From the NCBI RefSeq assembly GCF_026571515.1, contig NW_026860351.1, positions 1 through 64,000 of the forward strand: a DNA stretch of 64,000 nucleotides. The letters run 5' to 3'. The notes beneath the pieces were generated by a model. That model ran no database searches. It was given only the letters and a program-made list of their open reading frames with translations, and had not been told where the DNA came from. The position numbers were made by a program, and so were the translations under genes. Origin of the DNA: Ruditapes philippinarum (lineage: Eukaryota). Shown piece by piece: positions 1 through 64,000 of this stretch. Each line of letters opens with the position of its first letter. The stretch's first letter is position 1.

Positions 1-960
1 AAAATGTTTTCATGACACCTATAAGAAACATGCTGATAATATCTTAGCCAAAATAGCTATTTGAGTTTTTTAATAGAAGATTTTTTAAGTTTTTAACTAT
101 ACATGCATATAAGGGAAAATCAATGACCCCCGGGGCAGTGCCAATTTTGACCCCAGGGCTTTTATTTGAACAAACTTGGTAGACACTTATTAGAACATGT
201 TTTCATGCTAAATATCTTAGCTCTAACTCTTTTGGTACTTTAAAAAGAAGATTTTTTAAGTTTTTTACTATATGCATATAGGGAAATCAATGACCCATTG
301 GGCGGGGTCAATTTTGACCCCAGGGCTTTTTATTTGAACAAACTTGGTAGACACCTTTTAGAACATGTTTTGATGCTCAATATCTTAGCTCTATACTCTT
401 TGAGTTCTTTAAAAGAAGATTTTTTGAGTTTTACTATATGCATATAGGGAAAATCAATGACCCCCCGGGGCGGGGCCAATTTTGACCCCAGGGCTTTTAT
501 TTGAACAAACTTGGTAGACACCCATTATAACATGTTTCATGCTAAATATCTTAGCTCTAACTCTTTTGGGTTCTTTAAAAGAAGATTTTTTAAGTTTTTA
601 CTATTATGCATATAGGGTAAATCAATGACCCCCTGGGGCGGGGCCAATTTTGACCCAGGGCTTTTATTTTGAACAAACTTGGTAGACACTTACTAGAAGA
701 TGTTTCATGCCAAATATCTAAGCTCTAGCTCTTATTGTTTTTCAAAAGAAGATATTTAAAGTTTTTTCTATCGGTTGCCATGGCAACCAGAGTTCTGCAT
801 GGAATTAAATTCTTTGAACAATTTTTAAAGGTGACCACCAAAGGAACATTCCTATTAAAGTAAAAGTTTACGGACGGACGACGGACGGACGACGGACGGA
901 CGCCGGACGAAAAGCGATCACAAAAGCTCACCCTGTCACTTTGTGACAGGTGAGCTAAAA
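1..960 (+). mobile_element. Non-autonomous helentron-associated (HINE/CvA-pearl-like) element, 3' part, with ~167-bp internal tandem repeats
   Basis: Unit AAATCAATGACCCC..GGGGC..CAATTTTGACCCCAGGG recurs at ~117, 284, 451 and 619. It is followed by a GACG/CGGA microsatellite (870-910) and a terminal hairpin AGCTCACCCTGTCAC-ttt-GTGACAGGTGAGCT, then an A-run. Confidence 0.8.
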
Positions 961-1598
961 AAAGACAACATTTTTTTGGATAAAAATTCTAAGTTCAAGT
1001 GCGGTAATACTGATAATTTTTGTGCTAGAGTTGTAAACCTTGTCACATATGATGTGGTTGATGGCCAGAAACTTATATTTAAAGTTTGAAGTAAACACCT
1101 TAAGAAATAAAGAACTTATAGTGAAAAAGCTGAAAAATTTATATCAGAAATCTTGAAATTCAGGCTATTTGTTGCCAAGGCAACCAGAATTTTCAACATA
1201 GGAAGAAAAGAAAAAGATGTGCATAATCTCCAGACTGCCATCTACCTACCCATATTTCAAGTTTTATAAAAATATTTTCAGTACTTTTTGAGTTATCACT
1301 GGATCAGTTTATGTGTTAAATTTGCCATATTTTCAGACTATATGTTGCCATAGCAACCAGAATTTTCAACATAGGAAGAAAAAAAAGACGTGCATGATGT
1401 CCATACTGCTATCTATCCATATATCAAGTTTCATAAAAATATTTTCAGTACTTTTTGCGTTATTGCGGGATCCAGTTTTGTGGATGGAAGGACTGACGGA
1501 CTGACAGACAGACTGACAGACGGACAGACAGACAGACAGACAGACGGACGGAGGGTAAACCTGAAGTCCCCTCCGGTTAAACCGGTAGGGGACTAAAA
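961..1598 (+). mobile_element. Second HINE-like element of a different family
   Basis: Two degenerate ~175-bp units (GTTGCCA..GCAACCAGAATTTTCAACATAGGAAGAAAA at ~1171 and ~1344), a GACA/GACG microsatellite at 1490-1550, and a terminal hairpin AGTCCCCTCCGGTT/AACCGGTAGGGGACT at 1565-1594 plus an A-run. Confidence 0.7.
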
Positions 1599-3330
1599 AG
1601 ATGGCAATGTGATAAATAACGTAATCCAGTAGAAAGAAAAAAAAGATTAAAGTAAAATATTACATTTTAAAACTAAAATTCTATGTTGAAAAACATGTCT
1701 TTAGAAGATTATTGGTAACATACAGAAGCACAAAACCGTGTTGGTAAAAACATGTCCCCTGCCCAGATTATTGTCAGTAACAAATTTTCAAAAGGTTTAC
1801 CTATTTACTCACCTTATAATATTATAGACAGAAATTTGCAAAAAAACACAGTAGATATAACATGACTGAATTATGACTTTTATTGTTTGTAAAAATATAA
1901 GTTAGCATGTTAAAACAATTTTTGTGTTTAAGTGCTAAAAAATTATTACATTTGGGAATAATGGGAAACATACTTAAATGCCAAGATCACATATTTTTAT
2001 TTATTAGTAAGTGCGAAAATTGTGAAGCAATTCGTACAGGTAAACTAAAGATAAATCCAACTTACTTGTTTAGGATTTACAATAATTATTACGGACAGAC
2101 GGAAGTAGAGCAAAACAACTTTATTTTCAAGTGGTATTTTTTCATAGTAAAAATAGACTCAACCACTTTATGAAAGTGTTAACTTTATATGACATAATCA
2201 TTCAAAATAAAGTAATACATGCTAAAAGAACTATCGACATAGAAATTAAAGTAACTAAAATATATGACAAACTATTTTAAACTTGAGGTAGATGTTGATC
2301 ACAGGTAAATCTCATATAGTTCCTTGTTAGCCATCACGGTATTTGAACATATGTAATATTTATTTTGTAAATGACTATCGGCCAGTCTTAACAATACTTA
2401 AAATTCAATTAACAAATCTAAGCTTAAAGTTAATATAAACAGGTGGTGTATAATATTTAATTTCCTTCCATTATGGTGTCCAGATTTTTTAAGATATTAC
2501 CTCATAGATAGCAGTTGGGGTCTTCTGAGTAACAGTGAAGTCCTACATAGAGAAACAACTGAAAATAGAAAAATAAATCTATATTCACAATTCAAAATTA
2601 ATAATAAATAGGACATTAAGATTCAAATATGATTAAAAATCAGCTCTCTTAATAATGCTCCGACTGGTTTTAGATCTGATCGTGACCAAATGCGAAATCA
2701 TTTCTGGTAAGCTTTCACACAGACAATTATAGGCGATCTATTTTATAATTTTGAAAGCAAAGTGGTTTCTATTTTTAACCCTAGGAAACCAAAACTAAGT
2801 AGGTTATTTTCTCGTAATTTTCACGATTCCGAGAGCAAACATGGCGTTGTCCATATAGCCGAATGGTAAAGTGGCAAAAAACACAATCTCGACCATTAAA
2901 ATTGACTCTATTATTGCAAGTTGATTTGTTAAAAAAATTACTTTAAACAATTTTTACTAACAACAATTTGTTTAACTACCATGGATAACGGTATTTTTTA
3001 TACTTCTATTGCCTATGTAAAAACTGGTTTGATATTATTAAATTACATGACTTAAATAGCTTTCTTGGGAAATCCGAATTACAAAAAGCATACTTCACCA
3101 AGTCGAAAAGACGTGTTTGAAGAGTCAATCCATTCCCTTCCATAGTTATGGAGCTACCAGCTTACACGCAAAAATTTTAACAAGAATTTCTAAGTCAAAC
3201 AAGTTATAGGACTTGTGCCATTAATGTTATATAATCACAGAGAAGAAGCGTGTGAAGTGTCAATCCATTCCCTTCAGTAACAATGGAGACAGTGAGCTTC
3301 CATACAAAAACTTAACCAAGAATTTCTAAT

Positions 3331-5181
3331 TAACAAGAGGGACATCACTCACCTGTATATACAAGCTCTACGTGATAAAGAACAAGTACTATTGTAAACA
3401 AAAAACAAAAGCAGATATGCAATCTAAATCTTAAACTGGTATCACAAAGTTCATATTTGTATCTGAAATAGTGCATGTGTAAAAACCTTACTGGTTGCTA
3501 TTGTTATGGCAAAACCACAGTTCAAAAAGATGTGCACATATAAGGAAAATCAATGACCCCCCCCCCCAGGGGCAGGGCCAGTTTTGACCAAAAGGTTTTT
3601 ATTTAACCAAATTTGGTAGACACTCACAGGAAGTTGCTTCATGCTTATCAGGGATTATTTTTAGCTTGTTTCGGTCATATTTCAATTGAAAATAGTATAT
3701 TATTTTCCCAATCCACAGGGAAAAATTCCCAATTGAAAGTAACAAAATAAAAATATTGAATAAAAAACTTTAAAATCTTTGAAAATATAGGCTTCTTCCA
3801 TGTTTGAAGATGCTATCCTAGACAGTGATTGTTTGCATTCTAGCTCTAGCTATTTCTTTTTTTTTAAGATGATTTTTTTTAGTTTTTACTAAATACATAT
3901 AAGGCAAATCAATAAAACCCTGGGGCGGGGAAAATTTTGACCCTAGGGCATTTATTTGACGTAACTGTAGATATTCACTAGAAGTTGTTTCATGCTAAAT
4001 ATATTAGCTCCAGATCTTTGGGTTTTTTAAAGATGATTTTTAAGTTTTTACCATATACATATAAGGAAAATTAATGACACCCATGGGGCTGGGCCAATTT
4101 TGACCCTAGGTCTTTTATTTGAAAACAATGGTAGGCACTCACGAGAAGATGGTTCATGCAAAATATCTAAGCACTAGCTCTTTTTTTAAAGATTTTTGTT
4201 GTTGGTGTATTTACTGTATACATATAATGAAATCAATGACCAATTTTGAACCCAGGGCTTTTATTTGAACAAACTTGGTAGACACTTACTAGATGATGTT
4301 TCATGCTTAATATCTCAGTTCTAGCTATTTTCGTTCTTTTAAAGATTTTTCTAAGATTTTTACTATATACATATATACAGAACTTCAATGACCCCCGGGG
4401 CCGGGCCAATTTTTACCCCAGGGTTTTATTTTTTAACAAACTTGGTAGACAAACACTAAAAGTTGTTTCATGCTAAATATATAAACTTTAGCTCTTTGGT
4501 TTTTTTTACAAGATTTTATAAGTTTTTACTATATTATACATATTAGGAAAATCAATGACCCCCGGGGCGGACAAAATTTTGACCCCAGAGCTTTTATTTG
4601 AACAAACTTGGTAAACACCCATTAGAAGATGTTTCATGCTTCATATCTTAGCTCTTGCTTTTTGGGATTTCTAAAAGGATATTTTTCTTAAATTTTTACT
4701 ATATACATATAAGGAATATCAATGACCCCCCCCCCAGGGCGAAGCAAATTATGATCCCAGGGATTTTGTTTTAACACACTTGGTAGACACTGACTACATG
4801 CTGTTTTATGTAAAATATTTAAGATCTTACTCATTTGGTTTTTTAAAAGAAGATTATTTTAAGTTTTTTACTATATATCTATAATAAGGAATAAAAAATG
4901 ACCCCAGGGGCGAGGCCAATTTTGACCCCAGGGGTTTTATTCGAACAAACTAGGTAGGCACTGGCAAGATGATGTTTCATGACAAATATTTCAGCTCTAG
5001 CTCTTTTGGTTTTAAAAAGAAGATTTTTTTTCAAGTTTTTATTTCGGTTGCCATGGCAACCAGAGTTCTACATGAAAAAAAAAAATTGAACAATTTTTAA
5101 AGTTGACTAGCAAAGGAACATTCCTATGAAGTTTGGATGAAATTGGTTAAGGGGTTTAGGAGATGTCGTTTAAAGTAAAAG
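3331..5181 (+). mobile_element. HINE/satellite element of the same family as 1-960; about 9 diverged ~170-bp units, 3' end truncated
   Basis: Starts AACAAGAGG; the same AATCAATGACCCC units run from 3547 to 5060; same GGTTGCCATGGCAACCAGAGTTCT tail; no microsatellite or hairpin end. Confidence 0.75.
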
Positions 5182-6062
5182 TGAGTCAGAATGGGCCTTT
5201 AAAGAAGCATAAAATGTAAGATACAAGCCAATGAGCGTTCTCAAGGTCTCACAATACACATTGAACAGAACAGTAATCACTCTTACTAGAAGTAGGGTAA
5301 TATTAGTATTATATTACAGCCTTGCATCGGTTTAAGTCTGTAATTTTCTGGAAATATACTCAGTACACAATAAAATTTTGTACATGGAAATGCAACAGAA
5401 GTCACCATTTGATATGTAGATTCAATAATTTTGTGAGGACCCGCAGACCCCACCCCTCCAAAAGATATTTACCCCACTCCCTATTAAAATTTGTTTAAAT
5501 TTATATATGGAATATCTAGAGCTACTATATTTCAGTTGATTCTTTAAAATTTGACACCCATTTAAAATTAATTATAAGGATAAATTAGATCTACATAATT
5601 TCCTATAAATGCATATATTATAAGGATATTATTTCATGATAAACTTCCATTGACTTCAGGCTGATAAAATTATACATCTACAGGGGCTTATTAGTCTGTT
5701 CACGCTATACATGTAAAGTACTGTACTATTTCTGAAGATTAAAAAACTATGAAGTTCAATATTAAGAAAAAAGATCAATTTATTGTTGATGCATTAAAAT
5801 ATAATAATCTGTAATCATTAAAATGTGCTCAGTTCAAAATATTATTTATGTAAAGAAAATAAAATATATAAGAAAATAACTTACTTTTTAAATAATGAAA
5901 TATAAGTCTATCCTAAACACTTCCAGAAGATAATCCCAGTTGTCCAAATATGTTAAGTATCTGATTCATAATAAAGAAATGATGTCTATTTCACCTGTCA
6001 ATTGTCTCATAATCTATTTATAAATTGTTTCTCCATGTTCATTTAAGGTTACTGAGTACATT

Positions 6063-8650
6063 TTACTTCAAGTTTGTTGTTGTTTTGAACTCAAACCCGT
6101 ACACTCCTGACGTCAAGGTGTCATCATAGGTGACCACAAAATCGTCTGATTGTTTTAAAAATGTTTTAAACTTTTTAAATTCTGTTTCTGGTTTTATATC
6201 ACAACCTCCCATATATACTGTCACTGTATGTGGTAGTTTGTTTATAACAGTAATGAGATCATGTAACACTGAACAAGACATTGTTATATATACAAGATAA
6301 CACGTTCAATATTGATCATTTGAGGTGACAGTGTTAATGATCTTTCACCTAGATTGATTCCCTGTAACCTAACAACTTTCAAATGATGTAACAATGGTAA
6401 TGTTTGTACCATTGTTTCTATGTCACTGGAAGATTCTAGAAAACTACACCTAAATGTTTGTAGTTTACTGGCTGATGGTAGTTGACTGAGATAAGATGAC
6501 ACAACACCAGGTTTATATAATTTACCTACATCACATTCCTCTAACAACGATACATCCATGTTTAATTGTGACACAGGTATCAGGCCAAATCCTAAACATC
6601 TTAGTTGTGAATGTTGAGACAGGTCAAGGTTGAATCCCCTACATGAAGTATTCTTGTGATCACTACAGTATAACCTGTACAATCTTATTTCTTTCATTGA
6701 TTTTTTACTAGTGAGGAAATTTAACAATGTCTCCATTACCTCGTGGGTCATAGTGAAACCTTGTATATGTAAATACTCCAGGTGTTGTAATTTTACCAGT
6801 CGTCCATTTATCTCTGCAGACAGCGGGCAACGTCTTCCTACAAATTTATGATTTTCCCATTTACTTGATATCACAGTTAAACATTTTAAAGGGTTCAATA
6901 ACAAGCTCATTATTTCCTCTTCTACAATTTCTCCTTTATAGTATAATTTCTCTATATGTGGAAGGTCAGAGAGTGTAAACAAATTGATAATTTCTTGTAG
7001 ACTACAAATACCTTTATTTTCTATCATTATTGATTTTATGTTTTCTTTATTTTGTTGACCCAACTGTTGTAATTGGTTGAAGTAGTTTTCTTGTTGACAG
7101 TTTTCATTAATGATGAAATCTTGTAAACACAATTTGAGGTCTTTGTTTTCCTTTCTTTCTTTGGCACAAGAAATGTACATGTCTTGTATGTCTTCTAATG
7201 GCTTAATTTGCATGTAATCAGTATAACTTGCCATAGTTCTGTATTTGATTGTTATTTCATCATTGTTTATCACAGGCATTAAATCACTTGATATTGCAGA
7301 CATTAATTTAGGGTTCATGTTACTGATGAAGACAAACACTTTTGACATGTCTAGAATATTTTGTAAACACTGGCACTCTTCAAAAAGGATTCTCTGGACT
7401 TCACATGTATTTTGAAAACTTATAAATATAGCTGAAAAGTATTCTTGCACTGTTTTATGTGAAAATGAGATTTTAGAACTTTCATTTATTAATGTTTTTA
7501 CTTTACTTTCTGATAATATTCCTGATAGACAGCTTGATTTCAAATCTTCTTGGTTAAGATATTTGTCAGCAACATTTTCATCAAAAACTAATTTGTGCTC
7601 CTTTGTCTTACTGAACAATGTATAAAAAGCTAGTTTCCCAATGGTCAACAGAAACGTGTAGTAACTACAGAAATGTTTATGATTTCTGAAACATTCAGGG
7701 ACGTAACTCGGAGAATTTGTACATGCTGAATGAAACTTTTCATGCAACTTTTCTGTTCTAGATAGAAGGAGCTGAATAATGCCTGTATTAAACTCTACTG
7801 CTGAATTTCCTATTGGATTTTTTTCAACCCATAAATATATAAGATAGAGTAGTAGCAGAGAGGTGGATTCCATATCTTTAAGGTCATGGTCACTGATTGC
7901 GTCTTCAAATTTGCACACTTCATTTTTCAGTTCACTATCTTTTAAGTTCTTATTCAATATTTTCATTGCGTTGCTCTTAAATTGCCTGATATTGTCTTTA
8001 TTTAGTTTAACTAGCTCTACTGTTCCGCCTATTTGATTCAAGTTTGACATTCCAAGCTTCCATGGCCGAGTCGTTGTTAAGATTACACACTTTCCACGTG
8101 CATATCGATGTGGAATAGTTTTAGGAAGTCTTGAACAATCGTTGTCAGGATGAGTCCATTCATCTAGTCCATCTAATATCACAATACATTTTTTATCATT
8201 TAGAATGTCCTTTAGTAGACCTTCTGGCATTGAAGATGAGCAAGGGAGATTTTGTATGAGTTGTTCTTCAATCATGCCGTCAACATCACATACTTTAGCT
8301 GAATCTCTCAAAAGCACTAGAAATAAAAACTCAAAGCAAGATAACGCCTTCAACTATTCTTCTTTAAAATGCTTATAATTTTCATCCTTTTGATGAGCTT
8401 GACACCACGTCAATGCGAGATATTTTGAAAATGCTGATTTCCTGTGAAATCTTTCTACCCGATATAAACAGGTCCTGTAACGACTTGACTCTAATTGTTT
8501 CTTTCCCTCCACCAGCCTGATAAGTCAGTATGTCTATTTCTGGCATAATGTAGAATCCGGTTAGAGGGGTAGGGACAGCATCTGTGAGTGTTGAAAGAGA
8601 AACTGTACTCTGATTGGTTTTGTACCATGTAAATAGTTCATTCTTCAGTT
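6063..8650 (-). pseudogene. NACHT-domain NLR-like protein (NACHT, helical/winged-helix, degenerate LRR-like C-terminus), disrupted large exon
   Basis: Walker B CIVILDGLDEW, sensor VILTTTRP and winged-helix FSHKTVQEYFSA. Splice acceptor TTCAG at 8651-8655. Three lesions: a frameshift at ~8435 where Walker A should be, an in-frame TAG at 8354-8356, and a frameshift in a TA run at ~6283-6292. Confidence 0.85.
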
Positions 8651-9829
8651 CTGAAATCATGGAAATAATGAAGTAAAATAATGAAGAAATTAAATACAAA
8701 ATCTTCTTTTAGGTTCTTCCTCATATACTTGTACTCACAACAATAAAATAAATAGAACACTCGGAAGAAAATACAAATTGATGAAATCTGCATGTGTTCT
8801 TCTGCAAACTTTTAAATTTATATTAGCAGACGAACACATATGTCATTTAAAAACTCATACAAAATATTTTTAGAATACCTCTTTGTTGTTGCATCTCTCT
8901 TGGTTTGTTTTATCAATTCTATTTGAATCTTACAAATTCATGAAAATATACAGTAAATAAGCTGTTCTAGACAACCAGCTGCTGTCAATGCTACAGTACT
9001 CAGTAGGGACAGTAAATATGAAATATGCACTGGATGAACTGTAATAAACATTAATCTAAAAATAGACTTTCATCTGACACTGGTGAAGAAACAAAGAAAT
9101 AGCTTTTGAAAAGATACACTGCCTTGTAAAAAATAAAATGTTTCAGGGTCGCTTTTAAATTTCATACTGCATGTTTACATAATTACAGGATTGAATATGT
9201 TTACCCCTCACTGGGCGTAGTAGGAGGGGCATATAGTTTTGCCATTATCTGTCGGTCCGTTACTGCAGATTTTAACAACAAAATAGAGAATAAAACATAA
9301 TTGAAGAAAAGGCAATCTCCCGAAATCACAGCCGCTAGTTACATAATAAAATATTTTACATAATCGGCCTATATACATGTATATTAAGATTAAAGTATAT
9401 AGCCCATATACATAGAACATATAAAAAAAAGTTTGTTTCAAGCAACTGTGTCCGGAATATAAGTTTTTCACAGTCTATATATGTTATATGCAGTGAGCAA
9501 TACATAATATTATTACATATATGTGAATCGCCAATATTAATATAAGTTCTGATCTGGGTATCATTATTTACCTAAAATATTTCATTTCATACAGAAATAG
9601 CTTTCATACTTGTAATTACCGGCGCTTGTAAACAATAGTTTCATTTTTTAAAAACAAGAGGCACAAGTTATTTATTCCAAGTGTTTTCAAAATTGCTACC
9701 ATTGTTAATTACCATATATGACCTATCTTTAATAAATCATTTTAATACAAAGAGCAACCTGAGAGAAATTATAATTTCAAGCAATTATAACAATTTTTCC
9801 CTCAGCAAAAGTAAAATGCCCATTTCTAT

Positions 9830-10440
9830 ACAAAGACGCCACCACATATCAAAAACATACCATCACATATCAAGACGACATTACTATATATCTTACTAAC
9901 AGCCCCACAAATGTCAGTATTTATCTAAACCACAAATCAATAACTGAAAACCACAGACCATTTATCAAAACTACAGTACAATTCATAAAAAAGCAGTACC
10001 ATCTATCAAAGTGTCACATGGTGAGAAAAATGAGCTGCCTGCCCGGGACTCGAACCCGGTACTCTCGGAAAAAGTTGAATTGTCTCGGACGTATTCGTGA
10101 ATTTCTACTAACGGAACCATTCGATACAAAACGATAGCAGGTGATAACAGGCGCCACGGAAACAAACGACATTTAACGCATGCGCGAACATTAAGTATAA
10201 TTTTGCCACGCCTAATTGACAAACAGCGCATGCAACATGAACACTAAACGTAACAAATAAATCGACTCGTGACAAAAACAGCACTATCTATCAAACGGCA
10301 TTAACAGCTATAAAAATCACATCACATCGCACCATCTATTAAAACCACAGCACCATCAATCAAAACGCTATTGCAATTTATCAAAACTACAGCACCATAA
10401 ATTTCAGAGCCACAACACCATTTTTTAAAACTACACACCC
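9830..10440. repeat. Degenerate ~21-bp minisatellite (ACCATCTATCAAAACCACAGC-like) interrupted by a tRNA-derived SINE fragment at ~10011-10066 (-)
   Basis: Recurrent ACCAT.TATCAAAAC.ACAG motifs; minus-strand B-box GGTTCGAGTCCCGG followed by CATTTTTCTCACCATGTGACAC. Confidence 0.55.
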
Positions 10441-11470
10441 ATATGTTTCAAAAGGAAATCACTGCAAGTATTTTATATAGTAGGCAGGTATGGACTTTCT
10501 ATTGCCATTTGTTTGAAGATGATGTAAAAATAAAAATATGAGATATATAATGTATGGTATGAACATAATCAAATCACTATAGAAAATAATTAATTTATTT
10601 AAATGCAAATTATGCCTTAGAAATCCATATTTCTTAAATTCTTTAGAAATGTCAAACATGTGTTTAATAATGTTTTGGTAATAGGCTTACAGTATGTATA
10701 ATGTTTATCTACCAAATAAATAGCGCTGAACATGTAGTAATTTGTCATAAAAGAAGCGAAATGTAAAACAATGCTGTATTTTGACTTCCATAAAAAATTC
10801 TATTTAGAAAAATTGTAACACCTTATTTTTTTGGAAGGTATAAAGATGCCAAAAATAAAACAATTCTTGAGAAATAAATGGAAGGAAAATAAAACAGGAC
10901 CTGGGACATCTATGATAATTGTATATATATATAATTATATTGTTTTAAACACAAAATTAACACGTTGCTCTGATGTCAAAGTAAGAAATAGTTTGTTCTT
11001 CATTAAATAGTGCGTCATTAGTCATATTAAACCCTCACAATAGTAATTAATTGTAACGGTCCTATCGCATTTAGAGTCACATTTTTGGGTGAATATTTTT
11101 GGCAAGCAGTAAACGAAAAAAAAATGGCGGCGAACGAAAATGAGTTACATCTGGGCACATTTATGTTGTTTTACAAAAACGCAACAGTGCGTACGTACCC
11201 TATAAAATTGCGTTTTAGCGGAGACAAAAGATTAAAATCATGACACCGCCATTTTGTTTTGTATTTAACCATTATGTATTACAGAAATTAATTCAAATGG
11301 ACGGAGATTATGAATTCCATGTGTTATCTGTGATTGCTGTTCTAAATTGATCGTCAAGTCCACTTTAATGCAAATTTGCCTTAAAAATAATGATGATAAT
11401 AATACTACAAGTAATAACAATTTATCCGACATTTCACCATGAAATGTGTATAAATAAACCAAATTCTATT

Positions 11471-11687
11471 AAAATATGACGTATTGATTATTAAAAGAAG
11501 AAAGAAAAAACACCTGCGATTGTTACTATAAAGTCAATAAAAATATATTGTATACAATATAGTCACAATGAACACGCGCGAAAAATATGACGTATTGAGT
11601 ATAAAAAAAGAAAAACACCTGCGATTGTTACTATAAAGTCAATAAAAATATATTGTATACAATGCAGTTACAATGAACACGCGCGAA
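11471..11687. repeat. Tandem duplication of ~110 bp
   Basis: AAAATATGACGTATTGA...GAACACGCGCGAA occurs twice, head to tail. Confidence 0.85.
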
Positions 11688-13402
11688 GTTAAAATAAGTG
11701 ATGGGCTAGGTCTTTTATAGAGTTACCGAATCTAATTGATTCTTTTCATATACATATTATTACCTCCCCTGGCCGCGCCATTTTGAGGGTCATTCTCAAT
11801 ATATATCATATGATTAAGATAAGAAAAAAAATCTGACATACTACTGTCATCTTCTTATAAACTGATAAACATCTTATACATATTCAATTTGGTGCTATAA
11901 TAATATTTTCCTTTATATGTATTAAAGCATTTGACAATTGACCAAAATTAGCTGTTTATTTCGATGTTTTCATATTGTGTCAATCCAATTGTCTGCCACT
12001 TTTGGTAAGGGAGGTAAGTAATGTAAATTTGGGAATTATCTATTTATCTGTAAAATTTATCATGGATGAAATGTGTTCCTCGAATGTGGCGCTGGATTTA
12101 AATGAAACGTAACTACATCGCGAAATAATAGCTCGTAAAGTGTCAGTCGAACCCCCGTGTTGAATTAATTAAAACACATACGCTAGAATGAAAAATTATA
12201 ACGATTTGAATATATTTTGCCGACTCTTTGTCATCCGGAACATCTTTTTAAAATCTTGTTTATTCTTCGATATATTTAAATGTAAACAAAGCAATATCAT
12301 GAACGTTTTTTACGTTACAAGTGACAGTGCCATTTTTTATTGAACATCCTAATGAAATGTCAAAATTTTGTGACTAGAAGAGAGGTCATACAGGCGGCAT
12401 CCATTTAGATGAAAAAACACTGAACAACATGCGGTTAAAATTTGACATGTCCACATGGTTGGTTTGTATGTACAATATAAGTAATCAGCAAATAAATAAG
12501 TGTACATTTAGCTTTTATATCTGACATGAGTTTGGTCATTTTCAACTCGATATACATGTAATTCTTCATTTAATTAGATAAAATAGTTTCAACATTTCCG
12601 AACATTTACTTGTTACTCGTTTATTGATAAACTGTTTTTAAGAATAAAAAAATTCCCTTACCGAAGTATTCCAGAACGGATCATTATTATTCATTGTCAT
12701 TTTCTTTTATGTCAATAGAAAAAAAAGAGTTTAATAAGAAGGAATCTGAAAAAGGCATACATTTCGGTTTAAGTTTTCACAAAAGGCGAGCGTCCATTTT
12801 TCGCTGGTGACGTAAATGATATTACTAATTTTTAAGTAAGGAAACATAAAAAATGGACGCATTCAGTTCAGTCAGAAACGTCGTTTACTTTGCAATTTAC
12901 AAATACATGTACATTCAGAGAATATAATAAAACCATTGTCACTCGAACCTATTCAAACTGGAATCATAACACTGGGCCACTGTTTAACAGATATGTTGCT
13001 TTTGTTTAAATGTTGATACACATTTATGTAGTTTTTATTTGTTTGGGTCATCAGACCAAACAAATAATGGTAGCGAAATTTCAGACTCTAATGCTGTTAA
13101 TTGCAAGTGCCGAAAGTATTCCGCTTTTTTGAAACGGTTACTTCTCTTTATATGTAACACTTAGGCCGAAAAATTTAGGGAATATCACTGCGTAAATATG
13201 GTAACATGACAGGCGGATTAATTTTCAAGCAAAATAATTCCCGAATGGTCGAAGATTTCTCATATTGTTTTATTCTTTATAGATATACATGCTTATATAT
13301 AGTAAGCGCCATGATTATGTACACAAGTGTTAAACAACAGTTAGCGTCGTTACAAACCCTAACAAGAATAATATGGTTTTCTTCAGGCCGTTAACATATA
13401 AA

Positions 13403-13470
13403 TTCACCGTGGCCGAGGGGTTTGCCCGCTCGCTTAGGAAGCGAGAGGTCTGGAATTCCCAGTTAAGGTA
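13403..13470 (+). pseudogene. tRNA-Pro(AGG)-like degenerate sequence or SINE head
   Basis: A-box-like GTGGCCGAGGGG; perfect anticodon arm CTCGC-TTAGGAA-GCGAG followed by AGGTC; T-arm damaged; downstream T-run. Confidence 0.55.
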
Positions 13471-16400
13471 ACTCATTTTTTTTCAAATTGTTTAAGTCAA
13501 TGAACATTGGATCGAATATCAGTGTTGCAATTAGTCTTATAGCCATTCTACTACAATTAAAACGCTGGAAAGCATTGGTGGCACTATACAAAAACAAATT
13601 GTTTTATAATCTCACAACCTTCACCTTTCTGATATTCTGAAACCCAAACAAATTCAGCGCCTTCTGTGCTTTGATTAAAAAAGGGAAATTAAAACAGCTT
13701 CCTATAACAGAACATTATTCCGTCGACTTAAAACCGTTTATAAATTATAATTGTAAATGTAGAACACTCAAGTTTGCCAATAATATAAGTGGTATAAAAC
13801 TACTAGAAAATAATCAGATTGAAATGTATCTTAACCGATAAAAAATTGAATTATAAGATGTCTTTCCGAAGCTTTGTAAAAAATAAAACTGTAATACTGG
13901 TCTGTTAATTCGATGTCCGTCCCAGTCATAGTAGCTGCGTTGAAAAGGTTATGATTAAGGAATAATACATTGTTTCAGCGGTGTTTATCGGCTATTTAAC
14001 ACCGGTTTGGAGTTTTGATGCGTAGAAATTGACCACGAAGGCAATAGGTTGTGAAAACTATCTTATAGAGGTAGAAGAAAAAAACAACAACTGAATCTAA
14101 CGAGTCTCGAATCTAACTAATATATATTGGCAGTTTAACACCGGTTTCGTTGTGTATAGTGACACAACCACGAATGTATTGTTCAAACTGTCCTGACTGA
14201 TGAAATGATGTTACCGTGATTGTGAAAATGTTATTGTATCTAACTAGCTCACTTGTATCTCGGTTTTGAAAATCTGCTATCTCATCTAAGATTGTCTTCT
14301 TATAATTCTTCCCTCTTAAAATATCTCATTAAGGCAATAAGCCTATGTACATATACATGTATACATAACTCCAAAAGGACATGGTATTTTAACAGGGCAT
14401 TTGTTTTTAAGATAGTTGATGTCTATCCGATAAATAGTAGCAGCTGAAGTATATGTTTATATTCTACTTGCATATATTGACATGAATATTGCTAATCATT
14501 TAAATACGTTTATTTCTCATGTTGGTATCGATTAATTGCGGACCAAACATAAATGTTCACACAAAAATGTGAACTGAAAACAGAATTCAATTTCAACAAT
14601 TCAGTGAGTATGTGTTGTATGTGACTTCAAATTAATATGAATAGAAAGCTAAAATATAACAACAACCAGAACTCTGAATATTTTTCATGCTTAAAAGATA
14701 TCGTCTTAATCGTATTCTTTATTTAGTTATCTTTGTATCGTCTTTATGAAGCATTGTATTTCTTTAAATAGTTGTATCTTGCTTTAAATCATACGCTTAA
14801 CCGTATATCTGACTGATTGAAGTACATGTACAATCACTATATAAATGCCGTTATGTACTGTAATGGAATTGTATCGTAATGTGTTCTATTGTGTTATCGT
14901 TTCTCAAAACTAGTGTCCAGTAACAAATTTACCTCTGCACTCTTTTATCTTTATATTTAAACCAAAGCGCACGTATAAACAATTCATCTAAATTAACGCC
15001 AGCGCAGTAGGCATGACGATAGTCTCAAATGAAGAAGACAACGGAACATGTTTGAGGATAGTTTGATTTAGTGTATTTCATGTACAATGTAGTTGATCTA
15101 CACGCTCTTTAAGTTAAAAGGAGAAAATAAGAATCCCTACAGAAAACGGAAGTCAATAATACTTTATATAATTCTACACAATCTGTAAAAGATACCTTTA
15201 TAAAAGATATTCAAATATGTTACATATGCTAGCATGTCTATTTTTCTTTGAGTGTAAGACACTTAATGAGATTTGCATTTCTCTTTCTCCTATAAGAATG
15301 TTAGACGTAATAATACTTTGTGAAATGTCTATTTATCGAGATAAATGAGAAAAATACTGATTCTATAAATGACACATTTATTCATATGACACATGCAAAT
15401 AATGTATCATCTTTCCTTGTAAAGAAGATGAAGTTACAAATTCTATTTGCATGACTTTAAAACTGAAACATTAGAAAGGTACGATTAAAACGCTGATGTT
15501 TAATAAACATCAATACTTCACAGTCTGGCTTAAACCTTTTGTTTGTGACTATGACATTCCATTGGTATAAGGTTGTTCATCACTGATTTAATGTAAAGTT
15601 GTAAAATATAGATCTAGGTTTATAGATCGGATACTTAACTAGCTTATTATCGTTATAGGACACTATTTCATGGTCTTAAACCGTATGCACAATATAGTAA
15701 AACTTTAGAATTGTAGAACTTTCAAGTCGCTATGATTTCCACTATGATAATGGGCACAGAAACGACTAGACAAAATCCGATTGAAATGCGATTGAAATAA
15801 TTTACTACCCCTTTACCGTTAACAAAACGTAAGTCCGCGTATTTAAATCGTTTGTTCGTAACGGTGATATAAAGCATTGTATTGCATTGTATTGTGCGGT
15901 GTTGTCATTTACTGTCATTGACGGGCTCCTTGTAGACCGCTATTAACGCACGCGTTTTAACTGACTGGCTACACTACATTTATTACATGTTAACATCGTA
16001 TCTGACCGGTTATCATTCTATTCTATATCTTGAAAAGACTAAAGTGGTAAAAGCTTTGTATAACTATTTAAGCTTTCTGTTAAGCTTCCACTACTGTACA
16101 TGTGAAACTCTGTTTTATCACAATGTTAAAATTGTATCGTTTGAACTTCTTTTGAGTCTGTTAATACTTTCACCACATGTAACGAATTATGTCGTTATTT
16201 TGCTCAATCGTATTGGATCGGTGTTAAACTGCTGATATATGTCGCTTTAACAATTCTTCTTTTTGGCATTCGTCTCCGTATTTAGACAGGGCATTAACAA
16301 CACGTGCACATATTTGTATGAATTTAAAAGGAATTTATTATTGCGTGGCAGCGAAAATACTTTTTTGTTTGTGTATTAAAGAATGAAAGTAACAGGAAAA

Positions 16401-17142
16401 ATTCAACTTATATAAATGTATATGAATTATGCAGCATATTTTCTAGATACGTATTCAGAATTCGGCTGAATATATTAACCTTTCATCCAATTCGTATTCG
16501 TTACTATTTAGATCATGTAATCGTTTATACTTGAAATAATACGTTATCGTTATCTATATGGAACTAATCCGTATACGTTCACATATTTTTGAAGCGTATG
16601 CTTACGCTATAAATAATCCCCATAACGCGTACTTGCTTTATTAGCAATACAGTGTCTCATATGCAGTATTGTAAATTGTATAGTTATGTATTATTTTGTA
16701 TTGTATTGTGTTGTAGTGTATTGTCGTTTACTGTCATTGTCGGCTCCCTGTTGGCCACTTTGACGCATGCGTTTTAAGTGACCGATTTCACTACATTTAA
16801 TGCATGTTAACATTTCGTATCTAACCGTTTTTTTGTATTTTCTGATCGCAGATCAGGACAATCTTAACAACAAAAGTAGTTCTCAAAACAGCTTAAAACT
16901 AGCGATGTAAAAGAAAGAAATATTTTTATTTTGTTACAAGTATCAAAGAAATTATAACACATTCAGTAGTGAGTAGTGAAATTTTATATGCATGTCGGAA
17001 GATTTTCGCAAAATTATTTACACCAGTGTTAAACAACAGGTTTACCGACCCGGTTTACCGTGAAGAAAATGTTTCGAAATTGATAAGGATTACGAACCCT
17101 AATGGAAATCATTTGGTTTTTTTCAGAGTTTTTTCTTATTAC

Positions 17143-17207
17143 TTCCCCGTGGTTCAGGGGTAATATGCTCGTTTAGGAAGTTTTGTGTTCAAATCCCAGT
17201 CAAGGCA
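17143..17207 (+). pseudogene. tRNA-Pro(AGG)-like degenerate copy
   Basis: GTGGTTCAGGGGTAATATGCTCGTTTAGGAAG..GTTCAAATCCC resembles the eukaryotic tRNA-Pro D-arm, anticodon and B-box; 3' side of the anticodon stem is deleted. Confidence 0.5.
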
Positions 17208-18117
17208 ACTAATTTTTTAAGTGTCTTTTTAGCGATTTTAACATTGTGTCTCAAGGAATAAGCCACGATATGCAAAGATAGAGTGTGAATGCCATAAAAA
17301 ATACATAAATGATTTCGATTTCTTTAGAAGTTATTATAGATAAGATAATAGCCGAGGACGTTCCGATTGGCTTAGCAGTTGTACTTTATTTAATTGTTAA
17401 AAGTAAATGGCATAACCACAAGGGTTTTATTTCATATTTTAAAGAAAACCCGTGTTTGTTTATTGGGTAGTCTACTGTTGTAGACATCTTTCTAGATATC
17501 TATTTGAAGTCAAGACGTAACATTACTGTTTATATACGACGATGATACCTTACAAATGACATACATTCATCCACTCTGTCATAGCTAACGATCCGTAACA
17601 CACAAAGACAACAACAATAAATTGACGTTCATTGTTGGCTTATTATACAGAAATCAACATTATCTTTAAAAAAATACAGGTTACTAAAACATAGATATTT
17701 CTTTTAAAATTTTCAAAATTGCACAACAGGAATTTTGCCCTAACTGTTTTTATTTACGGGATAGAAAAGTATTTATGTTTGTGATACTGTTTGTGAGCAG
17801 TTGACCTAGCAATGAATGGAAAGGTGTGGCTAATTGTTCCGCTACGAAAAACCGTTAAGGTCCATTGATTGATCACTACTCTGACCTTTCATTTGATAAC
17901 AATAAGTTTTAAACCAGAAGCATTGACATGTGCTCTTTTGTTAACAAACATGTGGTGAAATTCTTATTGTATCCACTAATCTGATGATAAGAATTAGACA
18001 GGTCAGGGATCTATGCACAAAAACGACTAGACGTAATACGATTGGAATGTTTTATTATTCTATTCCGTTAGCAAATAGAATCTACAAATAGTCTGTTTTC
18101 ATGTTCTAACAATCACG

Positions 18118-18650
18118 ATGAACTCGGATGATTTTGATGATACGTTTACCGCTGAAAATTTGCATGTATTAGACAAAATAGAGCAAAAATCAAACCAAAA
18201 AGTGTTAGAGAAGCTAATTTTACTAGCGAAGAAATTCACCGTCGGTCGGAACTGAAAATGTTCTTCCAACAAAACGCTGTACCTAGTTCGTTACGATGTT
18301 TGGCAGTATGTATGGGTGTTTCATGGCGGGCGTATGACTATATAGAGGAGGACTATCCAAGAAAGTGTCTACTAAGAGTGAATGCCTTGTTTGACATCTG
18401 GTACCCAGTCGCTGACGAAATAGGACAAAGGAACGGGTTGCTGCCTATTCACATATTGGCGTATGTAAAGCATTCAAATCCTTATTATCTTGATCGATCA
18501 CCAAAGGAACAGGGTACGGATTTGACAGAATTCGTAAACAAGAAACTCATTTGTAATGTTATCGAACAGATTAATAGTGTATTACTGAGGAATATGCCCA
18601 AAATTAGAAGAAAAAATGATGTTTGTCCTCAATGTGGTTTCAGCAGGTAA
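18118..18650 (+). CDS. Intronless death-domain-like protein (130-aa ORF at 18258-18650; probable frameshifted N-terminal extension from ATG 18118)
   Basis: LRCLAVCMGVSWRAYDYIEEDYPRKCLLRVNALFDIW fits the death-fold pattern LAxxLG(L/V)SxxxIDxIExDYP...LxxW; C-terminal CPQC; AATAAA at ~18770. Confidence 0.45.
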
Positions 18651-19827
18651 ACGGTTTATGTTCAAGTAAGACCTGCGAATGAATTAAGTTCGTTCATTAA
18701 ATAAGAATGTTGAATCGCAATCGACCTGATATGTCTTGATCATTATGTAGAAAAAACAGTATGAACAACAATAAATTATTTAAAAACGAAAAATAGTTTT
18801 TTTCTTTTTTCCGTTTGCATATTTTATAAAGATCTATAAGTGTTTATGTACGGGGCCATTTTCCAATCGGCTGAGGGCACAAACGACTAGATTAACAACG
18901 ATTAAAACGTTTAGTATTCTTTTCCCGTCTACAGTGTTACAGTGATGAAAGCCTTTAAGTGATACCAAGGTCTCCTCCCAGCGAGTAAGCTTTAATTGAC
19001 GTTTACTATCATTGCGGGGCTCCCTGAAGATGCATTTAATATAATTGATTACACTACAATTCACCTTTCAGATCTTTGTACATTTAAACGTATCGTATCC
19101 GACTGGCTTTCATTCTATTCTATCTTTAGTTCAGACTCTATTATTGAGCATTTGTACTTTTTTTAATTGTTTAAAGTCAATGCTATTACTACAACTATTG
19201 TATTTCCGGGTTTCGCCATTATAAACTTACGTTATAATGATACGTTTAATTTATTTATGGCTGTCATTATACGATCTAACAAAACTCTATTTCATTAAGA
19301 TTTAAACTTCTAAGCATCGCAGATTACACATTTTTGTACATTTTATAAACATAACAATGCGTTTCGTTTTCATCTGAAATGTAGTAAAGTATTGTGAGGT
19401 GACATACGGAACATCACCTAAGGATAAAATAAAATGATAAATATCAATTTGTTAACATGAAGTACAAGACACGTAGAGGTTACTGGTGCTGTTGTGTTGA
19501 GGGGAATAACCTTTTAAAATATCTATTTTCTTCAGAAAAGGAACTTTTCTACATAGCAGCATCTTCGATAATTTTTGTTTAGATCATGCACCTAAACAAA
19601 TCGTATATTTACAAATTTCGCAGACTTAAAGTCGGTGGCATCAGTTCTTAAGTTTGCCTGTTTAAGTAAGAAATCAGTGTGATTAGTTTGTGATAAACTG
19701 GTAAGAATATGCCCGATAGACGTCTTTTATGTAACAGATCTCTTCCTTTATATACCGAAAAAAAAGCGAACTAGAAAATTCATACACGTGCAAATAATAA
19801 TAATTCATGTAAGCTGTTTAAGGAATA

Positions 19828-20788
19828 CAGTAAACTTCACTTATAGCGAACACGGTTATAGCGAACTTCCGGTTATAAGGAACAATTTATTTTGGCCCGA
19901 ATTTCGCCCTTCTTTATTTAATATAAAAATATACGGTTATAGCGAACACGGTTATAAGGAATTATCGCTTATAAGGAACTCATTTCTTAGTCCCAATTTA
20001 GTTAAAAGTGCATAAAATTATACTTTTATAACGAACTCCAAATATCGGCTATCGTAAATATATCCCGCATTTCAACTTTCGTTGAATGTACCGTTTATTG
20101 TTGTATGTAATTCAATATATAAAAATGAATTTGTATAGAAGTATGTAATAGTTTTCTATTTTGGATATTTTTAGCTTGAGTTCTTGTCACAAAGATAAAA
20201 CGGTAATTTCTTTTATTCTATAACTTCTTTTCTTTAATAGTTTTGCTCGAGTAAGATAATTATCGGTTTTCAACATAATCACGCATGCTTGCAAACATAA
20301 TCGATAGAAAACTACAAAGTATGCTTGATTGAAATGAAAAGGAATCTATATATTTCATAAGTTAAAGTCACCCTTAAAATATAATAGAAGATATTCAATA
20401 TAAAAGGAAGAAAAATGGAAAATCTGGTTTATTCTTATTCATTGAAAGAAAACGAAAAGCACTGAGTTAAGAAACAAAATATGATGTTTTATGAAAAATT
20501 GAGAAAGGGAGTAAAACTAAAACTGAAATAGCAAAGAATTTTTTAAATTCCAAAATGTACACTCTCGGGTATTGTGTCTGAAAAAGAAAATAAATGACTA
20601 ATTATTCTAAATCAAATGCTCTTAAAAATGGCGGACGATGTTTAACAATCAGTTCGTTATATGTAAATCTGTTCGCTATAAAAACTCCTGATACAAGGAA
20701 CTAATTCGCTATATGCTTACAAGGAACTCCGGATATAAGGAACAGATTTTGAATGTCCCAATGAGTTCGTTATAAGCGGAGTTTACTG
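19828..20788 (+). mobile_element. pogo/Tigger (Tc1/mariner) internally deleted element
   Basis: TIRs CAGTAAACTTCACTTATAGCGAAC / GTTCGTTATAAGCGGAGTTTACTG with TA TSD on both sides; decayed CENP-B-type HTH remnant (KRKRKALS..EKGSKTKTEIAK..IPKCTLSGI) at ~20445-20575. Confidence 0.85.
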
Positions 20789-20912
20789 TAATAACATTTG
20801 AGACATTTTCATCTTGAATTCACGTGCATTTCATCGTTATTGATATATAATTAAGTCTCATTGATATTATTATCTATTTAGTTATTTTATCAAAAAGACA
20901 TTGTATGTGATG

Positions 20913-21469
20913 TATATAGAAGATATTTGTTTGTTTTGCATGTAAGATTGAAATATAATTTCACTGAGTGAACACCAGATGCAATATTTTCACGAGTGGC
21001 GTAGCCACGAATGAAAATATAATAGCTGGTGTTCACGATGAAATATATTTCAATCTTATATGTAAATCAAATAAATGTTCTTTTTATTTCATGCTTTTTA
21101 AGTGATTTTAAGTATTTTTCACTGATTTTGCCGCATAACGTCGCACATTCTCCTTTGTGACGTCATCACATTATGACGTCACATCATCAATTTTGAAATA
21201 GAGTTCTGTTAAATTTCTCTAATTTTGTTACATTTTTAACATGATGTATGGTGACATCGACTTTCTTTTCCTAAAGAATCACAATTTACGTACATGTATG
21301 ACGGCATTTATTTCTGCCTGTTATTCCATTTAGTAATGATTTTCTTTTCATCCGCATTCGGATATAGTCCGGCTACAGTGAAAATTATATTTTATAAATT
21401 TCACTAGTGGTTTATCAGAATATAATCATCTGATATATTACAATAAAACACTGGAAAGCATGAAATAAA
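20913..21469 (+). mobile_element. Palindromic non-autonomous element (Crypton-like architecture)
   Basis: ~165-bp imperfect hairpin centred on GTGGC-GTA-GCCAC (20996-21008), plus inverted pair TTTATTTCATGCT (21083) / AGCATGAAATAAA (21457); no TSD seen. Confidence 0.55.
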
Positions 21470-21482
21470 TATGAAGAAATAT

Positions 21483-21787
21483 TTTTCTAGATATCCTATT
21501 TGAAGAGACATGATGTAACATTGACATTTACACATGTACTCGTATATGCCGATGATACCTTAAAATGACATATACGTACATGTATTAATCAACTGTGTCC
21601 AACCTTAAAGCGTGGATATAGGTAAAATACCAGTAGCTAACGATCCGCTAAACACAATAAGCAAATTATTGAAAATCTTGATTGGTTGATAATATATAAA
21701 TCAACATGACAGCTTTCTTAAAATTTTCAAAAATGCAGTGCAGAAATGACCCTTACTGTTTTCTTACTTACGGGATAGAAAATGTAT
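21483..21787 (+). repeat. Third, more diverged partial copy of the inner end of the inverted-repeat arm (cf. 17489-17772)
   Basis: Shared TTCTAGATATC, CGATGATACCTTA, TAGCTAACGATCCG, AAAATTTTCAAAA and TTACGGGATAGAAAA in the same order. Confidence 0.75.
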
Positions 21788-22033
21788 ATTTCAGATCTAA
21801 ATGTCAGACATATTTTGCATTAACCGTTCTAAATGTCACTTGAATCATGAATGTTTACGGGAGCAAAATGTATATTGCAGATTAAACGATAACCCTATTG
21901 AATTATGCGTTTGCTTCGTTAATATTTCTGATGTTTCTATTTATTTTATTTATTCGGTTTTGATCATTATCTTTTTATTTAATTCGAAAATATTAATATA
22001 CTATTAAAACTTTTATTTTATAAAGTGCTTCAG

Positions 22034-22187
22034 NNNNNNNNNNNNNNNNNNNNNNNNNNNNNNNNNNNNNNNNNNNNNNNNNNNNNNNNNNNNNNNNNNN
22101 NNNNNNNNNNNNNNNNNNNNNNNNNNNNNNNNNNNNNNNNNNNNNNNNNNNNNNNNNNNNNNNNNNNNNNNNNNNNNNNNNNNNNNN
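22034..22187. other. Assembly gap (run of N)
   Basis: 154 N characters. Confidence 1.
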
Positions 22188-22862
22188 TCCGTAACAAAAG
22201 TGTCCGCTGATTGGTCAATTCCTGCTAGCATTTGAGTTGATTACAATTTAAAATATTTTTCATTATGTTTCAAAACTGGTTGACTTACCAATCTAACAAT
22301 ATCATGGGTGATCTTGCATCACAAAATAAAGAGTTGTTTTAGAGTTTGACATCTAACCCTAACCCTAATCCTGACCCGGTGAAATTTTGATACATAATTG
22401 TTCAGTTATAGGATTTCATGTGTGAAACATTAACTTATCATTTTAGATACATATAGTATATATCTTTTGTATGTACAAGTACATTACAGCGTGCCATAAA
22501 TATAAAAATCAACTTCAATAAAACTAAAATAAAAACAACTAAGTAAAATAAAAATGTATTCATTTCACTTCACTAACCTACCAATTGTTACAATAATAAT
22601 AAAATCCTTATAAGCTGTAAATAATACAGTTACAAAAATAAAGAAAACGAACAACAACAGCATTATTTGACCAATAAGGATTAAAACGATTAAGCCATGA
22701 TACACAATTGACAAAGTGTGAAAATTACGTGAAACTGTTACTGCAGCCATCGATTACCTTTAACTTAGAGAAGCTAACACTATAAATATTTTTTTACTTA
22801 TTAAAAAGAAATAGAAAATTTAATTTACAAATACAATATATATATATCAAATTTCTAAACTA

Positions 22863-23045
22863 TTACTTATTTTGTTTTGCAAATAATATATAGTTTGATA
22901 AATTTAACAGTTGTCTTCTGTTAGCTGGGAACATCAGTCGAATTATTAAGAGCTGAGCACTTTCTCGATAAATTGGGCATACAAGAAGAAAATGATAATC
23001 ATCTTCAACGATATTATCTTGGTTGCAAAATTTAAAATGATTAAA
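22863..23045 (-). mobile_element. LINE (CR1/L2-like) ORF2 C-terminal fragment
   Basis: FCNQDNIVEDDYHFLLVCPIYRE matches the CxxC..EDEYHFLLxCPxY motif. Confidence 0.7.
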
Positions 23046-23103
23046 AGCGCAGATATTCACTATTTAGGTGACATTAGCACGGTTAATGCAAAATTATCTG
23101 ACC

Positions 23104-26100
23104 AAATACTTTTCCATCCCGTAAATAAAAACAGTTAGGGCAAAATTCCTGTTCTGCAATTTTGAAAACTTTATAAGAAATATCTATGTTTTAGTAACCT
23201 GTATTTTTTTAAAGATTATGTTGATTTCTGTATTATAAGCCAATAACGAACTTCAATTTACTGTTGTTGTGTTTGTGTATTACGGATCGTTAGCTATGAC
23301 AGGGTGGATTAATGTATGTCATTTGTAAGGTATCATCGTCGTATATAAATAGTAATGTTACATCTTAATTGTCTTCAAATAGATATCTAGAAAGATGTCT
23401 ATAACAGTAGACTACCCAATAAACAAACACGAGTTTTCTTTAAAATATGAAATAAAACACTTGTAGTAATGCCATTTACTTTTAACAATTAAATAAAGTA
23501 CAACTGCTAAGCCAATCGGAACGTTCTCGGCTATTATCTTATCTATAATAACCTCTAATGAAATCATTTATGTATCTTTTTATGACATTCACACTTTATC
23601 TTTGCATATCGTGGCTTATTCCTTAAGAAAAAATGTTAAAATCGCTAAAAAGACACTTAAAAAAATAGTTGCCTTGACTGGGATTTGAACACAAAACCTC
23701 TTACTTCCTAAACGAGCATATTACCCCTGGATCACGGGGAAGTTATAAGAAAAAAGTCTGAAACAAACCAAATGATTTCTATTAGGGTTCGTAATCCTTA
23801 TTAATTTCGAAACATTTTGTTCACGGTAAACCGGGTCGGTAAACATGTTGTATAACACTGATGTAAATAATTTTGCGAAAATCTTCCGACATGCATATAA
23901 TATTTCACTACTCACTACTGAATGCGTTATAATTCCTTGGATACTTGTAACAAGATAAAAATATTTCTTTCTTTTACATCGCTAGTTTTAAGCTGTTTTG
24001 AGAACTACTTTTTGTTGTTAAGATTGTCCTGATCTGCGATCAGAAAATACAAAAAACCGGTCAGATACGAAATGTTAACATGCATTAAATGTGGTGAAAT
24101 CGGTCACTTAAAACGCATGCGTCAAAGTGGCCTACAGGGAGCCGACAATGACAGTAAACGACAATACAATACAAAATTATACAATACAAAATAATACATA
24201 ACTATACAATTTACAATACTGCATCTGAGACACTGTATTGCTCATAAAGCAAGATACAACGAAAGCTTAAACGATAAAACGATGGGGGACTTTTGAATCC
24301 CTTAGAGTTAAGTAAATATACGCGTTATGGGGATTATTTACAGTTTAAGTGTACGCTTCAAAAATATGTTTCAGGTGAACGTATACAGATTAGTTCCATA
24401 TGGATAACGATAACGTATTTTTTTCAAGTATAAACGATTACATGATCTAAAGAGTAACGAATACGAATTGAATGAAAGGTTGATATATTCAGCCGAATTC
24501 TGAATAGGTATCTAGAAAATATGCTGCGTAATTCATATACAGTTATACAAGTTGAATTTTTCCTGTTACTTTCATTCTTTAAATCACAAACAAAAAAGTA
24601 TAATCGCTGCCATGCAATAATGAATTCCTTTTAAATTCATACAAATATGTGCACGTGTTGTTAATGCCCTGTCTAAATACGGAGACGAATGACAAAAAGA
24701 AGAATTGTTAAAGCGACATATATCAGCAGTTTAACACCGATCCAATACGATTGAGCAAAATAACGACATAATTCGTTACATGTGGTGAAAGTATTAACAG
24801 ACCCAAAAGAAGTTCAAACGATACAGTTTTAACATTGTGATAAAACAGAGTTTCACATGTACAGTAGTGGAAGCTTAACAGAAAGCTTAAATAGTTATAC
24901 AAAGCTTTTACCACTTTAGTCTTTTTAAGATATAGAATAGAATGATAACCGGTCAGATACGATTTAATAGCGGTCTACAAGGAGCCCGTCAATGACAGTA
25001 AATGACAACACCGCACAATACAATGCAATACAATGCTTTATATCACCGTTACGAACAAACAATTTAAATACGCGGACTTACGTTTTGTTAACGGTAAAAG
25101 GATAGTAAATTATTTCAATCGCATTACAATCGGATTTCGTCTAGTCGTTTCTGTGCCCATTATCATAGTGGAAATCATAGCGACTTGAAAGTTCTACAGT
25201 TCTAAAGTTCTACTATATTGTGCATACGGTTTAAGACCATGAAATAGTGTCCTATAACGATAATTAGCTAGTTAAGTATCCGATCTATAAACCAAGATCT
25301 ATATTTTACAACTTTACATTAAATCAGTGATGGATAACCTTATGCCAATAAAATGTCATAGTCACAAACAAAAGGTTTACGCCAGACTGTGAAGTATTGT
25401 TGTTTATTTAACATCAGATTTTTAATCGTACCTCTCTAACGTTTCAGTTTTATAGTCATGCAAATATAATTTGTAACTCCATCTTCTTTACAAGGAAAGA
25501 TGATACATTATTTGCATGTGTCATATGAATAAATGTGTCATTTTCAGAATCAGTATTTTTCTCATTTATCTCGATAAATAGACATTTCATAAAGTATTAT
25601 TACGTCTAACATTCTTATAGGAGAAAGAGAAATGCAAATCTCATCAAGTGTCTTACTTTCAAAGAAAAATAGACATGCTAGCATATGTTACATATTTGAA
25701 TATCTTTAATAAAGGCATCTTTTACAGATTATGTATAATTATATAAAGTATTATTGACTTCCGTTTTCTGTAGGGATTCTTATTTTCTCCTTTTAACTTA
25801 AACGGCGTGTAGATCAACTACTACAATGTACATGAAATACACTAAATCAAACTATCCTCAAACATGTTCCGTTGTCTTTTTCATTTGAGACTATCGTCAT
25901 GCTTACTGCGCTGGCGTTAAGCGTTTAGATGAATTGTTTATACGTGCGCTTTGGTTAAAATATAAAGATAAAAGAGTGCAGAGGTAAATTTGTTACTAGA
26001 CACTGGTTGTTAGAAACGATAACACAATAGAACACAACACGATACAATTCCATTACAGTACATAACGGCATTTACATATTGATTGTACATGTACTTCAAG

Positions 26101-27496
26101 CAGTCAGATATACGGTTGAGCAAGATACAATTATTTAAATCATGATACAATGCTTCATAAAGACGATGCAAAGATAACTAAATAAAGAATACGAGTAAGA
26201 CGATATCTTTTAAGCATGAGAAATATTCAGAGTTCTGGTTGTTGTTATATTTTAGCTTTCTCTTCATATTAATTTGAAGTCACAGACAACACACTCTCAC
26301 TGAATTGTTGAAATTGAATTCTGTTTTCAGTTCACATTTTTGTGTGAACATTTATGTAATCGATACCAACGTGAGAAATAAACGTATTTAAATAATTAGC
26401 ATTATTCATGTCCATATATGCAAGTAGAATATAAACATAAACTTCAGCTGCTACTATTTATCGGATAGACATCAGCTATCTTAAAAACAAATGGCCTGTT
26501 AAAATACCATGTCCTTTTGGAGTTCACGTATACATGTATATGTACACAGGCTTATTGCCTTAATTAGATATTTTAAAAGAGGGAATAATTATAAGAAGAC
26601 AATCTTTTAAGTGAGTTAGCATATTTTCAAAACCGAGATACAAGTGAGCTAGTTAGATACAATAACATTTTCACAACTAGACATACATCACGGTAACATC
26701 ATATCATCAGTCATGGTTCCAGACGGTCACAGTTTGAACGATACATTAGTGGTTGTGTCACTATACACAACGAAACCGGTGTTTAACTGCCAATATACAC
26801 TAGTTAGATTCGAGACTCGTTAGATTCAGTTGTTGTTTTTTACTTCTACCTCTATAAGATAATTTTCACAACCTATTGCCTTCGTGGTCAATTTCTACGT
26901 ATCAAAACTCCAAACCGGTGTTAAATAGCCGATAAACACCGCTGAAACAATGTATTATTTCTTAATCATAACCTTGTCTACGCAGCTACTATGACAGGGA
27001 CGGACATCGAATAAACAGACCAGTATTACAGTTTCATTTTTACAAAGCTTCGGAAAGACATCTTATAATTCAATTTTTTATCGGTTAAGATACATTTCAA
27101 TCTGATTATTTTCTAGTAGTTTTATGCCGTTTATATTATTGGCAAACTTGAGTGTTCTACATTTAAAATTATAATTCAAAAACGGTTTTAAGTCGACGGA
27201 ATAATGTTCTGTTATAAGAAACTGTTTTAATTTCCCTTTTTTAAAAACTACATAAATGTGTATCAACATTTTAATAAAAGCAACATATCTGTTAAACAGT
27301 GGCCCAGTGTTATGATTCCAGTTTGCATAGGTTCGAGTGACAATGGTTTTATTATATTCTCTGAATGTACATGTATTTGCAAATTGCAAAGTAAACGTTT
27401 CTGACTGAACTGAATGCGTCCATTTTCTTTATGTTTCCTTACTTACAAATTAGTAATATCATTTACGTCACCAGCGAAAAATGGACGCTCGCCTTT
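23104..27496 (-). repeat. Right arm of the large inverted duplication
   Basis: Reverse complement of 12782-17774 with scattered substitutions and indels; mirrored spurious ORFs (15987/24723 and 16969/23721). Confidence 0.95.
23670..23741 (-). pseudogene. tRNA-Pro(AGG)-like degenerate copy (mirror of 17143-17207, slightly more complete)
   Basis: Minus strand reads TCCCCGTGATCCAGGGGTAATATGCTCGTTTAGGAAGTAAGAGGTTTTGTGTTCAAATCCCAGTCAAGGCA. Confidence 0.5.
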
Positions 27497-29819
27497 ACCT
27501 TATTTATTCTAGTACAGAATATGTATAGTATTTTACTTTGTTGATATGATAAAACGGGCTGATATTTTAAATGATTTTAGTATTCTTTTTATTTTAGGAC
27601 TTTATTACTTATACTGGTATAAAGCGTGTATAACGCTTTAGTTTGATAAGAAAACGAAGTCATATTTTTAATGTTTTTTTCTGCTTTTTTAAAATCACAT
27701 TATTTATACTTGTATAAAATGTGTATAATGCTTTAGTTTGTTGAGAAAACGAAGTGATATTCATTATCATTATTATTATTATTTTCAAGACTACATCATT
27801 TATACAAGCATAGAATATGTATACTAGTAATTCTTCATTTGTAGCTATTACATGCGTTCGAGCAGTCAGTATTTTCAAATTAAATTAAATTCTAGCCGGG
27901 ATTTACTAAGTGTATACGCATACTTTATTATTTGGCCATTTCTTTTCTTTACGTCACTCAACTATTGTATTTAAGAATGTAATGGCGGTGATAGATTGAT
28001 AGATTATCGGAAATTTGATTGTTTTGTTTGTTTGTTCTTCTTCTTATTTACTGATAAACTGATTGTTTACTAGTACAGTAAATTTCATCGAAGGTATGCA
28101 GATTTAATAGAAACACTCCATTAGAAATAAGATCAACTCCACTTGAAATAAGAAAGAACACACATACACACAAACACAAATAGAGTAAGCATAAACAAAC
28201 ATAAATTGTCATTTTTACAAATACACAATGTATACAAGTACAAGATATGTTTATTACAAAAACAGATAAAAGAGTGAACCTTTCACACTATATTAGTTAG
28301 CTGTTACGATAGCTGTTCAAATGTTGACACTGTTATAACATAACATCTAATCTCTCTTGAAACTGGCATATTGAAAATGCGTGTACAAAAAATCAATAAT
28401 AAAAATAAAGTGAAATAAAAATGTAACAAAGTTATAATAATTTACATTATCATTATAATTATTATATACAAAATATTGTACGCGTACAATTTTTTTTTAA
28501 AATGCCACATATATACTGACCTCGTTTCTTCAAGTCATAACATAATATAAATAGGTTTAACCACTTTATGCTTATGCTTTCTGGCAGTTAATAAATTTTA
28601 TAAAAATGCCCTTCTTTCATTCAAACATATCACTTTTGTTTTCCCTGCATTCAGACAAGTTCGTCCTTGCCGTGACTATTCCCATCACTGTACAAAATCA
28701 TAAATAAAACACAGTTTGTGAGTAACAGTAAAATATATCATCCCGAAGAAAATACTATTTACCCGAAGAATTAGCTAACACTGTTTTCCAAGCGATGTTA
28801 ATCACAAACTGCGTGTTATTTATTTTATTACCCCGAACTTATACTTCACTAGGACACTCTTTCTATAGGTTTTTAAATTTCAGATTTTTACTGATAAAAT
28901 ATACTAGTAACTATGTAACAACACAATATTTTTACTCACTTGGTACACTTGAATCAAAAGTAAGAATAGCTGCCACATTAACAATACAGAATTAGTGAGG
29001 GGAAATAATACGATGTTTTTCCAGTTACTGTCACGGCATTGTATTCTAACATCAAAATTGCGCGGTAGTATACTATTTTTAGAAATAATTTGATGAAATA
29101 AAAAAGAGGTCTCTATCGACTGGCAATCCTGTTTTTCTGCTCTCTCGTCAATGGTAAAGCGTCGACACGACACTCTGGCAAAATGCCTGAACAAGTCGTG
29201 TTCAGTGAAATCTAGGTCATTTTTAATTGCTTTTTTTTTTCTCCGCTAATGAGTAACATGTCATTAAAAAATGACTAGCATTGAGCCGCTACCCGAGCAA
29301 CGGCTTCCAGCAATTACTTTATCTCATAATAATGATAATAATAATCTTCATCATAATCATAATAATAATAACCGTTGTTATTATTATAATGACAGACATT
29401 CTGCCGCCTATTTTGAGTATCGAGATATATTTCGATACATACTTGATAAACCCCAAAGGAATCTCCCTCCAATAAGACGCCATTTTTTTTATCTTATTTA
29501 AAAATAACTCGAATGGCTAACCGCCATCTTTAATTCAATTTAAAAAGACTCATAAAGGCTATTATAACATGCTCGTTTTCGTACAATCCAGTTAGAATAA
29601 GCGTCAAAATATCTCCTTTCAGAATCAAAAAAGTAAAGCTGACTTATCATAAGTGTTGAATAAATAAATGTTTAGACCGGCTGCTGAGCAATATGTGAAC
29701 CGGTCTGTTGGTACTGTACGTGTCCTGAGACTCCGGGAATGAAACTATTTCTTTTCTGCTTATTTTGAATCTGCCTTCTCGATCTACCGAGATACTCTAA
29801 CTTGGTTTCAGTTCCGCCA

Positions 29820-30182
29820 TTACTGTCCCTCATCCCTAAGGGTTGGTCCGAATGTCGCTTTGGCTTTTCTGTACTTAAGTCCGGGACTCGGCAGCACGTA
29901 GCCGACGGCCGAGCTGAGTAGAGCAATCCAGAGTTCTTGATTTGACCCGGAATTGATCGAAAGATTGACCGCAGACACGATTATTATTCCGTATATGGCG
30001 ACTATTTGAGCGATGAAAGTAACGCGGTTCTTAGGCAGCCTATTGCCGCAAACCACGCAGTCGCTAGAGACCGCCCGGCCGCCCTGAAGCTCACTTTCCT
30101 CACAGATTTTAAAAGGTTCGCGTTCTGGTGAAATTTCTCCAGTCTTGCTCAAAGATATAGACACGCTGTCGGCGGTAGCCAT
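29820..30182 (-). CDS. Small two-transmembrane protein of the type found in Polinton/Maverick gene modules (120 aa)
   Basis: CG..LPK..VTFIAQIVAIYGIIIVSAVNLS..SNQELWIALLSSAVGYVLPSP; intact ATG to TAA; stop overlaps the next ATG (TAATG). Confidence 0.65.
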   Translation of the reverse strand: MATADSVSISLSKTGEISPEREPFKICEESELQGGRAVSSDCVVCGNRLPKNRVTFIAQIVAIYGIIIVSAVNLSINSGSNQELWIALLSSAVGYVLPSPGLKYRKAKATFGPTLRDEGQ

Positions 30183-30319
30183 TTCGAATTTAATGGTGGT
30201 CAGTAAAAACTGACCCGTTTATAATAATAATAATAATGTTTATTGAGAAAACATTTCAATACACACACATACTGCCTATAATCACTCATTCATGCATCAC
30301 TCTCCCCATTGGTTGCCAG

Positions 30320-30630
30320 GTAAACTATCCGCCATCTTTGTTTTTCATTACGGAACTAGCCGCCATCTTTATTTTTAATTATGCAAATATCCGCCATCTT
30401 TATTTTTAATTAAACATCTTTTAAAAGGACACTTTGCCTTTCAAGTGCCATTGAAAACCACTTCAAAAGGATATTCTACCTTTCAAGTACATTGGCAGAC
30501 CACTTCAAAAGGATATTCTACCTCTCAAGTACACTCGAAGACCACTTCAAAAGATTAACATTACGTCATAATCCCCAAACCTAAACTGCTCCTGCTCACA
30601 ACTCCCTCTCGCTATCCGAATGACACTACT
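30320..30630. repeat. Putative Polinton terminal inverted repeat (single copy in window)
   Basis: CCGCCATCTTT at 30329/30360/30391 (period 31); ACCACTTCAAAAG at 30457/30499/30541 (period 42); terminus ACTACT. Confidence 0.65.
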
Positions 30631-32967
30631 TTTATGTTTATGCTATGCCTAGTTTTTTGTTTTGTTAAATTTTAAAAACATGCTAAACGTGGTACAGATC
30701 AAAGAGTATGAGCTACTTTCCAATTTTACCAAGAGATTTATTTCCCTCTAATACAAAGATATCTGAATAAGGTACGCGTGGTCTTGAGTATTTTCATAGA
30801 AACACTGTTAGACTTAATGCATGTCTTACTCAATTCTAAGTATTTCATCACTGTGTGGATTCTAGTTTACTAACATTTTTCTTATGTTATCAACACAAGT
30901 TTGAACACTGTCATGTTTGTTTGTAAGATTCGGGGTCTTTTTACAGCAGAAATCATTCGTACATTCGACAAAACATATTTGAGCCGCATATGCATACGCA
31001 TGTGCATATTTCATTTCACTGAGCAAAGTCATCATATGTTTGAATTTTTGAGATTACTGAAAAATAATGTTGTCTTTAATTGTTGAATGATTGATATGTT
31101 TTTATTTTCAGATTTTAAGGGCTTCTCCTACCATAGGTATAATATTAAACTGTTACAAATATTAGTCGCCGGTTTCTACCGCGACAAATAATATAAAACT
31201 TAAAGAAGCCTCCGATATCAGGAAATGATTGTTACAAAAATACAAGTACGCAAATAACATGATATTGCCATATAACTTATGAACATACGTATAAACGTTA
31301 CAATAGATTTTTTATAAAAGATACAAATAAACGAATATGGTTTCGTTGATTGGAAACAATGGGGAAATGAAGCATCAAATTTACTTTGAAGAAAGTTTAA
31401 CTCGTACGCTTTTTGTATTTTCAATATAACTAAACGTTACATATATACAGAATCACCGTTTAATATACGTAGAAAATGATATCTTCAATGAGTTCAATTT
31501 TCGAAACTAGTTTGTATTGCTTCAAAAATAATTCAGATTATTGGCTTTTTTATCTTATAATGTCCTACGTAGGAGTTATAAACTCCCTTTTAGGCTTATT
31601 TTTTTATCTCCTACGTAAATGTCTACTTTACTTCATTTTTATAACTAATAATATATTTTCCGTTTGATTCACCATTCCTTAAAATGAGCTTTTTGTATAC
31701 AAAAATAAACGTAGATCAAGCTATGTTCCAGTACACCTGAAAATTGACACCCAGAGCTTTAATTACCTCTAGAAAACATGGTGGCAATAGATCTATCAAA
31801 AAACCAAACGTGTCAAAAACAACAGATGCACTGATGAAAATAACGTTCATTTTCTTCAGTTACATCAACGACAATGACGGTTTATTTCTCGATGAACACG
31901 CCAACAGAGCACCTGTACAATGACAACTATTCCGTGTTCTCACAGATTATTATTAATGAGGGAAATGCCTGTGCCAGTTGGACATTCAAGTCCCAGTTCC
32001 AGGCATCTACCAGTTCTTTGTAACTTGTAACTATATACTTTGTAACTACACAGTGTTTCATTAGGAAGAATAGGGATGTTCTGTTCTCGTTTATGCATGG
32101 ACTACAGGAAACACAGACTGCGTCAACTAACGTACATTGCCTCACTGGTGACGTCATATATACGAGTATTTCGTGTGACGGTTTGGAAAACATGGATCAC
32201 AATCAGACATCACTGTTCAGTGGTGCACTAGTTTCAGCTAAGGAGAAACATAAAAGCTTTGAAAGAAATACTGTATTTGTTATTTTGTTTTTTTATAGAT
32301 TTATTTATAACGTTAGTGGTAGGCTAAAATTAATTTCATTGAAATTTTATCCTTATCAAATGATGTAGAGTTAGATCCTACATACCCGTAGAAAAATGTT
32401 TATACGTAAATATATATCAGATATAATATATCAAAGGGTGTATTCCGTAAAATTGTGCTAACGGGTGTAAAAATTATGGTGAAACCGATACAAGTTGTCC
32501 ATTTTCCCCATGAAATAACATTCATAGGTTAGTACGTACATGTACAATGACTTGTATCATAGTTTGGGGTCCTTTCTGTTGAAAAAGTGTCAGAGTTAAA
32601 TCGTATACATATATATGCACAGTGCGGTAACTGGAGTGCGGGTATCAGTTACCAGCACTCCAGATAATGCCCGTTGATTGGTTCATTTTTGCTGGGGTTT
32701 ACTTATTGTGATGGCAGAGAAAGGGAAAGGGGCAGAAATATCATATTCAAATGCTCGTTCATTGGTTCATTTTTTCTGGGGTTTTGTATTATGACAACAG
32801 GGAACGTGCTGTCATGTTTGACTATAATACAAAAGAGAAAGAACACCAAAATACTCGGCAATCTGATTTATACTCGGGGGCTACGCCACCTCGTACAAAT
32901 CAGATAGCCTCGCGTTTCGGTGATCTTTCTATTACTTAACTTAGTTAACGCGACATGCATGCACACT

Positions 32968-35900
32968 TCACCCATTCTTTATTCCGTTTTCTATTGTAAA
33001 TAACAACGTCTTCATATCCATTTCATGGAAAGACACTTTTTCATAAGGGGCTAGAGTTTTCTTCCCCTTGAGCTGAGTCAGTGACATCTCTTTAATTGTA
33101 ATATTCTTACCGGACATGTTTATAAATATATTTTCTACACTGAGCGAATATTTTTTCGACGAAATACAATATTTTGTTGACAGTGTATTGCCAGCTGTTG
33201 TTAACCTACGGAACAAGGTCAAAGAAATGCCCTCAATGTTTAATAATTCATCTATTAAACATTTCATATTTGCTATTATCATATCACATGGTATACTATT
33301 TTGCAAAAATCCAACATTAACTTTATCCAGAGGTATTTTCTTTACAGAAAAGAAGCTTTTTACAGGATGTTGAACTAAATCGTTTATTAAGGTGCTTTCG
33401 ATAGATGGTACGAAACTATCCAATATGTTTTCATTCTCTGAAAATTTACATGATTCGAAATGAAGAAATAGTTTTATTGATGTAATTTTGTTGTCTGTAA
33501 CCTCTTGCGAAAGTCCGCCATCTTCTTGGATAGATACTCTGTCTATAAATAGATCAATAACACCTGGTTCCCAGGAGACCACCCCATGGGGTTGAGTTGT
33601 ATGTATATTCAAAATACGGGAACCGTCACGAATGGCGGCCATTGACGTTATTGGATAAACATTTGAAGAAAACGGCATGGCTTTCCTAAATTTTCGTTTA
33701 GAAATGTGTATACCATTGGAATCTGTGAAAAATGTATTACCGCTTTGTATTGTGGTAACAACTCTCATTGAAATTTCTCCTATAAAATAATTCGCGTTAT
33801 TACGTGACAGGTCAGTGAAAACATTCACTTGTAAATATCTTCCATTGACACCAAGCGTATTTTTCAAAACATATTCAATCTTTATTAATTTATGAGAAAC
33901 CACGACCATGCACTGGTTTCTTCCAGATATTTGGCTAACTTGTACGACGGACCTAAGCAGATTTTCGTTTTGGTTATTCGTTGATAAAGTATATGCTCCA
34001 CCGCTTTTTGAAAAATGTCGCCAGTCAATCTTCAAACTTTCACAAAAGTGCTCATCTTTGTAGCACATTACCTTAGGTGACCCGTCAGATAAAGAAAACG
34101 TGATATTCACTTTACTGTTCTCGCAGAGAATAAATTCTTCTCCACTAGAATCTGAAAGCCGGTTGATCCTCATGGCACGTCCTGACATATAGTGGTGTGA
34201 GTTAGAAATTAAGAAAGATACAATACTTAAAGGCGGCAGGCTTGTTTTGAAAAATATGTGTGCCGTTTCACCTTGCCACATATAATCAAAGCTGTAATTT
34301 GACCCCGATATTTGATCTGTTATTGAAATATTTGGAGTGGAATGTAAAAACTCGACTATTTCATTCCGTTCTTGCGTAAAATCATTGTATAAAACAAAGT
34401 GACAGGCCGTTTTATTACGTTTTGCGTTACATATCTTGGTCAAGTTTGTTACAGAGGCAGGAAAAACATATTTGCCTATTTTTTCTTTTTCCTTTTGTAC
34501 ATTTTCATTATTTGATTTTATATCATATGTCTCCCAATAACTGCAACTACCAAAAAGAATGAATTCAACAAAGAACGCCATGATCTGCTGTGACGTAAGA
34601 ATAGCAGACGTAAGTTTGTTTTCATAATCTTTTACGACATAAGCGGCAGACGTTCCAGTAATGGCGTCGTGGTGTTGAAACACATTTAATTCTCTTCTAG
34701 AACGGACTAGTTGACCTAGAACTAAACCTAATACATTCCGAGATATATCATTAACGGGAACGCTTAAAATAACAAGTGCAGCAAGAATGTCGGCTGCTCG
34801 AACAGACTCCTGAAGTTCCCGTCCAAGTTTTTTCAAGAATTGCCTCGTTGTGAAATATCCACTCCAGTAACCTATACCAGTTGTAAATGGGAAAAAATCT
34901 CCGCTAACCACTGGGTATTTGAAATGATTCAACTCCGATCTTTTTTCAATTTCAGTAAAAAAATCTTTAGGAGTCCCAAACCTCATTTTGACGTTATAGT
35001 TTCGATTGGAATTAATAAACTTCATCAAATTCTTCATATTTAAATGCTGCTTGTCCCATTCAAAACCTGTGTTGTACCTGAAGTCACCTCCATGTGGTAA
35101 AAGTAATACATTATGCAAATACCCGTCACTTTTAAGTTTCAGTTGTCTTACAACTTTGTCTGCAAAAGAACGTAGACTTCTGTAATGATGATATAACAAA
35201 ATAACGGTTCGATTTACTTCCGGTGTGTCCGGATCCGGAAGTGTGATGTCATGGCCAAGGTCAAGATCTTCACAGACATGTCTAGCCGGTCCACAGCTGT
35301 CAGGAAAGCTTAGCCACTCGTATGGTTCAACCTAAATGATAAAGATTATGTTAAACAGTCATAAGAATATTGTTTCAATCATTTGAAAATAACATAAACT
35401 ATTGATTTACAAAACAAAATGAAGGTCTGTAGACTATGTATATGCTGACTTTCGAATATTTTTGTACCCTTTAACGTTGGTAAGGGTAGCCTCCCTTTAT
35501 TAAACAATTTAGCAATAAGGTTGAGGGAAATATTTGGAAATGAGAAAATATGGCAAAATAAATGAATATGTATGCCAAAGTGGGCAATGTGTAAAGCTTT
35601 TGACAACTTGTTTATCTAAAATGATTGTCGTAGTTAATTTTGAGTCACTCAAGGAAATTTTGACAATTATGTGCAACACAGATAATATATGCTGTAAAAC
35701 AGCAGACGTGATGTGACAAAATTTGAGAATAGTCTTCTGACACGTCATATATGGTTTTATCAAAACTGACAGTTGGGTTACAACTGGTTGATTCGATGCT
35801 GATTCATTTTGCTATCAATAACTTAAAATTTAAGCTGCAGTGAAAAGAACAAAATATATACGAAACCTGAACAAAATGTCCTTTTCCATACGCGTCTGAT

Positions 35901-36739
35901 GGTGTTTTCATGTAGAAATTCATCAGCTTCATTTTCATGAGGTATTCCTTCATTCCTAAATGAACTCTTTTCAAAACAGAATATTTTATCCCTGCCTTAT
36001 CCATCAAAAATCGGGCGGTTGAGGAATATCCGAACTGGTCCATGTCGAATGACGTAATGGGTAAGACACCAAGATGTTGCTTGACCCAAAAATGACCTTC
36101 AATCATTTGATCTAAATACGCAAAATAGTGCGGCGTAGCCTCATCCGGAATGATCCATGCGCCGGAAGTTATTTCCAGACGGCCTGATTGCACTAAACGT
36201 TTAAATTTAATCTTATTCGATTTATTTTGCCTTGTCCACCATCGTTCAAGAAGGCATGTTTCAGGCCATACAAAAGTCGCGTCATTGTACTGATATAGCA
36301 TCTCGACCAACAATGACAAAATGTTGCTTGTTGATTCATGAAAATACTCCGAGAACGTCTTCTTATAACCGGGATCATTGTGTGAATGAGGCACAACAAT
36401 TACCGACAAGAGCTCTTTTCTACGTTTCTGTTGCGTGAAGTTCTTCACATAGTCTGGAAGTGTGTCTGTAAAATTACTGTTCACAAAATCTCCATGTCGT
36501 TCCACATGCGTCATGTGATCAAGAATATCGTTCACTGTAAAATCGATAGGTATGTCCAACCTGGTGATAAATTTAGACATGTTATACATGAACAATGTTT
36601 TATCTGAATTTTTGACGAGATGTTGTTTATAGAACAACATCACCTGCAACGTAAATACTCCGAAAAATAGGACGCATATGTATCGTAAATATTTTTTCTT
36701 TAAAATCGAATAAGACATCGATATAACAATTCTATCCAT
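32968..36739 (-). CDS. Golgi alpha-mannosidase II-like (GH38), type II membrane protein, ~1078 aa; exons 36739-35867 and 35331-32968
   Basis: N-terminal TM; motifs VPHSHNDPG, GAWIIPDEATPHY, DQMIEGHFW, DQFGYS, PHGGDFRY, YWSGYFTTR and FQHHDAITGT. The GT..AG phase-0 intron at 35866-35332 joins the two ORFs in frame (via VEPYEWLSFPDSCGP). Confidence 0.92.
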
Positions 36740-38129
36740 GGTAATTTTTTTATCATGGAAAACATACCTCTTAAATTTTACATGTAATTCAAGACTGTAA
36801 GTTAATACAATCTTTTTGTTTACAAATAATTACAATCGATTTCAATGGAATTCATAATTAGTTTAAAAAACAATAAGGTGTCCATTTTGTAGACTGTTAT
36901 AAACAAAAGCGAGTGTTTAATTGTCACTGGTTAATCCTACACCACCGATGATATACTTCAATAATTTTCCGCCATAATTTGCAGAAGTAAGGACGGAAAA
37001 GACCGAAACAGTCCGATTAGATTAGTACATTAAGACACATAATGGTGGATATTTATTTTTTTCTCAATTTTTTGTGTGTTTAATTTGGAATTACAGAGAG
37101 GGTTCTATAAAATATAGAGAGTTTTCACTCAAATAATTATGTTGTTCTTGTTTTGGTAGACTTATAATTTTACAATTAGGATGTTTTTATTCCTAATGCG
37201 GCTTGTTGAAAATAATTTTTATAAAAGATGATGATAGCTCGTGCATTGGGTTAAAATCGAAAAAGAAATTGTCACGTCTTAAATGTAAAAATAACTTACT
37301 TTTGAAAAGTTGCATGATGTTTTATAAGAAACTTGTCCAACTTGTATGAAAATGACATGGGGCATCATTGTTTTATTTTTCTTTAGTCATGTGATAAAAA
37401 TCACAATTGCATTTTGATAGATGGATAAACATAAAGAAAGATATCTTATTGCATGGTATTGGAAATAAATCTTTTATATAGTAATCATTTGGTCTAGTAC
37501 AAGTATCGTTCGACACAAACGCCTCTATATTTCTATATTTCGAAATTAATCATCATTAATAAGTTCGGCATAAACTTAATGGTATGCTGGAATACTGCAT
37601 GGTATCCCATTGATTCAACCCAAGCGTGAAGCTCTCCTTACTAAGCAGGTACCGAGTGTAAGCCTTTTCATTGCCTCCGTCCTCTTTCAAAAACTCGCTA
37701 AGTGCTGTACGGAACCAAAGTCCGAAGTGTCGATGAACGTCGACTTATCGAAAAAAATTGAAATAGTTGAGCCCGCCTCTCACAATACGAATACCATACA
37801 GGGTATAGTAGGGTGACGTAATCTCATTGATGATATAGTCGGCTTTTCCCTGCTGTCCCGTCTGTGAGCAGCTTCCAAAAATTTCGACCTGCACACAGAT
37901 TCTCGTATTAGACTAGAGTTAAACTTTTCTCGAAGGCTTTGTGTCTCAGAATTACTTACAATCCAAGCCGCCATTTTGGTTTTCTTCTGAAATATTGCAC
38001 TATAGCTTATATTTGAAAAATCGTTTTCCCCTATAAATATTCCGATTGGTCTTAAAATATCTGAATCTTGACGATAGCTCTAAGACCAATTAAAAGCATA
38101 TCTAAAATGTTTTTGTCGGAACCAGTTCG

Positions 38130-38879
38130 TTGGAATTTTGGCTGATTTTTGCCCATTTATGTTTTTCGCCCGGGGCGACCCGCCCCCCCAAAGCGAAAAA
38201 TTCAAAATTTAACAAGTTAAAAAATCGGGGGCCCAAGAGCCAGAAAACACCAAATAAGCGTGGATTTAAAAGAAATAAAACCAGTTCCCGTTGGAAAATT
38301 GGCCCTGATTTTTGCCTTCATTTTTCGCCCGGCGACCCCCCCGCAAAGCCGAAAAAAAAAGTCGAAAATAGAAAAAGTCGAAAACAAAGCGAAAATTAAC
38401 AAAAAAATAAAAAAAAAATTAAACAAGGTTTAAAATAATCGGAAGCGCAGAGCGAGAACACTCAAATAAGCGTGAGATTTAAGAAATAAAACAGCGATGT
38501 CGCAGGCCGAAAACACGCTAATTTGCGTTGGCGCGGGGCGAGATTTAATTAATAAAACTTCGCCGTGCGCCTCCGCTAATTAGAGTGATTTTGTCCTCTG
38601 ACCCCGCCAAGCGAAGAGTCGAGAATTAACAAGTTAAAATGGCTGGGCGCGGGGCAAAAACACGCCTATTAGCGGGGGTGCTAATTAGCGAGTTTACGTT
38701 CCGCACTCCCGCCGTTTTATTTCTTAAATTTCGCCCCGCGCCCCCGCTAATAAGCGTATTTTCGCTCAGCGCCAACCGCCATTTTAATTTGTTCATTCTC
38801 GATTTTTCGCTTTGGCGGGCCGGGGCGAAAAACACCGAATGCACAAAAACAGCCACCATTAGTGACTTTGCGTCCCTTG
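38130..38879 (-). mobile_element. GC-richer internally repetitive/palindromic non-autonomous DNA element; left half appears low quality
   Basis: Repeated TTTTCGCC / GGCGAAAA / TAATAAGCGT modules in both orientations; terminus AAGGGACGCAAAGTCACTAATGG on the minus strand; homopolymer-inflated sequence at 38130-38460. Confidence 0.5.
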
Positions 38880-39486
38880 TTTATATACTGCAATTTTTGC
38901 AAAATTCTTAATGTAACTTCTTGCGACCCAATTTGAAAATGGGTTGAGACCAGATTACATATAAATACAGAGATTGGCAGCTTCTTCTTTCCTTATTTAC
39001 CTTTCTTGCGAATTCTCGCGTTCCCCGGGATTTTCCGAGACTTCCAGCTTGACGTGAAAATCGACGCCATATTGTATTCCAGAAGCGATGTTTATCGATA
39101 GACAAATACTTGTATCTTGAAAATTTATAAAAATAAATTGATTCTTTAAAACAATTTTACGATAAAACTATCGTTAGGTGGTTTCTTCATGTAACCAGAC
39201 CCGTTATAGACGTCAGTAAGGATAAGATAAGGTAAGAAATTGGTAGTGAAAAATATTCTCGATCAATAGCATAGATGGGTGGGGAAAATAATTTAAATCA
39301 TCCTTGTGTTATTCACTTCTGTTACATTAGTAACCGATTTAATGCGAAATATAAAGTAAACTTTTGATTATGTTAACGTTCTAGTTATACTATGATTATT
39401 TGCTTTTAACCGATTAAGAAAAGGTGTGAAATCTGCACACAAAAGAAGGGAATGAGAGTCCATTTTTTATTTAAATTGATTGGCAA

Positions 39487-39855
39487 TTAATTACACATCT
39501 TCGTTCCCTTTTTAGATATAATATCTCTATTTCTTAATACATCATCTAACGCAGAGAGCAACTCTTTCCTTATATCACTATATAATGGACAGTAAAGTAA
39601 TACATGTTTCTCATCTTCTATAGTGTCCGGACAGTTAAAGCATTTTCTATTCATTACATCAATATTTTCATAACGACCTGTTTCTATTCTTAGTGGTGCT
39701 ACACCACATCTGAATTTTGTAAAGGCTGATCTATACATAAATGGCAACTTAGACGTAAGGTACTTTTCAGTGCAGAACTGAGATTTAAACTTCCTGTTAA
39801 TCATGTTAAACTTGACTTTATTCCAAAGTGTAGCTTTGGCTTTAAAGCTGCCCAC
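39487..39855 (-). mobile_element. LINE (CR1/L2-clade) ORF2 3' fragment
   Basis: KFRCGVAPLRIETGRY..RKCFNC..IEDEKHVLLYCPLYSDIR is a typical LINE C-terminal motif. Confidence 0.85.
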
Positions 39856-40985
39856 ATTTTCAAAGTGCTGTTTCTTTTCATAAAAGAATAATGACCAATT
39901 TTACTTCCCCTGTTAAATGTCATTACCCATGATTATAATTTCTTGAAAAATATTACTAATTCAACTCAACTTGACAGCGAAAAAAAATTAGCATAATGCC
40001 TCTTTAAAGTTTTATAATAAACAAGTTGTTAAGTTGTACTACTGTCACTATACTTTGTGCTATTATTCTCTTGTGCTACATTAGTTAGAAAAGTATAGCT
40101 CTACTATAATTATGACGTACGTAATTCTACTTTAAAACTAAATTTAAGGGTTTGGCTAAGTTTTGTTAATTTTCTATTCTGCTAATTTTTAGTTAGGAGT
40201 GTTTCAAGGGTTGTAATATTTTCCCCCGGTTTCACACTTTAAATTAATTTTTTGAAATAAAAATCACATGATGCCAAATCTATGTTTTAAAATTTTATTT
40301 TTAATGCTGGTTTATTATTAAAAGAGTAAGAAAAGTTTATATAAAAATTAACAACTATCATCAAACTTCTGACAGTTAAAACAATAACACTCATGACATA
40401 ATACAAGCAAGCAATCACTATTCGGATATCAAACATTTTTTCATCATTTGAATTGATAATATTTCATGAACAAAGCTCTTTTTCTCATAACTATCATAAT
40501 CTGAATCATGAAATTTATTATATAATCAAATAATTATATAATCACTTCATTCACATTATGGGTTTTGATTAAAACATATTTTGATAAATATAAGGATCAC
40601 ATATATACACAAAATTAGAATATTTATAGAAAAAATACAATGTATAATAACATATGAATGTGTACAGGGTACATAACATGTTCAAACATAAAAGTATCAA
40701 GATACGTATTATTATAGTTTGTCACTTTATAATGATTCATTTTATATTCTTGATGTTGAGCTAGTATACTAGTATTCAATAAACCCTAGCAACTGGTTTC
40801 AATCGGTCACTGAGTTATAAACTAAAGTTCGGATCTTCTTAAGTGTACATGAAGCGTACTGTTTTTAATCAGATTGTGGAATCATTTGTGTAACGCCGTA
40901 CAATTTCACCATATAGTACATAGTTCTTATTTATGTAAATGGTCTTTAATTATCCTGCAATTATCAACAAATTGAAGGTCAGCAT

Positions 40986-43900
40986 CTATGACAGAAAATC
41001 TACTTTTAGGTGTGTGATCTTTTCTGTTGCCTTTTCTGTACATTCAACGTCAATTTCAGTTCCTCCAAATATCATTTTAACTGTAACTTCTCGTCCGGCA
41101 CCACTTTCCCAAGGGAGAAACAGGTTTACACAAAAGGTTTCCCAAATTTTTTTAGAAAACCGACTATTTTTAAAAACCCCCTTGGATTTTTTGTCCATGG
41201 GCCCAAAAAATACCCCTTTCCCCCCAACCCCAAATGTTTGTCTTTAAAAATTATGGTTGTATATGTTTTTTTGGGGTTTTGCCCCTTGGGGCCAAAATTT
41301 TCCAATATCTCCCCCAGCTTCTGTTTATTTCGAGAATACATTTCTACATTTGACTCCAGTATCAGTCTGTTTCATTCTCTCTAATGGATGCTTATCTGCA
41401 TCAAAAGCTACTTGGACATTAGTTCCGTATGTGTATTTGCTGACTCTTTGTGATATAGTTGTTGGACTATGACCATAGATAACAGCTCCTTTGAGAACTG
41501 CTAGCCCAGCTTCGTCTGGAACTATAATTCTCAAGTCAGGAAAGCGACTTCTCACTGTCTCTTGCAGCATTGGTGATTCCGAAAATCCACCCACCATTAC
41601 TATAGCCTCAACTCCTTTATTGCTGCTGCTCTGTAGCAAACCTTTCACATGCTCAATAATGCTTTCAATGGAAGGTTCAAAAAAGCCTTTTACAATAGCT
41701 GCGTCTACTCGCAATTTATCTCCCATCAATTTGACCTGTTGGCGAGAAAGAACTGATTGCATAATAAATTTTAAAAAAAACATGTGTAAATCTAAATACT
41801 AACTAAATAACAGACATTCATATTAAAAGTCAGATACCAGCCTTGCATAACCTTCAAATTTTTAGTGCCTTACAATTTTGTTAGTTATTTTTCATTTTTA
41901 AATTAGTGAATGTGCTATATACACAATTATATTAAGCATCTGTTTACCTTGCTTGAAAACTCTGTCTTCTTTATCACGTGCTGTAACGGTTCGTCCCTCA
42001 TTTCCATTACAGTGTCAGATAGGGCTGCAGGTATTCTGAAAGTAATTTTTGTGTCTTTCTTCGGTCCAATTTCACGCTTCTTAACTTCAAAGTCCCTAAA
42101 CAATTCAAGGTAGTCTTCCATGTTTTTGTCTCTGAACATTGGCATCACATCGGCACCTAGATGTTTTAAAATAATTATAATAGAATATGTAACAATGAAC
42201 TACAGAAACTTTTATTATGTTAGCGTTTTTTTAAGTTTTCCTAAGCTAAGCTTATGTAATAACCATAAAATTTAGATCTTTGAAGCCGTTTTCTTCAGTT
42301 AACATTAAAACGCTGATATTTTAAACATATCCCTCGTTTTAATCAATATACGATATCAGATGTTACAAAAGCGGAGAAAAGCATTGATTGAAAAAATAAA
42401 AAAATAAGATAAATTACATTTGCTTTATTTTCTCATCCGTATCAAAATAATATAGAACATGAATATACAATGTAATTATCATATAATGTTTAAAGCATAT
42501 TAACCGACAAATTAATTTGTTTCTTTTTTATGCAATATAATTTGTTACCTGGTCCTGCAATTTCATTCAAAAACCGGAAGAAAGCGTCGTCAACTTGTAC
42601 CCCTCCCCATGCTCCTCCGCTGGCTTTATCCAATTCTTTAAGATGACCACCGCTCATCACCTCGTGAACAGTGATGTCCACTGTTCCACCTGTAATAGTT
42701 AATTAAAATAGGGCAAATGGGTTTTAAAAAGCGTTATGAAAATGATCATTCCGAACAAAGCCTTAACTGTGCTACACATTTGAGAGAAAGTCACTGCAAT
42801 GTGTTATTCTAGTGTCAATAGAATTTATATGGTGCACAAAGATTCAATCATTCTCTACAATATTTGATCATTAGACGATTCATCGCATATTGGCATTAGT
42901 TTTAAATTGTAGCTGTTTTTGTACATACATAGAAATAATAATATTCACGTATGGTCTGTTATATGCATTAATACTCGTAGTACAAGATTAAGATTTATAC
43001 ATCTTACAAAAGGGAAATGTTACGAAGTACAACATAAGGAAGAAAAATATATCATAATATAAAGATACCTCCTGCATCAAGAACCAGATACCGTTTACCA
43101 GGCCCGAATGTCGCCAACGAAGTTTTACTACTTCCACATTTTTCCACAGGTAGATGGCGGCAATATAAACTTGCAGCTTCCGGTTCCAATGCAATAGTAA
43201 GCATGTCTTCGGATATACCAGCCTTTGGATAAAATTGAAAAGTAAAATGAAACTTAAAAAGATAAATATTATGACAGCATGGAATATATATTTTGCCAAC
43301 ATGAAACAGTGGGTTAATGTTTAACAGATATTTAAGATAATGCATTCGTTGTTATAGTTTCACATGATACATTTCAAAATTACAAGGAAATAATCAAAAT
43401 CTCATATCATTATGTTTCTTAATAATGATGACATATTTAGCATTTAGCTAACAAAAAGAGAACAGAAATATTATTAACAGTTTCGTTGAGGATGTAAGAA
43501 TTCTTTATGAACTAATCAATTCTGGTTTCAATAACTTATACCTTCATACACCCACTTTATTAAAACTTTGTATAACTTCTGTAAACAAATATGCTGTAAT
43601 ATGTACTTGTGCCTGTGATATATGAATTGAAGAGGCTTTGGTATTGTCCATTCACTGAATCAATAACCGTCAAAATAATATCCCTGCATTAAATTTAATT
43701 CAAAATTAGCATCAATGTGAATGTTATTCAAACGTTACATAATTCCAAGTGCATGAATCAGTATCAGTTGTAATAATTAATGCAAACACATAAGTTCAAT
43801 TGGCAAAGGGACAAATTTAAAGTTCAATGATTGATTTCAACTCATAGTGCAAGTGCGACATAAACATCAAAGTAATACTTGACCTGCTGAGCAGCTTCTC

Positions 43901-46184
43901 TCATGAACTGTTTGGCAGCATCATTCCAGATAGCGGGTACTGTGAGGACCCAGTGAATGTCCTTATCTTGAAGACCCCCACCAGCAATGCGGGATTCCGA
44001 CAACTTGATGAGGTCGTCTTTTAGATATTTAATTGACAGAGAAAATACTGTTTTGGCTAACAACTTCTTCCTTCCGCTTGCGTCTTCTAACATAAGATTT
44101 CTTCCAAATCCCTGATACGAAAATAGGCCAAATAATGTTGCACTGTGTCATACGCATATGATTTAAGAATCATGCCTTTGTATGTTCATCTACTGAATGA
44201 GAATTTTTAACTGGATCTACGGGTGTGAATCAAATGCTTGTGATTAAAGTGTCGGAACTACGAAATTGAAATTACCCGTGTACAGACTGTTTTCATTCTT
44301 TTTTTAAAGAGGGATGGCGTTTACATCGCACCAACAAAATAAAGGTTATCCTGTAAGGAAACATTGCATGAACCTATAAGCCAACCACCTATCTGATGAT
44401 ATTGTCTTAAAACGAATACCTTTGATGTAGAATTTACAACACTTTCTGCATACTTATTCTACAACTTATAATAGTCTACTTTCGAAACGTTTTATGCGAA
44501 AATAGATATATATAAAAGGATGGACGCCAACTTTTGATATGAAAGTATATTACCTGTCCAAAAAGATTCATTTTAAATCTCTTGAAAAAATACCACCCGC
44601 CATGCTCGCCATCACACGCGAGGTCAGCATATTTACTTTCAGCTTCATATCCAAAACTGTGAAGTGTTACACCATCAGGTTCTATTAAAGCACATGTTGG
44701 CCCTGAAACAGTTCGATCAGTGGTTCATATTTCTAGTTTTGTTTAAAAGACATGTTCTCTTATATTATACAAATTAATCACTCTGGTGATCATGAGGTTG
44801 TTTTGCATGCATCAGAAAACTTACGTCTACATTGTAAGATTTTGTAATAGCATCATTGAAAATTTCTTTTCTTTTTTTCCCCTAGAAAATGATGTAAAAT
44901 TTACAATATGTCTTATGATTGAATTTGTTTAAAATTTTATTTCTATTGTAGAAAGACAAATCTCACCTTTTAGGGAAACAAGTTGTCCACCTGTCCAGTT
45001 TTTTGCTGACACTTTGGTGGCATCTCTTTCAAACTCATGCTTAAAAGAAAACGCCCAGCCTGAATAGGTCGTTCCAAAATCTATTGCTGCCACTAATAAT
45101 GAATTACCGGCCTGAAAAAATTATTTGATTCTTTTACTTTACTTTTAAAGAGAAAAGAATTGTTAAGAAATGAAAGTTAAGAAACTTCTAAAATAAAGAA
45201 CATGTAAAGTAAAGATTATCCAACAGAAGTTCAGTGGATGCATGGGTGATTTGAGTCACGTTGATACAAGCTGTTTCTGCAAAATTTAGCAAACTCAATA
45301 TTGTCAAATATCAACGGATTTCAAAATATTCGGTATTGTCGCAAATTGAACAGATCCGTTGCAAAATTAAGTGTCAACGAGGCAAACTGCAGTAAATAGT
45401 TTGAACTATTCGACGGAAACAAATCAAAATCGATATAATGAATTAAAATACTTCCTGTTTTGCTTGAGAAGTTTATAAAGGAACATTTTACCAGATCTTT
45501 TATACTCGATAGCCAAACAAATATTCTTGAAGATAATAATAAATCCATCCTAAAACAATACAGTCAAGTCATTATAAATACACTGCCCAATTGTGTATAA
45601 TAATGGCAATCACATGCGAAAATTAGACGAAAATAATTGCACTTTATGGTTACATTCAATTAGTACCATTATTGCAGATTTACACAAAAATAGCATTTTA
45701 AAAGGTCTATTGGAACTAGAGGGAAAATATTCGTCCTTCTGAAAATAGGTCGTATATGTAAGAGTGGTTTTGTCGGGAGGACAATGCTTTGTTATAAATG
45801 TATTTGTGTCTCTACAATAAGCAGTTAAGATTAACTTACAAATTTTTTTCATCATCTATTATTTATTTAGTGTTTTGATACGAATTGGTTTGATTGTGAT
45901 AAATATCCTTTCGGCCATTTTGAATCATGTAATCACTAATCATCTAGATTTAAAATATTTTCGTGGCAATGTTTGATCATTTTAATCTTAACGACAGAAA
46001 CACAGTTTTAACAGATTAAACTTTTTATTACAAAAGCTAAAAACAAAACCTTAACGCCATTGGCTATCTAAACATCACAGAAAAATCGGTGGAATGTAAT
46101 GAAATAAAAATTATATTAAATAGCATAATAAATAAAAACTTAACAATTAAAATTCACAAATAAAGCATAAAATGTGCTTACCAT
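40986..46184 (-). CDS. HSPA12: Heat shock 70 kDa protein 12 (HSPA12A/B-like); exons 46184-46182 (ATG), 45111-44967, 44702-44554, 44111-43884, 43222-43069, 42689-42549, 42156-41948, 41735-40986
   Basis: Motifs VAAIDFGTTYSG, WVLTVPAIWNDAAKQFMREAA, IALEPEAASLYC, VLDAGGGTVDIT, MVGGFSESP and FGGTEI. All introns are GT-AG with compatible phases. The last exon is garbled at ~41130-41330. Confidence 0.92.
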
Positions 46185-46528
46185 GACATCCGAGTAACTA
46201 TGTTCTTGCAAGACTTGCACGGAATGCTACGTTCGTTATTTCCGATGGAATTTACTCCCGCTTTTTATTTCAGATTAGAACCTGTTGACACATGCAGCAT
46301 ATTAACAATATGACCGGACAATGATATTTTTTCTGTTGTCCTTTGTTGTCATATTTAAAAACTTAAGGATGTACTATAGGTTCATCTGCGCTAAAATATG
46401 CATATGAAATTTTATTCATATATTTAATGGTACAAGTCAAAGATTAAGCTTTGTGATTAAATCTGAGATAAGATATAGTAAAACAAACAAAAATAATAGT
46501 TATAACGGGTAACCTACATGCAATATCT

Positions 46529-49436
46529 CACGGGGAGGAATCACGCCGTTCGTTACCCAAACAAACAAGATGGCGGATGCGGCCAAAAAGTAGGATTTTC
46601 CCTTTTTTCTCTGAAATTCATGATGTTCTTGTGTAAAGGTACATATAACAACCTTCTCCACAATTTTCCTGGCACACAGACATTTATTTCATGGTGTTTT
46701 GTCCCGTACTTCTTCTGAAATGTGCGTCACCAGATTCGAAGCGAGAGAATTTTCCACCGGTTTGATCGTGGTAACGTACGACTTCTTCACTCAAATTCGC
46801 TGTTTCTTTTACATATATGTATATTAACTGAAACCACTGACTTTAAAAAGTTGTAATATGTTGTCAAGTAATCATTCATGCCCATTTTGGCTAGATTTAC
46901 TGGTGTAAATATTAATATCGGGGCATTTTCCGGAAATGATAACGTATGGCGCATAAAATATTAATGATAACGTACGGCGCATTTTTTTACTTGGTGGATT
47001 TCTATTTGTCGAGTCAGCTGATAATAAATTATTTGTATGTAGGAAATGATAGATATTTGTCATCTCAGAAATAAATTATTGAACAATGCTGCACCATCGG
47101 ATATCAATATCTTTCTAGCTGGTGGCATAATAGATATTCGTTGTAAATATACCAAGTAAAACACACGTTTATAGTTTGAGAATATTTTTGTATAAAATGC
47201 AGAATGGAAAGATTTGTGTATTGTTGTCTTCACATTGAATTTCGCCAGTGCTGTGCGATAATTATGGTCTTATCCCCTTATCAGAAAGAAGAAATGCATT
47301 CACCAGAGCAAAAATGTTAAAATGGTACGGAAGACTTGATATATTTTCTTTTCCAAAATTACTTTAACAAATTACTGATAAGAAAATCTTAATATTTGAA
47401 CCACGTCAAACATAAACAAAACGAAAAGTGATTGCGACTAGCTTACACCCAGATGAGATGAGCCTGTGTTTATACAATCTGGTCGCTCATTAAAAGAAAA
47501 TTCATAAAAGAGAATAATGAATGAGTATAGGTTCTATATTGAATTTATTGAATTAGTTAGAAAATAATGTTTTGCGAAAAAGTTCAATAAATTTATTAAA
47601 TAAGAAATTTCCAGTTTATTTGACGAAACGTTTTCTATTAGCGTAGCGTGACGTTGTGTCACTATGACGTCAGATATATTTGCACGACATATCCGTACAG
47701 TTTTTTATTATAATTGATTTGATCAAAACAATTACATCCAATTCATAAATTTGCCTATCATATTTTGGCGTTTTTTTTCTCGCAAACGCCCCAACAAAAA
47801 CAATCAATCTCTTACAAAATAGTATTGCAGGTATCAGCAATAAAAGAGTGTCATTGAAATTTGCGGTAAACATTTTACCGACCATGATAAAGTTTCAAAT
47901 CGGATTTGGATTTCGATGTTTTATCCATGTCCGAGAACCCGTCTGAAATCATTAAAGCTAGACCGCTCATGAATGCGCTCAGATGACGTCATTATCTTTA
48001 TGAAAGAACAGCTGTAAAAATTACTACGCTACTATGATAATAGTGTGTACGAAGTATATGTTAGTAACATATACTTCGTAAACACTATTATCATAGTAGC
48101 GTAGTAATCAGTTAGTGTTCATCTGTGTTGTTCTACAGAATTTAGAAACTTTGACAGGAGCGATAGCGGCCGGAGAATGTTTCTTATTTCCGTAGAACAG
48201 CTACGGATGAATACTAACATACTTAGTGTCAAGCTTTATTTGGCTTCATTAATATTTACTTTCTTTCGTCACTTTACTTGTCTATTTTACGAACACGGTT
48301 CTATTAAGCACTATGAAAAATAGAAGTTTATGTAGTGTCCAAATTTATTTCTCACCCAATGAAAGCGCTGTATTTCTTAAAAAAATATGTGCGTTAATTT
48401 TCATTGAAGAACAAAAGACGATACTTTATTGAATTCCGTTCATAGTCGATTATAATTCATAGCACAGCATAGTGACGTAATAAAGTGCCAAAAAAGCTTG
48501 ACACTTAGTATGTTAGTATTCATCCGTAGCTGTTCTACAGAAATAAAACATCCTTCTGTCGCTATCGCTCCCGTCAAAATCTATAATTTCTATAGAACAG
48601 TACGGATGATCACTAACATATACATAGATATTTGAAATTTGCGATCAAGTTTCACTTTTGACGAAACTTTAAGATCCCCAAAGGTGGAAAAGTTGCTCTA
48701 TATTCGACTATGATATGCAAGAAAGCATATCACTCGTGATTACCTATCGGATTTTAATATCCATCCCACTGGCACCTGCACAAGGGCTTAAGTTAGCAAG
48801 CATCGTTACAGCCCATTGCGAAAGAGCCCTCGGATCGGATATTTCTATCCGTTACAAAAACACATGACATATATTATGCAAACACTAAATAATATTCAGT
48901 TTCTTTATTTCGTTCTACACATTCTCTTATGTCTGGTTAACATAACTTTTCTCTTATATAGAAAATCAATTAAGCAGACAAAAATGCACCGTACGTTATC
49001 ATTGTTATTTTGTGCGCCATACGTTTTCATTTCCGGAAAATGCCCCGATTTAATATTTTCAGCGGTTATTCTAGCCAGAATGAGCATGAATGCTTAGATG
49101 CCGACATATTACAACTTTTTAATGTCAGTGGTTTCAGTAAATATACATATATGTAAACGAAACAGTGAATTTTAGAGAAGAAGCCGTACGTTACCACGAT
49201 CAAACCGGTGGAAAATTCTCTCGCTTCGAATCTGGTGACGCGCATTTCAGAAGAAGTACGGGACGAAACACCATGAAATAAATTTCTGTGTGCCAGGAAA
49301 ATTGCGGAGAAGGTTGTTATATGTACCTTTACACATGAACATCACGAATTTCAGAGAAAAAAGGGAAAATCCTACTTTTTGGCCGCATCCGCCATCTTGT
49401 TTGTTTGGGTAACGAACGGCGTGATTCCTCCATGTG
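46529..49436. mobile_element. Non-autonomous DNA transposon with ~455-bp TIRs, Chapaev (CMC)-like
   Basis: Termini CAC..GTG, TIRs 46529-~46985 and ~48980-49436, 4-bp TSD ATCT on both sides. Confidence 0.8.
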
Positions 49437-50655
49437 ATCTACAATATCTATAAACCTCGGGTATTTTGTTTACGAGCTCCACACCACTGAGGACTTAAAA
49501 CCGTAGATTAAGCTTTGTGATATACCCGTAAGATAAGATATAAATAAAAGTTATAACGGGTAACCTACATGCAATATCTAAAAATGTCGACTTTTTGTTA
49601 AAGTAATTTCATTCCACTGAGGCCTGAAAACCGTTTACATAATTATAATTTGAGAATATTTCGTCGATTATTATTATTATTATAAAAATACAATGAAAAA
49701 TAGAACTATTTCAATAAAATGGTTATGTTTAAGTCAATTATAATAATCTATTTTTTTTAGATATATATAAACTCACGAAGATAATGAAATAAAATTGTTT
49801 ACTTCTAAGGCTAAGCACTAACCGTTCCTATGCTATACTGAAAAAAAACAAAACAAATTATTATATCATAATAATGATGTTTAAGTTTAAACTGTATATA
49901 TATTAACTAAAATTTAAAATTTAAAATAAATGTCATTTTCAGAAAACTTACTTTTCTCTTCTCTGAAATCTTTTGTAAAATTAACTAGGAAGTAAATTGG
50001 TTTCCGCGAAGAATGTGTCTATCTATACTAGATATTTTTATCAATTATGACTCGGTGAACTGTGCTTTTCTAGTGTTATCAAATTTGAAACTAGATTAAG
50101 AGCTTGCATAAGTCCCATTTCAAATTATCGCCCAAACTGTTATCTAGATGTAAGGCTAGATTTGTCGGTGATGGAATAGCCATATATTCGATTTTGTCTT
50201 GTTTGGAATTCATACCAAATAGTAGTATTAGTTGAAGTTGGGGACCATTATAGAAATAGTATTCATTAAACAAACACAATTCATATTAAGATAAGTAGAA
50301 AAAAAAAATTTGATGCGGAACGTACGGTGTCCAGTAAGGGCCATCGCAACACACACATAACCCGAAACAACGAAAACACGACATTACGATCATAGTCAAA
50401 AGTGAAAATAACCAAACCACGACGGTTAAAAGTGGAAAGTAGGATGGTGAAAAGTCGAAATAGCAAAACCACGATGGTAAAAAAATCCGATATAATTTCG
50501 TGTTTTCTCCATCGTACTTTTTACATGTCACCATCGTTGTTTCGTTATTTCGAATTATGTTAGTGCATATTATAAGTAGTATGGTTTTAAGATCAAAGTA
50601 TATCGAAAATAATAATGCCGATGAACTGTTAGCCTTAATAACGCTTTTTATAATA

Positions 50656-51730
50656 AAACTCAAGTTTCCTCTAGCAGCTTTTGCCACACAAAGCATAAGT
50701 GCTGACTTCCTTTACCCTATATTGTGGACTGCCATTTCCCTGCTCGAAATCCATTTGAAATTAAAGGTACTTTTCCTAACTTGTGACGGTGCAAGTGCCA
50801 ATAGAAAGTTTTTTAACATGCATAAATTTCCAGGAATTGAAATAGTGCATTACTCCATCAATCCATTTGATTCATCGAGAAAAGTGTATTTCATTTCGGA
50901 TGTACCACACCTACTTAAAACAGCAAGAAACTGTTTCAGTAATTCTTTTTCTCATAAAAACACACGCCGTATGTGGAGAAACGGAAAAGATATCTCTTGG
51001 ATGCATGTAGTCAGACTATTTGAAGATCATTGTGAGTTTAGCATGTTTATATACACCTGTCCCTAAATTAACTAGGAAGCATGTAGACTCGAATGCCTTT
51101 TCATACATGAAAGTGAGCCTAGCAGCCCAGGTCTTTAGTGACAGTGTAGCCTATGCATTAGAAGATTTATACGGAGAAGAAATTACGGAAACTGTATCAT
51201 TTATCAAGATTATGAACAAGTTCTTTGACATTTTAAACGTCAGATCTTTCGTAGAGGGTAGAAATAAAAGGAATAGTAACCTAAACCCCTTCTTTTCCAC
51301 AAATGACCAAAGGCTCAGTTGGCTAGTGGGGGACTTTAAAAATTATTTTCGTGACTGGGAAAGTAGCATTGACCAACGCTAGGGAAACTTCACTAAAAAG
51401 GAAAAGGTCAGCATGGGCCTAAGCCATCAGACTCTTACTGGATTAGAGATAACAGTAAACTCTATTTGTGAGTGTACAAAATTCATGTTGAACAAAGGAG
51501 CTAAGTTTATTTTGACTTCTGTTTTCAATCAAGATCCCCTTGAGCAACACTTTGGCCACTACCGACATAAAGGGGGTCACAATAGAAACCCAACCGTCGA
51601 TGAAGTAAGACACATACTGACAAGTATCAGAACTGTTGGAGCCCAAGCTCTTGCACCAAGACATGGCAACACATTAGTTGACCGGGGGGATTATGTGATT
51701 GACGATTCAAAGCTACCAAGAAGACGCTAA
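50656..51730 (+). pseudogene. P-element/THAP9-like transposase, 5'-truncated, with frameshift (~51050) and stop (51380-51382)
   Basis: LTCDGASANRKF, FISDVPHLLKTARN, MKVSLAAQVFS, NKFFDILN and NQDPLEQHFG..R.KGG.NRNP, spread over three ORFs. Confidence 0.9.
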
Positions 51731-51899
51731 GAAATTGAAAGTGATTATTACATGATTGAAATGTTGTTTAAATGACTTTAAAATTGTATATTGTGCAATT
51801 CTGTATATACCTAAAAGTTCTAAGGAAAATATATTTGTGTATAAATGTATATATAAATTACCATCATTTTTAGTTGCAAGTAACCAAGATTTGCATTAA

Positions 51900-52269
51900 A
51901 GGGACTCCACTGAGGTTTAAAAGCATAAAAACATAACATTTGAATTTCTTACATAAATGAGCTGGGGCACTTTAAACAGAAATATATGCAAAGATAGTTT
52001 AGAAATATACTTTAAAATAAACTGAAAATCGTATTTTCATGCTTGTTTTAGCCCTATTTGAGTGAAAAGCGTTTAAACGCTTTTCATTTTGGGTCATTTT
52101 TTACAATATGAATAAATATTCTGGAAAAATGAAGTGTGCGATTGGTCTGTAATTTTGCACAAAGATTAGTGGTCTAAACCTACATCAAATGGTACATCTA
52201 TCTGGAAAAACTATTTTCAGTCCCATCAAAACCTCAGTGGAGTCCCATCAAAACCTCAGTGGAGTCCCT
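51900..52269. mobile_element. Kolobok-type MITE
   Basis: TTAA TSD on both sides; TIR AGGGACTCCACTGAGGTTT / AAACCTCAGTGGAGTCCCT; right TIR core tandemly duplicated. Confidence 0.8.
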
Positions 52270-52425
52270 TTAAGATTAAGATGGTTTTAAAACATCTGTC
52301 TCCAGATATGTATAAAATTGTGATATTCATTTCTAATAATTTAATTCCAAGGCAGTGCAGTGCACTTATTACTGCTTTCCAATACTCTTCCAAGCACTTG
52401 GCAATTTTTACAGTTAATAAAAAGT

Positions 52426-53572
52426 TTTTATTTTATGCTTTTCAGTGGATTACTGATTTATCCGTGAAAATTATATTTGATAATTTCACAGTGAAAATTA
52501 TCAAAATATAATTTCACTTTTTTCAATGACGAAACTACTTTTTTAAGATTTTCCCCATGTGGTACCTCAATTCTATTTTTACTGACAATTCTGACAATAT
52601 CAGGCTGTTAAAAAAATAGCAAAGCTGAAATAGATAAATAACATAAATGTCAAAAGTAAAATAAAGAGAGAAAACTTACTTCTATTCCTTCAAATTCCAA
52701 TCACAAAATTTCGTCTCTAAATTTTTTTGTTTCGTTTTTACAGTCTGAAAAATACATTCCTACCCCATGCAAAACTGCTCTTGATGACATTTGGGCATAT
52801 TAAAGTATCCTACGAGCAATAACTGCCGTATGCTTTATGAAAAATTGAAAAGCATTGACAGCTATCACTCGTAAAATAAGTAAATCAACCCAGCGTTCCT
52901 TACAATGCCTTAGCAAACTTCCAAGTTTTCCATTTTCCTAGCTCCTTTTCTGAATGTTTTCACTTCTGTCAACACTTATTTTTTGTCTGTTACAATCCTC
53001 AAATAAGTTTTCTTTCTTTTAAAAAGGTGTATGACTAACAAATCCAAATTATATCCTTCTGTATCTTACACAATTATTTTCCTCCCATGAAATACACGAC
53101 TTTAAAAAATGGCTGCCGTTTACATTTTACAAAGCCAGGTCTAATATAAATTCGCAGTAAGTAACAGAAATATGGATGGATGGTTGGACTTTTTCTCCTA
53201 CAAGAATTGTTTGTTTTTATTATTTAAACAAGCGATCATTCATATTTTTTAATAAAATGAATAAATATCACATTCATTTAACCTCCATTGGCGGACTTAT
53301 TTTTCAGCTCAAGACTTCTTGTATTTAATGAGAAATTCCCTCTAAATGGGGCTCTCAATGGGGGAAACATATTTTAATATCAACCTTAAAATTATGGAAA
53401 TTTCGTTTTAACTTGTTTTAAAGCATAAAATAAAAAGAAAATTTGTCTGTTTGTTGTGTAAGATGTAATTTTATTTCATCTCGTGAACTTTAAAAACAGT
53501 ATACTGTTTTTAAAGCCCACTCGATGAAATAAAATTTCATCTTACACACAAACAAACAAATATCCTCTATAT
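52426..53572 (-). mobile_element. Palindromic Crypton-like non-autonomous element, same architecture as 20913-21469 in opposite orientation
   Basis: Inverted pair TTTTATTTTATGCTT (52426) / AAGCATAAAATAAAA (53421), followed by a ~125-bp hairpin ending AAACAAATATCCTCTATAT. Confidence 0.55.
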
Positions 53573-54546
53573 GTTTTAAAGTACATATATGTTATCAAGT
53601 TGCTTTAAAAGAATGATGACTAGCAGTACATGTAGATAATTTGTTTCCATTCTTATTTGAAATGACGTAGCGTTAAAATTGAAGACCTTTAGATATAAGT
53701 TTTAAATAGTTTATATGTGTCAGTATTGTTACATATATTATGTTTTTTATGCCTTTAATAAATTGTAAATAAGTTCACATATTTTCTTTAAATGCACCCA
53801 TTTACACAGTAAAATAAAGTAGAAAGGTAATTTAGTTGCTGTTTTAAGCTAGTCTAAGGCTGGGGAAAAAACTAACTTTATCATAATACACTCCATGGCA
53901 ATGATTAAATGTAATTTAAATATACCCCCCTTCCCCCCAACAGCAATCGATCTAATATAATTAGAAATATTATATGTGCTTTAATTGCCATGAAATACAT
54001 AAAACAATACCAGTGTAACTGTGTTACATCCTTGTGAAAAGTTTGAAAAGCAATATGCCACACAGAAAAAATGATACTACTTTAGAGAGGGCAGACATGA
54101 ATTATATTTTTAAATAAACTTGGGGTTTTGATGCTTGTTACCAGAAGAACGGAGTGATAATTGTAATACAATCTCCTAAAAGTAGCAGAATGTAAACAAA
54201 GTACTTGTAGACTTCAACACAGAATACTTGTTGAATAACTGTAATTGTTGCCAAAAAGCAACAAATGAAAAAGATGGTTCATTTAAATGGCAAATGAGTA
54301 ATGAGTAAGTTTATGTGTACACACCAAAATTAAAAACAATTAGGAAATTAATGCATACTGGGCCTAAAAATTCTTCTATATAATTATGAAGTACATTCAT
54401 TACATCCAAAAAATTATTCATTTACCCGAACCATCTTTTTCATACATCTGTATATTACATCTCTGAGGAAAACAAATCCCTTTCTGAGAATTTGGCAAGG
54501 TATTCATCAATTGCATTGAAATGAGTTATACTTAAAGAAATCATAC

Positions 54547-54756
54547 CTTTCAAGTTGAGATTATGCTTCTTTAACACATGACCTCGGAAACCAGATATGC
54601 TTTTCATTAAATGTTTGCATTCTGGACATTCGTACATAACTGACTGAGTATCCTCTAGTACACATACACTATCACAAAGTTCATCATAATCTGTATAATC
54701 ACCAAATCTAAATTTAAGTCATCATCATCCCATGACACAAAATCTGACTTAGACAT
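54547..54756 (-). pseudogene. Exon encoding an acidic N-terminus and a C2H2 zinc finger, frameshifted
   Basis: MSKSDFVSWDDDD../..YECPECKHLMKSISGFRGHVLKKH; GT donor at 54546; one frameshift at ~54705. Confidence 0.5.
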
Positions 54757-55042
54757 AGTGAAAGCTTAAAAGCAGAATGGTGTGAACTATTCAGTGAAAA
54801 TATAATTTTTAAAGAGAACTGATGTTGTCTTCCCTGCAACTTATAAGGACTCCATGGGGACGTTTTCTTTCAAGTGTTAAAAACCAACATCAATTAATAA
54901 TCAATTGATAAACTCGCGCTTTTGATCATAACAACAATTATTAAATGATACAACATCAATTAATAATCAATTAATAAACTCGCCCTTATGATCATAACAG
55001 CAATTATCAAATGATACAAACTTTCCAATTAATGCATATTTC

Positions 55043-55561
55043 CAGAGACACAGAGACATAGATAACAGAGATATAGGCCACTTCCTAGCCAGTTAAAATA
55101 TCATGTGTGCCTACTAAACTTAAAACTTGTAGCAAGTAAAACTTATTAACCAGATATCAAAATCAGTAAAATAATACATTTTCTGAAAGCTTATGCATTT
55201 GTCTATGGCTGCAGGTAAAAATATTTACAGTTCCCATTTAAATAAATGTTGTATCATTTTTTAAAGAGAACTACTTAATATTTTTTGTTATAAAACTATT
55301 CATATGACAAAAAACTGGCTCAGTGGGTATGTTCTGCCATGTTTTTCTAAGTGAAAGGCATGGAAAGTTACCAATATTTTAACATGCAGCCATAGATAAA
55401 AGATTTATCTTTCAAATGGTATATAATATTAAAGATCATTATTATGTACATCCATTAAGTTTTATTTGCTACAAAATGCCTAATTTTCCACTTTTTATAG
55501 GCATGAGTGATATTTCAATGGAGTATATAGGAGCTGCTTATCTCTGTTATCTATGTCTCTG
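55043..55561. mobile_element. P-superfamily-like MITE
   Basis: TIR CAGAGACATAGATAACAGAGATA / TATCTCTGTTATCTATGTCTCTG; 7-bp TSD ATATTTC on both sides; first 8 bp of the left TIR duplicated. Confidence 0.8.
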
Positions 55562-56371
55562 ATATTTCTAAAATTTCGCTGAATATTTTTCACACCATCG
55601 CCGCTTTTCAAATGAGATTATCATGCATCCAATTAACGACAGGATTAAGTAAAACAACAATACAAAAATGATTCATTATTCTTTATTACATAATTGCTTT
55701 ACAAAGATATGAAACAAACATTATTTTTTTCTTTAAAAACAAAAAGCAAAAAAAGAAAAACATTAATTATCGTCTTCAGAAGCCGCGTCCCGTGGCAACC
55801 TACGAACAGGTGCGCGCTTCAGTAATCACGCGGAAGTTTAGCGAGATTTCGGTAGTTGCGAATCTCTGTATTTTAACGTCTCTGTTGAGACTTTGTAAAC
55901 TTAGCCCATCCGGTCTCAACCCGGTACGGAAATAGACCGAACCCATTGTAGTCTAGAAAGTAGTTCTTTAAAATTTTGAAATGGCCGAATTTAAGTCATC
56001 TCTAGTTAGATTGGTCATAATTAAAGTGTATTTATTGCATGTGTGTAGTTTTTGTGTGTTATATGATGACTTTAAAAGTTGTTTTTTGTGTATTCTCCAG
56101 GAACTCATTTGTTGGTGGAAGGATTAAAGATGTACTACCCACCAGCTGTCAGGAGTTTTTAAAGTGGTGAATTTAAACAGTGTTACAACAGAATGAAGAT
56201 ATCTGAAAAAAGTAGATGGCTAACCTATTATATTTTGGGCCTCATTGGACTTAGAGATAGTGTTAACGTTTAAAGTTGAAGACAGTATATAATTCATCAA
56301 GAACAGTGGAATCCAGAATTAAGCCTCAAATTTGACTGATTTACTATAGAACAAATAGTACGAAAATTCAC

Positions 56372-56651
56372 CGGGCCGAGGCCATATCCATGATATGCTA
56401 AATGTATTCTCCGATTGACTTTTTCCATTGATCCAGAATATTGACGGATTTACAAATCTGTTATAACGTATTACTGTGGATTCAGACAAAAACCGCTGAA
56501 GCATGGACTTTACGTGCTCTTGGACGCTTGATACTAGACCGGAATATGTATATGTTTTCCAGCGTAAACGTTTGAATGTGTCAGAAATTCTGGCTGATAA
56601 GAGATAAACTACCAGAACAATGCCGATTAAAACAAAAAATTTCCGTTTCAT
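56372..56651 (-). CDS. Isolated exon encoding a type II membrane-anchor N-terminus (glycosyltransferase/Golgi enzyme-like); rest of gene not found
   Basis: Acceptor TTTCAG just upstream of the ATG; MKRKFFVLIGIVLVVYLLS; donor GTGAAT at 56371. Confidence 0.35.
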
Positions 56652-56777
56652 GATATACCTGAAATTTAAGAAGAAGAAACATAACAAAATAATTGATCAT
56701 TCGATTTAACAAAACCTAGCGTAAAGCTCGTGAAAAATTAACCGAACTCAGGGTATCTGTGCTTTGAATAGATGTAT

Positions 56778-57102
56778 TTTTGTTTGGTTTTACGTCGAGC
56801 CAATATAGTTAAGGGCATAAAGCGACCTTCCAGTATTACTTGTTGGAAGAAGACCTCAGGTGCCCCTCTGTACATTGTTCTAGGCAATCGCAACTACTCG
56901 GTCTTTTCCGCCATTCGGATAAGGAGATAATAGCCGAGGCAGTTCCGATTGTATTCTAGGTTTAGTAGAACCACCGACGTTACGTAATCTAACGGCATGG
57001 ATAGTTTTCTCTAATGAAATACATTGTTATTCAATGACGCTGGCGTGGCTGAAGCAAGGGGTTTGAAGTCAATGACCTTAACCACTCTACCACGGACGCC
57101 CC
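56778..57102 (-). mobile_element. tRNA-derived SINE
   Basis: Minus-strand head GGGGCGTCCGTGGTAGAGTGGTTAAGGTCATTGACTTCAAA (A-box), core GGGGCACCTGAGGTCTTCTTCCA, tail GACGTAAAACCAAACAAAAA. Confidence 0.75.
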
Positions 57103-58153
57103 TTTGAAACCTCTACATATATATCTTCATATATATGAGATATAGAATAACGTCTTGAAAATAAATAAAAAAAAATTAATATGCTATTCCATGTGTCGGG
57201 CATTGTCGGAGTATGATTGTAAGTAATTAATGAGTCTATGTTACTGAAATAATGAAGTTAATTACATCTTAGAACTACACATCTTTCAATGAGTACAAAA
57301 GCTTTGAGGCATTAAAGTCCACATATTGTACATTGAAAAGATGCAGCTGTATTTAATTTTCTATTCATGGCCAACAGTGTAGGGCCTACAATATGTAAAT
57401 GTATTCAAATTTCAAATTACAATGAACGATTTGAACAAGATTTATTTAATTTTCAAATATCTGTAGAAAAGGGCATAATTGTATATTGTCGTCCTAATTA
57501 TAAAGTACAACTGCATCGTATGATATATATTTATACAAAATGGTACGATAGAGTTATATACAAGCCTGCTTCTTTAAAAAGAAGCATGCGAGAGGACTTT
57601 TTGCAGCAGTGGAAGATTTGTTTAATTTGTAAATATTTGGAGTTATTTTGCATAAAAGGCACCGTGAATGTTTATAGATTAGATCTTGAATTATTTAACA
57701 AAATAGAATTTATTATATATATTGTACATATAGTATCATAATGAAAGTATACATTTGTATCTAACACTTCATGTTTTTTTAATATTTTGAAAGATTATGT
57801 GCCGGAGAACTGGACATTTTCTTGTGCATTAGGGATATTTTTTTCTACAAAGGGACAATTTATGTTATGTTAACATAAATGATTTTCGCACTACTTTCAC
57901 TGTGTACTGTTTCCAATGTTATTATGAATAAAAGCCGAGGATGATAAGTTATGCCGTATTTTGAAACGGAGCATGCGCATGACACTTTTTGTAGACTGGT
58001 CAGACCCACAGGCACGAGTATCGGACCTGGGAAGAAAATATGACCACATTGATAAAAAACCTCTGTGTTCATCTTAAATGTGTCAAAAAAATTGTGTCCC
58101 CTTAAAAATATACTATACTGTAAGTTAACTCTTAACCTATAGTACATTTTTAT

Positions 58154-59305
58154 GGGATGTACTATTCTGCGGTCAGGTCGCTTCCGGTCTCCGGTCTCTC
58201 CCGGTCTATTTTGACCGGAATTTCGAGAGACCGGCGAATAGTATCATATTTATTGGCCCTGTCAGTGCCGGTCTTCTAAAAATTATCGATCTTTCTAGAT
58301 GAAAAATGTGTTGATATAAGATTTTTTTTCGTATATAATGTATTTCGTTTCAAATTAATTGTTTTTTAATTATGTATTTTTTGTTGTTACTTATTATAAG
58401 ATTTAATCAAAGATATAAATGTAAAAGTGTATTAATTACGGGGAATGACATTAATTATTTTATGTGAGCATAAAATGTTATAAATGAAACTAAAATTATG
58501 TAGAATTTGAAATGTGTATGATTTTGATGCTCTTGTTTGTTTTTTGTAGTTGTATTGCATAAATATTTCCTTATATGAATAATACATTATCAATATCACG
58601 TCACATTGCGATTTTTTTTTACGTTTTGAAAATGATAAAATAATATATTATGTTATATTTTATGTATATAATTTATGTATTTCATTATTTATAATTGCTA
58701 ATTGTGCATAATTTTGATGTAACGTTATATAAGTTCTGTGTTGTGTAAGTAAATTATGACCAATCTTTCAATATATTTATTCAATATTCTTAGACCATTT
58801 ATTTTACTTAAAAAAAAAAACCACTTAAATAATTCATAAAATCCAATTTGTAACTTAGAATCTCTTTACTAAACGCTGATAACAAATTAAATAAAATGTT
58901 TCAAAGTTGATTGTGTCATATTAATACCATAAAATTTTCCCTTTTTATTTAATTATTGTATGTATTTATTGGTTTATCAGATATAAATAAAATGAAAAGT
59001 GTTTTTGTTATTTTTGGAATTGAAAGTTTTTGTATAATAATAATAATTAGATCTATAATAAATAAATAAATTTGAGAGATGATCTCTGTTAATTCATTAT
59101 TGCAACCAAATTAAGTGAAAACATTCAATTTTGAAAAAAAAACTTATTTTTTTGTTACGATTTCAAATAAAATATCTACTTCAAAACCGGGAGAGACCGG
59201 ACAATAAACGTGTGATACTATTCGCCGGTCTCTAGTAAATCCCGGTCAAAATAGACCGGGAGAGACCGGGATTTACCGATAGGAGACCGGAGAATAGTAC
59301 ATCCC
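58154..59305. mobile_element. Mutator/MULE-like non-autonomous element
   Basis: TIR GGGATGTACTATTCT / AGAATAGTACATCCC with ACCGG subterminal repeats; 9-bp TSD CATTTTTAT. Confidence 0.85.
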
Positions 59306-59420
59306 CATTTTTATGGGGGCAAATTTTTTTTGACACATTTAAGATGAACACAGAGGTTTATTTCATCAATGTGGTCATATTTTCTTCCCAGGTTTGATAC
59401 TCGTGTGCCTGTGGTCAGAC

Positions 59421-59668
59421 AGAATGACAGACTATTCTCTCCCTTACCAGTTCCTCTCCCTGACGGTTCTCTCCCTTACCGTTTCCTCCCCTGACGGTTC
59501 TCTCCCAAATTTGAAATATGCAGACAGTTCTCCCCCCAAATTTTATATGTTAGTTATCATTTTAGTTTTTACTTAATCTAATAATATTTTCCCCCAAAAT
59601 AGGGAGAGAATCGTCAGGGAGGAAACGTCAGGGGAGGAACTGGTAAGGGAGAGAATAGTCTGACTACC
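59421..59668. mobile_element. Small MITE (MULE-like)
   Basis: TIR CAGACTATTCTCTCCCTTACCAGTTCCTC / GAGGAACTGGTAAGGGAGAGAATAGTCTG; 8-9-bp TSD GGTCAGAC. Confidence 0.75.
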
Positions 59669-60261
59669 GGTCAGACCAACCTCTCCATTAAGTCTCTGGA
59701 TAAAAGCGACAATTTATCCAAAGTTACTTCCCTTTAATTACCGTCCACCATTTGTCGCTTTACGTTGAACAGGTAAACAGATATGATTACTAAACTCCAT
59801 TTTGTGAATTATAATTCGATTTACGTCAAAACTTTAATATTTTTTTTTTGCAAAACGATAATGTTGTTTATAACATTGTTAATTTATAACTAACAATCAT
59901 AAGTCCTATAAATATGACGCTGCTTTGAGATAGCTTTATCTGTTTATTTCTTTGCAAAGCTTGATCATCATGTATAACATGCCTGTAATCTGGTAATGTC
60001 TAATATTGGACGACTTAAATCATCAGAGCATTACCATGCAGGTAGCTTTTCAAGTACATGTACTCTATTGAGACTTGGTCAGTTGATGGTAAAACTAAAA
60101 AAATATTTTTTTTGTTTATGTAAAAATTGTTTGAAAACTAGTTTTATCATTGTAACCCTGGACATAAGTTATCTTATATCCAAGTTGTAACAGATGTCCT
60201 AATTGTGTTTAAATGTTAAAATATTTTTTATAATGTGTTTACATGTGCAGGGGCATTGACC

Positions 60262-60748
60262 TTTTCGAAAACATAGCTACACACCGTTTTCCGGTACGTT
60301 ACGAATTTAGCTCTGGGGAATTTCACCAAATGAAGTACATAACACAGTTACATGATATTTCTATTTTTCTATCATTATTTTACCGTTTAAGGTGAAAAAA
60401 ATTAATGTCTTTGAAAATTATCAATTTTCCTTGAATATCTATTACAAATTTTTTCAAAAAAATAAATTGTTCATGATGAAAATCAATAAAATTTAAACGG
60501 ACTTGGTGGAATCTTCCGTAATAAATAAGGTTATTTTTTGCGTAAACTTGTGTATCTACTTTATTTTCTGTATGGAATTATTCATACAATGATATTTAAT
60601 TATTTTCTTATAAAGAAATTACTGTTTTATTTCAATTTAATTTAAAAAAGGCCGAAAACATCGAGTTCGCTATTACACTCCATTAGGTGAATTCCCCAGA
60701 GCTATGTACAGAAAGTACCGGAAAACGGCATTTAGCTAGGTTTTCGAA
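60262..60748. mobile_element. MITE with ~80-bp imperfect TIRs
   Basis: TTCGAAAACATAGCTA..CCGTTTTCCGGTAC..TAGCTCTGGGGAATTTCACC is mirrored at 60683-60748. Confidence 0.6.
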
Positions 60749-60825
60749 TTCGCGAATTAGCCCAACAAACTGTGCACTTACGGGCTTTTTATCTATAGAT
60801 GATGATCACCTTAAGGCCTACCTCT

Positions 60826-63069
60826 GGCAATATCCGGTTATCTGTCCCCCGGGGCAGAAAAATTCTTATCTGTATTTTTATGACAGTCTTGTGGTCAGCC
60901 CTACTGATCTGGATCATTCAGGCGCTTAGAACATATCACACCCGCATGCGCAAAGAAATAAAATATTTACGTTCCATGCGCGTGCGTAGTGAGCTGTGAA
61001 AGAACAATCATCTAGCAAGGGGTTCATACAGGATTTTACATAATAAAAATCCTCTATGGAATGAACTCCTACATTTAGACAGCTAAAATCACTTCAGTAT
61101 ATCGTTCATTCCATAAAAAATAACTGACGGAATGAAGTTATACATTGATACTGCTCATATAATTTCATCATACCGTTTAAAATAGCAGATGGAATGAACT
61201 TGTACATATATACTTTTAACATCGTTTCAGTTTATTGTTCATTCCGTATTATATAGCCTAATGCATATAATTATATCGCCGATATATATACTCCGGTTAT
61301 CAGTCCCGGGGCAGATACCTACTAGGCATTCATAATGTTACTTTAATGTCAGTAAAAAAATCATTCCTTTTATGCTTATTAAGACAGTACCCCCAAAACA
61401 TTGCCAAGCCCCTTTTTTAGCTCGACTATTCGATAAGAATAAGTAGAGCTATTGCAGTCACCCGAGCGTCGGCGTCGGCGTCGGCGTAACCACTTATGTT
61501 AAAGTTTTTGTAATAGTTCAAATATTTTCAAAGTCCATTGACATATGGCTTTGAAACTTTGCACACTTGTTCACCATCATGACCCCAACCTGTAGACAGG
61601 AGGAGGTAACTCTATCAAGCATTTTGACAGAATTATGCCCCTTTTTCGACTTAGAATTTACGTTAAAGTTTTTGTAATAGTTCAAATATTTTCAAAGTCC
61701 ATTGACATATGGCTTTGAAACTTTGCACACTTGTTCACCATCATGACCCCAACCTGTAGACAGGAGGAGGTAACTCTATCAAGTATTTTGACAGAATTAT
61801 GCCCCTTTTTCGACTTAGAATTTACGTTAAAGTTTTTGTAATAGTTCAAATATTTTCAAAGTCCATTGACATATGGCTTTGAAACTTTGCACACTTGTTC
61901 ACCATCATGACCCCAACCTGTAGACAGTAGGAGGTAACTCTATCAAGCATTTTGACAGAATTATGCCCCTTTTTCGACTTAGAATTTACGTTAAAGTTTT
62001 TGTAATAGTTCAAATATTTTCAAAGTCCATAGACATATGGCTTTGAAACTTTGCACACTTGTTCAACATCATGACCCCAACCTGTAGACAGCAGGAGGTA
62101 ACTCTATTAAGCATTTTGACAGAATTATGCCCCTTTTTCGACTTAGAATTTACGTTAAAGTTTTTGTAATAGTTCAAATATTTTCAAAGTCCATTGACAT
62201 ATGGCTTTGAAACTTTGCACACTTGTTCAACATCATGACCCCAACCTGTAAACAGGAAGAGGTAACTCTATCAAGCATTTTGACAGAATTATGCCCCTTT
62301 TTCGACTTAGTATTTACGTTAAAGTTTTTGTAATAGTTCAAATATTTTCAAAGTCCATTGACATATGGCTTTGAAACTTTGCACACTTGTTCACCATCAT
62401 GACCCCAACCTGTAAACAGGAGGAGGTAACTGTATCAGGCATTTTTTTTACTATCAAGCACTAAGAATAGTCGAGCATGCTGTCCTACCGACAGCTCTTG
62501 TTAAAGCATGATGGCCCCTGAAGAAAACCCTCTTCCCGGGGAATACTTCCCCTTAAGTAGCATTTAATTATTGTTAGTAAATTATTTCGTCGCTATATAT
62601 ATACTCCGGTTTTCAGTCCCTACATGTGTGAGATTAAAATGATATTACCCATTTGGTAGCCCTTACATACCTAACTGTCTATACTACTGTATAATCACGT
62701 AACAATGAATTTATCAGTAATTTAAGTTACACGGATGACAAAATGTTCAATAACATTTTCATGAATTTTTCCAGTTTAAAATAAAGCCAAAGAAAATTAT
62801 AATAAATATTAAACATTTTGCAAGTGATAATGAAAACATTACTGAATTGATTTTATTTTATAGTGAATGAATCTTTCAAGATATGTAATGTACACATGTA
62901 CTGACATGCTTAAATGAGAAATTAATCTTGCAGAAAAGCGCCAAATTTTTAGTAAGAATTACTGCCCTAGAAGCTTCCTTCGGAGTAACCTCAACCAATG
63001 AAATTCAAGGAAAAAACCAGCGTCCACGAGATCATGATCTGCCCCGGGGGCAGATAACCGCATATTGCC
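60826..63069. mobile_element. Non-autonomous DNA transposon with GG termini and 8-bp TSD (Merlin-like), containing a nested HINE
   Basis: TIR GGCAATATCCGGTTATCTGTCCCCCGGGGCAGA / TCTGCCCCGGGGGCAGATAACCGCATATTGCC; TSD CTACCTCT on both sides. Confidence 0.8.
61413..62502 (-). mobile_element. Complete young HINE/helentron-type element with about 5.7 near-identical 164-bp tandem repeats
   Basis: Subterminal IR GCTCGACTATTC / GAATAGTCGAGC; (GGCGTC)n microsatellite; units start at 61498, 61662, 61826, 61990, 62154 and 62318; end CTCTTGTT. Confidence 0.88.
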
Positions 63070-63294
63070 CTACCTCTGTGTAATATCAGTTTTTAAAGCT
63101 GGTCGGTCTGCAGTCGAAATATTATGATTACAGGGTCATATCATGCACATGTTGGGCAGGGTCTGACTCCATAGCGTCTGCAGGGATCAATCCACTCATA
63201 TTTACTAGTAGAGATCATTGCAGGACACATACAAAATGGTAGAATGCTTGTCTGGCAGGAGCAAAAATAATAATAATGTAAAATAATGTAATAG

Positions 63295-63326
63295 CAGAGA
63301 TATACATAACATTATCTATGTCTCTG
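63295..63326. mobile_element. 32-bp P-type element remnant (probable excision footprint)
   Basis: CAGAGATATACATAACA + TTATCTATGTCTCTG are the two TIR tips of the 55043-55561 family, between perfect 7-bp TSDs GTAATAG. Confidence 0.8.
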
Positions 63327-64000
63327 GTAATAGTAAGCTAGAATTCTCATAATCAGTTTGTTTACTTTTAAGGATGGAAAACCAGAAACGAAGCTTGTAT
63401 TTTACGTTATGTTTAAATTGCGCACTTAATGCATTGTTAATTGGATATGGGTATCACTGGAATGTGCCTGACAATGCTCTTTAAAGTGACCGATTTATAC
63501 ATAACCTAAAACACAAGCTTTGTTTCCAATTTTGGTGCGGTAAATTTGTGAAAAACAAATTGTGAAAATTCTAGCGGTCGATTGCATTGACGAGGTTCTA
63601 TTGCATTAGGGAGATTTATTTTTGAAAATTGTGTCTAGAATGCAGATGAATAGCATAGCTAGCATTCAGGACGATTAAAAATTTGAAGCAACCTGTCCTG
63701 CAGTACGAGGGGCTTTGAAAAAAAATTGATCCTTGGTCTGTGGTAGCATTTTACAGGTAACATTTGGTAATTTGGATAGGATAAGTTCTCCTATTATGCT
63801 ATAACAGAGATTGAAATTCTAATAACAATTAATAAGGAAACAGTAAAATAATTTACGATGTAAAAATTATAACAGTAATTCCCAATTGATCTTGAAAACA
63901 TAGGGTATCGAGTTTTGAAATACCCAATCAAATGGAGCCATTTTATTATACTCAATTACAAAGGAAATGATGGAGTAATACCCAATTCACTTTTAAAGCT

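Follow-up and report, generated by a model that had tools for sequence, protein, structure and literature searches.

A Polinton/Maverick terminus in a clam genome, and the fold-back derivative that it probably bounds

At position 30630 of the 64,000-bp stretch analysed here (the window), a repeat-rich sequence stops abruptly beside an intact open reading frame of 120 codons. What kind of element ends at this point? The initial annotation regarded 28904–30630 as the terminal relic of a deleted Polinton/Maverick-type virus. Polintons are described as elements of 13–25 kb with AGTAGT...ACTACT ends and a 6-bp target duplication (PMC8097293; 10.1101/2023.08.22.554363). They are reported to be common in bivalves (10.1101/2025.04.19.649669), so one more Polinton end would be ordinary. 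The unusual feature is what lies behind it: a successful gutted family with inverted arms of 4–5 kb, an invertible centre and probable same-end isomers. In all likelihood, a multi-copy Polinton derivative has its right end here; about 17 kb of fold-back DNA, most of it non-coding, stands in place of its core genes, and complete Polintons likely mobilise the derivative in trans.

The terminus and its insertion sites

The element terminates in ...GACACTACT at 30630, and the next six bases are TTTATG. Reading of the sequence and TRF agree with the initial description of this end and of two arrays inside it: CCGCCATCTTT at 30329, 30360 and 30391 with a period of 31 bp (TRF score 138), and ACCACTTCAAAAG at 30457, 30499 and 30541 with a period of 42 bp (score 165). 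The expectation that 30320–30630 forms element ends elsewhere was borne out by a search of the 1.4-Gb mollusc assembly with 30200–30680, which gave at least 26 matches, all scored. Most break off at query base 431, corresponding to 30630; ACTACT is the end in 24 of the 26, and the DNA beyond the termini is unrelated among them, except for one duplicated pair. Sixteen copies are right ends, on the side of the 120-residue gene (two of these calls rest on few letters), eight are left ends and two are untyped. Because left-type copies become similar from 30228, the terminal inverted repeat (TIR) is defined as 403 bp. Both a motif of the (AGT)2...(ACT)2 type and a TIR within the 46–1,447 bp of Polintons are therefore present, with one TIR only inside the window; TIRs of about 400 bp and a 6-bp duplication are likewise shared with Polintons/Mavericks (Polintoviricetes; ‘adintoviruses’). 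A short-read contig (run X2, 30601–30911) crosses the 30630/30631 junction with no differences. The end at 30630 is confirmed as a genuine Polinton/Maverick terminus.

Flanking hexamers prefer a symmetric CATATG-like target, with T at position 3 and A at position 4 each in 54 of 84 flank readings. Exact 6-bp duplications are found within single contigs of sister families (CCTATT in C579, CTTAGT in C15084, GTTGCA in C14624); C1945 and C12910, also of sister families, have a duplication with one mismatch. Within the window's own family, three of six independent left ends have the complementary hexamer on a right end (P=0.001, column-shuffled flanks), and in two of these three left-right pairs the TIR haplotypes are not mutually nearest. 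The two contigs of one pair, C946/C3994, share an overlap of 4.6 kb (97.8%) and together cover about 24.8 kb, which becomes 18.7 kb once three nested insertions are removed. A search for the TTTATG-flanked mate that the initial annotation predicted found a TIR end with the matching hexamer, read inward, at the end of C15740, the nearest relative of the window TIR among 11 right ends. TTTATG fits the target preference and is probably a target duplication whose mate, C15740, lies on another contig. We initially took C15740 for an ordinary left end but set this aside, as the bases at its very end look right-type, a tentative call made on about two letters. Neither window flank gave a third locus in the genome that could be the empty site; one contig of run X6 lies on the flank from 30651, preceded by 96 unaligned letters, and is possibly the empty allele.

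Architecture and relatives of the element

The inner boundary initially placed at 28904 does not hold: all eight right-end copies tested continue through 28701–29100, and the element reaches about 11068. Window 11068–30630 is colinear with C5903:9934–29380 and with parts of at least 15 other contigs. Judged from these alignments, the element appears to span from about 11068 to 30630 (19.5 kb), with inverted arms of 4–5 kb around a 5.3-kb centre (Table 1). The locus is thus a deleted Polinton end, as first described, but its extent is that of a 19.5-kb multi-copy fold-back derivative and not of a short 1.7-kb relic.

Table 1. Features of the element in the window
Feature	Position	Strand	Remarks
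Truncated left part	11068..12781		host DNA abuts at 11068/11069
Left arm, inverted repeat	12782..17774		90–96% like right arm
Central spacer, 5.3 kb, between arms	17775..23103		both orientations among copies
~180-aa accessory ORF	18079..18650	+	two frames here
Right arm, internal inverted repeat, 4.4 kb	23104..27496		non-coding
Subterminal non-coding block	27497..29691		29.5% GC
5′ stub of retroviral-type integrase gene	29694..29833	-	ATG overlaps last 14 nt of 120-aa ORF
120-aa Polinton accessory protein (P0001)	29820..30182	-	disordered N-terminus, predicted helical hairpin H51-76/H82-96, LPxP
Right TIR, family ‘W’, 403 bp	30228..30630		AGTAGTG... read on minus strand
TIR sub-repeats	31-bp unit 30323-30412; 42-bp unit 30423-30553
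TTTATG, probable 6-bp target-site duplication	30631..30636	+

The origin of the coding remnants is seen by comparison with contig C13429, which carries, at 96–98% identity, the same TIR, the P0001 gene and then an rve+chromo integrase ORF (rve, E=6e-13), and which is 97–98% identical to window 29694–29943. Relative to C13429, the window stub lacks 64 bp at 29788, and homology stops at 29694, before the rve core. From this comparison, the window holds the first part of a C13429-type integrase gene, broken at 29694. The initial annotation had seen no pPolB, integrase, ATPase or second TIR in the window; the stub at 29833–29694 contradicts this for the integrase, and the other three are indeed absent. 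No further polymerase or integrase sequence was detected as an ORF or by tblastn in 9001–31500, and the window copy does not appear to be an autonomous Polinton. It differs from Polintons in having no polymerase, capsid, ATPase or whole integrase and in its non-coding, folded-back interior. A 5.2-kb retroelement (L048:2993–8153) interrupts the P0001 gene of C13429; its ends are inverted, it carries RT/RNase H as well as a recombinase-like ORF, and we take it to be DIRS-like.

Left ends with the same TIR carry a 170-aa ORF and an ATPase gene (C6210, C945, C1723, C10456), the latter absent from the window. The C1945 ATPase, 89% identical to the same-TIR ATPase, matches Pox_A32 at E=3e-6. An rve+chromo integrase and an A32-type ATPase, both shared with Polintons, thus occur in same-TIR copies. 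The integrase probe gave seven matches, only C13429 above 74%, with no intact same-TIR helper among them, and the same-TIR contigs that were read contain neither a capsid nor a polymerase gene. In sister families, whose TIRs differ, the order is TIR, P0001, integrase, capsid-like, polymerase-like, two accessory ORFs, ATPase, 170-aa ORF, TIR; their full elements measure 21–24 kb, with many genes broken. The capsid-like gene encodes a conserved 417 aa at the expected position, and its bivalve matches are named ‘F54H12.2-like’; it is presumably the capsid gene (double jelly-roll major capsid protein). The polymerase-like gene of close sister families shows the GDTDS motif only. Neither the polymerase nor the capsid genes of sister families matched Pfam or PDB, and a PF00770 maturation protease search had no match, in the controls either. 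The distant family on C12910 contains DNA_pol_B_2 (Pfam, E=4e-21) with a P0001 homologue adjoining. For a gene of one Polinton family in this genome, the nearest relative that bears a name comes from a venerid clam (93%). Between the integrase and capsid-like genes of a Polinton family, at L089:1123–1710 (C12910:51123–51710), there is a TBP-like ORF (Pfam TBP, E=2e-26).

Further inside the window element, 28516–29691 resembles, at 86–88%, the sequence that adjoins the inner edge of the TIR at the other end, the ATPase side, in a sister Polinton family. The right arm is low copy (26 genome matches to a 501-bp probe), and the left arm carries a 640-bp insertion at about 13038–13674. The accessory ORF in the centre has relatives of about 50% identity in another family, where they lie some 2.2 kb away from the ATPase, and its dN/dS among copies ranges over 0.08–1.0, on few changes. 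The idea of a death domain in this ORF was abandoned, with no Pfam hit, atlas hits below 0.9 and one database homologue. The leftmost part of the element is closest to left ends of a sister TIR family, ‘K’ (C7692, 98.6%, substitutions only), and is without the left TIR and most of the 170-aa ORF.

Among 12 right ends with readable interior, 11 are gutted at the same integrase point, indicating a mobilised non-autonomous family. Short-read contigs from runs X6 and X12 span the gutting junction. Both inverted arms are present in eight contigs; inside one contig the arms differ by 2–10%, each with its own insertions. The centre has one orientation in the window, C5903, C13135, C14798, C10119 and C7692 and is inverted in C4753 and C946/C3994; that of C5903 also contains an insertion of a 164-bp satellite type. 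The same fold-back interior is found behind the K TIR in at least eight contigs. With K and W TIRs on the same interior, and 163 of 300 informative TIR column pairs failing the four-gamete test (a number that homopolymer errors may inflate), the elements are recombinant mosaics. Their parts derive from at least three co-resident Polinton families; trees of the arms mostly lack resolution. The smallest elements are about 12 kb (C4151/C4892, calculated) and the largest 20.6 kb; a strict 20-kb size set by packaging is accordingly favoured only weakly.

Irregularities mark both contigs that run the whole length of the element. The flanks of C5903 do not match and its TIRs are 93% alike; the window copy has no left TIR, its left half being K-type and its right half W-type. 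Either misassembly or ectopic recombination at a later time could account for this. K-left/W-right hybrids were considered as true insertions and rejected: none of 11 K-left flanks fits any of the 15 typed W-right flanks, and the one that matched an untyped end is low-complexity. Thus, the window hybrid is likely a mis-join or the product of later recombination. Fold-back elements break assemblies and probably mis-join them too.

In three cases, two ends of the same type that lie on separate contigs have a target duplication in common and rank as nearest relatives. C4151 and C4892, both K-left, are 98.5% alike over 1,291 bp and have a common deletion absent in the other K-type ends compared. 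The right end of C5903 is paired with C11721, also of right type and nearest to C5903 among 11 right ends; a third right end with CATATG, C7261, is without a nearest-relative mate. The window is paired with C15740 through TTTATG, and C15740 is nearest to it among 11, with two differences in 407 bp, its side being typed right only tentatively, on about two diagnostic letters at the contig end. The hexamer match of this last pair alone has P=0.04, and target preference raises chance matches; the right-right pairs alone have P=0.02. The pooled P=0.0003 for same-type pairs is overstated, as it includes a left-left pair, C287/C1145, which was dropped since C1145 has its own right end. We suggest that symmetric (snap-back) defective genomes, with the same terminal module on both sides, probably exist; the reading is held only as probable because no single contig contains a whole symmetric copy. 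A right-right copy would measure 20.4 kb. If symmetric insertions are real, the unmatched left halves of the window and C5903 would be mis-joins between near-identical copies.

The 120-residue gene

The intact ORF just inside the TIR is present as initially described, with 50.7% GC compared with 32.4% for the window. One of the two hydrophobic helices originally claimed is clear (Kyte-Doolittle 19-residue maximum of 2.0); the other is weak (about 1.0). The ORF was also said to end at an LPSP motif, yet 19 further residues follow. In the predicted model, pLDDT is 79–86 over most of the helical residues (51–76 and 82–96), with a mean of 66. Q59, W85, L88, G94, P98 and P100 are conserved at 97–99% in 121 aligned members. 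These members correspond to no Pfam family, and P0001 has no PDB or fold match at E≤0.001 and no match in viral contigs. Its relatives comprise 1,502 clusters at E≤0.001; the nearest atlas clusters are labelled Preplasmiviricota, each on three annotated members.

The 62 P0001 matches in this genome are accounted for by 11 own-family copies and 43 other loci. Inspection of the homologues' neighbourhoods, proposed with the initial annotation, showed that 35 of the 43 have a gene of the Polinton core close by (for integrase, ATPase, capsid or polymerase): 20 of 21 loci read directly, one being bare, and 15 via ATPase coordinates, with the other seven outside the count. Two placements recur, immediately upstream of the integrase or of the ATPase. 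At 14 loci P0001 is within 0.8 kb upstream of the ATPase; these are not independent, because many are copies of one family. P0001 therefore represents a large family (1,502 clusters, no Pfam family), as yet unnamed, that is linked to the integrase or ATPase gene. dN/dS is 0.22–0.25 against four sister-family copies and 0.06 against a fifth, from another family. Together with the core-gene linkage, the value of about 0.24 between families identifies P0001 as a genuine Polinton accessory gene, in agreement with the original suggestion, and the gene is under selection in the parent viruses. Its intactness is not special to the window copy: the gene is whole in only 4 of 11 own-family copies, as expected if the window copy is young. 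The gene is likely a passenger in gutted elements, kept because it is located between the TIR and the breakpoint.

In the parent virus, P0001 most likely serves as a small accessory factor anchored in a membrane. Tectiviruses have membrane proteins at the packaging vertex; this analogy and the gene position tentatively suggest that P0001 might act in the packaging or entry apparatus, an assignment that we consider somewhat doubtful. P0001 is absent from the vertebrate Polinton core genes as listed in the available part of PMC8097293, and from the membrane-active genes (PLA2X, GasderminX, Cupiennin) named for adintoviruses in that of PMC8502044. It may be one of the numbered ‘Adintoc’ genes.

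Origin of the gutted copies

How did the element lose its core? If a complete Polinton had been inserted here and its interior lost later, a short terminal relic would be left. Such in-place decay would fit the missing left TIR of the window and has parallels in single-locus deletion copies of a sister family (C579, C15084). But 11 independent sites have one integrase breakpoint and one 2.2-kb block in common, nine of them at 95–99% identity, and the element reaches 17 kb beyond the extent proposed for the relic. The breakpoint common to independent sites largely refutes this explanation, which we regard as very improbable. Still less credible is that the 120-aa ORF is a gene for a membrane protein, either of the host or domesticated, standing beside a repeat by chance. 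The window ORF is intact and RNA-library contigs cover it, but those contigs also traverse the whole TIR up to the terminus, so they may be DNA or read-through and are no evidence for expression; most other P0001 loci adjoin Polinton core genes, and 7 of the 11 own-family copies are broken or altered.

More serious, though still improbable, is the view that the Polinton ends are real while viral replication made neither the fold-back interior nor the same-end pairs, both being due to faulty assembly or to post-insertion chromosomal rearrangements. Most copies run off contig ends, a symmetric copy with its two ends is seen in no contig, both full traversals show irregularities, and target preference makes chance hexamer matches, such as that possible for the window pair, more frequent. 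Read artefacts, however, would not give arms that diverge within a contig and carry separate insertions. The private deletion shared by C4151 and C4892 also argues against this view, as do C11721 and C15740, each nearest, among 11, to the sole right end with a matching hexamer.

We thus favour a Polinton derivative mobilised in trans. Polinton replication is described as beginning at the termini by terminal-protein priming (PMC11161782), and a retroviral-type integrase as inserting the DNA (PMC8097293). Free linear copies would replicate from their TIRs by protein-primed strand displacement with a helper polymerase, only the TIRs being required in cis by the gutted element. Template switching would make the inverted arms, arm-to-arm recombination would flip the centre, and intermolecular recombination would give left-left and right-right forms. 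A helper integrase would then insert copies at CATATG-like sites with a 6-bp duplication; packaging may or may not take part. More speculatively, and with considerable doubt, the copies could be germ-line fossils of defective-interfering Polinton genomes. These would be helper-dependent fold-back molecules of about 12–20 kb with recombination across TIR families, a flipping centre and left-right, left-left and right-right isomers, formed in a pool of freely replicating molecules and perhaps lengthened by padding to a packageable size. Polinton virions are described as unobserved in most hosts (10.1101/2023.08.22.554363; PMC8097293). If true, the fossil reading would give genomic evidence, of an indirect kind, that animal Polintons have a phase outside the chromosome, possibly as virions, and the conserved two-helix P0001 would be a membrane component of the Polinton particle. 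The defective-interfering-like isomers, if real, would offer a testable handle on Polinton replication outside the chromosome.

Kapitonov and Jurka are said to have described, in 2006, non-autonomous Polintons that lost the polymerase, kept the TIRs and were apparently amplified. Mobile polintons of butterflies that lack polB likewise lost the polymerase, kept their TIRs and apparently amplified; they differ in keeping most genes and carrying TE cargo, and no fold-back interior, invertible centre or same-end forms are described for them in the available text (10.1101/2025.02.07.637071). The literature searched, with Repbase, subscription papers and supplements outside its scope, gave no account of fold-back or symmetric Polinton derivatives or of P0001; Repbase or supplements may already list the P0001 gene or non-autonomous mollusc Polintons. 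Adenovirus 12 SYREC reportedly has the same viral end at both sides and genome-length size, and a derivative that the kalilo plasmid gave rise to by deletion is said to form hairpin and duplex DNA. SYREC genomes are described as symmetric, helper-dependent recombinants (PMC2396429). Both share with the clam elements the character of helper-dependent defective protein-primed linear replicons of symmetric or hairpin form. They arose in culture or mitochondria without an integrase, whereas the clam copies are germ-line insertions with target duplications.

The DNA around the element contains other features. An alpha-mannosidase (GH38) gene with two very long ORFs (787 and 341 aa) lies 2.3 kb from the terminus (32968–36829, minus strand), and an exon-like stretch with an in-frame stop, presumably C1q domain-like, at 31860–32200 (plus strand). 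On the other side, a 689-aa NACHT-like ORF (6284–8353, minus strand) is located in a low-copy host block, 4933–11069, with paralogues on C6970, C600 and C15025. Satellite arrays of 164–168 bp occupy 60–771, 4238–5013 and 61494–62445. Two smaller fold-back elements with long inverted arms are found at 46441–49579 and 58006–59414, one of them with a nested fold-back element. ORF fragments at 50464–51066 (plus strand), 41325–41798 and 39487–39900 (both minus strand) resemble, by our reading and in this order, a transposase of the P-element/THAP kind, an Hsp70-like exon and the C-terminus of a LINE.
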